DNA of 64,000 nt from a virus (Duplodnaviria; Heunggongvirae; Uroviricota; Caudoviricetes), in IMG/VR virus record IMGVR_UViG_3300024346_000025, positions 7,197 to 71,196 of that record; one strand, written 5' to 3'. Below, piece by piece: positions 1 to 64,000 of this stretch. A program made the translations under genes and the position numbers. The notes under the pieces are model-generated. The model had not been told where the DNA came from. It was given only the letters and a program-made list of their open reading frames with translations, and ran no database searches. The stretch's first letter is position 1, and every line of letters starts with the position of its first letter.

Positions 1-8
1 AAGGGCGC

Positions 9-179
9 ATGTACAATCCAGTAACATATAAGATTGCAACTATGAAGGCAGACGGCACTTGTACAGGTTGTGGCCGCATCTTAGAGAAACACGTCGACTA
101 TCTTGGAAAGGATGGCGGCTACGAGGGCAAACCATGGAGGCTTTGCGAGCCTTGTGTGTTAGCCATCCAAAGCATTTAG
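9..179 (+). CDS. hypothetical small zinc-ribbon protein (may be 5'-truncated by the window edge)
   Basis: Frame-3 ORF MYNPVTYKIATMKADGTCTGCG...CEPCVLAIQSI ending at TAG 177-179. Two CxxC pairs (CTGCG, CEPC). Reverse ORF 40..279 judged spurious. Confidence 0.35.
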   Translation: MYNPVTYKIATMKADGTCTGCGRILEKHVDYLGKDGGYEGKPWRLCEPCVLAIQSI

Positions 180-191
180 AGGTAATGAAAG

Positions 192-752
192 ATGAATGAC
201 ATGAGAAAGTTAATGGAGACTCTAGGTAAGATTGAAGAGGGTTACGAGACCAAACGCAAAACCCCAAATCAAATTGCAAAGAGCATTTTGAACCAATACA
301 AGTTCAACAACACAATGGCCTTTTCAGACGCAGTTAGTGGCGGGCGCAGATACAAACTAATCGGCATTCGTAAAAAAGACGCTGCCCCCAGCTATTACAG
401 CAACGGAGCGTACACTATTGGCCCTGTACCAACAGCAGCCGAACAGAAAAAGATCGGCGCAAAAATTAAAGCTGCCATTGAGGCTGCTGGTTGGGATGTT
501 GAAAGTTTTTCGTTTATAGAAAAGGAAATCATTACCCGAGTTCGTACCCCAGTAACAGAGGGAATGGAGACCATCGAACAGCTTAACGAAGTTAGTGATT
601 TCGATAGTGAGGCGTTAGATGAGTTAGTTAGGCGTTTTGCAGAGATGTGTGCGTCTTTCGGTATTTCAACCAACTCAACGAAGGCTAGGGATTTAATGAA
701 TGTAGTTCTTGCCCGCGCTGAAGATGTCGAACCTATTAAGAGGCTGGTGTAG
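192..752 (+). CDS. MNDMRKLME-family protein (186 aa), function unknown
   Basis: ATG ORF; N-terminus MNDMRKLMETLGKIEEG shared with six other ORFs; purine-rich stretch GGTAATGAAAG upstream of the start. Confidence 0.65.
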   Translation: MNDMRKLMETLGKIEEGYETKRKTPNQIAKSILNQYKFNNTMAFSDAVSGGRRYKLIGIRKKDAAPSYYSNGAYTIGPVPTAAEQKKIGAKIKAAIEAAGWDVESFSFIEKEIITRVRTPVTEGMETIEQLNEVSDFDSEALDELVRRFAEMCASFGISTNSTKARDLMNVVLARAEDVEPIKRLV

Positions 753-919
753 TGAAATGGAAGAAGGCCGCTGATTATTCAACCCTTCGCGAGGACTTTG
801 AGGTTTTTTATGCGGGGTTTGATTACGGATTCAATTCTAGCGCAAGTGGAGGCGCAGGCGAAGTATCTGAAGCTGAAGAAGCCTACCGCAAATGGAAAAA
901 GACTGGCGACTTAGGTTAA
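752..919 (+). CDS. possible small ORF (55 aa) with GTG start filling the gap between two family members
   Basis: GTG at 752 overlaps the preceding stop; open to TAA at 917-919; no in-frame ATG; exactly fills the intergenic gap. Weak. Confidence 0.2.
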   Translation: MKWKKAADYSTLREDFEVFYAGFDYGFNSSASGGAGEVSEAEEAYRKWKKTGDLG

Positions 920-928
920 GGAGAATTT

Positions 929-1267
929 ATGAATGACATGAGAAAGTTGATGGAGGCGATTGCACAAATTGAAGAACAACGTGATCCTAAAGAATGGGCA
1001 CAAATAATTTTAGATAAGTTTGTAGAGGACGAGTTCACTGTAAACTATATTAGACAAGAGGGCTTTGAAGAATGTCTTAGTTTAGCGTTTGGCGGCGAAC
1101 TTGGAGACGAGGGATATAGCGGCGAACCGACAGGATATTATGCGTTGGAGGAATCGGACCAAAAGAAAATCGAAAGATGGGTTAAAAGCCAGCTTCGTAA
1201 AGGGGCGAAGATTGATCCTGATGTTGCTGATTCGAGAGGACACATTGGCGGATCAAGACGAGGATAA
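929..1267 (+). CDS. MNDMRKLME-family protein (112 aa)
   Basis: Starts ATGAATGACATGAGAAAGTTGATGGAG; RBS GGAGAA 6 nt upstream; acidic protein. Confidence 0.65.
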   Translation: MNDMRKLMEAIAQIEEQRDPKEWAQIILDKFVEDEFTVNYIRQEGFEECLSLAFGGELGDEGYSGEPTGYYALEESDQKKIERWVKSQLRKGAKIDPDVADSRGHIGGSRRG

Positions 1268-1270
1268 GTT

Positions 1271-1591
1271 ATGAATGACATGAGAAAGTTAATTGAAGCT
1301 ATCGAATCCAACGAGCAAGAGTTAGATGAAGCTGTTGGCCAGGTTGTATATGTTGTTGCGCGCAATTATGATTATGAAGGCAGCGAGGTTCTCGGCGCGT
1401 TTATTTCTATGGAAGATGCAGTCGCAGCAATTAATGTATTGGATAGCCATCACGGATCTGGAGATTATTTAGGACTAGGTCATTTTGGTGCTGGAGATAG
1501 TTATACTGTTCATACGCTTTCGGTTGGTGATCAAAATGAAGATCACCCAGAAACACACTTCGATAAAAAATCAGATTTAGGATTAGGATAA
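1271..1591 (+). CDS. MNDMRKLIE-family protein (106 aa)
   Basis: Same conserved 5' coding segment; shares its 5' leader GGATAAGTTATGAAT with the next gene. Confidence 0.65.
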   Translation: MNDMRKLIEAIESNEQELDEAVGQVVYVVARNYDYEGSEVLGAFISMEDAVAAINVLDSHHGSGDYLGLGHFGAGDSYTVHTLSVGDQNEDHPETHFDKKSDLGLG

Positions 1592-1594
1592 GTT

Positions 1595-2035
1595 ATGAAT
1601 TCAGCAGCAAGAAAAACAATACTGATGATGACCAACACTGGTCTCAATCATAACCTCACTGGTGATGCTATTCGCGCCGACAGTTATTACGGCATGACGG
1701 ATGGTATTCACACTGTGCAGGTTGTGTATAGCAATTTCACTGGAAGCTTTGGTATCCAAGGAACGCTTGCTACTGATCCAACTGAGACTGATTGGTTTGA
1801 TATCAACTTGAATACAAGGGCTAATACTAGCGCAATGGATCCTATGATCTCATTCCCTGTTAACGTGTTATCTCCAACAGGCGATACTGGTGACACTGGT
1901 ACGCAAGCATTTACGTTTGTTGGCAACTTCGTATACCTACGCGCAATACTAGACCGTAGCTATATCCCAGAGCCAAGCAACCTAGATACAAGAACAGCAC
2001 TTGGTCACATAGATCGTGTGCTATTGAGTTTATAA
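1595..2035 (+). CDS. hypothetical protein (146 aa)
   Basis: ORF immediately after the previous stop; same leader GGATAAGTTATGAAT but not the MNDMRKLME N-terminus. Confidence 0.5.
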   Translation: MNSAARKTILMMTNTGLNHNLTGDAIRADSYYGMTDGIHTVQVVYSNFTGSFGIQGTLATDPTETDWFDINLNTRANTSAMDPMISFPVNVLSPTGDTGDTGTQAFTFVGNFVYLRAILDRSYIPEPSNLDTRTALGHIDRVLLSL

Positions 2036-2046
2036 GGAAAATAAAA

Positions 2047-2337
2047 ATGAACGACATGAGAAAGTTGATGGAAGAGATTGCAGCACTCAGTGAAGAAACA
2101 ACGGAAGAAGGCATTACAGGCAGACCAGCAACAAATATTGTTCGTAAGGCGCTTGGTAAGGTTCCATATGTTGAGGGCGCCGATGCGGTAGTCCACTTAA
2201 CTGTCGATCAGCTTATTATGAAAATGGAATTAGGTATGAAGGCTCGTAATAGCAATGACCCAGAGTTCCTACAAAAGCTTATGGGTGATGCCCGCAAGGA
2301 ATTAATAGACTTGCAGAAATGGTTGCGTAAAAAATAA
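2047..2337 (+). CDS. MNDMRKLME-family protein (96 aa); short paralogue of the downstream gene
   Basis: The N-terminal 20 aa and the C-terminal ~75 aa (…NSNDPEFLQKLMGDARKELIDLQKWLRKK) match 2371..2961 at protein and DNA level. Confidence 0.6.
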   Translation: MNDMRKLMEEIAALSEETTEEGITGRPATNIVRKALGKVPYVEGADAVVHLTVDQLIMKMELGMKARNSNDPEFLQKLMGDARKELIDLQKWLRKK

Positions 2338-2370
2338 GAGTGACCCACTAGATCTGAAGGAAAAATAAAA

Positions 2371-2961
2371 ATGAACGACATGAGAAAATTGATGGAGACC
2401 ATCGAACGGATTAACGAAATCGGCGCGGGAGGATTAGCTGGACTAGAAATGCGCGCCGATGAGATTAAGGCTGCACAAGGCGTTGTTGGAGATATTATTA
2501 ATCTATTAAACCAAACAGATGATAATGAAGAAGTAGTAGGAGCCTTACAGCAATTTGCAAAATTTCCTGGGGCTCCTGAGAATTTTATAGATTTATTAAG
2601 AGACGCTATGCGTGTTTATGTTCGTGCTTTTAAAGATGATCCTTATGTAAAAAGATTAAGTATCATACGTAATATGTTACAACACGGTGTTGTTCCAATG
2701 GAAGAAGGCATTATAGGTAGGGCAGCAACAGACATTGGTCGTAAACTAGTTAATAAGGTACCGTATGCTGAAGGCATAGAGCATATGGTCAGAATATCCG
2801 TTGAAAGTGTTATTATGAGATTGGAAATAGGTCTACAGTCCCGCAACAGTAATGATCCGGAATTCCTACAAAAGCTTATGGGTGATGCCCGCAAAGAATT
2901 AATCGAGTTGCAAAAATGGATGCGTAAACATAAGAGTGATCCACTAGGTCTGAAGGACTAA
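2371..2961 (+). CDS. MNDMRKLME-family protein (196 aa); long paralogue
   Basis: Conserved 5' segment; contains an internally repeated segment (…VPYVEG/…VPYAEG) and a C-terminus shared with 2047..2337. Confidence 0.65.
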   Translation: MNDMRKLMETIERINEIGAGGLAGLEMRADEIKAAQGVVGDIINLLNQTDDNEEVVGALQQFAKFPGAPENFIDLLRDAMRVYVRAFKDDPYVKRLSIIRNMLQHGVVPMEEGIIGRAATDIGRKLVNKVPYAEGIEHMVRISVESVIMRLEIGLQSRNSNDPEFLQKLMGDARKELIELQKWMRKHKSDPLGLKD

Positions 2962-2966
2962 ATAAC

Positions 2967-4211
2967 ATGGCACGAATTAGAGCAGGTAATACATTAGCGA
3001 ATCAATACGCACCACCGTTTGTGGTGTCTGATAGTGTGTCTACAAACTGGCACCTACGCTGGAGTGATAATCTAAAAGCATTTGAAGCGTATGATCCAGA
3101 TGAAAATGCTAACATCAACGCTGGATTCGATAGTATTGAGGTTTATGGTCCATTAGTTGGTACTGGTGGTCAAAGCTTTATTCTTCCGTGGGCAGTGGCT
3201 ACAAAACAATCGCTAATTATTACTATAAACGGTGTTAAGCAAGATCAAGCTGCTTATAGTTTAGGAACTGTCACTGATTCGACCACACAGGTTATTATGG
3301 CTTCGGCTGTCAATTCTCCGGACGAAATTGAATTTGTTGGTTTACAAGCAAGCAACCCAACTGACATTAAAGTATATACGGCTGTAGGTGACAACTCACA
3401 GATGACATGGACATTGCCTTGGGTAACCCCTAGTGCTGCCGCCCTAATTGTAACACTTGATGGTGTTAAACAAAGTGTAAACTCTTATATCATAACACCA
3501 GTAGGATTAGCGACTGACATAACCTTCACAGGAACCCCGGGTCTTGGTGTTGCTATTGAAGTTGTGGGTATTATTGATACAGGCGAAACACCAGCAAGCC
3601 CAGTTAACATGATTAACCTGTATACGGGACCTGGCAGCGCAAGTGTGTACAAAGAAAAAGTAACATCGGGTGCAACGCAAATATTTAACATGCGAAGTCT
3701 TTCTGAAGGGACAGGAGTCACACTAACTGAAGGACCAACAAGCATTACAATAAGTGCTGCTTCTAAGACATTTTCTAACTTAGGTTCTGGTCGTACATTG
3801 ATGGTCGATCCCAATGCTGATCCTATAGAATTTTATGCCGTAACTGGTTCAGGTCGAATTGAAATTTCTAATCCTGCATTAACAGGCGACACTCTTACTT
3901 TTTCATATAACCACGGATACAAGCAAGACGGAGCAGCAACAGTTAATGCTAGTCCCACTGACCGCGTCGTCGGTGTAACAAACGCCGGTTCCGCTGTTAC
4001 TGTTAACTTAGCAGCCATTGGTAACATGACTGCTGGTGACTCGATCACAGTAAAGGATGAGGCGGGGGATGCTAACACGTTTAACATCACAATTGAAACT
4101 GCAGGAGCCGAAACTATAGACGGTGCTGCTAATTATACGATAAACACTGCATATGGATACGTCACACTTTACAGCGATGGTGCAAACTACTTTGTAATTG
4201 CTGCGGGATAA
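2967..4211 (+). CDS. tail-fibre-like or receptor-binding structural protein (414 aa)
   Basis: Thr/Gly/Ser-rich; internal duplicated ~60-aa domain (…FILPWAVATKQSLIITINGVKQ… / …WTLPWVTPSAAALIVTLDGVKQ…). Antisense ORFs inside it rejected. Confidence 0.5.
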   Translation: MARIRAGNTLANQYAPPFVVSDSVSTNWHLRWSDNLKAFEAYDPDENANINAGFDSIEVYGPLVGTGGQSFILPWAVATKQSLIITINGVKQDQAAYSLGTVTDSTTQVIMASAVNSPDEIEFVGLQASNPTDIKVYTAVGDNSQMTWTLPWVTPSAAALIVTLDGVKQSVNSYIITPVGLATDITFTGTPGLGVAIEVVGIIDTGETPASPVNMINLYTGPGSASVYKEKVTSGATQIFNMRSLSEGTGVTLTEGPTSITISAASKTFSNLGSGRTLMVDPNADPIEFYAVTGSGRIEISNPALTGDTLTFSYNHGYKQDGAATVNASPTDRVVGVTNAGSAVTVNLAAIGNMTAGDSITVKDEAGDANTFNITIETAGAETIDGAANYTINTAYGYVTLYSDGANYFVIAAG

Positions 4212-4220
4212 TAACTCTCA

Positions 4221-5372
4221 ATGGCCCTAACTAGAATACGCACTGACAACATCCTAGACCGCGAGGTTAAGACGCAAGACCTTGCAGATGCTGCTGTTAC
4301 GTTTGATAAGATAGCTGGAGCCTCTGGTGGGTTAGCTGGAGATGTTTTAAAAACTGATGGTGCCGGTAATTTGTTTTGGCAACCAGCAACAGGTTCAAGC
4401 ACAGCACTAACCTCACTAACTGATGTAGATGTTGTAAGTAGACCACCAATAAATGGTGACTCGCTTGTATACAATACGCTCACATTAAAATGGGAACCAG
4501 GTAGCCGAGTTCCTAGCAGTCTCGGTCTCAATAGTCTCATTGACGTCTCATTTGCATATCCTCTTGTCCAAGATCAATTCTTACGTTACTCTGGCACGGG
4601 CTGGGTTAACAGTAAAGTATCAGCAGCCTATGTGCAAGGGCTTGCAGCCGTAGGTCTTACAGGGCTACTAAACTCTCTCACTGATGTTAACGTCACTGGA
4701 GCTACTGTCGGTCAACGATTAGGATTCGATGGTGTACAATGGCGCGCGTATGATGCCGCAGAATTTGGTAGTATAGATCAACTTACTGATGTTGACACAA
4801 GCACCACAGCCCCGGTTGGCGGTGATGCCCTTGTATGGAATGGTACAACGAATCAATGGGAGCCACTCTCAGTTGGTCTTGGTGCCAGCAGCAATACATA
4901 CGTGGTTGCAGACATAACAGCCCGCAATGCGTTGAGTGCAGCAAGCGGTGATCAATGTTTTGTTCGCACAGGTACTAGCGGTGAATGGGAATTATACCTA
5001 TGGGATTCAGCTTGGGTACTCATTGCTACTAACGATTCGGCACAGAGTGATGCAAACACAATTGAAGCAGTGGTTTACTTCAACACTGGTTCGCCTGTCC
5101 TGCTTGGTAACATTAGTGCTAACTCTCGCGTCACACTAGTCAGTATAGAGGTTATAACGATATTTGACGGTACACCAACACTTACGATTGGTGATGCTGG
5201 TGATAATGCACGATTAATTGATGATAATTTACACGACCTAACAGTTGTTGGTACTTATAATGCTACGACAGATTATGTTTATTCCAGCGCGGTTGACACA
5301 GACATATACGCATATTTCGCCTTCCCAGGCGCTACGCAGGGTGAAGCAAGGGTGCTCGTGACATACGTCTAA
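4221..5372 (+). CDS. tail-fibre-like protein (383 aa)
   Basis: Repeated L[TN]SL[TI]DV[DN]V motifs (at least three); Thr/Gly-rich beta-rich composition typical of fibres. Confidence 0.5.
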   Translation: MALTRIRTDNILDREVKTQDLADAAVTFDKIAGASGGLAGDVLKTDGAGNLFWQPATGSSTALTSLTDVDVVSRPPINGDSLVYNTLTLKWEPGSRVPSSLGLNSLIDVSFAYPLVQDQFLRYSGTGWVNSKVSAAYVQGLAAVGLTGLLNSLTDVNVTGATVGQRLGFDGVQWRAYDAAEFGSIDQLTDVDTSTTAPVGGDALVWNGTTNQWEPLSVGLGASSNTYVVADITARNALSAASGDQCFVRTGTSGEWELYLWDSAWVLIATNDSAQSDANTIEAVVYFNTGSPVLLGNISANSRVTLVSIEVITIFDGTPTLTIGDAGDNARLIDDNLHDLTVVGTYNATTDYVYSSAVDTDIYAYFAFPGATQGEARVLVTYV

Positions 5373-5388
5373 GAAAAACGCAGTGTTA

Positions 5389-5401
5389 AGATAAATATAA
5401 G
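5389..5401 (+). promoter_or_regulatory. late-promoter-like motif AGATAAATATAAG
   Basis: ATAAATA core about 35 nt upstream of the ATG of the 690-aa fibre gene; resembles the T4 late TATAAATA box. Confidence 0.3.
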
Positions 5402-5426
5402 AAGAAGAAGCATTGAGGACACATGA

Positions 5427-7499
5427 ATGACAACTAAAAATTATGGTTTAGCGGGTATCGGCGCCGACGTACAGCTTGGCAAAGCTGGCGGACGTTTAGT
5501 ATATAATACAGGCGCATCCGATTTCCGTTTTACAACGGATGGATCAACCCTTGCACATCTGCAAATATTAGATCCAGTAGCAGCAACTGATGCAGCGACA
5601 AAGCAATACGTAGACGATAGGTCTGCTGGTTTAGATCCTAAGGAATCGGTTAGAGCAGCAACGACCGGCGTTCTTTCTGGTGCAGCTTACTCTGCTGGTA
5701 GCGGAGCAGGTGGTACAGGTCAGTTTACATCTGCACCTGCAGCAATAGATGGTGTAACACTAGCACAGGGTAATCGGGTACTTGTTAAAAATCAATCGAC
5801 ACAGACTCAAAATGGTATCTATGTTGTTACGGCAACAACCACGACGTGGGATAGAGCATCAGATTTTGATGCCAACAACGAAGTAACTGCTGGTGCGTTT
5901 ACGTTCGTTGAGGAAGGTACAGCGAACCAAAACAGCGGCTGGGTACTACAAGGTCCCGACCCACTAACGCTTAATTCATCTAATCTAGTTTTTGCACTTT
6001 TCAGCACATCAACAGACTTGATTGCTGGTAATGGTCTTGTAAAGAATGGCAACGCACTTGACTTAGACTTTAGCGAATTAACAACTGCGACTACTATTGC
6101 AACTGCAGACACGCTTATTTTCCAAGATGGTGGAACTACAGAATCACAAATCACGGTTGCTAACTTCTTAGCTGACAGAGATATTGTTACTGCTACAGCG
6201 GACGGAATACTTACCCGCACTGCGAACGACACGTATGCTTCCCGCACCCTTACAGCATCAGCTGTGGCTGGTGACGAGGGCATTAGTATAGTAAATGGTG
6301 ACGGCGTTGCAGGCAATCCAACAATTGGTATTGACATTGTTGGTCAGACAAATCTAACGACAGACGATGTTGATGATGCTGATGAAATATTATTGTATCA
6401 CTCAGTAGCAGGCGGAACAGAAGGTGTAGGTAACTATGCAGTCACAGCATCCAAGTTAAAGACATACATGAATGCCGGTACTTCTGCCACTAGTATTACA
6501 GAGCTTAACACAACCTTAGCAGTAAGTGATAGTGGCACAAACGGTACGTTGACATTTACAGCAGACGGCACGGTTGTACTTACTGTAACTGACACGGTTG
6601 CTACATTCCAAAATGGTTTAGATATTACCATGAACACTGGCAGCACGTTAACTGTTACTGACTTGGCTGCTGGTCGTGTTGTATACACATCAACTGGCGG
6701 GCTATTAGTTACTGATGCAAGCTATACGTATAACGGCACAACGTGGTCATTGACAGCGGCTGCTAATATTACTGGTGATTTAGACGTTGACAACATTAAT
6801 ATTAATGGCAACGCAGTCACAGTTACAAACACAAACGGTAACCTAGACCTAAGTGCAAATGGCACAGGTGATACAAGGATACTAGATGGTGCGGGCGCAG
6901 AGATTGTAGAATTTTTAAACGGTTCTACAGCGGTCAATGGGTTGGCATTCCAGGCAGGTGCAACTGGTGTTGCTCCTTACATTACAACAGGTACTGGTGC
7001 TGAAGCTAATATAGATATCGGCTTCTTGATGAATGGCACAGGCGTGTTATCGGTCACAGCAGGTTCAGGCAACTACGAAGATAACGTTACGGCCGACGAT
7101 GACATTCCGAATAAGCTATATGTTGATAATGCAGTAGCAGCGGGCGTCGGTTTAACTGGTAACGTTGATACTATTACTGAAACAATCTCCCTGGCCGTTC
7201 CGGGTACACTCACAATAGGTGCAGCGACAGGTATTCCAGCTAACTGCACGATTCTAAGTACACTAGTAGATATTACAGTAGCAACAGATACAGCGGTTAC
7301 ATTAACGGTCGGTGATACAACAAACGGTGCTGCGAGTTATATGGCAGCAACAGAAAATGATCCAGAGATAATAGGCACTTACATTGCTGATGGGCGTTTG
7401 CTTAACGGTGGCACTGCTAGACAAGCTAATGCTACAGTTGGTGGTGTAGATGGTACAACTGGTACCGCAACTATAATTATTACGTTTAGACACGCATAA
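5427..7499 (+). CDS. tail fibre protein (690 aa)
   Basis: N-terminus GLAGIGADVQLGKAGGRL…FRFT…LQILDPVAATDAATKQYVDD looks typical of phage fibre N-termini; long Thr/Gly/Asn-rich beta-region; followed by a terminator. Confidence 0.6.
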   Translation: MTTKNYGLAGIGADVQLGKAGGRLVYNTGASDFRFTTDGSTLAHLQILDPVAATDAATKQYVDDRSAGLDPKESVRAATTGVLSGAAYSAGSGAGGTGQFTSAPAAIDGVTLAQGNRVLVKNQSTQTQNGIYVVTATTTTWDRASDFDANNEVTAGAFTFVEEGTANQNSGWVLQGPDPLTLNSSNLVFALFSTSTDLIAGNGLVKNGNALDLDFSELTTATTIATADTLIFQDGGTTESQITVANFLADRDIVTATADGILTRTANDTYASRTLTASAVAGDEGISIVNGDGVAGNPTIGIDIVGQTNLTTDDVDDADEILLYHSVAGGTEGVGNYAVTASKLKTYMNAGTSATSITELNTTLAVSDSGTNGTLTFTADGTVVLTVTDTVATFQNGLDITMNTGSTLTVTDLAAGRVVYTSTGGLLVTDASYTYNGTTWSLTAAANITGDLDVDNININGNAVTVTNTNGNLDLSANGTGDTRILDGAGAEIVEFLNGSTAVNGLAFQAGATGVAPYITTGTGAEANIDIGFLMNGTGVLSVTAGSGNYEDNVTADDDIPNKLYVDNAVAAGVGLTGNVDTITETISLAVPGTLTIGAATGIPANCTILSTLVDITVATDTAVTLTVGDTTNGAASYMAATENDPEIIGTYIADGRLLNGGTARQANATVGGVDGTTGTATIIITFRHA

Positions 7500-7545
7500 T
7501 AGAATTTCTTAGGACCGACACATCTTTGATGTGCTAAGAGGTAGA

Positions 7546-7578
7546 GAGCCCCGATTCTCCCGACGGGGCTTTCTTTTT
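7546..7578 (+). terminator. rho-independent terminator
   Basis: Stem AGCCCCG (7547-7553) / CGGGGCT (7564-7570), 10-nt loop, then TTTCTTTTT. Confidence 0.6.
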
Positions 7579-7597
7579 GTCTTTATTTCCTGAGACA

Positions 7598-7607
7598 TTG
7601 ATAAATA
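7598..7607 (+). promoter_or_regulatory. late-promoter-like motif TTGATAAATA
   Basis: TGATAAATA about 30 nt upstream of the ATG at 7639. Confidence 0.3.
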
Positions 7608-7638
7608 CAAATAGCAAGGACAACTGAGGAGAAGTAGC

Positions 7639-8028
7639 ATGGCATGTGAGAAGTGCGGTGCAGAGAACGGACAGGTAGACGAATCCTATCACGTTCACAA
7701 ACACCTAGAAGCCAAGTATAAGAAGTACTGGAGACCGATAGCCGCCTATGTTTATTTGACTATCTGTTTGTTTGATTTTATGGGTATGCCTATTTATACA
7801 GCATACAATAATAGCAATATAGACACAGCAGCACTAGCAGAGATACGGTTGTTTGAGGATCCAGAAGTTAGGAAGGTAGCATTAGCGCAATTGAATTTAG
7901 GTAAGAAAGAATGGCATCCAATTACATTAGAAGGCGGGGCCTTGTTTCATCTCAGCTTTGGTGCTATAATAGGTATATCTGCGTTTAGTCGCGGACAAGA
8001 AAAGAAAGCTGCTATACAGCGAGGATAA
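7639..8028 (+). CDS. membrane protein with N-terminal CxxC (129 aa); possible holin-like protein
   Basis: Two hydrophobic segments (IAAYVYLTICLFDFMGMPIY; GALFHLSFGAIIGISAF); RBS GAGGAG 8 nt upstream. Confidence 0.45.
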   Translation: MACEKCGAENGQVDESYHVHKHLEAKYKKYWRPIAAYVYLTICLFDFMGMPIYTAYNNSNIDTAALAEIRLFEDPEVRKVALAQLNLGKKEWHPITLEGGALFHLSFGAIIGISAFSRGQEKKAAIQRG

Positions 8029-8032
8029 TAGA

Positions 8033-8461
8033 ATGAATGATATGAGAAAATTGATGGAAACCGCATCAGCACTTGACTACGATAGCGATGTTATCGATAA
8101 AATAAACTCTCGTGACCGTCTTTGGGCAGTTGAGACTCGTGATCGCTATGAGGATAGATGGGAAGGGATTAAATCAGGGCTTCATTCTGAAGAAGAAGCC
8201 CAAGCAGTATTGAAATATCACCTAAAGAAATGGTTTGATAATGTTGACAAACACATTGAGGATTATTATTCCATAACTGGCGGTGCTACGGGGAACGATG
8301 CGAGTATCACAAGAAAACTTTCGAATCCAAATTACTACCAATGTTGGATATATGACCCGGGTGCTGTCTGGTGGCGTGGGTTTCAGCAGGGCGAAGATCT
8401 CGCCCCTAATTTACGTAAAGTTTTAGATAGGGAATATCGAATCACAAATAACGACATTTAA
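8033..8461 (+). CDS. MNDMRKLME-family protein (142 aa)
   Basis: Starts ATGAATGATATGAGAAAATTGATGGAA. Confidence 0.6.
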   Translation: MNDMRKLMETASALDYDSDVIDKINSRDRLWAVETRDRYEDRWEGIKSGLHSEEEAQAVLKYHLKKWFDNVDKHIEDYYSITGGATGNDASITRKLSNPNYYQCWIYDPGAVWWRGFQQGEDLAPNLRKVLDREYRITNNDI

Positions 8462-8472
8462 GGATTAGAGCA

Positions 8473-8790
8473 ATGAATGATATGAGAAAACTAGTGGAGT
8501 CTTTAGAGGCTATTGAAGAAGGCATAAACGCAAGACCAGATGAGATTGCTGAGGAGCTTGGTCATATTAAAGATCAGATAAAGGATCTCCTAGAAGAAGC
8601 CCGCTATATAGTAGAGCATGTTGGTGGTCAAATTGAAGCGAGAGCAACATCTTATTGGCTTCCGCACATTGCAATGGCATTGGATAGTGATCATGGTTAT
8701 TTGGGTGGTAGCATGGCTACTATGCAAAGCACGATTGATGAAATCCTCGAACAAGAAGATGATGAAGATTATCACAAAGACGACATCTAA
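8473..8790 (+). CDS. MNDMRKLVE-family protein (105 aa), acidic C-terminus
   Basis: Starts ATGAATGATATGAGAAAACTAGTGGAG; ends in an acidic tail (EQEDDEDYHKDDI). Confidence 0.6.
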   Translation: MNDMRKLVESLEAIEEGINARPDEIAEELGHIKDQIKDLLEEARYIVEHVGGQIEARATSYWLPHIAMALDSDHGYLGGSMATMQSTIDEILEQEDDEDYHKDDI

Positions 8791-8792
8791 TA

Positions 8793-9368
8793 ATGCGTTT
8801 ATTTGAGTTAGCAAACAACCAACCTAAGCACAGGACCGCCGTGTTTACGTTTGGTCGCTGCAATCCGCCAACGATTGGACATGAGAAGCTTGTGCAGACA
8901 GTACAGAATGTTGCACAGGCTAATGACGCTGATTCATTTATTTTTCTCTCACAAACACAGAAGAAGCCAAAGGATCCTTTGTCTTGGCAAGACAAGCTAA
9001 AAATATTTAAGATGATGTTCCCATCTGCAAACGTTTGGGAAGACCCTGCCATAAAGACACCCTTCCAAGCATTAGGTGAACTAGCTGAAGATTATAAGAA
9101 TATTATTCTTGTTGTGGGTGATGACCGAGCAGAGCAGTTTGCTTTGGGCATGGGCAAGTATGCAAAAGAGTGGGACGTGGAGAATTTCTCTGTTGTCTCG
9201 GCTGGTGGTCGCGACCCTAACGCTGAAGGTGTTGAAGGTATGTCAGCATCCAAAGCAAGGTCATACGTTGCAGCTGGAGACTTCCCTAACTTCGCTTCAT
9301 CTTTACCCAATACAATTTCCACAAAACAAAAGAAAGCTATCTTTCAACTCCTAACTAAATCTATGTAA
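8793..9368 (+). CDS. nucleotidyltransferase (HxGH / cytidylyltransferase-like fold); possibly NMN adenylyltransferase-like
   Basis: N-terminal FTFGRCNPPTIGHEKL resembles the G-R-F-x-P-x-H-x-G-H motif of archaeal-type NMNAT and related nucleotidyltransferases. Confidence 0.5.
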   Translation: MRLFELANNQPKHRTAVFTFGRCNPPTIGHEKLVQTVQNVAQANDADSFIFLSQTQKKPKDPLSWQDKLKIFKMMFPSANVWEDPAIKTPFQALGELAEDYKNIILVVGDDRAEQFALGMGKYAKEWDVENFSVVSAGGRDPNAEGVEGMSASKARSYVAAGDFPNFASSLPNTISTKQKKAIFQLLTKSM

Positions 9369-9372
9369 TGTC

Positions 9373-9401
9373 TTGACAAATCCTCATAAGTATAGTACAA
9401 T
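9373..9401 (+). promoter_or_regulatory. sigma70-type promoter TTGACA-17-TACAAT
   Basis: TTGACA 9373-9378; TACAAT 9396-9401; followed by AGGAGG (9411-9416) and the ATG at 9422. Confidence 0.55.
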
Positions 9402-9421
9402 AGTGTACTTAGGAGGTAACA

Positions 9422-9706
9422 ATGACAACAACTACACCAGCAACACCCCAAGCCCACATCCGGCATTACTCTCAGGATGACGTTAATCGTCTAAAACAAC
9501 TAGTGACAGACGGTTGCACTATCATGCAAGAGACTAAGGACTTGAATGACGGCTTGAGTGATACGATCAAGGCAATTGCAGAAGAGATGCAAATTTCACC
9601 TTCCGTACTAAAGAAGGTAATTAGGGTTGCCTTCAAGCGTAGTCGCGATGAAGAGCGCACGAAGTTTGAAGAACTAGAAGATATCCTAGACACGCTTGGT
9701 CTATAA
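9422..9706 (+). CDS. hypothetical protein (94 aa)
   Basis: Strong promoter and RBS upstream. Confidence 0.55.
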   Translation: MTTTTPATPQAHIRHYSQDDVNRLKQLVTDGCTIMQETKDLNDGLSDTIKAIAEEMQISPSVLKKVIRVAFKRSRDEERTKFEELEDILDTLGL

Positions 9707-9708
9707 AG

Positions 9709-9993
9709 ATGACTCACTTTATCCGAGACGTCTGGTCATTCTGGAAGGAAACTTGGCGCCTCGATAAAGTATTATTCTTTGCAGAGGCTATAGGCACATT
9801 CTGCGGCATGACTGCGGCAGCAACGATGGGACTGCAAACGCCCAACCCTGACCTACCAGTCATCTATGCATTTTATCTTGCAAGTGGCATGCTTTTAGCG
9901 TATACTAGTTATATACGTCGAGCATCTTGGATGGTAGTCCTCATGTCGTTTTATGTGCTGACAACAATTATTGGAATAGGAAAACTCTTTTAA
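9709..9993 (+). CDS. small membrane protein (94 aa)
   Basis: Hydrophobic segments AIGTFCGMTAAATMGL… and MVVLMSFYVLTTIIGIG; its stop TAA overlaps the polymerase ATG (TAATG). Confidence 0.45.
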   Translation: MTHFIRDVWSFWKETWRLDKVLFFAEAIGTFCGMTAAATMGLQTPNPDLPVIYAFYLASGMLLAYTSYIRRASWMVVLMSFYVLTTIIGIGKLF

Positions 9994-12962
9994 TGTATGT
10001 AGACGCGCTATTTTCAAAAAAGCAATCACAAGTAAAAGTGGTAGAACGTGTAGATGGTAAACGCATCTACAAAGACTATCCCGCCATATACGAATTCTAT
10101 GCAGAAGATCCTAAGGGTCGTTTCAAAGGTTTGCATGGCGAATCCCTAACTAAATTTTCATGCGGTTCTGATGCGGACTTCCGAAAGACAAAGCGCATGA
10201 ACAGCAACAAAAACCTTTTTGAGTCAGATGTAAAGCCCGTTAACAAGGTGTTAGAGAAGTATTATCAGCACACAAACCCTGCTGAGATGCACGTGGCCTT
10301 CTTCGATATTGAGACAGACTTCGACCGAGAGACAGGCTATAGCTCGCCTGAGGATGCCAGTAACGCTATCTTATCCGTGGCTGTTCATCTACAGTGGCTT
10401 GGTCAAACAGTTTGCTTGGCTGTGCCTCCCAAGGGTATGGACATGGAAGAGGCAAAGAAGATTGCTGACCGTGTTGGTAACACCATCATGTATTATGAGG
10501 AAGCCCATATGCTAGATGCGTTCCTCACACTAATTGAAGACGCTGATGTGTTGAGTGGTTGGTATAGTGAAGGATTTGATATCCCATACACCGTCAATCG
10601 CATTACGCGGATACTTGGTAAGGCTGAGACACGCAGGATGTGCTTGTGGAATGAACTGCCTGAGATGCGCATGGTGGCGCGCGGCGGTAAAGAATCACCC
10701 ACGTATGACTTGGTCGGTCGTGTTCACCTTGACTACTTGCAGCTATACAAAAAGTTTATTTACGAGCAGCGTCCAAGCTGGTCACTAGACGCAATTGCGG
10801 AACACGAACTGGGCGACTGTAAGGTGCCTTATGACGGTACACTAGACGCACTGTATAACAAGGACTTTGAGAAGTTCCTACGATACAACATACAAGATAC
10901 AGAACTGCTAGACAAGCTAGACAAAAAGTTGCAGTATATTGATTTGGCATGTAGCATTGCACACGGTAATTCGGTTGTCATCAAGGCAGCGATGGGCGCG
11001 GTAGCAGTTACAGAACAAGCGATTATTATAGAAGCGCATAACAGGAATGTAATGGTGCCAGATCGTGTGCGTGTTGGTGAAGATGATTTGCCAGCTGCGG
11101 GCGGATGGGTCCAGACCCCGAAAAAGGGATTGCACCGCTGGGTCGGTTCATCTGACTTGAACTCACTATACCCCTCAGTGTTACGCGCACTGAACATGAG
11201 TCCCGAGACCATTGTTGGTCAGGTTCGGCATGATGGCACTGACAAAGCTATACGAGATTTTATTGAGGCTGCGAAACGTAATTCATTTACGGAGTGGTGG
11301 AATGACCGCTTTAATACGTTGGAGATGGAACACTTCTTCAACAACGATAACGTGGAGCGTCTCACGCTAGACATGGCAGACGGGTCGTCGTGTGAGGTCA
11401 CTGGTGCTGAATTGCGCAAGCTAGTTTTTGAAAGTGGCAACCCATGGTGTATCTCAGCGAACGGTACGATCTTCCGCACAGACGTGGACGGCGTGATTCC
11501 TGGCTTGTTAGGTCGCTGGTATGCAGAGCGTAAAAAGCTACAAGCGATCAAGCGTGACTATGATGCGCTACAGGAAGGCGTACACGTTGACATACGCGCT
11601 GACGTTGCAAGCGACATTACGGAAAACTTAGAGCGCAAGCGTGAAGCTGGTGAGGTGTCGATTGTTAATGCGTTGGATCAGAATCAGGTGTTCAGTGTTG
11701 CGGCATTGAAGAAAAAGGCTGAGAGTAAGAATCCCGAAGACCTATATGCGTATATGCTCTCACACAACCTTGTGTTTGACAAGCAGGGTTTGGTTCACTA
11801 TGCAGATAAAGCGCAACTGAAAAAGATCATTGGCTTCTGGGATAAGAGGCAGTTGGTCAAAAAGATTAGCTTGAACTCATTGTATGGTGGGTTGTTGAAT
11901 GAGCATTGTAGGTTTTACGATCACAGGTTAGGTCAAAGCACAACGCTAACTGGTCGTACAATTGCACGACACATGTCTGCTAAGACGAATGAGATCATTG
12001 ATAATGTTTACGATCATACAGGGCGGTCTGTTTTGTACGGTGATACTGACTCAGTTTATTTTTCGGCGTATCCTATATTGAAGGATGAAATTGAAGCTGG
12101 CGAAATTGTTTGGAATAAAGAGAGTGTGGTTGAGCTTTACGATGTAATTGGTGAGCAGGTATCAGATTCATTCCCGCAGTTCCTCAGTGAGGCACTTAAC
12201 GTCCCGCAGAACAGAGGCAACGTTATGAAGTCGGGTCGGGAAATTGTAGCTGAGACTGCACTGTTTGTTACAAAGAAACGCTATGCTGCATTGGTATATG
12301 ATGAAGAAGGTAACAGACGAGACGTAGACGGCAAGGATGGTAAGCTAAAGATTACTGGACTTGATCTGCGCAGGTCAGACACACCTGTCATTGTGCAAAC
12401 ATTTTTGACTGAGGTGCTGAAAGATGTGCTTGCGCTTGTTGACGAAGAGACAATTATTGAGAAAGTGCGCAAGTTCAAACAGCAGTTTAGTGAGCTTCAT
12501 CCTTGGGAACAGGGGTCGCCGACGGCAGTAAATAATCTTACACGCTACACAGATGCGCTGGAGAAGTCCTTAGAGAACAAGTTTACGGAATTCAAAAAGC
12601 TATCTAAAACTGTAGCTAACACAGAGAAATTGTCGATTCCAGGTCATGTTATGGCAAGCATAAATTGGAATAGGCTGCGGGCTGTGCATAACGACTTGCA
12701 CACCGTAAAGATAGTTGACGGACATAAGGTGAACGTGTGTTGGTTGAAAGATGGCAACGACATGAGAATGTCATCTGTTGCGTATCCTGTAGAGGAACCT
12801 CATCTTCCTGACTGGTTCATCAATTTACCTTTTGACACAGACAGCATGATGCGGTCTAACGTAGATAAAAAGGTAGAAAATCTTCTTGGTGTGTTGGGTT
12901 GGGATTTGTCTAGAACAACACCCTCAGCCGCACACATGGAAACTTTGTTTGACTTTTCCTAG
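9993..12962 (+). CDS. family-B DNA polymerase (about 990 aa)
   Basis: Exo I FFDIETDFD near nt 10300; YGDTDS motif near nt 12040; KxxxNSxYG-like LNSLYG. Start placed at the ATG at 9993 (TAATG overlap), not the upstream ATG at 9927. Confidence 0.9.
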   Translation: MYVDALFSKKQSQVKVVERVDGKRIYKDYPAIYEFYAEDPKGRFKGLHGESLTKFSCGSDADFRKTKRMNSNKNLFESDVKPVNKVLEKYYQHTNPAEMHVAFFDIETDFDRETGYSSPEDASNAILSVAVHLQWLGQTVCLAVPPKGMDMEEAKKIADRVGNTIMYYEEAHMLDAFLTLIEDADVLSGWYSEGFDIPYTVNRITRILGKAETRRMCLWNELPEMRMVARGGKESPTYDLVGRVHLDYLQLYKKFIYEQRPSWSLDAIAEHELGDCKVPYDGTLDALYNKDFEKFLRYNIQDTELLDKLDKKLQYIDLACSIAHGNSVVIKAAMGAVAVTEQAIIIEAHNRNVMVPDRVRVGEDDLPAAGGWVQTPKKGLHRWVGSSDLNSLYPSVLRALNMSPETIVGQVRHDGTDKAIRDFIEAAKRNSFTEWWNDRFNTLEMEHFFNNDNVERLTLDMADGSSCEVTGAELRKLVFESGNPWCISANGTIFRTDVDGVIPGLLGRWYAERKKLQAIKRDYDALQEGVHVDIRADVASDITENLERKREAGEVSIVNALDQNQVFSVAALKKKAESKNPEDLYAYMLSHNLVFDKQGLVHYADKAQLKKIIGFWDKRQLVKKISLNSLYGGLLNEHCRFYDHRLGQSTTLTGRTIARHMSAKTNEIIDNVYDHTGRSVLYGDTDSVYFSAYPILKDEIEAGEIVWNKESVVELYDVIGEQVSDSFPQFLSEALNVPQNRGNVMKSGREIVAETALFVTKKRYAALVYDEEGNRRDVDGKDGKLKITGLDLRRSDTPVIVQTFLTEVLKDVLALVDEETIIEKVRKFKQQFSELHPWEQGSPTAVNNLTRYTDALEKSLENKFTEFKKLSKTVANTEKLSIPGHVMASINWNRLRAVHNDLHTVKIVDGHKVNVCWLKDGNDMRMSSVAYPVEEPHLPDWFINLPFDTDSMMRSNVDKKVENLLGVLGWDLSRTTPSAAHMETLFDFS

Positions 12963-12977
12963 AAAGTATGCTATAAT
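12949..12977 (+). promoter_or_regulatory. sigma70-type promoter TTGACT-17-TATAAT inside the polymerase 3' end
   Basis: TTGACT 12949-12954; TATAAT 12972-12977; drives the gene at 13004. Confidence 0.45.
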
Positions 12978-13003
12978 TAATCGTAATTGCAACAGGAGTA
13001 TTT

Positions 13004-13750
13004 ATGCTATCGGAAGTATTGACTGATATCCTTGACCATACACATGGCTTAGGATTTATTGAAGTGTTAAAGATCACAAAGGATGCAGCCAACAAGACAA
13101 AGTTGGAAGCAATGCATCACATGCGAGCGGTCGTTATGTATGGCGAACTAAAGACGCCACTAAGTGAGATCACTGACACAATTGGCCTATCTCGGATGGC
13201 GGTGCTACAAGGCTACTTGAAGTTCCCACCGTTCACCGCAGATAAAGCAACCATCGAAATCATCTCACAACAGAGAGCCGGTGTAGATACGCCTACAGAA
13301 ATCCAATTCACCTCACCCGACGGACACGAAGCAAATTATCGTTTCATGCACAAGGATGCGGTAGACAGTGAGATCAAGGTGCCTACATTCAAAGGTGCAA
13401 CATGGGATGTAACTGTGGTGCCTACGGCTGAGAATTTGAAGGAGCTATCTTATTTCAATGGTGTGCTTGGCGCGTATGAGCCTACATTCCTTGCAAAGAC
13501 AGATGGCACCGAGCTTAATCTTTACATTGGTAGTGGTCCTACTGACCGCGCTACTGTGCCGTTTGCTAAGGGTGTGTCAGGTTCATTAGCTGGTAAGTTT
13601 AGTTTCCCGCTAATTGAGACGCTGGCTATCCTCAAGCTTGCTGCAAAGGCTGATAACTGTACGATGAGTTTTAGCGACAAAGGTGTGTTGCGTATTCTCT
13701 TGTCAACAGCCGTTTGTAACTACGAGTTTATTATACCAGCGAAGATGTAA
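13004..13750 (+). CDS. possible sliding-clamp (gp45-like) protein (248 aa)
   Basis: Sits directly after the polymerase; size and beta-rich composition fit a clamp; C-terminal …CNYEFIIPAKM resembles, from memory, the T4 gp45 …ANYVVALEA tail. Weak similarity only. Confidence 0.4.
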   Translation: MLSEVLTDILDHTHGLGFIEVLKITKDAANKTKLEAMHHMRAVVMYGELKTPLSEITDTIGLSRMAVLQGYLKFPPFTADKATIEIISQQRAGVDTPTEIQFTSPDGHEANYRFMHKDAVDSEIKVPTFKGATWDVTVVPTAENLKELSYFNGVLGAYEPTFLAKTDGTELNLYIGSGPTDRATVPFAKGVSGSLAGKFSFPLIETLAILKLAAKADNCTMSFSDKGVLRILLSTAVCNYEFIIPAKM

Positions 13751-14187
13751 TGGAAGTTATAGATAAATTTGAAGGTGACTTTGCATTTTTATCTAACTTC
13801 TATCCGGCTGAAATAATATACAAAGGGATATGCTATCCCACGGTAGAACATGCATATCAAGCGGCAAAATCAGATGATCCGTCGGTGCGCCGTTTGATGG
13901 CACATCACAGTAATCCTGCGTTAGCTAAAAAGGCTGGCAAAGTTATAAGACTGCGCGAAGACTGGGAAGATGCAAAACTGGGTATTATGAAGGAACTCGT
14001 CGCACAAAAGTTTCAAAACCCCGAACTGCGCGCAATGTTAGATTTAACAGCAGGTTACGAATTGGTTGAAGGTAATTGGTGGGGCGATACCTACTGGGGT
14101 GTTTGCCGTGGCGAAGGTCTCAATTACCTTGGAAATATATTAATGCAGATTAGAGACATAAAAGGAAACGACAATGAGAACAGTTAA
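13750..14187 (+). CDS. NADAR / YbiA-like (DUF1768) domain protein (145 aa)
   Basis: FAFLSNFYPAEIIYKGICYPTVEHAYQAAK plus …GxNxLGNILMQIR are the hallmark NADAR motifs. Confidence 0.75.
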   Translation: MEVIDKFEGDFAFLSNFYPAEIIYKGICYPTVEHAYQAAKSDDPSVRRLMAHHSNPALAKKAGKVIRLREDWEDAKLGIMKELVAQKFQNPELRAMLDLTAGYELVEGNWWGDTYWGVCRGEGLNYLGNILMQIRDIKGNDNENS

Positions 14188-14259
14188 TGTAAATTTACTT
14201 GGCATTGGAAGAACAGCTGGACAATGTCAAACACAAAATACCTCGCATAAGGATACCGA

Positions 14260-15768
14260 ATGAAAGATTTATCAAAATTCAATCAAGACTACGCAACGTT
14301 CTTGCCTGCGGTCAGTGGATTTTACACAGAAATTTTAGGTAGAACCAAACACATAGACGGGTATGTTCCTGAGGGACGTGTGCCAGCAGGCTTTGAGAAT
14401 GGACTAGAGGGAATGAACTTTCTTGATCCAGATCAAGGATACTTCTTTTACGACAAGTGTCTTTACTCCGCTGGTCATGCGTATATGGACCTCGATCAAA
14501 CAGACAGACTAGAATGGATGATCCAGCATCGCGACCCGCGTGTTATGTGTCTTGGTGATTCGGGCGGATTCCAAATTGGTAAGGGCGTTATCAAATTTGA
14601 CTGGGAACGCTTTTACGAGAAGCCCGGTGATCTCGGTTATAAAGGCAAGGCAGATAAAGTTCGGCAAGAGATCCTAACGTGGCTAGAGCACACAGCAGAG
14701 TGGTCAATGATCTTAGACGTTCCGTCTTGGGCAACTACACGACCAGAGACAGGGCTGAAGAATTTTGAGGATTGCTTGAAGGCAACGCTACACAACAATG
14801 ATTATTTTGTAGAACACCGCGAAGGCAAGACTAAGTTCCTCAATGTGCTACAGGGTGTTCATCAGGAAGACGCTGACACATGGTATGAGGCGGTCAAAGA
14901 CTATCCGTTTGAAGGCTGGGCAATGGGCGGTAATACTTTGCGAGATGTGTCCATGTGTTTGCGCAGACTTATTATTATGCGTGACGAAGGCAAGCTTGAA
15001 GGCAAGGACTGGATGCACTTTTTGGGCACCTCACGTTTAGACTGGACAGTTATGTTGACAGCGTTGCAGCGTCAGTTACGCAAGCATTGTAACCCCAACC
15101 TCACAGTCAGTTTCGATTGTGCTAGTCCTTTTATTGCTACTGCTAACGGTCTTGTATACTCTCAAAACGTATTGACTAACGATAGGTTTAGTTATATAAT
15201 GGAAGGTTGCTTTGATGATAAATCATTAAAAGGCAGCACGATCCCGTTCCCGTTTGAGAGTGAGATCGGTAAGCGTCTTGTAGCTGGCGACATTTGCACA
15301 CTAGGTCCAGGTGACTTGAACAAGCGTGGTGATGTTGGTAAGACAAGCTGGGATAGTTTTAGTTACACTATGCTAATGGCGCACAATGTTTACGCACATA
15401 TACGGGCGGTACAGCGGTCAAACGCACTTGCAGACATTGAGTCAATTGAGTGTAACCCAGATTATTTGATGTGGCGTAAAGTAAAACGCAAAGACAAGTC
15501 TGCGGAACTTTCAAAATGGGTTCCACGTAACTTGCTTTACTTTAATAATTTTGTCGAGCGTCTATTTGATTCTCACAAGCCAATGACCATGATCGAAGAA
15601 GCTGGACCATTCTTACAAGACTTTAACAACAACCGAATTGAAGATGGTCATTCACCTCTGTTTAGGGACTTGTTCTCAGAAGAGGCTAGTGAGGCTGACG
15701 ATACAACGTATGATCGAGAGGATGATTCGTTGGATGGACTAGAAGAATTTATACGAAAGGAGACATAA
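14260..15768 (+). CDS. tRNA-guanine transglycosylase superfamily protein; DpdA-like DNA-guanine transglycosylase candidate (502 aa)
   Basis: LGDSGGFQIG matches the Tgt catalytic-Asp motif (DSGGFQ); VLQGVHQED resembles the Tgt GIVQGG region; sits beside QueD and QueE genes. No CxCxxC zinc motif seen. Confidence 0.55.
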   Translation: MKDLSKFNQDYATFLPAVSGFYTEILGRTKHIDGYVPEGRVPAGFENGLEGMNFLDPDQGYFFYDKCLYSAGHAYMDLDQTDRLEWMIQHRDPRVMCLGDSGGFQIGKGVIKFDWERFYEKPGDLGYKGKADKVRQEILTWLEHTAEWSMILDVPSWATTRPETGLKNFEDCLKATLHNNDYFVEHREGKTKFLNVLQGVHQEDADTWYEAVKDYPFEGWAMGGNTLRDVSMCLRRLIIMRDEGKLEGKDWMHFLGTSRLDWTVMLTALQRQLRKHCNPNLTVSFDCASPFIATANGLVYSQNVLTNDRFSYIMEGCFDDKSLKGSTIPFPFESEIGKRLVAGDICTLGPGDLNKRGDVGKTSWDSFSYTMLMAHNVYAHIRAVQRSNALADIESIECNPDYLMWRKVKRKDKSAELSKWVPRNLLYFNNFVERLFDSHKPMTMIEEAGPFLQDFNNNRIEDGHSPLFRDLFSEEASEADDTTYDREDDSLDGLEEFIRKET

Positions 15769-15983
15769 TGGATATCGAAAAGAAAATGCACCTAGAGATT
15801 AGTGGGTGGCAGGACTACGTAAAACTGGTTCGCACAAAGGCAACCGAAAAGTTTGAGAAAGGTATTCTCGACATTGGTATGGGAACGCACACCACATATT
15901 TCATCTTCACTTGCTATATGAATAGTGTGGAGCCGGAAGAGTGTGCTAAGATTTTGATGGACAAATTTCCCGAGGTCGAGTGA
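15768..15983 (+). CDS. hypothetical protein (71 aa)
   Basis: ATGA overlap with the upstream stop. Confidence 0.4.
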   Translation: MDIEKKMHLEISGWQDYVKLVRTKATEKFEKGILDIGMGTHTTYFIFTCYMNSVEPEECAKILMDKFPEVE

Positions 15984-16522
15984 TGGAACGCACATACGCA
16001 AACAGCAACGGCCCCACAACGCAAGCGACTTTCTTCTATGGCATCGAAGTAGAGAAGACACCTGCCTATGGTTTCCCTACGTTGTTTGTGGTTGGATTAC
16101 AACCAGTGGATCTTGTTTTACAGATGGCGCGCGCGAAAGCACAGCCGGAATGGGATAAGGGTAAGATCAAACACATTTATCTTGGAGCTAACCATAGCTT
16201 CAACCAAGATGAAGAATGGGCAACGCTGATTGATGCATTGTTACATGAGGGTTTTTGGGTAACGTTAGATTATCCTAGCCGTGTTCATAATTTTGTGATG
16301 CGCATACTCAATCAAGAAATGCGCCACAGTTGTTTTATTCCCATGATTTCTATTGAGATGCCAAACATTGAGGCGTTTAGTTATAATGCTGTGATAAAGA
16401 TTGATGATCAAGATATGGATTATTCCAACCCTGGTGTTTGGTGTCATCGTATACACAACTTAATGTCAGATGAAGCCTTTACTCATTGGAACGCATACAA
16501 AGATGATAAGTTAGCAAAATAG
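15980..16522 (+). CDS. hypothetical protein (180 aa)
   Basis: ORF in operon context between the dpdA-like gene and def; no recognisable motif. Not QueC (no SGGxDS) and not FolE. Confidence 0.5.
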   Translation: MMERTYANSNGPTTQATFFYGIEVEKTPAYGFPTLFVVGLQPVDLVLQMARAKAQPEWDKGKIKHIYLGANHSFNQDEEWATLIDALLHEGFWVTLDYPSRVHNFVMRILNQEMRHSCFIPMISIEMPNIEAFSYNAVIKIDDQDMDYSNPGVWCHRIHNLMSDEAFTHWNAYKDDKLAK

Positions 16523-17011
16523 ATGTATAAAATTCTTTATTGGCCAGATCAAAGGTTGCGGGACGTTGCTGATGAGGTGACGGATTTTGCTGCGGCTGAG
16601 GACATTATAGCGCGAATGTTTGAGACAATGTACGCTGACAAAGGTATCGGTCTTGCTGCTACGCAGGTCGGTATTCCCTTACGCATCTTTGTTATGGATA
16701 CGGGATTAGATAAAATTGCGTTTATAAACCCAAAGATAATTGAACGTAATGGTACGATAACTCAGATGGAAGGTTGTCTTAGTTTCCCTGGTATTTTTGT
16801 GCCAATTGAACGAGCTGAATCAATAACTGTTCAATATCAGCTATTGACATGTGAAACAATAGAGCGTATACTGTATGGTACAGAAGCACAATGTGTACAG
16901 CATGAGATAGATCATCTTAATGGAATTGTCTTTTTTGATTATCTCAAAACAACTAAGCGCATGATGGCTGAAAACAAATTACGCAAAAAGTTAAAGGCAT
17001 TAAAGAAATGA
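16523..17011 (+). CDS. def: peptide deformylase
   Basis: Three Def motifs: GIGLAATQ, EGCLSFPG and HEIDHLNG. Confidence 0.85.
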   Translation: MYKILYWPDQRLRDVADEVTDFAAAEDIIARMFETMYADKGIGLAATQVGIPLRIFVMDTGLDKIAFINPKIIERNGTITQMEGCLSFPGIFVPIERAESITVQYQLLTCETIERILYGTEAQCVQHEIDHLNGIVFFDYLKTTKRMMAENKLRKKLKALKK

Positions 17012-17550
17012 TTTTTAAGCGGGTATCGAAACAAAAAATCCGGGGCCAACGGTTTGATAAATTATTAGAGTGGCGGAGGACTTTTATAATTTGGCCGCGC
17101 CCTCTTGTACATTGGGGGCTGGCCAGTGAAGACTCATCAATAGAATGGGCGGTATTTCAGTTTGTAATGAAACGCAATACAAAATATGGTGTTGCCAAAG
17201 GCAATTATATTTCAACGCCATGGCCTTGGCGCAAGATATTTGAGTGGAGAATGGACGCCGAGTATACAACCGATAAACATCTTTTCCATGAACGACTAAA
17301 AGGTGGATCTGGGTCTTCTAACGATGATATGGAAGAAACTTCCCAGGTCATGTCTCATGTTGGAACTAGACCAATCAACGCTATCGCTGGTTCTACTTGG
17401 ATTGATACAACAACAGGTGATACATACATTTATGATGGCTACACATGGATTCGGCAACTATCTTATAAGCAACAAGCAACCGCGAATAAAATGATCGCTG
17501 CTATCAAACAGAAACACGCACAAAGGAGACCTAATGCGAGTACAAAATAA
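17008..17550 (+). CDS. hypothetical protein (180 aa)
   Basis: ORF overlapping the neighbouring genes by 4 nt. Confidence 0.45.
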   Translation: MIFKRVSKQKIRGQRFDKLLEWRRTFIIWPRPLVHWGLASEDSSIEWAVFQFVMKRNTKYGVAKGNYISTPWPWRKIFEWRMDAEYTTDKHLFHERLKGGSGSSNDDMEETSQVMSHVGTRPINAIAGSTWIDTTTGDTYIYDGYTWIRQLSYKQQATANKMIAAIKQKHAQRRPNASTK

Positions 17551-17920
17551 AAAGTTTATTTGGGTAACATTCCAGTGTGAGGGCATACATAAATATCCGG
17601 ACGCCCCCGAAGGTGTAGAATTTTTGCGTTATCCGCACAGGCACATGTTCCATTTCAAGGTTGAGCTGGAAGTATTCCATGATGATAGAGATGTGGAATT
17701 CATTTTGTTCAAGCGCGAGCTAGAAACATTGTATAGAGAGAGTACATTGCAGCTAGATAATAAGAGTTGCGAAATGATGGCTGAGGATTTGAACGAATAC
17801 ATAAGCCGCGTTTGGCCAGGTCGTGATCTCATTATTACAGTGAGCGAAGATGGTGAGAATGGCTGTACGTGTTACTATGCTAAAGACGAAGAAAAAATCC
17901 CACGCTTATATGAGAAATAA
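17534..17920 (+). CDS. queD: 6-carboxy-5,6,7,8-tetrahydropterin synthase (QueD / PTPS family)
   Basis: FQCEGIHKYPDAPEGVEFLRYPHRHMFHF aligns with E. coli QueD [24 protein letters not shown]; C-terminal ENGCTCYY resembles ETCTAGCIY. Confidence 0.65.
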   Translation: MRVQNKKFIWVTFQCEGIHKYPDAPEGVEFLRYPHRHMFHFKVELEVFHDDRDVEFILFKRELETLYRESTLQLDNKSCEMMAEDLNEYISRVWPGRDLIITVSEDGENGCTCYYAKDEEKIPRLYEK

Positions 17921-17923
17921 ATT

Positions 17924-19036
17924 ATGAAAGTATATGTGATAGACCTTGAGTCCGTACCAACGCGATACACTTGCGAGTGGAAAGGACATATCCCTGCACT
18001 TCTAAGCGAAGCTGCTACCCATAGGGATAGACTCGACGTAGAGATTGTAAATATCTCCGGCGGAGAAGAACAGTTGAAGGCCACGCCAGGCGCCTTCCTG
18101 AACTTTGCGCAAACCAACGTGTATAAGAATAATCAACTCACGCAGGTTGCAAAGCTATTCTCCGAGGGCAAGGTCTTGCCTGGCGACCAATTCATTTTTA
18201 CTGATGCATGGAACCCAGCTATTATACAGCTAAAGTACATGAGCCAGTTGCTAGACATTCCGGTTGTTATTCATGCGCTATGGCATGCTGGCAGTTACGA
18301 TCCGCAAGACTTTTTAGGTCGTCTTATAAAGGACAAACGCTGGACTAATAATTTTGAGAAATCAATTTGGCATGCTGTAGACTACAATTGGTTTGCAACA
18401 CAATTCCACATCGACATGTTTTTTGAAAATGTTTTTGGGTGTTTTGGGTTGCAATTAGATGCAGCGGAATGGCAGCGCAAATCGCTACGTACTGGCTGGC
18501 CAATGGAGTATATGACAAAGACGTTAGATCATTACAAAGGTCTAAAAAAGCGCAACCTCATATTGTTCCCACATAGGCTTGCCCCAGAGAAGCAACCCGA
18601 AATGTTCCGCGATCTTGCAAAGTCTATGCCACAGTACGAATGGATTGTGTGTCAAGACGAAGAGCTGACAAAGAATGAATACCACAAGCTACTAGGTGAA
18701 GCAAAAATTGTTTTGTCGTTGAACCTACAAGAGACGCTAGGCATTAGTTGTTTTGAAGGTGCTATTGTTGATGCACACCCGCTAGTCCCTGATAGACTCA
18801 GTTACATGGAAATGTATAATGAGCGTTGGAAATATCCTGAGGAGTGGGCAACACCTGAGATGTATCCTAACGGTGGTAAAGAATTGCTTATGGAAAAGAT
18901 TGAACACTTTATGGAGAACTATGGTCGCTACGTTGATGAGGTTAGTGAACTAGCGAAGCATTTACAGAAAGACTTTTTTGCTGCTGGGCCACTACTTGAC
19001 AAGGTCCTCGGTCCGGTACCGAAAGGAGACAAGTGA
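17924..19036 (+). CDS. GT-B fold glycosyltransferase (370 aa)
   Basis: FPHRLAPEKQPEMF resembles the GT4 E-x7-E / RLxxEKG region; Rossmann-like N-terminal half. Confidence 0.45.
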   Translation: MKVYVIDLESVPTRYTCEWKGHIPALLSEAATHRDRLDVEIVNISGGEEQLKATPGAFLNFAQTNVYKNNQLTQVAKLFSEGKVLPGDQFIFTDAWNPAIIQLKYMSQLLDIPVVIHALWHAGSYDPQDFLGRLIKDKRWTNNFEKSIWHAVDYNWFATQFHIDMFFENVFGCFGLQLDAAEWQRKSLRTGWPMEYMTKTLDHYKGLKKRNLILFPHRLAPEKQPEMFRDLAKSMPQYEWIVCQDEELTKNEYHKLLGEAKIVLSLNLQETLGISCFEGAIVDAHPLVPDRLSYMEMYNERWKYPEEWATPEMYPNGGKELLMEKIEHFMENYGRYVDEVSELAKHLQKDFFAAGPLLDKVLGPVPKGDK

Positions 19037-19368
19037 GCGAGCAAGACGAATTTGAGTTTGAGTGGGTAGACAAAAATGGGTCCACTAACTTTGATCCGAA
19101 TTTTACATATGGGTCAGGCATTTATGCAGTTTCTGGTTTTACCAATTGTTCTACAAGCAATTCTACAATCTCATCGTATTTTTCGTCGTGGTCAGATCCA
19201 CTTCCCGCAGCACTAGATAAAATAACAAAACACCTAGAAGCGATCAACGACCGTCTTGCATTGTTAGAGGAACTTGACGACAAAGAGCAACACAATATGT
19301 TACGAGAAGCATACCGTAAATACAAAATGGTCGAAAGGCTAATTGGAAAGGATAAGACTGATGAGTGA
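19033..19368 (+). CDS. hypothetical protein (111 aa)
   Basis: C-terminus …LREAYRKYKMVERLIGKD is paralogous to the next ORF. Confidence 0.45.
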   Translation: MSEQDEFEFEWVDKNGSTNFDPNFTYGSGIYAVSGFTNCSTSNSTISSYFSSWSDPLPAALDKITKHLEAINDRLALLEELDDKEQHNMLREAYRKYKMVERLIGKDKTDE

Positions 19369-19600
19369 TATAGATGATATTTGTGATACTGTTGACAGCT
19401 TAGAGCGTGTTGTTGAACGCATGGCTCAAGCCGAAAAACACACAGCAATGGAGCTTGCAAAGTTACAGGATCAGATTTATTATATGTGTGAAATGCTTAG
19501 TCTTGCTACTGATCCTGACCGAGCAAAGGATAATGCGCTTCTAAAAGAAGCTTACGACAAATATATGTTTACAGTACATTTGGTACTAGGGAAGGAATAA
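19343..19600 (+). CDS. hypothetical protein (85 aa; start could be 19361)
   Basis: C-terminus …LKEAYDKYMFTVHLVLGKE is paralogous to the previous ORF. Confidence 0.45.
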   Translation: MERIRLMSDIDDICDTVDSLERVVERMAQAEKHTAMELAKLQDQIYYMCEMLSLATDPDRAKDNALLKEAYDKYMFTVHLVLGKE

Positions 19601-20055
19601 TGGATAAGAAATATATTACTTGGACCGAAGTTGAAACATTGGTTAGCCATTTGTGCGAGCATGTTGAATCTAGCGGATTCAAACCTGACGTTGTATTAGG
19701 TATTAGCCGCGGCGGCCTTATACCATCGGTCATGCTTAGTCATTGCTGGGACATTCCTATGATCCCTTTACGTTGGTCTACACGCGATCATCTTTACACA
19801 GATGCAGACACAGTGGCTGAAATAATAAAGGAAGTAGAAGATGGTAAGCGGTTGCTGATTGTAGATGATATTTGCGATAGCGGTGTTACGCTAACAGAGC
19901 TTAACGATCACTTTGCAAATATGCTACCTAAGATGAGAGACAATATCAAATTTGCAACATTGCATCAACGCGCTGGATCAAAGCTAGTCCCTGACTTTAT
20001 TGGCGGATATATTACTGACGGAATGTGGATTGTCTATCCTTACGAGGAGTTTTAG
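19600..20055 (+). CDS. gpt: xanthine-guanine phosphoribosyltransferase-like PRTase (151 aa)
   Basis: KYITWTEV, ISRGGL and PRPP-binding LLIVDDICDSGVTL, with C-terminal WIVYPYE. Co-linear with E. coli Gpt (KYIVTWD, VSRGGL, IVIDDLVDTGGT, WIEQPWD). Confidence 0.75.
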   Translation: MDKKYITWTEVETLVSHLCEHVESSGFKPDVVLGISRGGLIPSVMLSHCWDIPMIPLRWSTRDHLYTDADTVAEIIKEVEDGKRLLIVDDICDSGVTLTELNDHFANMLPKMRDNIKFATLHQRAGSKLVPDFIGGYITDGMWIVYPYEEF

Positions 20056-20056
20056 G

Positions 20057-20203
20057 ATGGGTTTTTCTTGGCCTGCGTTCTTTGGTTGGGTAGTTACAGC
20101 AATATCTGCTGCTGGCGTCATATTCGCAATGTATAGCTTTCTTAGCCCGTTATATAAGACGAAACCAAAAGATAATTCAGGACTTGACAAAAAGCCCAAA
20201 TAG
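20057..20203 (+). CDS. small membrane peptide (48 aa)
   Basis: MGFSWPAFFGWVVTAISAAGVIFAMY…; AGGAG lies 7 nt upstream of the internal ATG of track ORF 20000..20203. Confidence 0.3.
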   Translation: MGFSWPAFFGWVVTAISAAGVIFAMYSFLSPLYKTKPKDNSGLDKKPK

Positions 20204-20212
20204 TAGTATAAT
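20184..20212 (+). promoter_or_regulatory. sigma70-type promoter TTGACA-17-TATAAT
   Basis: TTGACA 20184-20189; TATAAT 20207-20212; the queE ATG lies at 20219 (very short leader) or 20228. Confidence 0.55.
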
Positions 20213-20218
20213 AGTAGG

Positions 20219-21130
20219 ATGCCAAACATGAACAAACATAAATATAGCGAGATTTTTACATCTATTCAAGGTGAAGGAGAATACACGGGTACGCCAACAG
20301 TATGGCTACGCTGGTTTCTCTGTAACTTACAATGCAGCGGCTTTGGTCAAAAAGTGCCAGAAGACCCCTCAACACACGTTTTGCCTTATGAGGAATTCGA
20401 TATAAGCAATATAAAGCGGATTGAGGATTTGCCAGTTTGGAGTACAGGTTGTGATTCAAGCTATAGCTGGGCTAAAAAGTACCGCCACTTGTGCCCCGAA
20501 GGCACAGCAGAGGAAATTGCTGATAAGCTTGAGGAGCAGTTAGTTAGTATGCACGATAAGCATCCTACGTTCTTTAACGAACACAGCTTGCAGTACACAC
20601 ACTTTTGTATGACGGGTGGCGAGCCGATGATGAAGCGGACGCAAACTGCACAAATAGAATTGATGAATGAATTCCTACGGCGCAATAACGTCCCCATGTT
20701 TATTACAGTTGAGACTAATGGCACACAACCGCTTGCAGAAGACATGGCGCAAACTATTATGCAATACGTGTACTCTGGTGGTGAATGGTTTTGGTCGGTG
20801 TCGCCCAAGCTACTGTACACAAGCGGCGAGCAACCTGCGAAAGCAATTAAGCCCGAGGTCGTAAAATCGTATCAAGACATAAGCCCTCGCGGTCAGCTAA
20901 AATTTGTTGTGAGCAACAGGAAGGAAGCGTGGGATGAGCTTGAGGCAACGGTGAAATTATTTAGAGACGCGGGCGTTGTATGGCCGGTGTGGATCATGCC
21001 TGTAGGTGCTACAGTAGAAGCGCAAAGTGACGATGATATGCGGGCAGTGGTCGAAGAAACAATAAGGCGCGGCTATAAGGTGGCGGCGCGAGTACATTGC
21101 TATATATGGGGCAACAAAATTGGAACGTAA
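20219..21130 (+). CDS. queE: 7-carboxy-7-deazaguanine synthase (QueE, radical SAM)
   Basis: EIFTSIQGEGEYTGTPTVWLRWFLCNLQC resembles E. coli QueE ([32 protein letters not shown]); TGGEPMM SAM motif. The Cys cluster CNLQC is non-canonical. Confidence 0.65.
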   Translation: MPNMNKHKYSEIFTSIQGEGEYTGTPTVWLRWFLCNLQCSGFGQKVPEDPSTHVLPYEEFDISNIKRIEDLPVWSTGCDSSYSWAKKYRHLCPEGTAEEIADKLEEQLVSMHDKHPTFFNEHSLQYTHFCMTGGEPMMKRTQTAQIELMNEFLRRNNVPMFITVETNGTQPLAEDMAQTIMQYVYSGGEWFWSVSPKLLYTSGEQPAKAIKPEVVKSYQDISPRGQLKFVVSNRKEAWDELEATVKLFRDAGVVWPVWIMPVGATVEAQSDDDMRAVVEETIRRGYKVAARVHCYIWGNKIGT

Positions 21131-21140
21131 GGAAAAAGAT

Positions 21141-21917
21141 ATGAGTAAGAAAAAGAGATTGCTACCCTTCGGTTGGCTCCCTGGACATTGGGGACTAGCA
21201 GGTAAGACACGGGAACGCGCCCAAGCGGAATATGAATTTGCGCAAGGCTATGAGCTAGATGCCATGTTAATAAGAATTGACAATCCCGATGATTCTAGTT
21301 TTGCAAAGGCTTTAGTTGAGTTACGACTTAGGTACGGTCTCATCACAGAACAAGAATGTGATTATTCGTTGCATGATTTAACGTATTTTCTTGGCTCCGA
21401 AGAAGCCAAACTATCTCTTCTCAAGCTAGATAAGAAATATAATAAGATTGAGGAAGAAGATTACCAGCGCAAGCTTGCAGAGCTTACAATAACAGATGAG
21501 AAGTTATTGAAGATGCGTTTGCTGGAACTGGATAAAAAGTACGAGAAGATTACACACGACGAGTTTGAGAAAAAGAAGGCAACGCTCCTTGAAGAGCCGT
21601 ATGTCCGCATTGCAAAAATTGAGACTGATCCTACAAACCCAGCGTATGGTGGAATTATAATGGATTGGAACAAGGCGTTTGTGCAGCAATTGGAAGACGC
21701 TGGCTATGGTCCAGATCCCGATGAGGCGCGTATTGTTGAACAGTGGTTCAATGAACTATGTAGGAATATTGCGACAGAAGCGTTTGACGGCGTCGGTGAT
21801 TTTAATGAGAAAATGGCTGCGGGTAATGTCCCACACCACAGACGCAATTTACACGATGACGTTATACTAAAGAAGCCAACACAACCAAAACAGGATGATA
21901 CCAGTGCAGAAGAATAA
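21141..21917 (+). CDS. hypothetical protein (about 258 aa)
   Basis: Start placed at the internal ATG with an AAGGA RBS. Confidence 0.45.
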   Translation: MSKKKRLLPFGWLPGHWGLAGKTRERAQAEYEFAQGYELDAMLIRIDNPDDSSFAKALVELRLRYGLITEQECDYSLHDLTYFLGSEEAKLSLLKLDKKYNKIEEEDYQRKLAELTITDEKLLKMRLLELDKKYEKITHDEFEKKKATLLEEPYVRIAKIETDPTNPAYGGIIMDWNKAFVQQLEDAGYGPDPDEARIVEQWFNELCRNIATEAFDGVGDFNEKMAAGNVPHHRRNLHDDVILKKPTQPKQDDTSAEE

Positions 21918-22929
21918 GTATATCTTAGTAGACGCGATGAATATGTTTCATCGTGCAAAACACGTAGTCCACAATGGGCCCATTGATATGCGCATTGGTA
22001 TGAGCTTGCATATCACGTTTAATGCTTTACGCAAAGCGTGGCGCGATCTCGGAGGCAATCATGTTGTGTTTTGCTTAGAGGGTCGAAGCTGGCGTAAGAC
22101 TGCGTGTGAGACATACAAGGCTAATCGACTTGCTGCACAACTAAAGCGTACCAAGCGCGAAGCAGAAGACGATGATTTGTTTTTTGAAGCGTTTAATGAT
22201 TTTAGCGACTTCTTCTCAAACCAAACTAATTGCACTGTATTACAGTGTCCAATTGGCGAAGCAGATGATCTCATTGCAACGTGGATTGACTTACACCCAG
22301 ATGAAGATCATGTGATCGTTAGCTCGGACACCGACTTCTATCAGTTGCTTGCAAAAAATGTAGAAATCTACAACGGCATCACAAACAACCTCATTACACT
22401 TGAGGGATTCTTTGACGACAAGGGCAAGCCTGTAAAAGATAAAAAGACCGGCCTACCTAAGAAACTGGAAGATCCTGAATGGCTGTTGTTTGAAAAATGT
22501 ATACGCGGCGACAAGAGCGACAACGTGTTCCCAGCGTATCCAGGTGCAAGGAAGAAGGGTAGCAAGAACAAAACTGGCATGATGGAAGCGTTTGCAGATC
22601 GTAATAGCGGTAGCTTTGATTGGAATAATTTTATGCTACAGACATGGGAAGACCACGAAGGCAATGTGCATCGTGTGCTAGATCGGTATATGGAAAACGT
22701 GTCATTAATTGATTTACATGCCCAGCCTGACGAGGTCAAGGTTGAGTTGATCGAATGTATCCTGCGCGAGGTTGATCGACCAGTAGTGCAGGGTGTTGGT
22801 GTTCATTTCCTGCGGTTCTGTGGTAAATGGGATCTTGGTAACATCAGCAAGTATCCAGATGAATTTGCACGGATGCTAAACACACGCTATAAGGGTCACC
22901 TTATTGAGCAGACAGAGGAGGTAAGTTAA
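21895..22929 (+). CDS. 5'-3' exonuclease / flap endonuclease (RNase H-like, T4 rnh / PolI 5'-exo family)
   Basis: LVDAMNMFHRA (compare LIDGNSLAYRA), IGEADDLIATW (compare GYEADDIIGT) and SSDTDFYQLL (compare SGDKDLLQL). Confidence 0.75.
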   Translation: MIPVQKNKYILVDAMNMFHRAKHVVHNGPIDMRIGMSLHITFNALRKAWRDLGGNHVVFCLEGRSWRKTACETYKANRLAAQLKRTKREAEDDDLFFEAFNDFSDFFSNQTNCTVLQCPIGEADDLIATWIDLHPDEDHVIVSSDTDFYQLLAKNVEIYNGITNNLITLEGFFDDKGKPVKDKKTGLPKKLEDPEWLLFEKCIRGDKSDNVFPAYPGARKKGSKNKTGMMEAFADRNSGSFDWNNFMLQTWEDHEGNVHRVLDRYMENVSLIDLHAQPDEVKVELIECILREVDRPVVQGVGVHFLRFCGKWDLGNISKYPDEFARMLNTRYKGHLIEQTEEVS

Positions 22930-23426
22930 TGGTCGTCTTAAAAGAAATCACTACAAAGAGTTGGTTGGTATTAACAGACGAGGACGGAGAAAACCTCGGT
23001 CTACTTAGCCAACACACATCTGGCCGTTATATACTGTTGTCTAAAGCAGGCAAGGTTGAGTTTGCAGATAAGGAAGATATTAGCACATTTTTTGAGGAAG
23101 ATATTTTCTCGAAAGTGGTGTCTCCCCGTATTATGGATCAAGAAGAATTTTTCATTAATAGCTATCCCGTAGGACACACAAATCCTGTTGGAGCAGATCC
23201 TGACAATCTGATCTCAGAATTACCGTTGTACACCAAATCCGCTGCTAGTAAAATTTATCATTGTGCTGGATATTACTGTGTTTTGTTTCCGAAGGGCTGG
23301 GTTCTGCGTTATAATCCAAAGTTGGCTACTTTAGGTAAATATGAGTATACAGGGCCCTTTAAAACTGAAATGGAAACGAAATCTCACCTCAGTATGTTAA
23401 AGAAAAATGCAAAGCGAAATAAATAA
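22929..23426 (+). CDS. hypothetical protein (165 aa)
   Basis: Operon context only. Confidence 0.45.
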   Translation: MVVLKEITTKSWLVLTDEDGENLGLLSQHTSGRYILLSKAGKVEFADKEDISTFFEEDIFSKVVSPRIMDQEEFFINSYPVGHTNPVGADPDNLISELPLYTKSAASKIYHCAGYYCVLFPKGWVLRYNPKLATLGKYEYTGPFKTEMETKSHLSMLKKNAKRNK

Positions 23427-23607
23427 TTTTCGGTTGAAGATACGCAACACACTTAGACTAAAACGACCAACGTTGTCTTTTACAGTTGACGAAGCTAAGA
23501 AATTAGATAACGATATAATAGCGTTAGAAAAGCGTATAACACAGTTAGAACAGGAAGCCCTAAACTTTGAAACATTGACCGTCGATATTGTCGGGAATGA
23601 ATTCTAA
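23407..23607 (+). CDS. hypothetical small protein (66 aa)
   Basis: Short ORF. Confidence 0.3.
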   Translation: MQSEINNFRLKIRNTLRLKRPTLSFTVDEAKKLDNDIIALEKRITQLEQEALNFETLTVDIVGNEF

Positions 23608-23619
23608 TGTGGGAAACTG

Positions 23620-24705
23620 ATGAGAAAGTTGTTATTTGCCCTAGCGGCTATGTTGAGTTGGACAGGAGTAGGCGCGCACGATCATGATATAGTTGAAATA
23701 GCGGCTAAAGTCCTACCATCTGTTACGTATATTGAAGTAGAACGATATATAGAACAACACGCAATAAGCTTGGATAACGACGATGTTGATCAACAGGTTA
23801 TCAAGCGCCATGTCAACATTTCCCCTATAATTGGTTCTGGTTTTGTCATCGAAGGTAATTTTGTAATCACAAATTACCATGTTATCTCTTACGTGTTAAA
23901 TCATCCTGAATCTAAAATTTGGGTATACTTCTATAACGAAAACGACGATGTATCTATTAAATATCTTGCCACTGTAGTTGGGTACGATGAAATTACTGAT
24001 GTGGCTTTGTTATCTATTCCTGGTGAACACCAAGGTGTTGAGTTGTGTGCGTCTGGAAGTATCAAAATTGGCTCAAACGTTTTCTCCATCTCTAATTTTT
24101 ACGGTATTAAATTTTCTGTAACTACAGGAATAGTTAGCTCTACAAATCGTGCAGACACTAGATTCCCTTATGTCTCACAGCTCCAGTTACAAATAGCCGC
24201 AGGATCAGGTAGCAGCGGAGGACCTGTGTTTAATGAGTTAGGTCAAGTCGCTTCTATGAATCATACTGTCCTTAGTATGGATGGAAATTCCAGTATTAAC
24301 AATAGTATGTTATCGACCGTTGCGTTCTCTATCCGCAGTGATGTAATACTAAGCACAATTATGCGCATAGAGAAACAAGGTGGTGGTGCAGTTGAACACC
24401 CTGATCTTGGTGTGCTACTTGTTAGTTTTGGCCAATCCTCGAGATTGTATCAAGACACAAATGACGGCGAAAACATATTTGACGGACTTATGGTCAAGTC
24501 TGAGGACTATGGGCCCAACTCCACACCGTTTGAGGTTGGTGATATAATTGTTGAGCTGGATGGATTATCTTTCAGTAGCCCGCGATTATTTTTCATCTAT
24601 TTAGACACCCAATACAAAGTTGGAGACAGCATTAAACTACTTGTTTACCGAAATGGTAGAATAATAAATATGACTATGAAGTTACAAGCCGCTCGGAGAA
24701 TTTAA
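23620..24705 (+). CDS. secreted trypsin-like (HtrA/DegP-like) serine protease with a C-terminal PDZ-like region
   Basis: N-terminal signal peptide MRKLLFALAAMLSWTGVGA; GSGFVIEGNFVITNYHV (His) and GSSGGPVF (Ser) motifs; C-terminal VGDIIVELDG is PDZ-like. Confidence 0.7.
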   Translation: MRKLLFALAAMLSWTGVGAHDHDIVEIAAKVLPSVTYIEVERYIEQHAISLDNDDVDQQVIKRHVNISPIIGSGFVIEGNFVITNYHVISYVLNHPESKIWVYFYNENDDVSIKYLATVVGYDEITDVALLSIPGEHQGVELCASGSIKIGSNVFSISNFYGIKFSVTTGIVSSTNRADTRFPYVSQLQLQIAAGSGSSGGPVFNELGQVASMNHTVLSMDGNSSINNSMLSTVAFSIRSDVILSTIMRIEKQGGGAVEHPDLGVLLVSFGQSSRLYQDTNDGENIFDGLMVKSEDYGPNSTPFEVGDIIVELDGLSFSSPRLFFIYLDTQYKVGDSIKLLVYRNGRIINMTMKLQAARRI

Positions 24706-24708
24706 CAC

Positions 24709-24939
24709 ATGCCACCTATTAAAGTTTACACACGAAGAAGATGCCCACATTGCGTTTCAGCGAAAACATGGTTACGACAACGTGACTATGAGTTTGAAGA
24801 AATTCTGCTAGAAGATAAAGACACAGTCTCAGAGTTTTTAGGTCAATATCCAGAATTACGTTCGGTCCCCCAAATTTTTGTGGGTGAAAAACACATTGGC
24901 GGTTTCACAGATTTAATAAAGTCCAGTCTCGCTAAATAA
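24709..24939 (+). CDS. glutaredoxin
   Basis: CPHC active site in VYTRRRCPHCVSAK; 76 aa; GGF motif. Confidence 0.8.
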   Translation: MPPIKVYTRRRCPHCVSAKTWLRQRDYEFEEILLEDKDTVSEFLGQYPELRSVPQIFVGEKHIGGFTDLIKSSLAK

Positions 24940-24951
24940 TCTCCGTTATGT

Positions 24952-24961
24952 GATAAATAAT
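24952..24961 (+). promoter_or_regulatory. late-promoter-like motif GTGATAAATAA
   Basis: TGATAAATAA about 35 nt upstream of the ATG at 24995. Confidence 0.3.
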
Positions 24962-24994
24962 AGTAGCACTTAATGGTTACTATGGAGACATATA

Positions 24995-25303
24995 ATGGCA
25001 AGGCCGAAACCGGATATTCTTATTGAATATACCAATTCCAAGACATACAAGAGTGAGCAGGTATTAAAGGCCGATGCTATTTTTGCTGTTTACTACGAGA
25101 ACACGCCAATCAATTTGCGTACACTAAACTCCCTTGTAAACTACCCTGGACCAAAGTATAAAAAGGTTAGCTTTTCAAATCCTGGTCACGCTTTTAATCT
25201 TGCAGAGCGTTTGAACAAATTGTTTAAGACAAAAAAGTTTGAGGTCTATCGTCTTGTAGCAGGAGAAAAATGTGAGGAAGAAAACACCGACGAATCCTCT
25301 TAG
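24995..25303 (+). CDS. hypothetical protein (102 aa)
   Basis: Operon context only. Confidence 0.45.
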   Translation: MARPKPDILIEYTNSKTYKSEQVLKADAIFAVYYENTPINLRTLNSLVNYPGPKYKKVSFSNPGHAFNLAERLNKLFKTKKFEVYRLVAGEKCEEENTDESS

Positions 25304-25658
25304 ACTTTTTCTTATAAACGAAGTCCGTGAAGGTAACGAAAAAGTAAAAGACAAAACTGATCTTGAGCTTGACCAACTCATCTTTTGCAATTCCAAATCC
25401 TTACGTGTTACCCGCGACGGCTATCTTCTGCTCTCATCTGTGTTTGAAACACATCGCTTCATGCTAAAATGTGAAGAAGGTGAAAACCCTCGTCTCACAG
25501 GCAAGGAGCTAATCGCGCTCAAGCGTTATGTTCCCTGGCCCTATTACCTAACCAACCGTTATTTACACCTTTTTGACTCTAAGAACCCCTTCTATCTCAA
25601 TCTCAACGGTGGGGACATAAAAGCTTGGTTGTTGCAGCTTTACAATCAGAATCAGTAA
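25272..25658 (+). CDS. hypothetical protein (128 aa)
   Basis: Overlaps the upstream gene by 32 nt. Confidence 0.4.
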   Translation: MRKKTPTNPLRLFLINEVREGNEKVKDKTDLELDQLIFCNSKSLRVTRDGYLLLSSVFETHRFMLKCEEGENPRLTGKELIALKRYVPWPYYLTNRYLHLFDSKNPFYLNLNGGDIKAWLLQLYNQNQ

Positions 25659-25733
25659 GTCACTGATTTATATAGAGTTTCCAAAATAATTGTAAGTCTT
25701 TGTTTTTCTTGATGTTTATTCTTGTTTATTCTG

Positions 25734-25762
25734 TTGACTTTTAGGACATAAGATAGTATAAT
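25734..25762 (+). promoter_or_regulatory. sigma70-type promoter TTGACT-17-TATAAT
   Basis: TTGACT 25734-25739; TATAAT 25757-25762. Confidence 0.6.
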
Positions 25763-25812
25763 AAGGTTGTAGTTAGAGAAATATACTTTTGAACATCACA
25801 GGAGATAAAAGT

Positions 25813-26127
25813 ATGATCAAGCGTCGCAAGACTGGCAATTCCACTGTTTGTCCTTTAACCGGCAACAAACTCTTCGAGTGGGAACTGTTTGATGATAAAG
25901 ATGAAGAGAACGTCGTGGGTATTGCCTACCCATCGTATAAGACCCGCACCCAGCGCGTCTTCCGCGCAGAAATGACCCTCAACGGGGTTACTGCAAGCAC
26001 CGAGAACGCCCGTTCTATTGGTGACGCTGTGAAGCAGATGCAAGCTACGATTGACGCAGGGCAACCTGTTGTTTCTACTGTGGTTTCTACTCCTGCAGAC
26101 GGTGCGACTGAGGCGGTTACCGCCTAA
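25813..26127 (+). CDS. hypothetical protein (104 aa)
   Basis: Start moved to the ATG at 25813, which has AGGAG 8 nt upstream; the track start at 25789 would leave almost no leader after the promoter. Confidence 0.5.
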   Translation: MIKRRKTGNSTVCPLTGNKLFEWELFDDKDEENVVGIAYPSYKTRTQRVFRAEMTLNGVTASTENARSIGDAVKQMQATIDAGQPVVSTVVSTPADGATEAVTA

Positions 26128-26134
26128 CAAGGGC

Positions 26135-26170
26135 AAGGGCGGGGCTCAAATCCCGCCCTTAATCTTTTGT
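26135..26170 (+). terminator. rho-independent terminator
   Basis: AAGGGCGGG (26135-26143) / CCCGCCCTT (26152-26160), then AATCTTTTGTT. Confidence 0.55.
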
Positions 26171-26198
26171 TGACTTTTAACAAGAAAGATTATATAAT
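26170..26198 (+). promoter_or_regulatory. sigma70-type promoter TTGACT-17-TATAAT
   Basis: TTGACT 26170-26175; TATAAT 26193-26198; AGGAGAAG RBS before the ATG at 26231. Confidence 0.6.
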
Positions 26199-26230
26199 AC
26201 ACGTATTAACAAGCTTAGGAGAAGAAGCAA

Positions 26231-27451
26231 ATGGCACGGACAAGAGACGAAAATGCCCTCAGTTTTAACACGGTTTGCCCCAGAGATGCTGCGGCACTTC
26301 TGAGACACACTATGGCCGTTGGGCGCCCTGTAATGCTTTGGGGACCGCCCGGAATCGGAAAATCTGACATTATTGCTCAGATTGGTAAATCCCAAAATCG
26401 CCCAGTAATCGACCTTCGGTTGCTGCTAATGGAGCCCACAGACCTGAAGGGCATCCCCTATTACGACACGAAGACTGGCTTGATGCGTTGGGCTAAGCCT
26501 TCGGAACTTCCTACTATTGTGTCGGCTGAAGACGTTACCCTTGCTGAAAATACGCTGGCGCGTTTGGTTGATGACAAGGCCCCGGAAGAAGATATTAAGG
26601 CGGCTCGGCATCACCTCGAGGTGGTCGCTGGTAATTTTGCTTTGCAGAATGCAATCTTGTTCCTCGATGAGGTCAACGCAGCACCTCAGTCCGTTCAGGC
26701 AGCTGCCTACCAGCTGATCTTGAACCGCAAGATCGGTGAGTATATTCTGCCTAAGGGTGTGAGCATTGTCGCTGCTGGTAACAGAGAGACAGATAAGGCG
26801 GTTACTTTCCGTATGCCGTCGGCGTTGGCTAACAGGTTCGTCCACTTAGAGATGAAGGTTCGCTTTGATGATTGGTTCGATTGGTCAATTGACCACAGAG
26901 TGAAGTCAGACGTGGTCGGTTTCTTGAAGGCTCACCCTCACCGTTTGTTTGAGTTTGATCCTAAGAATGCCTCAAAGGCGTTCCCCACTCCTCGGTCTTG
27001 GGTGTTTGTTAGCGAGTTGATGAGTGACGACATGCCCGACAACCTCAACCAGTTCCTGGTTGCTGGTACGGTCGGTGATGGTCTTGCGCTGGAATTTATG
27101 CAGCACCGTCGTCTGAAGGACAGTCTGCCTTCGGTGGAAGACATCCTCAGCGGTCGTGTTACGAAGTTTGCGAACCCGGACAAGGTTGAGATTTCGGCAC
27201 TGTACTCGTTGGTGATCTCACTGTGTCATTCCTTGCAGGACTTTGCAGTTGACAACAAATCGGACAGCAAGGCTTGGGAAACAGCGACCACCAACTTCCT
27301 CGAGTTTACAATGAACAACCTGTCCAATGAGGTTGCGGTGTTGGCTGCGGTGACTGCGATTCGGAAATACAAGATTGATTTTGTATTTGGTTCGAAGGCG
27401 TTTGACAAGTTTTACGAGAAGTATGGCGAGTCTGTTAACGCTTACAACTAA
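26231..27451 (+). CDS. MoxR-family AAA+ ATPase (CobS-like)
   Basis: Walker A LWGPPGIGKSD; Walker B ILFLDEVNAA; sensor region AAGNRE. Confidence 0.8.
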   Translation: MARTRDENALSFNTVCPRDAAALLRHTMAVGRPVMLWGPPGIGKSDIIAQIGKSQNRPVIDLRLLLMEPTDLKGIPYYDTKTGLMRWAKPSELPTIVSAEDVTLAENTLARLVDDKAPEEDIKAARHHLEVVAGNFALQNAILFLDEVNAAPQSVQAAAYQLILNRKIGEYILPKGVSIVAAGNRETDKAVTFRMPSALANRFVHLEMKVRFDDWFDWSIDHRVKSDVVGFLKAHPHRLFEFDPKNASKAFPTPRSWVFVSELMSDDMPDNLNQFLVAGTVGDGLALEFMQHRRLKDSLPSVEDILSGRVTKFANPDKVEISALYSLVISLCHSLQDFAVDNKSDSKAWETATTNFLEFTMNNLSNEVAVLAAVTAIRKYKIDFVFGSKAFDKFYEKYGESVNAYN

Positions 27452-27474
27452 GCTACTGGTTCCCGGAGAGATAT

Positions 27475-28743
27475 ATGAGTTTTGATCGTTACAAGCAGGC
27501 TACCCCAGAAGAGAAGCTCTCACAGGCTAGGCTGTCTTTTATCCTCCAGCAGTCGCCATTCTTCGGCACGCTGGCACTACACCTAAAGCTGGTGGAGGCT
27601 GATTGGCTTCCTACAGCTGGTGTGGATGGAAAACATCTTTACTACAATCCTGAATTTGTTGGTCGGCTGAACCACGAAGAGTGCAAGTTCCTCATCGCCC
27701 ACGAAGTGATGCATTGTGTATACGAACATATGCTCCGTCGGAATGGTCGGGAACCTCGTTTGTGGAATTGTGCTGCGGACTACGTTATCAATTGGGAATT
27801 GAAAGAGATTGGTGTTGGTACGATCATCCCGCCCGAGAAGTTAGTTGATCCTGAGGTTCTGAAGAAGAACCCCAACTACATCCGTGACAACAAGGTCGGT
27901 GCTTTGATTGACCGTCGGTTTGCTGGTATGTCGTCTGAGGAAGTCTTCAAAATCCTAGACGATGAAAAACAAGAGCAAGGTGATTCGATGGATCAGCACA
28001 TTGAAGTGGTGTTTGGTCAGCCTGGTGAAGGTGATCCTTCTGGCAAGAATGGCCCAATCCCAATGACCAAGGATGAGATTGAGCGTCTGCCTGACGATAT
28101 CCGCAAGGCGGTTATGGATGCTGCTAAGATTGCTGAGGAGATGGGCGGCGCTGGTAACTTGCCTGGTGGTGTCCGTCGGCTGTTGGAGAAGTGGAATGAT
28201 TCTCAGATGGACTGGCGCGAGGTTTTGAACTGCATCATCCAGTCCTTGTTTAAGAGCGATTACACTTGGCAGCGCCCTTCGCGTAAGAGCTTCCAGTCTG
28301 GTTGCTACCTGCCTGGCATGAAGAACGACGAGCGTGTTAGCGTTGACGTTGCTATTGATACTTCTGGTTCAATGACTGCTAAGATGTTGGCTGACTTCCT
28401 CGGTGAGGTTCGCGGCATTATGGAACAGTTCCAGGACTTCAAGCTTCGCGTTTGGTGTTTTGATACTTCGACCTACACGATCCACACTTACGAAGCTGAT
28501 AACTTGGAAGACATTGACGATTTTGAAATGGAAGGCGGTGGTGGCACGATGTTTGAGTGTAACTGGGAAATGATGCGTGAGAATGAGATCATGCCCGACC
28601 AGTTGCTTGTGTTTACTGACGGTTACCCCTGTGGTTCATGGGGCGAGGAAGATTACTGTGATACAGCGTTTGTGGTTCATGGTAAAAAGGACATCATTGC
28701 CCCGTTTGGTGAGACTGTATACTACGAACGCGAGGAAGCATAA
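27475..28743 (+). CDS. VWA-domain protein with an N-terminal HExxH metallopeptidase-like domain (DUF2201-type MoxR partner; CobT-like)
   Basis: HEVMHCVYEH (HExxH); MIDAS motif VAIDTSGSM; follows the MoxR gene in the same transcriptional unit. Confidence 0.7.
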   Translation: MSFDRYKQATPEEKLSQARLSFILQQSPFFGTLALHLKLVEADWLPTAGVDGKHLYYNPEFVGRLNHEECKFLIAHEVMHCVYEHMLRRNGREPRLWNCAADYVINWELKEIGVGTIIPPEKLVDPEVLKKNPNYIRDNKVGALIDRRFAGMSSEEVFKILDDEKQEQGDSMDQHIEVVFGQPGEGDPSGKNGPIPMTKDEIERLPDDIRKAVMDAAKIAEEMGGAGNLPGGVRRLLEKWNDSQMDWREVLNCIIQSLFKSDYTWQRPSRKSFQSGCYLPGMKNDERVSVDVAIDTSGSMTAKMLADFLGEVRGIMEQFQDFKLRVWCFDTSTYTIHTYEADNLEDIDDFEMEGGGGTMFECNWEMMRENEIMPDQLLVFTDGYPCGSWGEEDYCDTAFVVHGKKDIIAPFGETVYYEREEA

Positions 28744-28746
28744 ATC

Positions 28747-29091
28747 ATGGCTAAGCGGTTCGCGATAACCGAACAACCCGAAGATAAAGAAAAAGCAGCC
28801 TTTATCAACGAACTAAAGGGTATTACATATCCTCGAGATATGTTTGGTGCCTTAATGGATATAGGTGATACAATTATTCTTGGTGGCGGGCAATGGGGTG
28901 CGAGCTTGTTTCTTGCTACAGTTATCCAATTCAATTATCTTATTGAGGACGGAACCTACCGATTTACATCTATTAGCGCGAAACGGCTTGGAAAAAAAGG
29001 TCGCAGATTGACTGGAAATCCTCGAGAATCCGTAATTATGAACGATGAAACCATCAATCAAATGCGCAAACACTTGAAATCTAAAGAGTAA
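28747..29091 (+). CDS. hypothetical protein (114 aa)
   Basis: Operon context only. Confidence 0.45.
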   Translation: MAKRFAITEQPEDKEKAAFINELKGITYPRDMFGALMDIGDTIILGGGQWGASLFLATVIQFNYLIEDGTYRFTSISAKRLGKKGRRLTGNPRESVIMNDETINQMRKHLKSKE

Positions 29092-29098
29092 ATAGTTC

Positions 29099-29127
29099 TT
29101 GACTTTCCCCTTCACCTTTGCTATAAT
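29099..29127 (+). promoter_or_regulatory. sigma70-type promoter TTGACT-17-TATAAT
   Basis: TTGACT 29099-29104; TATAAT 29122-29127. Confidence 0.6.
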
Positions 29128-29148
29128 AGTGGTATATTAGGACTACAC

Positions 29149-30402
29149 ATGGGAAATAAGATGTCAAATTACGAGGTAACCCAAGGATTGAACGGTCAGG
29201 GCATAGTAAAGTCTTGGACTAAGGGTGTCAATTTTGAATCTCAGGCACGCGACCAGTTAAAGAACATTGCGTCACTGCCATTTATACATAGCCACGTTGC
29301 AGCAATGCCAGACGTTCATCTTGGTATTGGTGCTACTGTTGGATCGGTTATTGCAACCAAAGGTGCGATCATTCCTGCGGCTGTCGGCGTGGACATTGGC
29401 TGCGGCATGAACGCGATTCGTCTTTCGCTGAAGGCAGAAGACTTGCCAGATTCTTTGGTTAGCACTCGCCACGAAATCGAAAAGCTTGTTCCTGTTGGGC
29501 ACGAAGACCACAATCTTTCGCGGTTGGGTAGCAAGCATAACAGCGGCACAACCAAAATTCTTAACAACTATTTCGCACAGTTGGAACCTGGCTATAAGGC
29601 TTTGGTCGAAAAGCATCCAGCGATTGCGAAGATGGGTCGTGAATTAGACCAGCGCGTCTACCGTCAGATCGGAACGTTGGGTGGTGGAAACCACTTCATC
29701 GAATTGTGTCTTGACGAGGTCGGCGATGTGTGGGTTATGTTGCACTCGGGTTCGCGTAACCCAGGTAACTGTATTGGTCGCTATTTCATTGATCTTGCAA
29801 AGCAGGATATGGAGCGTCACTTCATTAGCTTGCCAGATAAGGATCTTGCATACCTTGTAGAAGGTACAGACCACTACGACGATTATGTAGAAGGTGTATC
29901 TTGGGCGCAGGATTTTGCATATCGTAACAGACAGGCAATGATGACGCTGGTTCTTACGGCGTTGCAGAACAAGCTGCCTCCGTTTACAATTACGAAGGAA
30001 GCGATCAACTGTCACCATAACTACGTGGCGATGGAAAACCATTTTGGTGCGAACGTACACGTTACGCGCAAAGGTGCAGTTCGCGCTCGCGTTGGCGACT
30101 ACGGAATCATTCCTGGTTCGATGGGCGCAAAGTCGTTCATCGTTCGCGGACTTGGCAACGCAGATTCGTTCCACTCTTGTTCTCACGGGGCAGGTCGCAA
30201 CCACTCGCGCTCGGCGGCTAAGAAGCTTTTCTCGGTGGAAGATCATGAGAAGGCAACGGCTGGTGTAGAGTGTCGAAAGGATGCTGGTGTGATAGATGAG
30301 ACTCCTTTGGCATACAAGGACATTGATGCTGTAATGGAGGCGCAGAAGGATTTGGTTGAGATTGTGCATACGTTGAAGCAGGTTGTTTGTGTAAAGGGCT
30401 AA
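29149..30402 (+). CDS. rtcB: RtcB-family RNA 3'-phosphate ligase
   Basis: PDVHLGIGATVG, GVDIGCGM, GGGNHFIEL and CSHGAGR motifs; 417 aa. The start could instead be the ATG at 29161. Confidence 0.85.
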   Translation: MGNKMSNYEVTQGLNGQGIVKSWTKGVNFESQARDQLKNIASLPFIHSHVAAMPDVHLGIGATVGSVIATKGAIIPAAVGVDIGCGMNAIRLSLKAEDLPDSLVSTRHEIEKLVPVGHEDHNLSRLGSKHNSGTTKILNNYFAQLEPGYKALVEKHPAIAKMGRELDQRVYRQIGTLGGGNHFIELCLDEVGDVWVMLHSGSRNPGNCIGRYFIDLAKQDMERHFISLPDKDLAYLVEGTDHYDDYVEGVSWAQDFAYRNRQAMMTLVLTALQNKLPPFTITKEAINCHHNYVAMENHFGANVHVTRKGAVRARVGDYGIIPGSMGAKSFIVRGLGNADSFHSCSHGAGRNHSRSAAKKLFSVEDHEKATAGVECRKDAGVIDETPLAYKDIDAVMEAQKDLVEIVHTLKQVVCVKG

Positions 30403-30406
30403 TGAT

Positions 30407-30712
30407 ATGAGCGTGTTGGTACAGTTTGAACGATCGGAAAAGGCAATGGCGCTATTGACTGCTGGTAAGGCATTGATGGTACAGGTTGAGTTTCGGAATA
30501 ATGAGACTTACTCTGATATGAAGCATGTCCTTGCACAACTCGGATACGATACTGGCAGAGATTTTTATCCAGCCACAATCCTGTTTGGGATTGGCAACAT
30601 GCCTGGACATTATGTTGTTGCGGCCAACAATAAAATCGTTTGCGGTTTACATGGTGACATATTTTACATAGACGAAGAAGATTTTGTTACAGATGGGGAC
30701 GACGTTGTTTAG
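30407..30712 (+). CDS. hypothetical protein (101 aa)
   Basis: Operon context only. Confidence 0.4.
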   Translation: MSVLVQFERSEKAMALLTAGKALMVQVEFRNNETYSDMKHVLAQLGYDTGRDFYPATILFGIGNMPGHYVVAANNKIVCGLHGDIFYIDEEDFVTDGDDVV

Positions 30713-30980
30713 ATTTTATTGCGAAGTACCTACTAATTCTGATACGCAATGGCTCACATTCTTGAATGCGGAACCGCAAATTCCTCGTTGGGGGATTCCG
30801 TATGGATTCCTACTAGAAAAATCTAAGCGCGTTTGGGTGCAGCCCCCCGATGGCGCGGTATATTATTATAATCCCAGTGAGATGAATCCGACTGGCGCAC
30901 CAATAGATATGAAGGAATTTTTTACTGTGAAGATGCGTTGCTTAGATTTTGACTCAGTATTACAGACCTACGTAACATAA
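30684..30980 (+). CDS. hypothetical protein (98 aa); paralogue of the next ORF
   Basis: Shared motif WVQPPDGAVYYYN…MKEFFTVKMRC. Confidence 0.45.
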   Translation: MLQMGTTLFRFYCEVPTNSDTQWLTFLNAEPQIPRWGIPYGFLLEKSKRVWVQPPDGAVYYYNPSEMNPTGAPIDMKEFFTVKMRCLDFDSVLQTYVT

Positions 30981-31222
30981 TGACTAGATATTATTGTGAA
31001 ATTTGCGAGCATAGCAATTCTTCTTATCCTAAGTGGATCACGTTTCAGGATGAAGCTGGTATTTATCCTTACAGGGTTATAGGAGAATCTTGGCGTGTAT
31101 GGGAACAACGACCTAATGGATCAGTTCGCTTCTATAAGAATAGGGAAGGACCTGAGATGAAAGTAGATATGAAGGAATTTTTTATAGTGAAGATGAAGTG
31201 TGTTTTTTACCCGAACAATTAA
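30980..31222 (+). CDS. hypothetical protein (80 aa); paralogue of the previous ORF
   Basis: WEQRPNGSVRFYKN…MKEFFIVKMKC; the N-terminus CEICEH adds a Cys pair. Confidence 0.45.
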   Translation: MTRYYCEICEHSNSSYPKWITFQDEAGIYPYRVIGESWRVWEQRPNGSVRFYKNREGPEMKVDMKEFFIVKMKCVFYPNN

Positions 31223-31244
31223 TTTTTAACAACTGGAGAATAAA

Positions 31245-32774
31245 ATGAACGAAGTAACACAAGCAGGGCTTTTCGGGAATATTGATATTCTTGCAACCCT
31301 ATTTTGGATTGTCGGCACAATTTTTGTCGCTTTCCTTGTTTACCTACCAATCAAGCTCGCTAAAGCTTATCGTAGGGTCGTGGAGCCGAATGAGATTCAC
31401 GTTGTACGGTCTCGGAAAGGCACCGTAATTTACGGACAGCAAGATGCTGAAGATGCGAAAGCGTCCGTAAACAGCGACGAGAATATGATTCCAGAAGCGT
31501 CAAGCAATAGCTACTACGAGTGGCCGAGCTGGTGGCCTGTCATTGGTGTTAGCACTGTAAAGCTACCGCTAGCGGTATTCCCTGAGGCTTTGAATGATTA
31601 TGATGCTTATGACATTGGTAAGGTGCCGTTCGTGGTTGATATTGTGGCGTTCTTCCGCATCTCAGACCCGCAGACCGCAGCCAAGCGTGTGTCATCTATG
31701 AATGAGCTACAGTCTCAGTTGAAGTCAATTTTGCAAGGTGCGGTACGTACCATTCTTGCAAAGCATGAGATTGAAGAGATTATGACAGAGCGTAGCACGT
31801 TTGGTCTAAAGTTTACGGAAGAAGTGCGCGACCAGCTTAAAGCTTGGGGTATCTCAAACGTCAAAAACATTGAGCTAATGGATATTAGAGACGGTGAAGA
31901 GTCAAGGACTGTTAGCAATATTATGGCGAAGAAGGAATCCTTGATTGAGAAAGAGTCACGCACAGAAGTGGCTGCTAACAAGAAGGATGCTAAGATCGCT
32001 GAAATTGACGCAGAACGTGCGACAGATGTGCGTAAGCAGGAAGCGTTGCAGTTGGTCGGTGAGCGTACCGCGGAGAAAGATAAAATCGTTGGTATTGCAA
32101 ATCAAAAAGCACAGCAGGAAATTCAGACGGAAGGTAAGATCACAGCAGAGCGCGATATGGCTGTTGCTGAGGTCGAGCAGGTTCGAACGGCTGAGATTGC
32201 GAAGATGGTTCGCGTTGTGAAGGCTGACGAGCAGCGGCAGGTCGATATTACTGAGACTGAAGGTAAGAAGCAGCAGACGATTTTGCTTGCGGAAGGTCAG
32301 TTGAAGGATCAGCAATTGAAAGGTGAGGGTATCCTCGCTGTTGGTACGGCGTCGGCAGAAGCGAAGCGTTTGGCGGAAATGGCGCTGGTGTCTCCGCAGA
32401 TTGCGTTGGCTACTGAGATTGGTGAGAACGAAAACTACCAGACCTACCTCATTAGGATTCGTGAGGTCGAGAAGGACCAGGCTGTGGGTGTACAGCAGGC
32501 TATGGCGTTGCAGGACGCGGGCATCAAGGTCATTGCTAACACTGGCAATGTCTCACAGGGTGTCTCCAACGTTATGGAACTGTTCTCTCCTAAGGGCGGA
32601 ACTGCTATAAGTGGTGCAGTTGAAGCATTTGCTCAGACGCCACAGGGCGAGGCAATCTTGAAGGCATTGGGCATGGCACAGCCGCCAGCCGAGCCTAAAG
32701 TAACTCCGCTACGCGCAGAAGCTGGTGAGCCGGCCACAAAGAAGGTCAGTAACAAACCTAAGCAAACGAAGTAG
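31245..32774 (+). CDS. SPFH / band-7 (flotillin-like) membrane protein with a long coiled coil (509 aa)
   Basis: N-terminal TM helix LATLFWIVGTIFVAFLVYLPI, then an SPFH-like domain, then an E/K/A/Q-rich coiled-coil region. Confidence 0.6.
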   Translation: MNEVTQAGLFGNIDILATLFWIVGTIFVAFLVYLPIKLAKAYRRVVEPNEIHVVRSRKGTVIYGQQDAEDAKASVNSDENMIPEASSNSYYEWPSWWPVIGVSTVKLPLAVFPEALNDYDAYDIGKVPFVVDIVAFFRISDPQTAAKRVSSMNELQSQLKSILQGAVRTILAKHEIEEIMTERSTFGLKFTEEVRDQLKAWGISNVKNIELMDIRDGEESRTVSNIMAKKESLIEKESRTEVAANKKDAKIAEIDAERATDVRKQEALQLVGERTAEKDKIVGIANQKAQQEIQTEGKITAERDMAVAEVEQVRTAEIAKMVRVVKADEQRQVDITETEGKKQQTILLAEGQLKDQQLKGEGILAVGTASAEAKRLAEMALVSPQIALATEIGENENYQTYLIRIREVEKDQAVGVQQAMALQDAGIKVIANTGNVSQGVSNVMELFSPKGGTAISGAVEAFAQTPQGEAILKALGMAQPPAEPKVTPLRAEAGEPATKKVSNKPKQTK

Positions 32775-32782
32775 ACAATAAT

Positions 32783-32814
32783 AGTCCGGCGGGGAAACTC
32801 GCCGGACTTCTTTG
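32783..32814 (+). terminator. rho-independent terminator
   Basis: AGTCCGGCG / CGCCGGACT stem with loop GGGAAACT, then TCTTTG. Confidence 0.6.
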
Positions 32815-32824
32815 AGGGAATGAC

Positions 32825-33178
32825 ATGACTGATACTGAACGCAACAAAAAACTTTTTATAAAAAAATTAGGTGGCACACCTATCGGCCATGATATTTTTG
32901 GCCGTGACGTTTTTGAAGGTGATTTTATTGTGTATGCCCCTAGTGGTGGTTTCTCAGGCACAAGCATGAAGGTCGGCAAGATTGTTCGGGTCGAGACTAA
33001 CCAGTTGCGCTATGGCATTACCTATGTACTACACCTGGAAACAGCCAGAAAAAGGTCAGGGTCTTGGGTATTAGGTGGTAAGGGTCGGTTTGAAAATCTA
33101 GCGGGCGCTGCAATGCTGTGGACTGACCCTATTCCAGAGGTTATTGCATTGTTTGACACTGATAAGAATGGTAAATAA
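32825..33178 (+). CDS. hypothetical protein (117 aa)
   Basis: GGGAATGAC RBS-like sequence upstream. Confidence 0.5.
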   Translation: MTDTERNKKLFIKKLGGTPIGHDIFGRDVFEGDFIVYAPSGGFSGTSMKVGKIVRVETNQLRYGITYVLHLETARKRSGSWVLGGKGRFENLAGAAMLWTDPIPEVIALFDTDKNGK

Positions 33179-33182
33179 GTGT

Positions 33183-33347
33183 ATGAGGCTGAGTGAAATA
33201 CTAAAAGAAGAATCAGATGTTATTGATACATCTGCTGTCGATAGTAAGGTTGACCCAGCTTTATTACGTGCTAAAGAAAGAGAAAGACAAGAAGAAGAGG
33301 GCATCGACCCCGATCTAGACGAGATTATCCAGGATTTCCCCACCTAG
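33183..33347 (+). CDS. small acidic protein (54 aa)
   Basis: ATG at 33183 just after the upstream stop; track ORF 33144..33347 trimmed to the non-overlapping start. Confidence 0.3.
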   Translation: MRLSEILKEESDVIDTSAVDSKVDPALLRAKERERQEEEGIDPDLDEIIQDFPT

Positions 33348-33361
33348 AAGAAAGAAAACTC

Positions 33362-33390
33362 TTGCTCTTTTGTGGCAATTGTGTTATAGT
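33362..33390 (+). promoter_or_regulatory. weaker sigma70-type promoter TTGCTC-17-TATAGT
   Basis: Spacing and -10 box are good; the -35 box is degenerate. Confidence 0.35.
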
Positions 33391-33417
33391 ACGAGTACTT
33401 AAGAAGAAGGTGTGGAA

Positions 33418-33972
33418 ATGGATACGTTAATACTAAACAAAGATGGAACCCCACTCTCGGTTGTGCCGCTATCGGTTATTTCGTGGCAGACAGCTATTCG
33501 CCTAGCATATCAGGAGAAGGTAAGAGTACACGCAACCTACGAAAACTGGGTTGTTCGTTCTCCAAGTGTAGAGATGCACGTACCTTCTGTGGTTATGACT
33601 ACGGATTACGTGAAATGGGGCAAACAGATCAAGTACAGCCGATCTAACGTGTACCTACGTGATCGCTTCACTTGCCAACTTTGCAGCAAGCAATTCCCAG
33701 TTAGCCAGCTAACACTGGACCACGTTGTACCACGGTCGCATGGTGGTAAGACAAACTGGACAAATATTATCACCGCTTGCAAGCCTTGTAACCACCGCAA
33801 AGGTGACAACCACAAAATTCGTCCGCGGGTTATGCCGTCGAAGCCAAACTATTACGAGATAATGGCTAAGCGTATGCAATACCCAGTCGCAGTTCGTGAC
33901 GAGTCTTGGTTGCCTTTCTTAGCATGGGACAAGGAATTGATCCAAATGCGTCCAGCGCGCGGAGCGGATTAA
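33418..33972 (+). CDS. HNH endonuclease (about 185 aa)
   Basis: CQLCSKQ…LDHVVPRSHGG…CKPCNHRKGD is an HNH motif with zinc-binding Cys pairs. Start is ATG 33418, or GTG 33412 as in the track. Confidence 0.7.
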   Translation: MDTLILNKDGTPLSVVPLSVISWQTAIRLAYQEKVRVHATYENWVVRSPSVEMHVPSVVMTTDYVKWGKQIKYSRSNVYLRDRFTCQLCSKQFPVSQLTLDHVVPRSHGGKTNWTNIITACKPCNHRKGDNHKIRPRVMPSKPNYYEIMAKRMQYPVAVRDESWLPFLAWDKELIQMRPARGAD

Positions 33973-33995
33973 CACCTAAAACCAATTGGTTTTTG

Positions 33996-34061
33996 CCTCT
34001 AGTTGATAAATAATAATGTACGCAGATAATACTGCACAATGAATTAATTATCAACTAGAGG
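33996..34061 (+). repeat. perfect 14-bp inverted repeat (CCTCTAGTTGATAA … TTATCAACTAGAGG) flanking a 38-nt AT-rich loop
   Basis: Arms at 33996-34009 and 34048-34061. The downstream arm contains the AGAGG RBS of the gene at 34073; no U-tract follows. Confidence 0.6.
34004..34013 (+). promoter_or_regulatory. late-promoter-like motif TTGATAAATAA (inside the hairpin loop)
   Basis: Same TGATAAATAA motif as at 7598, 24952 and 61911. Confidence 0.3.
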
Positions 34062-34072
34062 TGAAAATCAAA

Positions 34073-34339
34073 ATGGCTAAGACTAAAGCAAGTTCGACCG
34101 CAGAAGCAAAAACAACCCCAACTCCAACCGCAGCACCACAGGCTGCACCTGCTCCAGATACACTGACGATTTCTGACATACAGGCATTGGCTGAGTGTGT
34201 AGATTTGGCTTGCAGGCGCGGCGCCTATGGTGCTGGCGAAATGGTAAGCGTAGGCACAGTTTACAATAAGGTTGCTGGATTCCTACAAATGGTTGCTGCA
34301 CAGAAGAAAGAGCAGGAAGCCGAGCAGGAAGGAGAATAA
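34073..34339 (+). CDS. Ala/Pro/Thr-rich small protein (about 88 aa)
   Basis: ATG at 34073 with AGAGGTGA upstream; the track used the GTG at 34061. Confidence 0.4.
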   Translation: MAKTKASSTAEAKTTPTPTAAPQAAPAPDTLTISDIQALAECVDLACRRGAYGAGEMVSVGTVYNKVAGFLQMVAAQKKEQEAEQEGE

Positions 34340-34343
34340 GATC

Positions 34344-34970
34344 ATGGCAAAATTTATGAAGCACGTTGGTGTAGATACGGTGGGTAATAAGATTGTTATT
34401 ATTTTCCGTGAGATTCCAGATGACCCGAGCAACTGTCTTATTGTTCGTAGTAACGCATTAAGCGAAATGTACCACGACCAATTAATGCGTGTGCTTGAGA
34501 GTGATGATGCACAACAGACTGTTAACTTGTATGAGGTTCTACAACGTAGGATTTTTGGTGACGGACAAAATATGCTAAATGCATTGCATAGTCGAGGACT
34601 ATTGATAAAGATGCCTGTTAGCAGTATTCGCGTTTCTCCAATGCCAAACCGTTTTGAAGAACTTAGCGTGGTCAATGCAGCGATCCGCGGGGATTCTACT
34701 CCAGTATCGCCGGTTGCTGCAGCCGTTGCAGCCGTTGCTCCTACTGACCCAGTTGCCGCACCAGCATTAGATGTGGATCAGAGCAAGACACTTGCAGAGT
34801 CAAAATTATTGCAGGCGCGCTTGATGGAAGATGATGCTAAGGCATTGCGTGAAGAGGCTTACGTGTTGGATCCTGATTTGAAGAAGGGCGGACGTCCGAC
34901 TAAAGAACAGAAGAAGACGCAAGAGCGTAAGGCAGCGGTAAAGGCTGCGGTAGACGGAACAGTAAACTAA
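34344..34970 (+). CDS. hypothetical protein (about 208 aa)
   Basis: Internal ATG at 34344 preceded by AGGAAGGAGAA; the longer track start (34272) would overlap the upstream gene by 68 nt. Confidence 0.5.
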   Translation: MAKFMKHVGVDTVGNKIVIIFREIPDDPSNCLIVRSNALSEMYHDQLMRVLESDDAQQTVNLYEVLQRRIFGDGQNMLNALHSRGLLIKMPVSSIRVSPMPNRFEELSVVNAAIRGDSTPVSPVAAAVAAVAPTDPVAAPALDVDQSKTLAESKLLQARLMEDDAKALREEAYVLDPDLKKGGRPTKEQKKTQERKAAVKAAVDGTVN

Positions 34971-34977
34971 AATATAT

Positions 34978-35008
34978 GAGGGTGTCGATTATGGCACCCT
35001 CATTTTTA
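34978..35008 (+). terminator. rho-independent terminator
   Basis: GAGGGTG / CACCCTC stem, then ATTTTTAGG. Confidence 0.5.
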
Positions 35009-35021
35009 GGTAAATATTAGT

Positions 35022-35354
35022 ATGGCCACTGAACTGACTGTAAACACCCGCGTAAACGAAGCAATCCAGTATATCCTCAATGAGGAGACTGATCCAATTC
35101 TTGACATTGATGGTACTCGTTATCTTCTCGACGTTAGCAATTGGGGGCTTGGAAAGATTATGTGGACGCCGTTTGTAATCGAAACACAAACTATCGACGG
35201 TGAATATTCGTATTCATATCCTTACGCTGCACATAGCACGTTGCGCGATGTTGTTATAAATGCCAGTAGCAGAAATGGACCACGTGCTCCATTAACAACT
35301 ACCTATCCGACTCGTACATACGACCCATTGCCAAACGGTTCTGTTACTCCGTAA
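35022..35354 (+). CDS. hypothetical protein (110 aa)
   Basis: ORF. Confidence 0.4.
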   Translation: MATELTVNTRVNEAIQYILNEETDPILDIDGTRYLLDVSNWGLGKIMWTPFVIETQTIDGEYSYSYPYAAHSTLRDVVINASSRNGPRAPLTTTYPTRTYDPLPNGSVTP

Positions 35355-35363
35355 TTTTACAGC

Positions 35364-35723
35364 ATGGGTGAGATCACTACATTCGTTGGTGATGTACTAA
35401 GAATTCACAACGACTGGCCTTCGATGCATATACACGCTAATGAACTTTGCGTGGTTCTATATGTGCAAGTTTTAGACGATGAAATTTTAATTCCAAGCAT
35501 TGATGATGGTAGTGCTTGGGCTGCTATTATGTTGTTTGAAGATGGTGGGTACGGAACATTTAGGGAAGAGGAAGTGCAGACTCATTTTAGCATGACAGGG
35601 ATGTGCATGCCTGCAATTACGCTTGAATATAAATGGATCGGAATTAACGGTCTAATACGCGACTGGCATTCGGGTTTGTTTGATAGTGCGTTTGCGAGTT
35701 GCAAACAGTTACTTGATAAGTGA
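35364..35723 (+). CDS. hypothetical protein (119 aa)
   Basis: ORF. Confidence 0.4.
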   Translation: MGEITTFVGDVLRIHNDWPSMHIHANELCVVLYVQVLDDEILIPSIDDGSAWAAIMLFEDGGYGTFREEEVQTHFSMTGMCMPAITLEYKWIGINGLIRDWHSGLFDSAFASCKQLLDK

Positions 35724-35948
35724 CTCTTGCTTACAGGCGCAGTTACCACCGCAAGGACAGTCGCTCTTGACCTTTGTTACACTCCACACCAATGCTACTA
35801 GCCAACCCACTGTAGTCCAACCACCAAATATATTCAACACCCATATAGCACAAGCATTGTGATGATTCCTTACGGAAGCAATAATGCCTGGCACTAGGTA
35901 AACTAGTGCTGCTATTATTAGTGCTATAAAACCTACTAGTGTTTCCAT
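35709..35948 (-). CDS. small membrane protein, superinfection-immunity (T4 Imm, PF14373)-like; or holin
   Basis: METLVGFIALIIAALVYLVPGIIASVRNHHNACAIWVLNIFGGWTTVGWLVALVWS fits the Imm-family pattern (…P.IIA..R…VLN.FLGWT..GW..AL.W). Start moved to the internal ATG so it no longer overlaps the fibre gene. Confidence 0.45.
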   Translation of the reverse strand: METLVGFIALIIAALVYLVPGIIASVRNHHNACAIWVLNIFGGWTTVGWLVALVWSVTKVKSDCPCGGNCACKQESLIK

Positions 35949-35949
35949 A

Positions 35950-36423
35950 TTAATATATAGTTCTATATCCTGATGCGAATAGATGGACAGAAGTGGAAGC
36001 GATAGCTGTGCCTGTAACGCCATCGACACCTGTTCCGTCTATTCCAATATATACTGTGCCTGACCATTCATATTCAGGACCATCGGATAGTAGAGTTAGG
36101 GAATGGTCAAAATTTATAGTAGTCCATGTGTTCTCTGTCCAGGTAGAATCTGGGGATGTACCTGATGGGAGGCCAACGCCGTCAACCCACATTATTTCAT
36201 ATCCTAATCCTATGTTTGTAATAGGGCTACCAATATACCACTGATCAGTTAGGGTCAGCCATGCGCCCCAGGCACCTGTATTATTTCTGCGAGTTTGTGC
36301 TCTACCATCGCTGGTGAATCGAACGCTTCCTCCGTAGTTACCAGATGCACCGATTGAAAACTCTAAGTAAACACCGCCGCTGTCATACGACACGCCTGAG
36401 TTATGTAATGCCCATCCACTCAT
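35950..36423 (-). CDS. tail-fibre-associated structural protein (157 aa)
   Basis: Gly/Ser/Thr-rich; contiguous with the fibre gene. Confidence 0.5.
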   Translation of the reverse strand: MSGWALHNSGVSYDSGGVYLEFSIGASGNYGGSVRFTSDGRAQTRRNNTGAWGAWLTLTDQWYIGSPITNIGLGYEIMWVDGVGLPSGTSPDSTWTENTWTTINFDHSLTLLSDGPEYEWSGTVYIGIDGTGVDGVTGTAIASTSVHLFASGYRTIY

Positions 36424-36424
36424 C

Positions 36425-38152
36425 TTAGCTTATACCTGCACCGTAGATCCAAAACTCATCATCGCTAACTTTGTATATGGTTGCAACACCGCCAGGAGCT
36501 AGACTTCTGTTGCCTGTGCTTGTGGTCGAACCGGTCAACCAATAGAGATATGTAAGATTATAACATGTAATAGATACTGCACCAGAGGTCCCGCGATTAG
36601 CAACGCCCCATATTGTTCCAGCTGGTATGGTTAAATCATTCGGGATAAAATATGTGTATGCAGTTGTGTCATCCTTGTATATCATGTTCTGGTTGTTGTT
36701 TTTAGAGAATGTATATGTAAGATTTCTCTTATATGGAATCATTGTTGCAAAACCGATATCGCGCTGCGTACCGTCTGCACCCTTAACTGTTGCTGCACTG
36801 AGCTTATCAGTCAAAACAGTGTGATCTTGCGTAATAATAGCACCGGTGCCAGACGTACCATAATATATACTTACGGCAGTAGTGTTACCGTAAATACGGT
36901 CTGTACGTAAACCACTAGTTGTTGCTGGGAATGTCCACTGGCCTGCAATTGATGTAGTTGCAGCCGCTTGAGTAAAGGCAGTTCCTACAGTAGGTGTACC
37001 GCTTACATCCAAATAATGTGCGTTGAGGTTTGCTACTCTATATGTGCTGTCAACTGTGAATGGTGCTGATACACCAGAAGTACCACTATTAAATGCAGGC
37101 CGAGCAGTATATGTCCAGAGACCAGTTATAGTATCTGTACTTCCTTTCTGTGGATAAAATTCAGCATAGTCTCCTGCCTGTGTTACTACTGTGCCCGTAC
37201 GCGGTTCGTTAGTAGGACCAAAGCTATCTACCGCACCACCGCCACCACCAGCACCAAGCGGTCCAACTGTATCGCCGTTTATGCGTACATACATACCACC
37301 AGAGGTTGTCCAAACATCTCCATCTTGGAGAAATGGCGTAGAAGGAGCGTCACCAGGCGGAATGTTTAATCCTGCTGAGGATAAGGTGCTCTCTTTTACA
37401 GATAGTTTTCCAGTAATACCACTATATTTCAGTTCTGGAGTAGGGTTATCATGGTTTGTTTTTTCCCACTGTGTGCTATTGAACCAAAACATCTGTCCTG
37501 TTGTAGGAGCAGGCGGGCCAGCCACACTAACGTCTTCGAGGCTGTCCAGTGCTATTGTACCGGCAGTTGCGGAGAGATTCACCGGTGTTCCGCCACCGTT
37601 TACGAACCATAGATCAGTACCATCAACATATATGTCACCAAACGTTGTTGTGGTATATGTGGTACCTGTAATTTTTAATGCGGGAGAAGTTGCATTTGAA
37701 GATGTAACTAGAAGATCTGCTGTAACTTGGCCTGTACTAGAACCATTGGACACACTTAGGTTGTCAAAATAACCATAGCGCCAACGTAGTGGACCTGATG
37801 TTGAACCAATGTCGTATGTGCTATCTACTGCTGGTAATAAATTACCAGTAATACTAGCTGCGCCGCCAGTGTTTGTTAATATTTCATCCCAAGAACCGCC
37901 ATTCCAAACTTGCATAGCGTTAGATGTAGTATTATACCATAACTGACCAATTAATCTATCTATGGAACCTGTTCCCGGGGCCGTGGTATGCGCAAAATTT
38001 TCCAAGCTCCACATAAGCGCCTGGGCAACCGACTCACCGTAATTTGTTGTATTCTGCCCTAATAGCGGAATTGTATACCTGTTATCAACACTACCTTCAG
38101 TTACGACAACCGAGGTTGCGCCGTTGGAAAGTGTAAAACTATAATTGGCCAT
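36425..38152 (-). CDS. tail fibre protein (575 aa)
   Basis: Thr/Gly/Ser-rich beta-protein in the baseplate module; late-promoter-like motif 26 nt upstream. Confidence 0.6.
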   Translation of the reverse strand: MANYSFTLSNGATSVVVTEGSVDNRYTIPLLGQNTTNYGESVAQALMWSLENFAHTTAPGTGSIDRLIGQLWYNTTSNAMQVWNGGSWDEILTNTGGAASITGNLLPAVDSTYDIGSTSGPLRWRYGYFDNLSVSNGSSTGQVTADLLVTSSNATSPALKITGTTYTTTTFGDIYVDGTDLWFVNGGGTPVNLSATAGTIALDSLEDVSVAGPPAPTTGQMFWFNSTQWEKTNHDNPTPELKYSGITGKLSVKESTLSSAGLNIPPGDAPSTPFLQDGDVWTTSGGMYVRINGDTVGPLGAGGGGGAVDSFGPTNEPRTGTVVTQAGDYAEFYPQKGSTDTITGLWTYTARPAFNSGTSGVSAPFTVDSTYRVANLNAHYLDVSGTPTVGTAFTQAAATTSIAGQWTFPATTSGLRTDRIYGNTTAVSIYYGTSGTGAIITQDHTVLTDKLSAATVKGADGTQRDIGFATMIPYKRNLTYTFSKNNNQNMIYKDDTTAYTYFIPNDLTIPAGTIWGVANRGTSGAVSITCYNLTYLYWLTGSTTSTGNRSLAPGGVATIYKVSDDEFWIYGAGIS

Positions 38153-38175
38153 CTTCTATAAGCTCCTGTTTATAT

Positions 38176-38188
38176 CTTTATTTATCTG
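38176..38188 (-). promoter_or_regulatory. late-promoter-like motif (minus-strand sense AGATAAATAAAG)
   Basis: Plus-strand CTTTATTTATCTGG; about 26 nt upstream of the 575-aa fibre gene ATG. Confidence 0.35.
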
Positions 38189-38190
38189 GT

Positions 38191-38823
38191 TTATGGTCCC
38201 ATTTGGACTCTAATAGTGTACTCAATTTGCAACTCCCGGTTTGCGGCTTTTTGTACAGGATGGAAAATAACGTGGGTTACCATACGACCATCTGGGGCAA
38301 AGCTAAAGGATCCTGCTGTTGTAGCTGATCCAAGATCACCCATCGTTGTGCCAGTATATAGTGCTATTTCATCAAAAACATATGTGCCATTTGTTGTTGC
38401 GGCTGTATCTATACTGGATTGTAAAAATTCTGGGTTTACGTTGTCTGGCTCGCCGAACGATAACGTAGCAATTGATTGCAGATCAGCGAAATTGGATGTT
38501 CCTGCTACAGAGCTAATGCTATTGCCTGCTGCTGTAAGATCTTGCCAGTATGTTGGTTGGTATGGTTCAGCGGCTGGGTCTTGTAAATTGCTTGTATTTG
38601 GTGACCTATAAGAAATATTGCCCGAGCTGTCTATGCTTGTGCCGCCGCTGCCGAATACCATATTCGAAATGTGACCAATAGCATCACCAGCTAATGCGTT
38701 AGCAATCGCCCAAGAGATATTGCCGAAATGTATGGCATTTTTCTGGTCTACCAGTTTTTCGCCAGTAGCTTTATCAGTTATTATAAGATGCCCTTCAGCA
38801 TGATGTTTCATCGTCTCAAACAT
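38191..38823 (-). CDS. virion structural protein (210 aa)
   Basis: Module context only. Confidence 0.45.
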   Translation of the reverse strand: MFETMKHHAEGHLIITDKATGEKLVDQKNAIHFGNISWAIANALAGDAIGHISNMVFGSGGTSIDSSGNISYRSPNTSNLQDPAAEPYQPTYWQDLTAAGNSISSVAGTSNFADLQSIATLSFGEPDNVNPEFLQSSIDTAATTNGTYVFDEIALYTGTTMGDLGSATTAGSFSFAPDGRMVTHVIFHPVQKAANRELQIEYTIRVQMGP

Positions 38824-38960
38824 ATTATCCTCTTGTGTTTATGATCTCTTTGCCACTCTTTTTATCTTTTATAACAAGGTGGGCTGCGGCCGATCCAGGC
38901 AGTGTTTCGTCTGGTTTTTTATCTTCCGTTGCAGTTTGTTTAGTGTCTTTGTCCATCCAA

Positions 38961-38969
38961 CTATTTATC
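38961..38969 (-). promoter_or_regulatory. late-promoter-like motif (minus-strand sense TGATAAATAG) in the 155-nt gap after the giant gene
   Basis: Plus-strand CTATTTATCA at 38961-38970. Confidence 0.3.
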
Positions 38970-38979
38970 AACTTTCCGT

Positions 38980-41900
38980 TTATAGTGCGTTACCTGCTTC
39001 TGCATTTATGAATACTGCTTGCGCCGTTGTAGAAGCATTTAATCCACCAGCATTTTGTTGATCTACTGACCATGTTAGCGTATTGGCGCCGGTTATGCGA
39101 CCCGCTGTATTGTAAATTGGGGCTGAAGGTAGTTCTAAAGCTTCAGTATCAAATATACCTGTTGCTGTCGCTGTTCCGTCTCCTGAACCTGTTAAGTCAA
39201 AATTCACCGTGCCAGTTTCTGCTGATCCTGATCCGCGAGATATTATACTAATCGCTGTAATTGCGCCGCTGCCATCGACCGCAGCTACCTCAGCCAGCGG
39301 ATGATAGAACTCAAATTCTGATCCAGAACCTGAGGCTGTAGTAATTGAATCCACTGTAGTGAATGTGTATCCACTACCTCGGTTGCTGAATGTTAGCGAT
39401 GTTATTCCGCCTAGACCATTTATAGTACCAACAGTAGCAGCTCCACTACTACCATCTCCGCCAAAGTTAATGGTATCTCCGACCAAATAATTTATACCAC
39501 CGTTAGTAATTACAGGATCTGGGATTTGAGTTGGGATTGGCGCCGCATCACCCACGCTATACCCTGCAGCACCATCTGTAATAGTAATTATACTCAGCTC
39601 ACCAACAGGTATGATTGTCGTGCTATATTCGCGAGCAATTGCACCACCACTTGTAACATTGAGTGTATCACCATTAGCCATATTAGCAGTAAATAAATTA
39701 TCTGTCCCGTCACTAAAAATTATAGTACCATCAAAGTTATCTTGCCATATACCGTCTGTTCCACTATAAATGCTTGCGCTTGTTGTATCAACCCAGTATA
39801 CTTCTGGGAGTGCAATTTCCTGTGAGGCTCCACCTGCAAACATTTTGACGCCCGAATCATGTGCGCTTAGTGTTGTACCAAGCGTACCTCTGCGGACACC
39901 TAGTAGCAAATTATTTACTTCATCAGCACCATATGCCTCAATGCGTTCGTTGCCGATCCATGCTATTAGCGGTGTTGTTAGTGTTGGGGCAGTTGCTGAC
40001 TCGTATAACAACGTCACGTCTGTTACTGCAATTATATCGTCTGTTAGACCAATTGCTGCTATAGTGGTTGTGCTTGCGCTATCAGCGTTACGTATGTAAT
40101 GCGAGTTATGCACTGTATCGTAATGTATGCGGAAGCTTGTTGATCCATTGGCCATATTCATTGTTGCTACATTAGCTAGTGTACCAGCTGTTGTTATGGT
40201 TGTTATTTGTTCGTTTACACTGGTTCCGCCCATAGTCTCAACAACATAAATAAAACGGTAAGTAGATCCGTCGTCATAAGTATGATCTACTGTGTATGTT
40301 CCGTCTTTTGTTGCATCAAAGCTATTCACAACGGTTATAGAATCACCCGGAGAGAGTGTTAGTACATCCGCACAATTAAGTACGCTATATGGGATTCTTA
40401 TTCCCCATAACGGAGCATCTGCTAGATCATTACGGATGGCTATTGGCCCACCTATGCTAACGTTAGTGATGTTTAAACCCGTAACAGCATCGGTTTGTAT
40501 GGTTACAGGATTTGCTGGATACACAGAATATGTTCCAGGCTCAGTAATATCGAATGTATCTATTGCACCTGTTGAAATATTTACGCCTGTTACAGTTATC
40601 TGTAATGGAGTAGTAAATGTTCCGCCTTGCGCGGTTAGTACGTCATCAATTGCAAAGCTAGTACCACCATCTACGATCGCATAGGGAATATCTGTTGTAT
40701 CAGCAACTAGCACAAACGATTCTCTTGGATCAAGCGGAACCATTTCATCTGTTATGCCTTCATTGACTTGCGGGTTGATTAGATCACCAGCTTCAATATA
40801 TGTAAACAACTGGATGTTATTTGTGCCAACACCCGGTGCCGTAATAAATACAAGCTTGCCTGCAATGAAGAAGTAGTCCACGTTCAAACGCATTTCGACA
40901 CCGTCAACCACAGCAAACATAAAGTAGGTTGGCGTTGTGGTAACGATTGCAAATTCTCGTGTCGTGCCGTCTCCGTCAAATTCTTCTTCTGCAGGAATAT
41001 CAGCAAATAGGTTCAGACCATCAGCAGCATCACCTAAACCGTCAAGCAATGTAATGCTATTGTCATTGTCGTTGGAGTCCCAACCGATCTGATCCCAAGG
41101 GAGGCTATCCCATGGTTGTGTATCACCCGCTTTGAATACAAGCGATGTAACACTTCCGTCAGTGCCCGACCCTCCCAACAATAGCACAGGATCAATGGTT
41201 GGTTTTTGCACGTATGCACCGCCGCTTAATAGTTTCAATCCTGTTATCTCTCCGCTACCACCAATAGATAGAACACGGAACGCAGCGGGTGCCTTTGGAA
41301 TACCACTACCAGCGTCTAGATATAATGTATCACCAACAACATAACCCGTACCAGCCGCAGAAATGTCTGCGCTAATCAACGATGGGAAGCTACCAAATAG
41401 CGTGTTTTGTAGTGTAATACCAGTAAAGTCTGCTGCAAATTCTTGGATGATTCTCTCATTCAATGCTGCTACTGCTTCGATCTCAGTCTGCGTAGGCGCC
41501 ATGCCCACAGCAGTTACAGAATAACTACTTAGTAGGTCAGGGTCTAAACCTGTTGCAAGGTCAGTAATGTCTGCCAACAAATCTCTTTGTTGTGCAGCGT
41601 AACGTCCAGCAGCACCTAAGCGCACCAGTGTCGCACCAGCGTCTAATGTACTGTAACCATCATACGTTGCAGATCCCATACCTAACGCTTTTACAATACG
41701 TGCCTCAGCAATACTAAAATCGCCGCCGCGCACTCTATCGTAATACAATGTCATACTCATATTACGTAGGATTTCCTCGGCTGAACCTGGCAGCACATCT
41801 GTGTCTGCTGCACGTACAATGGTGTAGTCGCGTAGCTTGGAGTGGTATGGCTTCGCCTCCGTAATATAATCTACGGCGCTGTCAAACGGATCATTTTGAT

Positions 41901-44900
41901 AAACGCTATTTTGAGACAGACCTTGTCCTGTTTGTTTCAAATATAAATATGTAGTCTTGAATACCCAGTCCAGATCCTCTTGTTCTTTGAATATATAATT
42001 TAGTAGTGCAAAGAATGTAAGGTTGTTGTCAACTTCGCGTTCACCTACAAACACTTCAGTTTGTAATGCCGTGATCAACTCACGCAACTCTAAAGCTTCA
42101 GGAAGATTTGGGTTGTTTTCCCAAATTATATCTAACAATTCTAACCTCGTTGCTTCACGACCAACCAACGTATACGTATCTGTTGGTCCATCATAAGCAT
42201 ATAGACTATACCGTGCACCAGTGACCTTGACAATTTCACCATGGTACGGGTTTGCAAGCCCATCTAATGCGGAGACCGCTGTTACTTGCCTTGTAGGAAT
42301 TGTGTTGGTGCTGTCGTATCCATCCTCATACCAGTTTACCCACTCCCACAACGTGTTAGTGGTCATGCTTGCGTTCCATGCGGAGTTTTCATCACGTAGC
42401 AAAATTGGAGATACTAGCTCGTTCACTTTTTGCACAAATATTTTTCTTGCAGTCTGTATGTCCATAAACATAGACTGTAGTGGGCGCCGTTTGATGCCGT
42501 ACTTGTTGCTGTCGCTTAGTGTTGGGTCTGGTACAATCAGGTAGCCCATTGAAGAATCGGCTGCTGATGGTAGCGCATTGTTGAAGTTATACAACGGATA
42601 TTCGTCGTTACCCGCTGTGGAATTGTTTATAGGTACTAGGTCTGTAAATCCTACAAGCGAATCGACCATCTTATCCCAGATGTGCGTGTTCACCGTATAA
42701 TTGCTGTCACCTTCACGCGCTAGTTCCCACTGTACGTGACGCTTGTCTTCCATCTCTAGCTTGCTAAAGTTGATCTGGAATACGTTGTCACTGTCAGTAA
42801 ACACGCCCTCAACACCAGCAAACATAAATCCTGTTTGACTGACTGGGCTGAACCATGCGTAGTTTTGTGCGTGAGGGTTAGCTATCAATCTTGCTACCTC
42901 ACTGGAGGCTAGTGTCCTGTCTTTGCGGTTAGGAACGGTCGTAATACCCTTTACCCAGAAATAGTAGAAGGTGCGCACTGTCTCTAACAGGTCGTCCCAC
43001 TCTTCCTTTTCCACGTAGTCGGTCGTATTACGCACTGTGCCGTCACCAGTATAGCTCGCTGGAACCACTGTGCTTCGTGTCCACTCATAAATGTCAATCG
43101 AAGAACCAGTGAACAGCGCACCCCAGTTGTCTCTGCGGTACTCATCGTCGCCCTGCTCGTAATACAAATATGCGCATGTGGATAAATCCCACCATGCTAG
43201 GCCAACTTGATTGCCGCCAAATGTTGTACCAGTGTTTATCAAACGTGCGTCACTAGCATTTGTGTATCGTGCTGGATCGCGCCTTGTCTTGTAGGCGATA
43301 TTTAGATCCGCAGGACCAGGAATGGTTCCTTTGAACGGGTCATACAAAGGCAATTGCGCAAGCGTGTCTTTAGTATCGTACTCATAAACAAAGCCGCTGC
43401 GGAATTTTTCCGTGTCAACAAGATTGCTCTGTGTGCGCGTTACTGTAAACGCTGGAGTAGACTGAACCTCAGCAAAGCTTAGGCCGTTGTCGTCTATCCA
43501 CACAGTGGCTACACTGCTAGCCGTTATGTGCGCTGCCTGTGCGTCCCTTGCTGTCTCATCAGCGAACCGTACGTCTAACAGGCTCATGTACGCAATGGAC
43601 GTAGGCACTGTTTCTACGGTTGGGAATGTGTCGTCCGCTACTGGAACGCCATCCTTGCTAATAATGTAGTTGGGGTGTGCAACGTCAACTGCATAGTCGT
43701 ACAGTGTGTTGCCAACGTAAATCTTGCCTACGCCTGTTGCGCTATTTCCTAGGAAGGTTAGGTTTCCAACATCCTCATACGGGGCCACAGACATCGTGAC
43801 CTTGCCCGCTGCTGCAACATAGCCTACGTCGTTTATGCCTAGCTGCGTTATTGTGCCAGCGTAGCTGTATAATGCGTATACTGCCCAATCCTCATTTTCT
43901 GATTTTGCGACCCAAATTGTTTCACCGTTTGTGCTTGGTGGTATTGGTGCCGCTGCTAAACCGTCAATTGCGTCTACGTCAAATACCATATAGTCAATGT
44001 CATCTGTATGCACAAATCCTGCGTTAGGAATTTGTGTCGAGACGTCTGCTAGTGCAATTGTAGGCCACAATTCAGTGCCAACTTTACATGCTACGTTGCT
44101 GGGTTTAATCAACCAACGCGCATTGTCATCTGCGTCTATCACAATTACATCATCGTTTGCTATGTCAGTGTCAATGTCGTATACCATTGTAGCCACTGCA
44201 CGATCACTTGTCGCCGTTACAGCACCGTTTATTAATACCTGCGGTGTGCTTGTGTAACCACTACCGTTGTTTAGCATGTCAATGCGTGATAGGTAACCGT
44301 CAGAATCGAGTATAGCTGTCGCTGTTGCGCTTGAACCACCGCCACCAGTAAACGTAACTGCTGGGGCTGTTGTCCATACGTTGCTGGAGCTTACTATGTT
44401 TACCGCGCTTACACTTGCTGTAGCAGTTGGGTCTTGTGCTTGACCTGGGTAAGACAATACCACCAGTTGTGGGTCGCCCTTGACCTCGTTAGCATGGATT
44501 AGGAATTCAGTTATGTTGCTATTGCACACTGGACCAAACTCGCCCAATTTTAATGCCCACTCGCCATACACTAATAGTTCTTGACCTACGTCTGTAACAA
44601 TCTCATTGCGCTCTAGCTTTTTAATGGCCTGTAGCGTACCTTTCTGGCGTGTCATGCCCTTGTAAAACTGGAACTGTGCGTCGTCATGTAGACCTAAGTC
44701 GTTAAAGTATCCGCGCTCCTCAAAACCAATGAGGTGTCGTGCTGTGTCTTCAATTTGCGGGTTGTCTAGGAACGATTCTGTGTCATGGTAGTCACGGATG
44801 CTGTTGACCATGTTCTCAAAGTTTGGCACTAGCCCAGTGTCTGTAACTAGGTAGCCAGGTGCTTCAAGCTTGCCGATCCAGTCTAACGTCTTGCGACCGT

Positions 44901-47900
44901 TAAAGAATAGGCGTGCCAGTCTCGAACCTAATCGAGGATCGTAAATCGTGTCGTTGAATTCAGTCACGTTATCGAACGCAACAATATTTTCAGTTTCGGT
45001 TGTGTAAATGCGCGCGGAGTAGATACCTTGCTGTTCCAGTTGAGGTAGTATGGTTATCTTTCTGTCATCGCGCTTGATGGTTGTGTTGCCAGGGTCAATG
45101 GCAACGCCATTTTTGTCTAGGATGCTGTACACGCCGTTTACAATTTTTTCTACGTTCGTTGGATAGCCTTCCTGTGCTTCGAGGACAACGCCTTGTGCCG
45201 CAGGACTTAGCATGATGATGCTGCCTGCTTCCCAGTTTGTTGCAACCCAAAACAAGAATTCTTTAGCCGAGGCCAACCAGTTTTCTAGCTTGCCAGTTTC
45301 AGCATTTATGTTCTCAAAGACCCAGCCCTCACTTTCGAGGAAGTCGCTGTAGCCAATAATAAAATCAAACAGTGCCTGCACTGTTGTAAACGTGTGACCG
45401 TATTCTATTGTTGCTAACGAACCAGTACCTTGCTTCTTATGCGTTACATTCAAGCCACCTGTTATCGGAAGTGTTGTCAACTTCTGCCAGTTTGCTGGGA
45501 TCCAGCTACTTGCTGTATGTGCTACTATAGCACGGTAATATACGCCATTCAAGCGCACAATTGATCCTATAGCATACGTCTGACCAGTTGTGTAGTTTGT
45601 AAATGCCGCTGGCTTACCACCAATGTTTATGTTGGTGTCGGTGTTAGACGCTGTACGCGGTTCGTAAGTAAACTCACCGCTTAGTACATCATAGCCATAG
45701 ACCTTGAACGTGCCATCAGCAATAGCTTTTACTAGTACGCCTCCGTAAAAATATTCGCGCACTGGTGCACCTGTGTGCAACGATACTTCGATATTTTCCG
45801 TTGGGATTAGAAGATTGGACGAGGATGAGGACACGCTGACACCTTCAACAAATACGCGCATTGTGTCTGCGTCTGTAAATGCAGCCATCTTATGACCTAG
45901 TTTCACATCCAGTGATCGTACCAGCTCGCCAAACTCGCTTGTCAAATCCTTATTCAGTGTGCGTAAGCGTCCACTGATCCAAACCTGATAGCCAGTGCGC
46001 ACCTGTGCAACACCGCTTAGTGTCTCACCATGCACGTATAGACCGCTGTTACCAGTTCTCTGGTATAGCCCATCTACGTCTGTAACGATTTGCTCGACCT
46101 TCACTGGGCAGGTTACCACATGCTCAGGATCCCAATATTTTTCTCCAAATTCGCCTGGGCGGGATAGGAACAACGCCTCAGCAACGGCAAACGGATAGCT
46201 CTCACTCGTACGCCATGCAAATTCCACAGGACCCATGTCACCAAATATCCAGTCGCTTTGTGCTTCTGCACTTGACGGTGCGGTCAACGATGCTGATACG
46301 TCAATAGCTAACAGCGGTGTTGCCTTGAGCGCACCTAGGCTGTCAACAGGCACATAGCCGGCGACCAATCCTGGTCGTGCGTATCGTGTATCTGTCCCTG
46401 CCCTATCGCCTCTGCGGATGAGACCTGCTTCGAGATCTGTCCACATAGCGTGAGATGCTGGCCAAGGTCCTGCGCCGTAGCCAATGAATCCATCACCTGT
46501 GTTTGGCGTTGCTGTCCACCACGTTGGTTCCTCGCGGAAGCCTAACATTTCCCAAGGTGTCGATTCTGGTGTTTGCGTATCGTAATAGTAATCAAAAATG
46601 CCGCGCCAGTAACCAGCAAGTGCCTCACCATCCACATCAGTTACGTCATTGTAGTTCCATGTCCATGTGTCTACGGAACTGTAGTAACTGTTAGTACGGT
46701 AGTCAGCCTTGTTGGTCGATGTCCACTTGTAGAACGGTGATTTAATTAGGCTGTGATATTCATCTGTTGTCCAGCGTGTCTCGCGGAACTTACCAGGCTT
46801 CACATCTGTGAGGGCTAGCGGAAGTATATCTAGTGTGCGGAACTTTTCAATAATGCCGTTGTAGATGCGTGTCTCAAATTCAATAAGTAGCTCATCGCGG
46901 TAATCGCCATACACTGGCACACGTGAACCATCATGACCAATAATTACATCCGTTGGAGTCATGTAACTGGAGTCAGTTACAATCTCAGGCTTGTACACTG
47001 GATATATGCCGAGCTTACTTGGTGTTGCTGGAATGTGCGCTGGTGTAGTATCTGCAAACAAACGAACAACAACCTCGTCAGACACAATTAGGTTCGCCGG
47101 GAATGTGATTTGTATTGGGTTGAGATTCGATATTGTATAATCGCGGTCTACTAGCTGTAAGGTATCATTTAGATACACATACATAGCGTTGCGTGGATCT
47201 TCGAGGTCTATGAAATCGGTTAGTGTAAAACTGGCTTGTGCTAATCCAGTGAACGTTGTCTCTTCGTATGTGTTACTCCACGACAGCATGTAGGTATCTT
47301 TGAAGGCATTTGTGTATTCCCTAGACACTGTAATACGACGGATTATTTCATCCATCCACTGATTCACTGGGATTGTGTCGCCAGCGTTAAACGGTGTGAA
47401 TCCTTCGTTGATTAGTTGTGCTGCAATCTTAACAAACTTGTTCTTGTAGCGTGTATATTCCTTACTAGAGAAACGTAATGCCTCGATCACATCCAATTCA
47501 TTGCTTGATGTTACAAGCATAGCCTTTAGCAATGGCGACTGATTCTGCAAAATATATGAGCCTAGCGAACCGTCTTTTGCCGTGTCTCTATAATTGTTTA
47601 TGGAACCAAACGATGCACCTTCAAACGGTACTTGGTTTTCAATTATGCTTACAAAATGACTTGTAAAATCATTCCAGCTTTGCTCTGTTATCTCTAAGTT
47701 ATTTGGGTTGTTCTCTAGCTCGTTTGGAATTTCAAAATATCCACGGTCAGCGGCGACTATCGCCTCATGCGTGTATACAAATATTTCCACTATGGTGTTA
47801 ATGCCGGGGGCACCTGAGGTTTGATCGCGACCTTCTACGATTGCACCGTTTACTGGAGCTGTAGCAAACGTGATGCTTGGTTCTGGTGAAAGGAAATTTA

Positions 47901-50900
47901 TTGTGTAGTCTACGTTAACGATTTGGAATATATCATCCACAAACACTTGTAAATCACTGCTATCAGTTATGCTTATCTCACTAAAATTAAATGTTATCTT
48001 AGTGCCGTTGCCAATCTCAACTACGGTTTTAGTAGGTGTAGCTAATATGGTTACTGTATTATCAATGCTGTTATAAGCAATTTGATTCGTGTTCAAACGG
48101 CGCCCTGCTACTACCGCGTACAAGTCCTCGTTATACGGAGTTGCACTCAATATAAATGTATCTTCGGTGTCAGTTGAAGTCAAGAAACGATCAATAACAC
48201 GTTGTTTCTCCACATCACTGGATGCTAACCAATTTGTCTCAAACACGGAGTCAGTAATCAGTGCGGTTGATTCATTAACTAAATTTCGTTTGAAGAAGTA
48301 GTAACCTGGAATTTCACCAAGTGAACCATTTGTGTATCTATTTGTCTCTAAGTCATTCTCAAAAACAATGTCGCTAATTTGTTGTAGACCAGTAACGGTT
48401 ACCGGGAAGCCTAATACCGAATCATCGGTTAGTATTCCACCTGTGTCAACTAAATCATCTTGTGTTAATATTCTATACGAAAATATCTCATTTCCGCTAA
48501 AATTACTGCTTGCGTATTCTAAAGGATCACCTAGTTCAATACCATTGTAATCGTATAATTGAAATAGAGGTGCTACGTTTATTCCGGTCTTTTCTTGACA
48601 TTGCAACCATGTATAAGCGATTCCGCTTGGAATTAAGGATTGATAAAAACTTGTTCCAGCATAAACTGAACCTTGTTCAATCAATACGACATCACCAAGC
48701 TGTGTTGGGTTAGCACTAGCCCCAGTAAGACCTGTCCTTAAATCATACTTGTTAAAATTGATAGTTGGTCCTGACATGTCTACTTGCCACACATAGCGAG
48801 AGATTAAACCAGATGTTCCAGATACATCCCATGCGCTGGTATCCCATCCGTCCCAAGCCACGCCACCCAATGCTGATGAATCATCCCATAGCTGGAAAAC
48901 AGGTGCTGAATTAGGATCTAAAAAGATCACTAGCATGCCGTCAGTTAATGGAACTCCATCTATGTCATAAGATACTTGACCCACTATATCTGAAAGGGTA
49001 CCTGTAACAGCAATTAAATCGACCTCACCTAAGTAATCCGTTCCGTAGTTATAGAGTTGCAAGTCTTGTTTGAATTCAATAATTGGCCGCTGGCCTTTCT
49101 TTGAAGTGTTGATTGGTGTAGCCAGTCTAATAGCGAATATCGCATCAGTTCCTGTAACCGAAGATAGCGGTTGATCCCACGCAACTATAGGATCAAAAGT
49201 CCCTGTTGCTGTTGCATCACCATTACCAGATCCTGAAAGATCTAAACTGATCGGGCCTACTTCTCCTGCATATAATCCGCGGTCGGTTATACTAATCTCT
49301 GTGATTACACCACCAGTACCAACAACCGATACTTCCGCAGTTGGGTGTTTTAGTATAATATTCGCCGACGAGCCACCGGAAGTAGTTATAGAGGACACTG
49401 ACGAATATGTATAATTACTGCCTCGATTATTAACTCTTAGCGATAATATTGCACCTGTTCCACTAACACTAAGCACTTCAACATCAGCCCCTGCTCCGTC
49501 TCCAGCAATGTTTAACACATCGCCAACTAGGTATCCACTACCACCACTAACAATTACTGGATTAGGAATACCAGTAGCAATAACTACTGTATCGCTTACA
49601 CTATAACCTGTGCCGCCGTTTGTAATTGTAATCGTTCGTAACTCTCCTGCGGAGTCCCAATATGATCCAAAGGCTGCAGGGAATGTATCCCACGCGGAAT
49701 ATCCTCCAGTTACCGAGAAGCCGGTTTCATCAATCGCACCATATGTATAATCTTGTCCGTGGTGAGAAACTTCATAATCTGTTATAGCACCTAAGAAATC
49801 CACGCCTAATACTTTTACATACGCATTTATGCCGTCCCCTATTACTGGTAGCTCGTCGTTAACCGAATATCCTGATCCTGGATTAATCATCAGAGCATCT
49901 ATTACCTGTCCTAGTGCTTGAACACTTTCTACAACTGCAATATTATACCAACGATTAGTTCTTGTCCATGCGCTTCCTTCTAAACTCCCTCGTTCGATAG
50001 TGAGATAATCTCTGGTAGCTATGTCTGTGCCACTTGACCACGAAATTGGATACGGTTCTAATAGTCTAATACCACGGCCGACACGTTCCACAGCATATAC
50101 GTTATCGTAGCTTGCTGATCCTACAAACTGTACACGCATGCCGCTTGTAAATTCAAAGCCGCTCGGTAATAAATTAGGATCTTGGCTGGTATTAAAGCTC
50201 TCTTGACCAATGACTAATGTCTCAATTAAAGTATCAAATTGTGCACCTGTGTACGTAGCTGCTTCAACATATACTACTGGCATTCCTGATTCAAATGCTG
50301 TTTCGTTTAGTGCACCAGTAGTCAATTCAAACGATTCACCTATACCCGATGTACTAGCTTGTGCCTGTGGGGTACCACTTGCAAATCCAGACGTGCTGTC
50401 TACAATAATAGTAAATTCGGTCACAAGACCACCGACTTGGGTGTCAACTATAATTCTTGTGCCGTCTTCTAAAATAATAATTTCATTATCTACATATCCG
50501 GTACCACTGTTCCAAGTACCGTTTAATCCTATGTTGTCAAAGTTAGCTTCTGTCTGTCCTACGATAGTCGATTGATCCGTAGATGATGCTAACCATACAT
50601 AATTTTGATAGTTGGTAAACTTGTCAATGTCGATTGGTGGGGCAAAGCTATAAAAGCGATCAGCAAATAACCTATCGTGGTTGCTAACGTCGCCCCCACG
50701 GAACTGGATATAATTGACGAGGTCTTCGTAAAATTGTTCGTTGCGATCATTTAGGGTTGTGCTATCTACAGCATACGCCATTGGTTCAAGCTGGTATGCT
50801 GAACGGCCTTTAGTAGGCTCACCAATGTAGTTGTCTGCGGGCGCACGGTTTACAGTGCTGCTCTTACGACCAATGTAACCTTGTGCCTGTTCTACGTTTG

Positions 50901-50997
50901 CTGGGCTAAATAGTTGATCAAATGTTGCTGCGAAAAATTCTTTCTGTGTATCTGTTTGGAATACAACCGGAAGCTTTCTAACCATTCGTCTTAACAT
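38980..50997 (-). CDS. giant virion structural protein (4005 aa); baseplate- or fibre-associated
   Basis: Single uninterrupted ORF. A ~150-aa domain (…GYSV.D…GYLVGD…F.HP.AEV..V.G.G.IT.ISI..RG…) occurs twice, near nt 49170-49640 and 39170-39640; GxGYxVGD motifs recur. Confidence 0.8.
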   Translation of the reverse strand: MLRRMVRKLPVVFQTDTQKEFFAATFDQLFSPANVEQAQGYIGRKSSTVNRAPADNYIGEPTKGRSAYQLEPMAYAVDSTTLNDRNEQFYEDLVNYIQFRGGDVSNHDRLFADRFYSFAPPIDIDKFTNYQNYVWLASSTDQSTIVGQTEANFDNIGLNGTWNSGTGYVDNEIIILEDGTRIIVDTQVGGLVTEFTIIVDSTSGFASGTPQAQASTSGIGESFELTTGALNETAFESGMPVVYVEAATYTGAQFDTLIETLVIGQESFNTSQDPNLLPSGFEFTSGMRVQFVGSASYDNVYAVERVGRGIRLLEPYPISWSSGTDIATRDYLTIERGSLEGSAWTRTNRWYNIAVVESVQALGQVIDALMINPGSGYSVNDELPVIGDGINAYVKVLGVDFLGAITDYEVSHHGQDYTYGAIDETGFSVTGGYSAWDTFPAAFGSYWDSAGELRTITITNGGTGYSVSDTVVIATGIPNPVIVSGGSGYLVGDVLNIAGDGAGADVEVLSVSGTGAILSLRVNNRGSNYTYSSVSSITTSGGSSANIILKHPTAEVSVVGTGGVITEISITDRGLYAGEVGPISLDLSGSGNGDATATGTFDPIVAWDQPLSSVTGTDAIFAIRLATPINTSKKGQRPIIEFKQDLQLYNYGTDYLGEVDLIAVTGTLSDIVGQVSYDIDGVPLTDGMLVIFLDPNSAPVFQLWDDSSALGGVAWDGWDTSAWDVSGTSGLISRYVWQVDMSGPTINFNKYDLRTGLTGASANPTQLGDVVLIEQGSVYAGTSFYQSLIPSGIAYTWLQCQEKTGINVAPLFQLYDYNGIELGDPLEYASSNFSGNEIFSYRILTQDDLVDTGGILTDDSVLGFPVTVTGLQQISDIVFENDLETNRYTNGSLGEIPGYYFFKRNLVNESTALITDSVFETNWLASSDVEKQRVIDRFLTSTDTEDTFILSATPYNEDLYAVVAGRRLNTNQIAYNSIDNTVTILATPTKTVVEIGNGTKITFNFSEISITDSSDLQVFVDDIFQIVNVDYTINFLSPEPSITFATAPVNGAIVEGRDQTSGAPGINTIVEIFVYTHEAIVAADRGYFEIPNELENNPNNLEITEQSWNDFTSHFVSIIENQVPFEGASFGSINNYRDTAKDGSLGSYILQNQSPLLKAMLVTSSNELDVIEALRFSSKEYTRYKNKFVKIAAQLINEGFTPFNAGDTIPVNQWMDEIIRRITVSREYTNAFKDTYMLSWSNTYEETTFTGLAQASFTLTDFIDLEDPRNAMYVYLNDTLQLVDRDYTISNLNPIQITFPANLIVSDEVVVRLFADTTPAHIPATPSKLGIYPVYKPEIVTDSSYMTPTDVIIGHDGSRVPVYGDYRDELLIEFETRIYNGIIEKFRTLDILPLALTDVKPGKFRETRWTTDEYHSLIKSPFYKWTSTNKADYRTNSYYSSVDTWTWNYNDVTDVDGEALAGYWRGIFDYYYDTQTPESTPWEMLGFREEPTWWTATPNTGDGFIGYGAGPWPASHAMWTDLEAGLIRRGDRAGTDTRYARPGLVAGYVPVDSLGALKATPLLAIDVSASLTAPSSAEAQSDWIFGDMGPVEFAWRTSESYPFAVAEALFLSRPGEFGEKYWDPEHVVTCPVKVEQIVTDVDGLYQRTGNSGLYVHGETLSGVAQVRTGYQVWISGRLRTLNKDLTSEFGELVRSLDVKLGHKMAAFTDADTMRVFVEGVSVSSSSSNLLIPTENIEVSLHTGAPVREYFYGGVLVKAIADGTFKVYGYDVLSGEFTYEPRTASNTDTNINIGGKPAAFTNYTTGQTYAIGSIVRLNGVYYRAIVAHTASSWIPANWQKLTTLPITGGLNVTHKKQGTGSLATIEYGHTFTTVQALFDFIIGYSDFLESEGWVFENINAETGKLENWLASAKEFLFWVATNWEAGSIIMLSPAAQGVVLEAQEGYPTNVEKIVNGVYSILDKNGVAIDPGNTTIKRDDRKITILPQLEQQGIYSARIYTTETENIVAFDNVTEFNDTIYDPRLGSRLARLFFNGRKTLDWIGKLEAPGYLVTDTGLVPNFENMVNSIRDYHDTESFLDNPQIEDTARHLIGFEERGYFNDLGLHDDAQFQFYKGMTRQKGTLQAIKKLERNEIVTDVGQELLVYGEWALKLGEFGPVCNSNITEFLIHANEVKGDPQLVVLSYPGQAQDPTATASVSAVNIVSSSNVWTTAPAVTFTGGGGSSATATAILDSDGYLSRIDMLNNGSGYTSTPQVLINGAVTATSDRAVATMVYDIDTDIANDDVIVIDADDNARWLIKPSNVACKVGTELWPTIALADVSTQIPNAGFVHTDDIDYMVFDVDAIDGLAAAPIPPSTNGETIWVAKSENEDWAVYALYSYAGTITQLGINDVGYVAAAGKVTMSVAPYEDVGNLTFLGNSATGVGKIYVGNTLYDYAVDVAHPNYIISKDGVPVADDTFPTVETVPTSIAYMSLLDVRFADETARDAQAAHITASSVATVWIDDNGLSFAEVQSTPAFTVTRTQSNLVDTEKFRSGFVYEYDTKDTLAQLPLYDPFKGTIPGPADLNIAYKTRRDPARYTNASDARLINTGTTFGGNQVGLAWWDLSTCAYLYYEQGDDEYRRDNWGALFTGSSIDIYEWTRSTVVPASYTGDGTVRNTTDYVEKEEWDDLLETVRTFYYFWVKGITTVPNRKDRTLASSEVARLIANPHAQNYAWFSPVSQTGFMFAGVEGVFTDSDNVFQINFSKLEMEDKRHVQWELAREGDSNYTVNTHIWDKMVDSLVGFTDLVPINNSTAGNDEYPLYNFNNALPSAADSSMGYLIVPDPTLSDSNKYGIKRRPLQSMFMDIQTARKIFVQKVNELVSPILLRDENSAWNASMTTNTLWEWVNWYEDGYDSTNTIPTRQVTAVSALDGLANPYHGEIVKVTGARYSLYAYDGPTDTYTLVGREATRLELLDIIWENNPNLPEALELRELITALQTEVFVGEREVDNNLTFFALLNYIFKEQEDLDWVFKTTYLYLKQTGQGLSQNSVYQNDPFDSAVDYITEAKPYHSKLRDYTIVRAADTDVLPGSAEEILRNMSMTLYYDRVRGGDFSIAEARIVKALGMGSATYDGYSTLDAGATLVRLGAAGRYAAQQRDLLADITDLATGLDPDLLSSYSVTAVGMAPTQTEIEAVAALNERIIQEFAADFTGITLQNTLFGSFPSLISADISAAGTGYVVGDTLYLDAGSGIPKAPAAFRVLSIGGSGEITGLKLLSGGAYVQKPTIDPVLLLGGSGTDGSVTSLVFKAGDTQPWDSLPWDQIGWDSNDNDNSITLLDGLGDAADGLNLFADIPAEEEFDGDGTTREFAIVTTTPTYFMFAVVDGVEMRLNVDYFFIAGKLVFITAPGVGTNNIQLFTYIEAGDLINPQVNEGITDEMVPLDPRESFVLVADTTDIPYAIVDGGTSFAIDDVLTAQGGTFTTPLQITVTGVNISTGAIDTFDITEPGTYSVYPANPVTIQTDAVTGLNITNVSIGGPIAIRNDLADAPLWGIRIPYSVLNCADVLTLSPGDSITVVNSFDATKDGTYTVDHTYDDGSTYRFIYVVETMGGTSVNEQITTITTAGTLANVATMNMANGSTSFRIHYDTVHNSHYIRNADSASTTTIAAIGLTDDIIAVTDVTLLYESATAPTLTTPLIAWIGNERIEAYGADEVNNLLLGVRRGTLGTTLSAHDSGVKMFAGGASQEIALPEVYWVDTTSASIYSGTDGIWQDNFDGTIIFSDGTDNLFTANMANGDTLNVTSGGAIAREYSTTIIPVGELSIITITDGAAGYSVGDAAPIPTQIPDPVITNGGINYLVGDTINFGGDGSSGAATVGTINGLGGITSLTFSNRGSGYTFTTVDSITTASGSGSEFEFYHPLAEVAAVDGSGAITAISIISRGSGSAETGTVNFDLTGSGDGTATATGIFDTEALELPSAPIYNTAGRITGANTLTWSVDQQNAGGLNASTTAQAVFINAEAGNAL

Positions 50998-51012
50998 TAA
51001 TTCTTATCCTTC

Positions 51013-54000
51013 TTAGTTAGTGCTATTACTGCTAATTCTTAAATTCGTATCAGTCAAATTACGCACGATCACAACATCCGATACCGACGCCGTACTTAAA
51101 AATAGCTCATTTGATTCTGCTTTTACTTGGAACAAATTACCAAACACTGATTCGGCTTTTTGCGGAACAATTACGATAGACGCAATTGTGTTTGCTAGTT
51201 GCTGGTGTATATATGCTGAAAGCTCTGTGTAGTAAAAGCTTTCACCAAAGTCCCAGTTATTGATACTAAAATATGTGTCAATTGCTTGTATTACCTTCGA
51301 CTTAATTTCATTATCAGTTAGCGTAGCATTAGCAACCTTCACCACTTTGAATGTTGCCTGCAATTCAGATGCTGCACTTGCACCAAACAATAATTTGAAT
51401 TGTGCAGGTTTGTAAATTATTTGATCTGAAAGCATCTTGAATTCTTCCAAGTCACTAAATTGTATGCGCAAATCCTCTGTTGTTGGAGGGACAGGAATTG
51501 ATTCTGTAATGTCATTGCGAGCCTTCCATGTTAGCACATCCGTGTAATATGTGTTCGTTAATAGAACCATATCAATAATGTTGCTTACGCTTGGATCAAT
51601 TCTATTTGCACGTGGTGCATAGTGCTTCCACTTAAAGTAAAATGGATTCGTTGCCGCATTCGTGTCCAGCTCAAAGCTACGACCTGGTCTTGCAGTATAG
51701 TCTGTGGTTGCATCTACGGTCAATGTATAGGTCCCTGTTTGCGTTATCTTATAAAATGCATAGGTGCCACCAAAATTAGAATAAATTACCATGCCGTTAA
51801 ACTGCGCGACCGCTGATGCTAATTGTGTACCTGCAGGAACTGCTAGTATTGTAGATCCAATATCTGCAGGATTTAATGTAGTCCACAATAGATCAACTAA
51901 ACTCGCTGAGGTGCCGCTGTTGATTAACCAGTCCCCACTACCTGGGGATAATTCTGTCAATGCAAACGCTCCACCTACATCAAGTTGTCCAGCTGACCAC
52001 AGTTGGAAGTATTCGTAACCGTCAAAATCGGTAAACCGTTCTGAGAAAACTGTATACTCTGTTCCACCATTGTAAAGCAAATCTACAATGGCTAGCGGAT
52101 CATCTGGAACACCATCATCGTCGGCATCTGGTGGTGATACCTCAATTTTACGTGGGTCATAATATCCATCTTCGTACATAACCAGCGCATCCAATTGTAA
52201 TGGCACTGGTTCTCCTAGAGGATCACCGTATGTCGAAAACGTTAGTGTGAATGTTGCACCAGTACCCGAAGCTGATCCAACGGATGCAGTTACAGGATTA
52301 TTTGGAGTAACACTATAATTTCCTGGGTCACTTATGGATGTTGCAAATATGGTCTGATTTGCATCAACTATAGTATTAAGGGCAAAACCAACACCTACTC
52401 CGCTTGTGCTTGTTTGTGTTAGCGTTGCGTTATCAATGGAAATACCTGTTGTTGACGCAGACAGGACTGTAAATTCTAATACACCGTCACTGGATTGTTC
52501 GTTGTTTGTATTCGTCGTTATTGTAAAGACACTGCCGTCGCCTGTGCTACTTGCCAGAGTTAGTATTGATGCAGTTGAGATTGTAGATGTGCTGCGACTA
52601 AGGATTGTAAATCCATCTATCACACTACCGGCGACCGATGTTACCAATATAACAGTACCGTCTGACATTGTTAATCTATCACCAATGTTATGCAAGGTTC
52701 CCGGGTCGTTAATGGTGCCGTTAGCTGCTGTTGTTGGAAAATCAAAGTCAGCTTCCGTTTGTCCAGCAATTGTAGTTAGATATGTTGTATCAACATTATC
52801 GACTTGTACCACAGTACCATCATACAATGTAATAGTATCACTCACTGCATAACCAATGCCCGGCGCCCAGGCGACGCCAAAAGCAGTTTCATCTTGTGCT
52901 GCTATTGTAGACACAGATGTAACATCTATTGTCCCCGCAGTTGTAAATGTGCCACCGTCAATCGTTAGTGTTTCACCAACCTTGTATCCAGCAGTACCGC
53001 TACTCACTGTTTGTAAACCTGTAATATAAGAATCAGTTCCGCGAATTGTTAGCGTGTTTGTTTTTAGGATTTCAATTTGATCCTTTAAGGATAGACCCGT
53101 CTCAACGTTGATTGCTAAGTTCGCTGGGTCGAAATAGAACCGCACGTCCTCAAAGCTTTCAAAAATATATCTTGAGCCACGTGTTGTAAAATTCCAAACC
53201 ATATCTACAGCATCGTAACTACAGAATACCAACCAGCTACTAGTCCCCCATCCTGAGATATCGAACGTCTCAGTACCATCCGGTGCGCTGGGAGGTACTA
53301 TTACGTACCACGCACCTTCCCTATCATTACTTTCAATATTATAACCTATACCAAAATCTGCTCTGGCACTTATTGCAGTGCTTACTGCGGCTGCTTCCGT
53401 AGCATTAAAGGTTGTTCTAAAATTTGGTACTAAGTCTAATGCAATTCGATCTTTAATTATTTCTTTGTTGAACTCGATGGGCCCAGTTTCTGTTAGGCTA
53501 GTTTCGCTAACCGGAACTCCATCATTAATTATAGACTGCACTGTGACCCAATCTTCTACTGTGGGTGTTGATAGGCTATCAACAAATCTAACGGCACACC
53601 CAGTTTTCAAGAAAGTAATAGGGGACAAGCCGCTTACAGGGTTACTTATTGGTACCGGTGTCGTTGTAGCACCTGTGGATGTTTTAAAGAAGCCTGTATC
53701 GTTTTGCGATTTCTTTGGCTGTGGTTCCCAATATAATGATGCTGCTCCAAAACTTGGAATATTGTTAGATACGTTAAACGCATTTGGGTTTGCAACTAAA
53801 TACGCGGTTCGATATGTACCGTAAAAGAAATTGCGAAGCTCTTGTACCTCTAAGAAATTATTAAGGTCTGCGCTGGTTATTGTGCTTGCATTTTGTGTAG
53901 CACCAACTTCCAAACGTGCGGGTTCGTTATCTTCGTATAGTGCGCCATCATCGCCAAACACTAGCAAGTTTTGTGCTGTGCCTGTTGGATCATTAATATC

Positions 54001-55395
54001 AATGTAACGGCTGTGGCCTGCATGTGTGCGGTTCAATGCCTTTATCTTACGTATCTCTTGACCGCGCGTTAGCGGGAAGATGTTATAGTCTTCGCCGTTG
54101 ACCATTCTGTTTTGCGTGTAGAAAACCTGTGGTGCACGTTCTTTGATCTGCTCGTTTGTCTCAGCGGCCGCACCGTTAGCTACGGTTGCTTCCAAACTAA
54201 AGATCAAACGCAACGAGTATTCTTGACCATCAGCACCATAGTATGGGATGCGTATCTCGTAATTTCTTACGTCCTCAGGGCGTAGTGTTACGTTCTTGTT
54301 TGCGGATGTACGTGCCCATGTGCGGTATGTTCCGACTGGTACGTCACCGAAATTGCCGTCAGCAAATTTCAGCGTGATCTGATCGTTCAATCTTGGGATA
54401 ACGCTAAAGATAGAACGAACGCTATTGCTAATGCTGTTAAAAATAACGTTTGTGCCAACCAAGCTAGGTACTTTAGTCCACTCCTCAATTACGTTACCGT
54501 CCTGATCAATCTCCTGCATGTAGACATCAGTTTCGTTTACGTTTGAAAAGCTAATGTCTGTTGTCCTATTGCGGATTGGGAAATCGTATCTGTTGTCTTG
54601 ACGTTGTAGCTGTCCTTGTTTGAACATGAGGAAGAAGCCAGTGTTTGCTGATCCCATACCCTCGCCGTCGTTCCTATAAATCAAGTTGAAGGAATTTGCT
54701 GGGTTAGGGTGACGCTCGTAAAAATATTCGCCGTCAGTAAAATCAGGATTCACAATGTCGAATGGGTATTGCTTACCACGCACTGAAATATTTAGGTTGT
54801 ATGACACCTCAACGTTTGGTACGCTGTTCATGTCATATAGGTCGGACGGTATGCCGCCAAGTGTGCCTGACTTTGATGGGCGACCGAATGGGTTGCTAGA
54901 CTTGAACGCAGCATTTAGTATTGTTGTGAACTGCTCAAAGCCATCTGGATTGTTAGGATCATTCCAAAATACAGTAGTATTATTGAGATCGCGACCTAGG
55001 CTGTCAGTTATAGACTGGTTCGTTTGTACACCAATGAGCTTGAACAGGCCTGAGGTTGCAATATTACGCTTAGGGTTGTAGCTCAACATACGTGCTAAAC
55101 GTATAATGCTCTCGCGTCGTTCCGCAGTATCGAGGAAGTTTTCGCGGGAGTTTAAGTCCACCCTAAAGTTTAAGCTTGTACCAACGTATGCAAGCAATTC
55201 AATCATCGCTACAAATTCTGAACTCTCAATGTAGTCATTGAAATCTTCAGGATAGTGTGCTCTAATGTAATCAATTAAAGAGGCGCGTATGCTGTCGAAA
55301 TCGTATGCACGGAAGTCAACGTCCTTAAATGATCTGTAAATTGCTTGCCAATCTTCGGCCGCAAATAAATTATTCTGTCTAACACTCTGTGACAT
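51013..55395 (-). CDS. baseplate wedge protein, Baseplate_J / gp6-like N-terminus with a long extension (1460 aa)
   Basis: N-terminal …DFDSIRASLIDYIRAHYPE…SEFVAMIELLAYVGTSL… fits the Baseplate_J pattern; follows the gp25-like gene as in the T4 gene 25-6 and P2 W-J order. Confidence 0.55.
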   Translation of the reverse strand: MSQSVRQNNLFAAEDWQAIYRSFKDVDFRAYDFDSIRASLIDYIRAHYPEDFNDYIESSEFVAMIELLAYVGTSLNFRVDLNSRENFLDTAERRESIIRLARMLSYNPKRNIATSGLFKLIGVQTNQSITDSLGRDLNNTTVFWNDPNNPDGFEQFTTILNAAFKSSNPFGRPSKSGTLGGIPSDLYDMNSVPNVEVSYNLNISVRGKQYPFDIVNPDFTDGEYFYERHPNPANSFNLIYRNDGEGMGSANTGFFLMFKQGQLQRQDNRYDFPIRNRTTDISFSNVNETDVYMQEIDQDGNVIEEWTKVPSLVGTNVIFNSISNSVRSIFSVIPRLNDQITLKFADGNFGDVPVGTYRTWARTSANKNVTLRPEDVRNYEIRIPYYGADGQEYSLRLIFSLEATVANGAAAETNEQIKERAPQVFYTQNRMVNGEDYNIFPLTRGQEIRKIKALNRTHAGHSRYIDINDPTGTAQNLLVFGDDGALYEDNEPARLEVGATQNASTITSADLNNFLEVQELRNFFYGTYRTAYLVANPNAFNVSNNIPSFGAASLYWEPQPKKSQNDTGFFKTSTGATTTPVPISNPVSGLSPITFLKTGCAVRFVDSLSTPTVEDWVTVQSIINDGVPVSETSLTETGPIEFNKEIIKDRIALDLVPNFRTTFNATEAAAVSTAISARADFGIGYNIESNDREGAWYVIVPPSAPDGTETFDISGWGTSSWLVFCSYDAVDMVWNFTTRGSRYIFESFEDVRFYFDPANLAINVETGLSLKDQIEILKTNTLTIRGTDSYITGLQTVSSGTAGYKVGETLTIDGGTFTTAGTIDVTSVSTIAAQDETAFGVAWAPGIGYAVSDTITLYDGTVVQVDNVDTTYLTTIAGQTEADFDFPTTAANGTINDPGTLHNIGDRLTMSDGTVILVTSVAGSVIDGFTILSRSTSTISTASILTLASSTGDGSVFTITTNTNNEQSSDGVLEFTVLSASTTGISIDNATLTQTSTSGVGVGFALNTIVDANQTIFATSISDPGNYSVTPNNPVTASVGSASGTGATFTLTFSTYGDPLGEPVPLQLDALVMYEDGYYDPRKIEVSPPDADDDGVPDDPLAIVDLLYNGGTEYTVFSERFTDFDGYEYFQLWSAGQLDVGGAFALTELSPGSGDWLINSGTSASLVDLLWTTLNPADIGSTILAVPAGTQLASAVAQFNGMVIYSNFGGTYAFYKITQTGTYTLTVDATTDYTARPGRSFELDTNAATNPFYFKWKHYAPRANRIDPSVSNIIDMVLLTNTYYTDVLTWKARNDITESIPVPPTTEDLRIQFSDLEEFKMLSDQIIYKPAQFKLLFGASAASELQATFKVVKVANATLTDNEIKSKVIQAIDTYFSINNWDFGESFYYTELSAYIHQQLANTIASIVIVPQKAESVFGNLFQVKAESNELFLSTASVSDVVIVRNLTDTNLRISSNSTN

Positions 55396-55407
55396 ATTTG
55401 TTTCCTA

Positions 55408-55785
55408 TTATACCGCGTCTATGTTTTTTCGGTCGTAGTCTATAATGAGATGTTCGGATGTGTTCTGAGGTATGAAATTCAAAATCACATCTAGTCTCAT
55501 AACTTGTTCTAGTTCTCTTGCTTCTACACTAACGATGCTTACTCTTGGTTCTTGACTAATGATGTTTATAGCATCCTCAATAATGGAATCTTTTGTCTCA
55601 TCATCAAACGGATCCATTAAAAGGTCATAGATGATTGTACCATAATCTGGACGCATCACCCTCTCACCTTTTATAGTTTGGAGTGCATTTAGCAAATCTT
55701 GCTTGACCAACTCAATATCAACCATTCTAAATGGAGCTGCGTCACGACCTATTGTGCTAAAACCTATATAAACTTCATCTGCCAT
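55408..55785 (-). CDS. baseplate wedge protein GpW / gp25-like (125 aa)
   Basis: Size and pattern …LQTIKGERVMRPDYGTIIYDLLMDP…IIEDAINIISQEPRV… match the GPW_gp25 family. Confidence 0.7.
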   Translation of the reverse strand: MADEVYIGFSTIGRDAAPFRMVDIELVKQDLLNALQTIKGERVMRPDYGTIIYDLLMDPFDDETKDSIIEDAINIISQEPRVSIVSVEARELEQVMRLDVILNFIPQNTSEHLIIDYDRKNIDAV

Positions 55786-55812
55786 CTTTTACATCTCGCA
55801 TTATCATTTAAC

Positions 55813-55831
55813 TTATTTATCTAATAAATAA
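55813..55831. promoter_or_regulatory. palindromic TTATTTATC-TAATAAATAA giving the ATAAATAA late-like motif on both strands
   Basis: Minus-strand sense AGATAAATAAG lies about 30 nt upstream of the gp25-like ATG; the plus-sense copy lies upstream of the 79-aa gene. Confidence 0.35.
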
Positions 55832-55855
55832 TAACACGTTTTAATTAATGAGTTG

Positions 55856-55884
55856 TTGACATACATCTTGTTGTGTGCTATACT
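55856..55884 (+). promoter_or_regulatory. sigma70-type promoter TTGACA-17-TATACT
   Basis: TTGACA 55856-55861; TATACT 55879-55884. Confidence 0.55.
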
Positions 55885-55908
55885 ACACTTGTGTTTAATA
55901 ACTGAGTA

Positions 55909-56148
55909 ATGGATATGAAAAAGAATGAAATCGTGGTTCGGTTCTCCGAACTTGCTGACACTGCGTTATCTATTAATGCTCGCACTAAAGATAAGCGGTT
56001 CTACCCAATGACTGACGGCCGCAACGGCAAGCTCATTGATTTTGGAATGTACGATTACACTACTAAGAGGTATGTACTTTCTAATATCCACGCTGCAAAC
56101 GCTAAATCAGCGTTAGTGGAAATCGAAAAGATGATTACCCGTCGGTAA
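55909..56148 (+). CDS. small plus-strand gene (79 aa) embedded in the minus-strand baseplate operon (moron-like)
   Basis: Has its own consensus promoter and terminator; RBS TGAGTAATGGATATG; basic protein. Confidence 0.5.
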   Translation: MDMKKNEIVVRFSELADTALSINARTKDKRFYPMTDGRNGKLIDFGMYDYTTKRYVLSNIHAANAKSALVEIEKMITRR

Positions 56149-56153
56149 TACAG

Positions 56154-56180
56154 TGGGGGCTGCAATGGCCCCCATTTTTT
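56154..56180 (+). terminator. rho-independent terminator shared by convergent genes
   Basis: TGGGGGC / GCCCCCA stem with loop TGCAATG, then TTTTTT. Confidence 0.55.
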
Positions 56181-57105
56181 AGGCTGCTATGACGCCTACG
56201 TCAGGAAGGCAAATATTTGGCCATGGTAGGGAATCCATAAACGGGAGAGAGTTAATCCATCCCATCATCATGTCTGTGGAATACTGCGAGCATTTCGTCT
56301 GTAGTGATTTAATGCCTTCCTGTAATTCTAATTCTGGAATTTCAAAGCCCGCAAATAGTGGGTCAGGCAAATCCGAAATGTTCACACCAGGGAAACCAGG
56401 GATGCCTGCGATTGCTAACGCTTTTAGATCGGCTAAGGATGGCGTAGCTGGGAGCAATGCTAAAAGATCGGCTGTGGTTGGTAGAGATAATAGTGTAAAC
56501 GCAAGCATATAATCGCCGCCGACTGCACCGCCACCCACCAATGCAGCAACCGCATCTGAGATTGCTGATGCTCCTCCAAAGATTAGCATATAGATTGTGC
56601 TTGTATAGCCACGTATAATATTTTGCAGTGCTACGCCAAATTCGTAGTCAGGAATTCCTAAGCCCTGGAATAATGGATCCGAAACAAACGGCTGTAAAAA
56701 TCCTAAGAATGAAAAATCACCAGCTATTGCGTATTGTGCTTTTAATGCTGCTATTAAGTCATTTGCGTTAGCTGTCAACAAATCCACAAAGCTTACACCT
56801 ATGCCCGGGATATCTGGAATCGGAATCGTAATGCCTAAAATACTGTCGATACCATCAAGCAATGTTGCTAGTGATTGTAGTTGTAAACCTGCAAAAAATT
56901 CAGTTGCCAGTGCATTAAGCTCCATTGGTATGTTGCTCATTGAGGGCATTAATGGATTCGGCATTGACGGTATAGGAAATGGAAACGCTGATATTGACAA
57001 GGTCATGGGTGTAAACAGCGGTGTGCTTGGCGCGAGTGCCATCATTGCGGCTGTTACACTGCTAAAACTAGGGAGTGCCGGTCCTACGTCAAAACACAAG
57101 CCCAT
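56179..57105 (-). CDS. Pro-rich hydrophobic structural protein (308 aa)
   Basis: Directly downstream of the spike gene with an ATGA overlap. Confidence 0.45.
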   Translation of the reverse strand: MGLCFDVGPALPSFSSVTAAMMALAPSTPLFTPMTLSISAFPFPIPSMPNPLMPSMSNIPMELNALATEFFAGLQLQSLATLLDGIDSILGITIPIPDIPGIGVSFVDLLTANANDLIAALKAQYAIAGDFSFLGFLQPFVSDPLFQGLGIPDYEFGVALQNIIRGYTSTIYMLIFGGASAISDAVAALVGGGAVGGDYMLAFTLLSLPTTADLLALLPATPSLADLKALAIAGIPGFPGVNISDLPDPLFAGFEIPELELQEGIKSLQTKCSQYSTDMMMGWINSLPFMDSLPWPNICLPDVGVIAA

Positions 57106-58394
57106 TAGCTAGTGCCTTTGTTTACGTGGTCAGGACACGGCTCATACGTAGGTAGGCGTGAGACGACCGTGTCTAAGCTTGCTGTTTGTCTTGTAAAGCC
57201 ATCGCTCTCAAACCCAACCAACACGTTTGTTTTGCTTGTTGTACTTGGTGGTGTAGCATCTGCGGGCTGTGCTTTGCCTTTCTGTATGTTCACCATTGCA
57301 CCGTCAAAGCTTACGTCAGCATCTGCACGACCGTGTATCTGCAATCCTTTCAGTGACATCTTACCTGCTGCATCAAAAACAATTCCTGCATCAGCGTTTA
57401 CATCAAAACTATTAGTTTGTACAGCTATGGCGCTTGCAGCTCTCATATTGATAGAATCACCAGCTTCAATATTTACATTACGATCCGCACGTAGGTTTAT
57501 GTCCTCTTGTGCGCGTACACTGACCGACTTCGCACCAAAAATATCTACGTTGCCATCAGCGTCCATTTGTATCCAACCAGTGCCAGCCTTGTTGATCGCA
57601 TACACAATGCCGTTTGTCTCGTCAATCAATAATTGGGCACCACTGCGTGTACGTATGCGCACATGCTCTTGTGTTGCTCCATCATCCAAGTAGAAAGATG
57701 AGCCGCCCAATCTTTTGCCCCCGTTGCCGTCTATCGAGTCTTGCGTTGTCTTGCTTGTATCAACTGGACCTGGTGTCAAAAATCCGTATGTTTGGGATGG
57801 TGCTTCACGTCTTGCGCTAGTAGTTGTTGTGCCGCGTATTGCGTCATTTATCAAGCCTTGCGCTGCAATGCCTACCTTTGCTGATGGTAGCTCAGGGCGG
57901 AGCATGTCATCTTTTGGTTTCTCTTTGGTGCGCCTGTTGTACTCCATAAGCGGAACATCTTGCGTGTTCTGAAAGTTTTTGCCTGCGGGAATACCTGGCA
58001 CCATGTTGTTCATGTTTTGCTGATATAAACAACCAAACCAAATGCCTCGGCTTGGATCACCGCTAATAAAAGTTACGACAACAAGATTTTCTATGTCAGG
58101 TGGAACAGCCCACCAACCATAACTGGTTTGGGTGTCTGAACTTTTTGAGACGTTTGTTCCTAGGTTATTTGGGCTAGTTGCGCCAGCGAAAGGTGATGCG
58201 TAGCTAACGGTGAACCATCCTCGTTCGTCTTTGGGGTCACTGTTGAATTCTGGAATCCACACTTGTAACCTACCCATCTTCTGCACATCGCGATTGTCTT
58301 TGACAATGCCCATGAACACGCCTGTGTAGGATTTGGTTCTCCCCATGTCCTCAAAGTTAGGACTGACCTTGTGTGTTCTTGAAATATTTGCCAT
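57105..58394 (-). CDS. baseplate central spike (gp5 / gpV / VgrG-like)
   Basis: N-terminal OB-fold-type motif GVFMGIVKDNRDVQKMGRLQVWIPEF…GWFTVSYASPFAG; C-terminal beta-helical repeats (NLRADRNVNIEAGDSINMRA…). Confidence 0.7.
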   Translation of the reverse strand: MANISRTHKVSPNFEDMGRTKSYTGVFMGIVKDNRDVQKMGRLQVWIPEFNSDPKDERGWFTVSYASPFAGATSPNNLGTNVSKSSDTQTSYGWWAVPPDIENLVVVTFISGDPSRGIWFGCLYQQNMNNMVPGIPAGKNFQNTQDVPLMEYNRRTKEKPKDDMLRPELPSAKVGIAAQGLINDAIRGTTTTSARREAPSQTYGFLTPGPVDTSKTTQDSIDGNGGKRLGGSSFYLDDGATQEHVRIRTRSGAQLLIDETNGIVYAINKAGTGWIQMDADGNVDIFGAKSVSVRAQEDINLRADRNVNIEAGDSINMRAASAIAVQTNSFDVNADAGIVFDAAGKMSLKGLQIHGRADADVSFDGAMVNIQKGKAQPADATPPSTTSKTNVLVGFESDGFTRQTASLDTVVSRLPTYEPCPDHVNKGTS

Positions 58395-60946
58395 TATGTG
58401 CCTTCGTTGCTTGTGTCTATTAGAGTTGGGTTGAGGCCTGCGAGATCGCCATCTAAATAACGTAAATTAATATGTGGGAAGCGAATTGCATTTATGGTTT
58501 GTGTAAACTGTCCCTCAGCAAATTCGTGTGTAACTTTCTGCACACCGTATACACCGTTTAATACTGTATTCGTTGTAAATTTAGGTGTTAGACCTGTTTC
58601 TGCATCTGGCATTTGCGGTGAGAAGCTGCGGAATAAAACGAATATTTCCTGGTCTGCCGTATCTACTGTTCCGATGGCACCAGAGTCGTAGGTTCCATCT
58701 ATGGGATTTCTGCTTTCTAAAACCCTGTCCATTGGCGAATTAAATTGATATTTCTTACCAAGCGGTGCTGGTTCAATCCAATACGGATCACCTTTCACCT
58801 TCAGTTCAATATTAAATAAATCCGCGGACACCGGGGACATGGCATCTTCCATCAATGCACTAAGTATTGAGCGGCCTGTGTTAGACATGTTTCCTAAACT
58901 AATAGCGTTACCTTCTCCTGGTTTAGCTTCTGTAAACATTTGGTGTCCCAGCGGACTCTGCTCACCATGTACCTTACTTGATTCTGAAGATTGACCACCT
59001 AAATATAACTCGCTGTCTTGTGTTATTCCAACGGCTGCACTGACTTGTGCACCTAAATCTACAAAATGAGTTGATGCCCATGTATCAATTCCCTGCGTTA
59101 GTGCATTTGAAGATCCTAAAACTGCTGAGGATGCATCTATATTAAATGCTTGGTCAGTTGAGTCAGTGGTTGCTGAATAATTTAACTGTGTGAAATCAAC
59201 AGCCGCAGCACTCACATCTGTTGCGGTATTTGTTGTGCCACTTAATGACCAAGGGTTATCAGCAGTCACAAATATATTAGTACCTTCTGGCGAGTTAGAC
59301 CCGCTAACAGTTGCGGCTTTTTTACTGTCTAATAGTTGGGCATCAATTTGGGCACCGCCTTCATAGTTTGTAGAGTTGTTAGTTCCACCTTGATATGGTA
59401 GTACCGAATACCACTGAAAATTGAATGTTATATCGAAGTCCAGTACCTGATCGTTTAAACCCGTATAAATGTAATCATATCGTTTCCGTAATACCTGTTT
59501 CTGTAATAAATCACTGACTCGTTGGTTTGTTGTTAATTCTGAACTATCGTTTGATTTACTTTTTAGTGTGGGTTTTCCATACGGGACGATCAAATACTTG
59601 TATCGTAATTGATAATCTCCGCGTCTCTCATCGTACTGGATAATTTCTACATCTGTTATTACTTTCCATAGTTTTTGGTTCTGTACCTTACTGGTTTGTC
59701 CTGGTTGACCTATAGAATCTGCATCATCCACTGCGCTTGCAGCTTCTTGAAAGTATGTTGTTGTACAAAGAACTGTATCTATAATCTTCGCAATAGACGT
59801 GCCTTTTGAGAATGTTGCGATAGTTTTTCCATCTTCAACAATAAATGTATTCGAACGGCCAGGTGTATCTTCTAGATTGTCTGGGATTATTTTTTCTTTT
59901 GCTACATCGCTGTCAATAATAAATTTATATTCATCTGGATATAATTGTTTTGATGAGAAACTTTTTTCTAGTTGACGAGCATACAAGTATTTCTCCAAAT
60001 TACTAAAATATTCTCCGACAGTTGCAGCAGGGAGCGCCGAAACTTCACTGAGATCTGATGCATGGTTAGAGCTTGCTTTATCGCCTGCAATTATTCCGCT
60101 TATGTCGTATGTACTGCCGCCTCCGCTTATGTTAATTGCTGTTTGTAATATATAGATTGGCCATGTCCAAACTTGGTTCGATAGAGTACCATCTGTTATT
60201 GGCTTGAAGTCCCCGCCCTCATCTGGATTGCGAGCACGAAAAGATAGTTCTAAAAAGTACGGAAATGCGCGAAAGTTTTTGATACCAAATTCAGTTGCAT
60301 AGGCACTAATTTTATCGAGGAACGTTGCTCCAAGAGGCTCTTGTAATACCATATCAAACTTCCACGATGTACCAGTGCCTGTTTCTCTCGTAATACCAAT
60401 AATAGATTCAATATTTACACTTGTAATACCCATTTCACCGGAGCCAGATTCAGCTAATACTCTTATATCTTCTGCTGTTACATTCTTTGCTATTACAGCT
60501 TCTTCTCTTGCCAGATATAAACGAAAATGGTATGTGTAATTAGAATACTCATCTAACACATTTGATTGTATACTATCTTCTTCTTTTTCATTTGTTAATC
60601 TAGGCTGTTTTGGTTTTATCGTTTCGGTTGTTGCAGATGCAGATGCAGATGCTGATTCTGATTTTGATTCTTTTGACAGTCTTATACTTTCCGTGGATAA
60701 TGCAGTACCCGCCTGTATTTGTATACTAGACGTTCCATATTGGCTTCGCCCAGCCAACCCGTCTGATCCTGTTCCGCCCAGTGCATATGTGTATGATGAT
60801 AGTGCAGCCTGATCATCGCCTTGCATGGGTGTTTGCCAGTTCCCGTTAAGTCGGTATGCGGTGTTAGCTGCTAGCCATTCTGGGTCAGGTGTATTAATGG
60901 CATCGAGGTTGGCGCGCTGGTTGGTTTCGTCGGCATTTCTCGGCAT
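58394..60946 (-). CDS. baseplate hub-like structural protein (850 aa)
   Basis: Sits between the tail X-like gene and the spike gene (gpD/gp27 position); Ser/Ala-rich linker SASASASATT. Function inferred from gene order only. Confidence 0.4.
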   Translation of the reverse strand: MPRNADETNQRANLDAINTPDPEWLAANTAYRLNGNWQTPMQGDDQAALSSYTYALGGTGSDGLAGRSQYGTSSIQIQAGTALSTESIRLSKESKSESASASASATTETIKPKQPRLTNEKEEDSIQSNVLDEYSNYTYHFRLYLAREEAVIAKNVTAEDIRVLAESGSGEMGITSVNIESIIGITRETGTGTSWKFDMVLQEPLGATFLDKISAYATEFGIKNFRAFPYFLELSFRARNPDEGGDFKPITDGTLSNQVWTWPIYILQTAINISGGGSTYDISGIIAGDKASSNHASDLSEVSALPAATVGEYFSNLEKYLYARQLEKSFSSKQLYPDEYKFIIDSDVAKEKIIPDNLEDTPGRSNTFIVEDGKTIATFSKGTSIAKIIDTVLCTTTYFQEAASAVDDADSIGQPGQTSKVQNQKLWKVITDVEIIQYDERRGDYQLRYKYLIVPYGKPTLKSKSNDSSELTTNQRVSDLLQKQVLRKRYDYIYTGLNDQVLDFDITFNFQWYSVLPYQGGTNNSTNYEGGAQIDAQLLDSKKAATVSGSNSPEGTNIFVTADNPWSLSGTTNTATDVSAAAVDFTQLNYSATTDSTDQAFNIDASSAVLGSSNALTQGIDTWASTHFVDLGAQVSAAVGITQDSELYLGGQSSESSKVHGEQSPLGHQMFTEAKPGEGNAISLGNMSNTGRSILSALMEDAMSPVSADLFNIELKVKGDPYWIEPAPLGKKYQFNSPMDRVLESRNPIDGTYDSGAIGTVDTADQEIFVLFRSFSPQMPDAETGLTPKFTTNTVLNGVYGVQKVTHEFAEGQFTQTINAIRFPHINLRYLDGDLAGLNPTLIDTSNEGT

Positions 60947-61242
60947 TAGCTTAGTGTCTCAACTACTTGGGCTGATGGAATAATAATTTCCAAACCAGCA
61001 ACAAAGTCTTCAATCGGATCAACAAGAATATCTTTGTTTCTCGCTGCAAAAACCCACCACAGTCTTGGTGAGCCGTATATGTCTTGTGCTAGGGTGTCTG
61101 GCCGCTTGTCGTATTTAGATTCAAGAATCATCTTATAGTCATTAGCTGAGACAGGAATTTCCCTTGCATTCCATAGATCAAGATAAAAATCTTTTATTGG
61201 AGTGGTGTAATATGGGCTGCTTACTTTGTTAATACGTGACAT
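60946..61242 (-). CDS. tail protein X-like (LysM-like) protein (98 aa)
   Basis: …YKMILESKYDKRPDTLAQDIYGSPRLWWVFAARNKDILVDP…GLEIIIP matches the GDTL..IA…YG…W..I..AN…L..G..L.IP pattern. Confidence 0.5.
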   Translation of the reverse strand: MSRINKVSSPYYTTPIKDFYLDLWNAREIPVSANDYKMILESKYDKRPDTLAQDIYGSPRLWWVFAARNKDILVDPIEDFVAGLEIIIPSAQVVETLS

Positions 61243-61880
61243 TATAAGAATCCTTTTGAAAGTAGATCGCCTGTTTTAAATTTTGCAAGGTCAAATTCCT
61301 TGCGTACTTTTGATGGGTTTTGTTGTACAAGTAAGGTTACGGTCATATTCAATGATGTTGGTACATAACTAGTAGTATTATTGGGACCAGGAACAGATAC
61401 ATAATCTATATCTCGTTCTAATTGATAATTCACAGTAGACACGACAACCGGCACATTATTAAATTGATGGTCACCCATATAGTTGAATCGTAATACTGGA
61501 GGCGGCGTGCCTGCCCTTCCAGCTTTGGCAGCTTCGTCACCAAATTCAATCATTGTCATAGCACGTAAAAAGTGTATAACAGCTAATACGTATCGAGCTT
61601 CAGACACAGTCTGTGCAGTGAACATGCCTACCACGGTTATTTCCGCAGGCATAGATTTTACGTAATTTTGGTAAGGATAGTTGCTATGTGTAAAGTGAAA
61701 ATTATTATATTCTGCGGATGCGCCAAACATGATATCTGGAGTATATGGCCAGACTACACCTCTAGTTTTCCAAAGCGGTGCTAGAATATTTTCATCGCAA
61801 TAGGCAGGACCAAGAACCTCTGTTTTACCGGCAATAGTTTTCGATGCCGGTCCTAATCTTGCTCTCATTTTATCTTCCAT
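61242..61880 (-). CDS. tail / baseplate structural protein (212 aa)
   Basis: First gene of the minus-strand module in this window; GAGGAG RBS. Confidence 0.45.
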   Translation of the reverse strand: MEDKMRARLGPASKTIAGKTEVLGPAYCDENILAPLWKTRGVVWPYTPDIMFGASAEYNNFHFTHSNYPYQNYVKSMPAEITVVGMFTAQTVSEARYVLAVIHFLRAMTMIEFGDEAAKAGRAGTPPPVLRFNYMGDHQFNNVPVVVSTVNYQLERDIDYVSVPGPNNTTSYVPTSLNMTVTLLVQQNPSKVRKEFDLAKFKTGDLLSKGFL

Positions 61881-61910
61881 AATACACTCCTCAGTTGCAT
61901 ACTATTTACC

Positions 61911-61920
61911 TGATAAATAA
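61911..61920 (+). promoter_or_regulatory. late-promoter-like / UP-like motif CTGATAAATAA
   Basis: About 30 nt upstream of the -35 box at 61950. Confidence 0.25.
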
Positions 61921-61949
61921 TATATAGTTTTAATTTTCTGTTAAAAGAC

Positions 61950-61978
61950 TTGACAATTAGTGGAAAAGACGCTATAAT
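61950..61978 (+). promoter_or_regulatory. sigma70-type promoter TTGACA-17-TATAAT
   Basis: TTGACA 61950-61955; TATAAT 61973-61978; AAGGAGG RBS before the ATG at 62006. Confidence 0.6.
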
Positions 61979-62005
61979 AATAGGAACGCAGTCGTAAGGA
62001 GGAAC

Positions 62006-62839
62006 ATGGCTAAGACTAACTATTTAAGCAATAAACAGCTATTAAAAGAAATACACAGAAGTAAACGCTCGTATTGCGAATTCACCGCCCCGCATTATCA
62101 CCAATATGATGTAATAGTAGAAGAACTTGATGAAATTTTTGAGCCTGAAACCATAAAATTAGCAAGAAAGAATAAAGCGGCTCGTTTGGCACAAGCAAAT
62201 CACAAAGCTGCCGTAGAGGCACACACAGGATCACCTTCTGCAAAACCTCGGTTGATCGACCATAAAATTGATCCTACAACATTAGCAGCAGATGAGCTTG
62301 TATACCGTGTAATTGATTACACCCACATACCGCTCGAACCTGGACGTAAGAAGAATCCGCGCAAAGAAGCAGAGCATTATGCGCGATTGAATTTTATTCC
62401 CTTCAAGCACTATGTTGTGAAGGATGGTAAGGCTATAGAGGTTGGTCGCAGCCATTGTCAAAATGGTGAATTTTGCCAGACACATGGTGCGATGACTGAC
62501 ACGCTGGCGCGTATGTTTATGTTGCTTGTAGAGCGTTATAGTCAAAGATCAAACTGGCGCGCATATACATATCTCGATGAGATGAAGGGGCAAAGCTTAT
62601 TGCAACTTTCATCTATGGGGCTACAGTTTAACGAATATAAGAGTGATAACCCGTTTGCGTATTACACGGCTGCAATCTCAAACACGTTTACACGGGTGTT
62701 GAATATCGAAAAGAAGAATCAAAATGTGCGTGATGAAATCCTCATTAGCAGAGGACAAACGCCGAGCTTCTCAAAACAAATACAATATGAGGAAGGTCTG
62801 CGCCTACTGCGCGAATCGAATATCGAAAACGAGGATTAA
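62006..62839 (+). CDS. late-transcription sigma factor, T4 gp55-like (277 aa)
   Basis: N-terminus NYLSNKQLLKEI versus T4 gp55 NYVNNKELLQAI; …NPFAYYTAAISNTFTRVL… versus NPHAYITQACFNAFVQRI. Both T4 gp55 strings are recalled from memory. Sits upstream of the gp47 and gp46 homologues as in T4. Confidence 0.55.
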   Translation: MAKTNYLSNKQLLKEIHRSKRSYCEFTAPHYHQYDVIVEELDEIFEPETIKLARKNKAARLAQANHKAAVEAHTGSPSAKPRLIDHKIDPTTLAADELVYRVIDYTHIPLEPGRKKNPRKEAEHYARLNFIPFKHYVVKDGKAIEVGRSHCQNGEFCQTHGAMTDTLARMFMLLVERYSQRSNWRAYTYLDEMKGQSLLQLSSMGLQFNEYKSDNPFAYYTAAISNTFTRVLNIEKKNQNVRDEILISRGQTPSFSKQIQYEEGLRLLRESNIENED

Positions 62840-62842
62840 GGA

Positions 62843-63862
62843 ATGGCTCAAGAGCAGTTGTTTAAGAAGGCAGCGGTCTTTACGGATATACACTTTGGCT
62901 TGAAGCATAACTCGCGGCAACATAACAACGATTGTCAGCGTTTTGTGGAATGGTTCTGTGAGGAAGCAAAAGCGCGCGGATGTGATACATGTTTCTTTTT
63001 AGGAGACTGGCACCATCATCGTGCGTCTATAAACGTCACCACACTCAACTACACACTCAATAATTTAGAGACACTCAACAATACTTTTGAAAAAGTGTAT
63101 TTCATTACTGGCAATCACGATCTATATTACAGGGAAAAACGTGACATGCATTCCTTGCCTATGTTACACAAATTCCCCAATATTGTTGTTGTGGATGAAA
63201 TATTAGTCGAAGGTGATGTTGCGGTTGTTCCGTGGCTTGTGGCTAACGAGTGGAAAGACATTGAGAAAATAAAGTCGAAATACATGTTTGGTCACTTTGA
63301 GATACCGCATTTTTATATGAACGCGCTGGTCTCGATGCCAGATCATGGTACACTACAAGAAACACATTTTATAAACCAGGAATATGTTTTCTCAGGCCAT
63401 TTTCACAAACGCCAGCAACGAGGCAAAGTACATTACGTTGGGAATCCCTTTGGTCATAACTATGCTGACATTTGGGATTTTGAACGTGGCGCAATGTTTT
63501 TGGAATGGGGTGGTGTCCCCGAATATGTAGACTGGGAAAATGGACCTCGGTACATTACGCTGAACCTAAGTGAGCTACTGGAGTATCCTGACAAATACTT
63601 GAACGAGTATACACATGCAAAAGTTACGCTGGATGTGGACATCTCGTATGAGGAGGCAAATTTTTTGCGTGAGACGTTTCAGGAAACCTATAACATACGT
63701 GAGCTACGTTTGATCCCTAAGAAGGATGAGGATCTTATAAACACTGATTCAGGTGACATTACGTTTGAAACAGTGGATCAGATTGTTACAGATCAGCTTA
63801 CGGCGATAGACAGTCAAAATTTTGATAAAAACAAATTGATTGAGATTTATAGTAACTTATGA
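62843..63862 (+). CDS. Mre11/SbcD-family recombination nuclease (T4 gp47-like)
   Basis: Calcineurin-like phosphoesterase motifs VFTDIHFG, FLGDWHHH, ITGNHD, GHFE and SGHFH. Confidence 0.85.
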   Translation: MAQEQLFKKAAVFTDIHFGLKHNSRQHNNDCQRFVEWFCEEAKARGCDTCFFLGDWHHHRASINVTTLNYTLNNLETLNNTFEKVYFITGNHDLYYREKRDMHSLPMLHKFPNIVVVDEILVEGDVAVVPWLVANEWKDIEKIKSKYMFGHFEIPHFYMNALVSMPDHGTLQETHFINQEYVFSGHFHKRQQRGKVHYVGNPFGHNYADIWDFERGAMFLEWGGVPEYVDWENGPRYITLNLSELLEYPDKYLNEYTHAKVTLDVDISYEEANFLRETFQETYNIRELRLIPKKDEDLINTDSGDITFETVDQIVTDQLTAIDSQNFDKNKLIEIYSNL

Positions 63863-64000
63863 TTACAATAAAAAATATTACAATAAAAAACTTCATGTCC
63901 GTCGGGCAGGTTACACAAAGCATTAATTTTGAGAATCAGGATTTGGTCCTTGTGCTTGGTGAAAACTTAGACCTCGGTGGTAATGATTCGCGCAACGGTG
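63859..64000 (+). CDS. Rad50/SbcC-family ATPase (T4 gp46-like), N-terminal fragment; runs off the window
   Basis: The ATG overlaps the preceding TGA (ATGA); …IKNFMSVGQVTQSINFENQDLVLVLGENLDLGGNDSRNG has the typical Rad50 N-terminal / P-loop approach. Confidence 0.55.
   Translation, partial: MITIKNITIKNFMSVGQVTQSINFENQDLVLVLGENLDLGGNDSRNG

Follow-up and report, generated by a model that had tools for sequence, protein, structure and literature searches.

An E. coli-type RtcB RNA ligase gene in an uncultured T4-like marine phage, with a probable role in RNA repair

The stretch of DNA analysed here (hereafter the window, 64,000 nucleotides) looks phage-derived and carries T4-type portal, baseplate and gp25-like genes. 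Its B-family DNA polymerase is ~40% identical to the polymerases of jumbo myophages, and megablast against GenBank found no near-identical phage, only distant jumbo relatives. The carrier is an uncultured, T4-like (jumbo-related) marine myophage. Among its genes is one for an RtcB ligase, which would belong to a + strand block of early and replication genes; the same block also carries a DNA polymerase, a 5'-3' exonuclease and SbcCD-like genes. The span considered below, 29099-30402, begins with the first base of a -35 hexamer and ends with the last base of the rtcB stop codon. The features in and around it are the following.

26170-29091, + strand: upstream block, comprising a promoter-like site (26170-26198), MoxR, DUF2201-VWA and orf114
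26231-27451, + strand: MoxR-type AAA+ ATPase gene, upstream of rtcB
27475-28743, + strand: gene for a DUF2201 metallopeptidase-VWA protein, upstream of rtcB
28747-29091, + strand: orf114, upstream of rtcB
29099-29127, + strand: sigma-70-type promoter-like site (-35 TTGACT at 29099-29104, 17-nt spacer, TG at 29119-29120, -10 TATAAT at 29122-29127)
29128-29148, + strand: short predicted leader; an AGGA Shine-Dalgarno-like motif (29139-29142) stands 6 nt 5' of the ATG
29149-30402, + strand: rtcB, 417 aa (ORF call, Pfam, PHROG, catalytic residues, dN/dS)
30407-30712, + strand: orf101, a small protein, starting 4 nt past the rtcB stop
30684-31222, + strand: orf98 (30684-30980) and orf80 (30980-31222), tandem paralogues of 39% identity with a common DMKEFFxVKMxC motif
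31245-32774, + strand: SPFH/Band-7 flotillin-like gene, 509 aa (Pfam Band_7, 3.6e-14; JGI name 'flotillin')
32783-32808, + strand: G+C-rich hairpin with a 9-bp stem directly 3' of the SPFH stop, a possible end of the transcription unit

The product of rtcB matches Pfam PF01139 from end to end (profile positions 1-426 of 426, E 1.5e-129, 433.4 bits against a cutoff of 27) and phrog_1075, 'tRNA splicing ligase' (3.9e-145), and along its whole length it shares 60% identity with the 408-aa RtcB of the E. coli rtcR-rtcB-rtcA locus, which bears out the identity proposed in an earlier note on this DNA. Residues D82, C85, H182, H199, H290, H346 and R350 align with E. coli D75, C78, H168, H185, H281, H337 and R341, and the first six of them with P. 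horikoshii D95, C98, H203, H234, H329 and H404; from published Pyrococcus and E. coli work, we take these positions to be the metal-binding Asp/Cys/His set and the guanylylated histidine. The catalytic residues are invariant in an alignment of 11 sequences from diverse phage and bacterial RtcBs. By homology, the protein would be a GTP/Mn2+-dependent ligase of the E. coli type, joining RNA 3'-phosphate or 2',3'-cyclic-phosphate ends to 5'-OH ends, and the intact active site lends support to the sealing of cyclic-phosphate to 5'-OH ends that the same note had predicted. The start codon at 29149 was chosen by gene callers on 15 contigs, with an in-frame ATG at 29161 as a possible alternative.

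Compared with seven copies in related phages of the same clade, rtcB shows dN/dS values of 0.05-0.09 even though synonymous sites are near saturation. Purifying selection on the gene is thus strong, and phages have kept the enzyme functional. The best cellular homologues, from marine Gammaproteobacteria MAGs, are ~65% identical. Recent transfer was also sought in the composition of rtcB and rejected, as its G+C content resembles that of the conserved genes around it and shows no anomaly.

The promoter-like site matches the sigma-70 consensus at 11 of 12 positions and is TG-extended. It begins 8 nt past the stop codon of the upstream ORF, a sequence scan of the interval between the two found no terminator-like site, and the predicted transcription start lies at about 29134. 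The pattern TTGACT-N17-TATAAT, allowing at most one mismatch, occurs seven times in the window against 0.71 expected, a count reached in none of 100 shuffles; all seven sites are on the + strand, and six of them stand 30-60 nt 5' of an ORF start. A T4-type late promoter motif, TATAAATA, was tried and rejected for lack of enrichment (2 found, 3.9 expected). With near-consensus -35 and -10 hexamers at 17-nt spacing directly 5' of the gene, rtcB resembles phage early genes of the sigma-70 consensus class, and the 29099-29127 site would act as a sigma-70 promoter. It is identical in six metagenome contigs of the same species and absent 5' of rtcB in relatives whose RtcBs are 79-83% identical (L009/L010, L012, L013); since it is not conserved among relatives, early and strong expression is no general property of rtcB. 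The earlier note had spoken of a dedicated consensus promoter: a near-consensus site does exist, but 'dedicated' overstates the case, because five ORFs follow the site, no terminator precedes it and relatives do without it.

The five ORFs headed by this site are tightly packed and consist of rtcB, three small ORFs and the flotillin-like SPFH gene, the putative last gene of the transcription unit, whose product has an N-terminal transmembrane helix (hydrophobic at about residues 15-33) and a long A/E/K/Q/R-rich region. The hairpin at 32783-32808 was flagged by the terminator scan for the - strand only; its + strand tail, TCTTTGAG, has 4 T in 8, and termination on the + strand is therefore uncertain at this place. 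Upstream, transcription from the 26170 site probably reads through into rtcB. None of the small ORFs could be assigned to a family, orf101 being without a match in Pfam, PHROG, NCBIfam or PADLOC and the orf98/orf80 pair without one in Pfam, PHROG or NCBIfam, and the genes of the unit gave no meaningful match to PADLOC defence-system models. Homologues of orf101 lie 3' of rtcB in three relatives (L009, L013, L108); orf101 was rejected as an RtcB partner, as a further contig (L226) carries a homologue without rtcB.

The order MoxR-DUF2201-small ORFs-rtcB is kept in L009/L010, L013, L108 and L111. In phage Phosso and four IMG/VR contigs (L187, L205, L212, L243), an Rnl1 gene is found 1.4-4 kb 3' of the same MoxR-DUF2201 pair, accompanied in two of the five (Phosso, L212) by an R2K ATP-grasp gene. 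One slot is occupied by RtcB in the clade of the window and by Rnl1 in sister phages, which gives some support to the analogy with T4 Pnk/Rnl drawn earlier. The MoxR-DUF2201 pair itself is present in 80 of 80 DUF2201-centred viral loci, RtcB in none of them, and 75 of the 80 are without any RNA ligase; no ligase was found beside the pair in the annotated relatives PA5oct, Vibrio 2.275.O, GAP32 and SCTP-2. As the pair is common without RtcB and mostly stands without an RNA ligase, MoxR and DUF2201 were rejected as RtcB-specific partners.

Phage RtcBs are already well known and routinely annotated (PHROG 1075), with 687 GenBank phage records and at least 591 IMG/VR contigs, and the idea of a phage RtcB is thus not new. 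Their distribution is patchy and accessory: over 80 diverse viral RtcB loci no conserved neighbour was found, the largest BLAST cluster comprising 4 of the 80. Some other viral RtcBs adjoin TROVE/Ro-like or Rnl2 genes, which is consistent with RNA repair.

Searches for RNAs and for further repair enzymes were negative around the gene. ARAGORN found no tRNA genes in the window, in 10 kb on each side or in related loci, so that the portion of the genome covered gives no indication that tRNAs encoded by the phage are repaired. No Rfam family matched the window at the gathering threshold, and between 28700 and 33300 a search at E values up to 10, which a divergent RNA could escape, gave one chance-level sRNA match only. 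RtcA, archease, Pnkp, Rnl, RlaP and TROVE were likewise absent from the window by Pfam, and there is therefore no multi-enzyme repair island that would make a repair role self-evident.

On balance, we consider it probable that this gene is an accessory gene of the phage encoding a catalytically competent RtcB of the E. coli type, and that the enzyme most likely reseals RNA broken in the course of infection. Host sigma-70 RNA polymerase would probably transcribe rtcB from 29099-29127, in addition to read-through from 26170, as the first gene of a unit of ~3.7 kb that would continue with orf101, orf98, orf80 and the SPFH gene. By homology, His346 would be guanylylated with GTP and Mn2+, the GMP would be passed to an RNA 3'-phosphate (generated, where required, from a 2',3'-cyclic phosphate by ring opening), and the 3' end would then be joined to a 5'-OH end, so that a separate kinase/phosphatase would be unneeded. 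The most likely substrates would be tRNA or rRNA of the host, perhaps also transcripts of the phage, cut by metal-independent ribonucleases, with anticodon nucleases, HEPN/Abi proteins, toxin RNases and CRISPR-associated RNases as candidates. The logic would be that of T4 Pnkp/Rnl1, carried out by one-enzyme chemistry. We infer the timing of expression, the substrates and the benefit in counter-defence from sequence, from which a role of this RtcB in tRNA repair against host defence appears plausible. Such a role agrees with a published comparative-genomics view, according to which the RtcB and ATP-grasp ligases of jumbo phages 'ligate cleaved tRNAs' (PMC7824862); in bacteria, RtcB reacts to tRNA and rRNA that nucleases have damaged and works on them (PMC7790460, 10.1101/312249). 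A search of the available literature found no experimental study of any phage RtcB, including tests of counter-defence.

The SPFH gene raises the possibility, which we hold only tentatively, that RtcB works with a co-transcribed flotillin-like membrane protein that would give RNA repair a scaffold or a location at the membrane, as a phage counterpart of predicted bacterial RtcB/Band-7 modules. In a broader form, to which we would give no greater credence, SPFH flotillins of phages would be membrane scaffolds for RNA repair by any ligase (RtcB, Rnl1 or Rnl2), and in the clade of the window the membrane-anchored flotillin would form a two-part repair module with RtcB. The two genes share a strand, the 842 nt between them contain no strong terminator, and the pair recurs in the clade relatives L107, L108 and L111/L112. 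However, the distance varies from 0.8 to 4.3 kb with variable small ORFs in between, the SPFH gene is absent 3' of rtcB in L012, and it is not seen within the sequence covered for L009 and L013. Outside of the clade, the flotillin family of the window occurs in 0 of 80 diverse viral RtcB loci and any Band_7 gene in 1 of 80 (large ORFs within 3.5 kb), although in the unrelated phages phiCbK and IMG/VR L031 a single small ORF separates rtcB from a short Band-7 gene of another, lipoprotein-type kind. A flotillin of 62% identity lies inside an RlaP/Rnl2/cREC/HAD_SAK island in L109. After 90% deduplication, an RNA-repair gene is found within 10 kb in 15 of 52 SPFH-centred against 5 of 72 DUF2201-centred viral loci (Fisher p=0.002), and a ligase in 11 of 52 against 5 of 72 (p=0.029), an enrichment that relies on one control gene, seed-based detection and phylogenetically non-independent loci. 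SPFH and RNA-repair genes may merely share accessory-gene islands, and neither ARAGORN nor Rfam detected a tRNA-like or Y-RNA-like element. In bacteria, RNA-repair genes lie near the closest flotillin homologues at only one of 80 loci, and a bacterial origin of the RtcB-flotillin link was rejected on that count. Should a functional link between SPFH and RtcB nevertheless be real, it would point to a spatial organisation of RNA repair that is so far outside the accepted picture: it could put repair where membrane-delivered RNase toxins or infection-site defence nucleases do damage, would give the SPFH family in viruses a function, and would carry the RtcB/Band-7 prediction over from bacteria to phages, with no tRNA-like RNA required.

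It is less likely again that RtcB serves the phage's own RNA metabolism, either by resealing RNAs nicked by phage endoribonucleases of host shutoff or mRNA processing, or by processing or circularising phage transcripts. The position of rtcB among early, replication and host-takeover genes with an early-type promoter site would suit such a function, as would the strong purifying selection, which is expected of a routinely used enzyme, and RtcB enzymes are reported to have housekeeping roles, for instance in the splicing of archaeal and eukaryotic tRNA and mRNA (PMC3400036). However, neither a phage RNase nor a tRNA with an intron nor any further candidate substrate turned up in the window and its flanks, and the patchy accessory distribution, together with the interchange with Rnl1, suits a conflict-driven function better than core processing.

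An action of RtcB on DNA ends, capping or joining DNA 3'-phosphates in replication or repair rather than repairing RNA in vivo, appears very unlikely. The replication and SbcCD-like genes of the block speak in its favour, and E. coli RtcB can reportedly act on DNA 3'-phosphate ends in vitro, according to work of the Shuman laboratory; yet neither the sequence nor the neighbourhoods indicate DNA, the genes that recur beside viral RtcBs have to do with RNA (Rnl2, TROVE), and the alternative gene of the same slot, Rnl1, is an RNA ligase. Finally, the notion of a passenger from the bacterial host without a role in infection, with which the closest cellular homologues would be consistent as a sign of acquisition, was already disfavoured and is highly improbable in view of the low dN/dS over phage relatives diverged to synonymous saturation, the invariant catalytic residues, the synteny conserved in the clade and the unremarkable G+C content.

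This rtcB is chiefly one more well-preserved example beside the hundreds annotated in phages, and it indicates that RNA end-sealing is an investment made by an uncultured but abundant T4-like marine phage. Discovery of tRNA-cutting defence systems is rapid at present, and the value of this rtcB is as a test case for the counter-defence role that is widely assumed. It is somewhat more informative than the average phage RtcB on two counts: the RtcB/Rnl1 interchange in a conserved slot, and the presence of RtcB in one putative operon with an SPFH gene whose viral relatives tend toward RNA-repair neighbours.

Among known systems, E. coli RtcB is a close characterised likeness, similar in size and with every catalytic residue aligned; its chemistry, GTP/Mn2+-dependent sealing of 3'-phosphate or 2',3'-cyclic-phosphate ends to 5'-OH ends, is presumed to be identical. 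Unlike in the E. coli rtc operon, the phage-borne rtcB stands without rtcA and without RtcR/sigma-54 control (no RtcA or RtcR Pfam match among the window ORFs), with a sigma-70 consensus site 5' and small ORFs and an SPFH gene 3'. T4 Pnkp and Rnl1, which counter the PrrC anticodon nuclease, share the proposed logic of restoring RNA with 2',3'-cyclic-phosphate/5'-OH ends. Their fold and mechanism are unrelated to those of RtcB, which is a single enzyme that requires no end-healing and depends on GTP where they use ATP. A Pnkp gene was not detected in the window. The RtcB2-PrfH module for 16S rRNA repair also sets a ligase of the RtcB family against an RNase toxin (PMC9223846, PMC13166195), whereas the RtcB of the window falls below the cutoff of TIGR03073, the model for PrfH-coupled RtcBs (129 against 271.8 bits), and has no PrfH-like neighbour. 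An RtcB-archease system of the archaeal/eukaryal kind is not apparent either, as the flanking ORFs match only AAA, DUF2201 and Band_7 in Pfam. Neither TROVE nor Y RNA of a Ro60(TROVE)/Y-RNA/RtcB module was found in the window. That module exists at other viral RtcB loci (L059, L077).

The predicted bacterial RtcB/Band-7 (SPFH)/b7a-tRNA modules also bear comparison. In some bacteria, Band-7 adjoins RtcB together with an RNA that resembles a tRNA (Burroughs and Aravind, 2016, as reported in 10.1101/312249), and PaFlo8, an SPFH protein of P. aeruginosa, is located inside the rtc locus (PMC13086221). The window is like these modules in having an SPFH/Band-7 gene downstream of RtcB on the same strand and unlike them in having no tRNA-like RNA detectable by ARAGORN or Rfam at its locus. 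Its SPFH protein is of the long flotillin type, whose bacterial homologues are not linked to RtcB and whose viral homologues adjoin Rnl1 or Rnl2 more often than RtcB. Lastly, annotated phage RtcBs (gp240 of Caulobacter phage phiCbK, gp31 of Pseudomonas phage pf16, Bordetella phage PHB04 and those of many mycobacteriophages) belong to the same family, the best of them being 58-64% identical to the RtcB of the window, and are likewise stand-alone accessory genes amid small early ORFs. The window phage differs from their carriers in having no near DNA match among GenBank phages, and the MoxR-DUF2201 slot and the flotillin-type SPFH partner are specific to its clade.

The rtcB product is confidently predicted to be an active RtcB-type 3′-phosphate/5′-hydroxyl RNA ligase. 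It covers the whole Pfam RtcB profile (PF01139, E 1.5e-129, 433 bits), matches the “tRNA splicing ligase” family PHROG 1075 (3.9e-145), and shares 60% identity along its entire length with Escherichia coli RtcB, encoded in the rtcR-rtcB-rtcA locus; the earlier note's naming of the gene is thereby borne out. Residues D82, C85, H182, H199, H290, H346 and R350 align with E. coli D75, C78, H168, H185, H281, H337 and R341, the set also aligns with Pyrococcus horikoshii D95, C98, H203, H234, H329 and H404, and these catalytic residues are invariant among 11 diverse RtcBs aligned from phages and bacteria. In published structural and mutational work the aligned D, C and H residues are the metal ligands and the guanylylated histidine. 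Compared with seven related phage copies, rtcB has a dN/dS of 0.05-0.09, with synonymous sites near or at saturation. The PrfH-coupled RtcB subfamily was ruled out, as the score against its model TIGR03073 (129 bits) lies below the cutoff of 271.8, and no intein was found in the protein.

The source phage is an uncultured, T4-like, jumbo-related myophage. GenBank phages contain no near DNA match to the window, and its B-family DNA polymerase shares ~40% identity with its counterparts in Phosso, Atu_ph07, Vibrio 2.275.O and 121Q/Rak2-like jumbo phages. Baseplate wedge and hub proteins are encoded in the window, and T4-type portal, T4 baseplate, gp25-like and SbcCD-like genes, ClpB, DnaJ and a T4-type spanin lie just outside it. 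The DnaJ and ClpB-type disaggregase genes stand side by side beside the spanin gene (L021 5805-8894, ~1-4 kb 5′ of the window start; L-numbers designate comparison loci). Two further ORFs are exceptionally long:

38980-50997, − strand: 4005-aa ORF, with only a weak CBM_5_12 carbohydrate-binding match
51013-55395: baseplate-wedge-like ORF of 1460 aa, adjoining the 4005-aa ORF

The former presumably encodes a giant tail, baseplate or adhesin protein. An identical RtcB protein is encoded on 15 metagenome contigs (up to ~100 kb) in ENA, JGI and Logan assemblies. Its closest cellular homologues, like those of the SPFH protein, come from metagenome-assembled genomes of marine Gammaproteobacteria, a hint at host range. 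A peptide deformylase gene, an auxiliary gene typical of marine phages, is located at 16523-17011 (+ strand, Pfam 7.8e-48).

The rtcB gene sits in the early/replication block of this lytic-type myophage, among the following features:

26231-28743, + strand: MoxR-type AAA+ ATPase and DUF2201 metallopeptidase-VWA protein
29099-29104, + strand: −35 hexamer TTGACT, directly 5′ of rtcB
29119-29120, + strand: TG at the end of the 17-nt spacer
29122-29127, + strand: −10 hexamer TATAAT
29149-30402, + strand: rtcB, 417 aa
31245-32774, + strand: flotillin-like SPFH/Band-7 gene, 509 aa, last of the putative rtcB unit
32783-32808: G+C-rich hairpin 3′ of the SPFH gene, a terminator for the − strand only according to the scan
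12949, 15172, 20184, 25734, 26170, 29099 and 61950, + strand: near-perfect TTGAC[TA]-N17-TATAAT sites

The interval 29099-30402, reported by the earlier note as rtcB with a dedicated consensus promoter, is bounded exactly by the −35 hexamer and the stop codon. The site matches 11 of 12 sigma-70-type consensus positions, and a short leader carries the Shine-Dalgarno motif AGGA 6 nt 5′ of the ATG. The window contains seven copies of TTGACT-N17-TATAAT with up to one mismatch (0.71 expected), a count not attained in any shuffle; all sites are on the + strand and six lie 30-60 nt 5′ of ORF starts, unlike the one at 15172, which falls within a long ORF (14260-15768). The − strand of the window, which holds the structural-gene block, is devoid of TTGAC[TA]-N17-TATAAT sites. 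The rtcB ORF is thus genuine, and a credible promoter of the sigma-70 type does precede it.

The promoter does not, however, appear to be dedicated to rtcB. Its −35 hexamer starts 8 nt past the stop codon of the preceding ORF (28747-29091), and the terminator scan found no terminator-like site between it and the MoxR/DUF2201 genes, which have their own consensus promoter at 26170 with a strong terminator (26135-26160) ahead of it. Downstream, orf101 follows rtcB after 4 nt, then come orf98, orf80 and the SPFH gene, with gaps of at most 22 nt or overlaps; the + strand tail of the hairpin beyond them reads TCTTTGAG. Six contigs of this phage species have an identical promoter; 5′ of rtcB in the relatives L009/L010, L012 and L013, whose RtcBs are 79-83% identical to that of the window, it is absent. 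In L012, rtcB begins 2 nt after the preceding gene. The 29099 site is thus best read as one member of an early-type promoter class of the phage, boosting a unit of five genes into which upstream transcription also reads through.

Several small genes nearby deserve mention. A one-gene unit on the + strand comprises a consensus promoter (25734-25762), a 104-aa ORF (25813-26127) and the terminator at 26135-26160; homologues of this ORF occur in L009, L013 and L111, and no family has been assigned to it. Between rtcB and the SPFH gene, orf98 and orf80 (30684-31222, +) are tandem paralogues of no known family that share 39% identity and a DMKEFFxVKMxC motif. Both orf114 (28747-29091, +), just 5′ of the rtcB promoter, and orf117 (32825-33178, +), just 3′ of the SPFH hairpin and with a weak DUF7205 match, resemble DUF7205-like ORFs of related phages, so that distant paralogues flank the rtcB-SPFH block.

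Phage RtcB is a very ordinary gene. By tblastn it is present in 687 GenBank phage records (the best 58-64% identical to the window's), including mycobacteriophages, Bacillus, Listeria and Caulobacter phiCbK-like phages, Pseudomonas, Ralstonia and Erwinia jumbo phages, and haloviruses, most already annotated as RtcB or tRNA splicing ligase; IMG/VR contains at least 591 relatives (591 of 600 among the pattern matches listed). According to a jumbo-phage review based on comparative genomics, RtcB and ATP-grasp ligases “ligate cleaved tRNAs”, and the various ligases probably deal with damage inflicted by different RNase effectors (PMC7824862). The RNA-repair interpretation of the earlier note is therefore the standard one, and no study in the literature searched puts a phage RtcB to an experimental test.

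Across 80 diverse viral RtcB loci, BLAST clustering revealed no recurring neighbour family, the largest cluster spanning four loci, which indicates that viral RtcB is mostly a stand-alone gene. Where recognisable neighbours are present, they are other RNA-repair components: among 137 large ORFs at most 3.5 kb from rtcB at these loci, a Pfam scan picked out four Rnl2-type ligases, two TROVE/Ro-like proteins and one Band_7 protein (L031). The TROVE/Ro-like genes lie directly 5′ of rtcB (L059 8674-9969, L077 1743-3053), an adjacency of a Ro60-like gene and RtcB known from bacteria as the Ro/RtcB arrangement. The L077 gene includes a VWA domain, and both viral contigs also carry tRNA genes.

Within the clade, the order trypsin-like protease, glutaredoxin, MoxR AAA+, DUF2201, small ORFs and rtcB is kept in L009/L010, L013, L108 and L111. 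The MoxR/DUF2201 pair nonetheless belongs to the core of a far broader group of phages, and was rejected as an RtcB partner: the pair is present in 80/80 DUF2201-centred IMG/VR loci and RtcB in 0/80, and PA5oct, Vibrio 2.275.O, GAP32 and SCTP-2 have the pair and no adjoining ligase. A virion-assembly chaperone role has been assigned to it (PMC7824862). Judging by its Pfam domains, the label “HNH endonuclease” that PHROGs gives DUF2201 looks like a misannotation that has spread. Sinorhizobium phage Phosso (L001 8790-10851) and four IMG/VR contigs (L187, L205, L212 and L243) carry an Rnl1-family RNA ligase 1.4-4 kb 3′ of the same MoxR/DUF2201 pair; in Phosso and L212 the ligase adjoins an R2K ATP-grasp gene. 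Two unrelated RNA ligases thus share one variable slot in sister lineages, which looks like in-place displacement of one type by the other.

A real functional link between RtcB and the SPFH protein, which possesses a transmembrane helix at its N terminus and an extended charged helical region, seems unlikely. SPFH homologues do occur 3-4 kb 3′ of rtcB in L107, L108 and L111/L112, but the spacing is variable, L012 has no SPFH gene next to rtcB, and the window's flotillin family is found in 0/80 diverse viral RtcB loci. In phiCbK, a “band 7 lipoprotein” gene is 5′ of rtcB with one 68-aa ORF between, and in L031 a Band_7 gene is 3′ of it with one 58-aa ORF between; these short lipoprotein-type proteins share marginal similarity at best with each other and none detectable with the window flotillin, so that the adjacency arose more than once, with at least two unrelated SPFH types next to rtcB in other phages. 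A flotillin 62% identical to the window's is encoded in L109 (203-kb contig) among RlaP, Rnl2-type ligase, cREC, VWA_CoxE and HAD_SAK, a gene set (1-12474) that looks like an RNA-repair island. Another apparent island, in L268 (5640-12993, binned as a Pseudobdellovibrionaceae metagenome-assembled genome), combines HAD_SAK, flotillin, Rnl2 and TROVE; besides the window, L107, L108, L109, L111, L026 and L031 are listed for SPFH association with rtcB or RNA repair. Neighbourhoods of 69 flotillin-centred and 80 DUF2201-centred IMG/VR loci, deduplicated at 90% identity, were searched by phmmer (E<1e-5) with our own RtcB, Rnl1, Rnl2, RlaP, cREC, HAD_SAK, TROVE and R2K seeds. Any repair gene lay within 10 kb in 15/52 flotillin against 5/72 DUF2201 loci (Fisher p 0.002), and an RNA ligase in 11/52 against 5/72 (p 0.029), values that rest on a single control gene and non-independent loci. 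Only 1/80 bacterial flotillin loci had repair genes nearby.

Counter-defence RNA repair is a reasonable putative role for the window RtcB and the textbook expectation; an SPFH-coupled module, housekeeping processing, DNA-end chemistry and carriage as a passenger gene are its rivals. In the repair reading, the rtcB unit would be transcribed early by host RNA polymerase, and RtcB, self-guanylylated at His346, would reseal 2′,3′-cyclic or 3′-phosphate RNA ends to 5′-OH ends. Such ends are the signature of metal-independent RNases such as anticodon nucleases, colicin-type tRNases/rRNases, MazF-type toxins and HEPN/CRISPR-associated RNases, and resealing would keep the host translation apparatus usable. 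Because no phage tRNA genes were found in the ~84 kb examined, host tRNA/rRNA or phage mRNAs are likelier substrates. What lifts this rtcB slightly above routine annotation is the exchange of ligases within a conserved slot, together with an SPFH association that is unexplained.

Among known systems, RtcB stands beside a Band-7 protein and a predicted tRNA-like RNA in some bacteria, according to the account of Burroughs and Aravind (2016) given in 10.1101/312249, and the SPFH protein PaFlo8 is encoded within the rtc locus of P. aeruginosa PA14 (PMC13086221). The window resembles these precedents in encoding RtcB near an SPFH protein and differs in having no detectable tRNA-like RNA, a lack that counts against a functional link between RtcB and the SPFH protein. 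The likeness drawn by the earlier note, to T4 Pnk/Rnl, gains support from the shared slot, which argues for functional equivalence: where sister phages carry an Rnl1-family ligase, the window phage carries RtcB.
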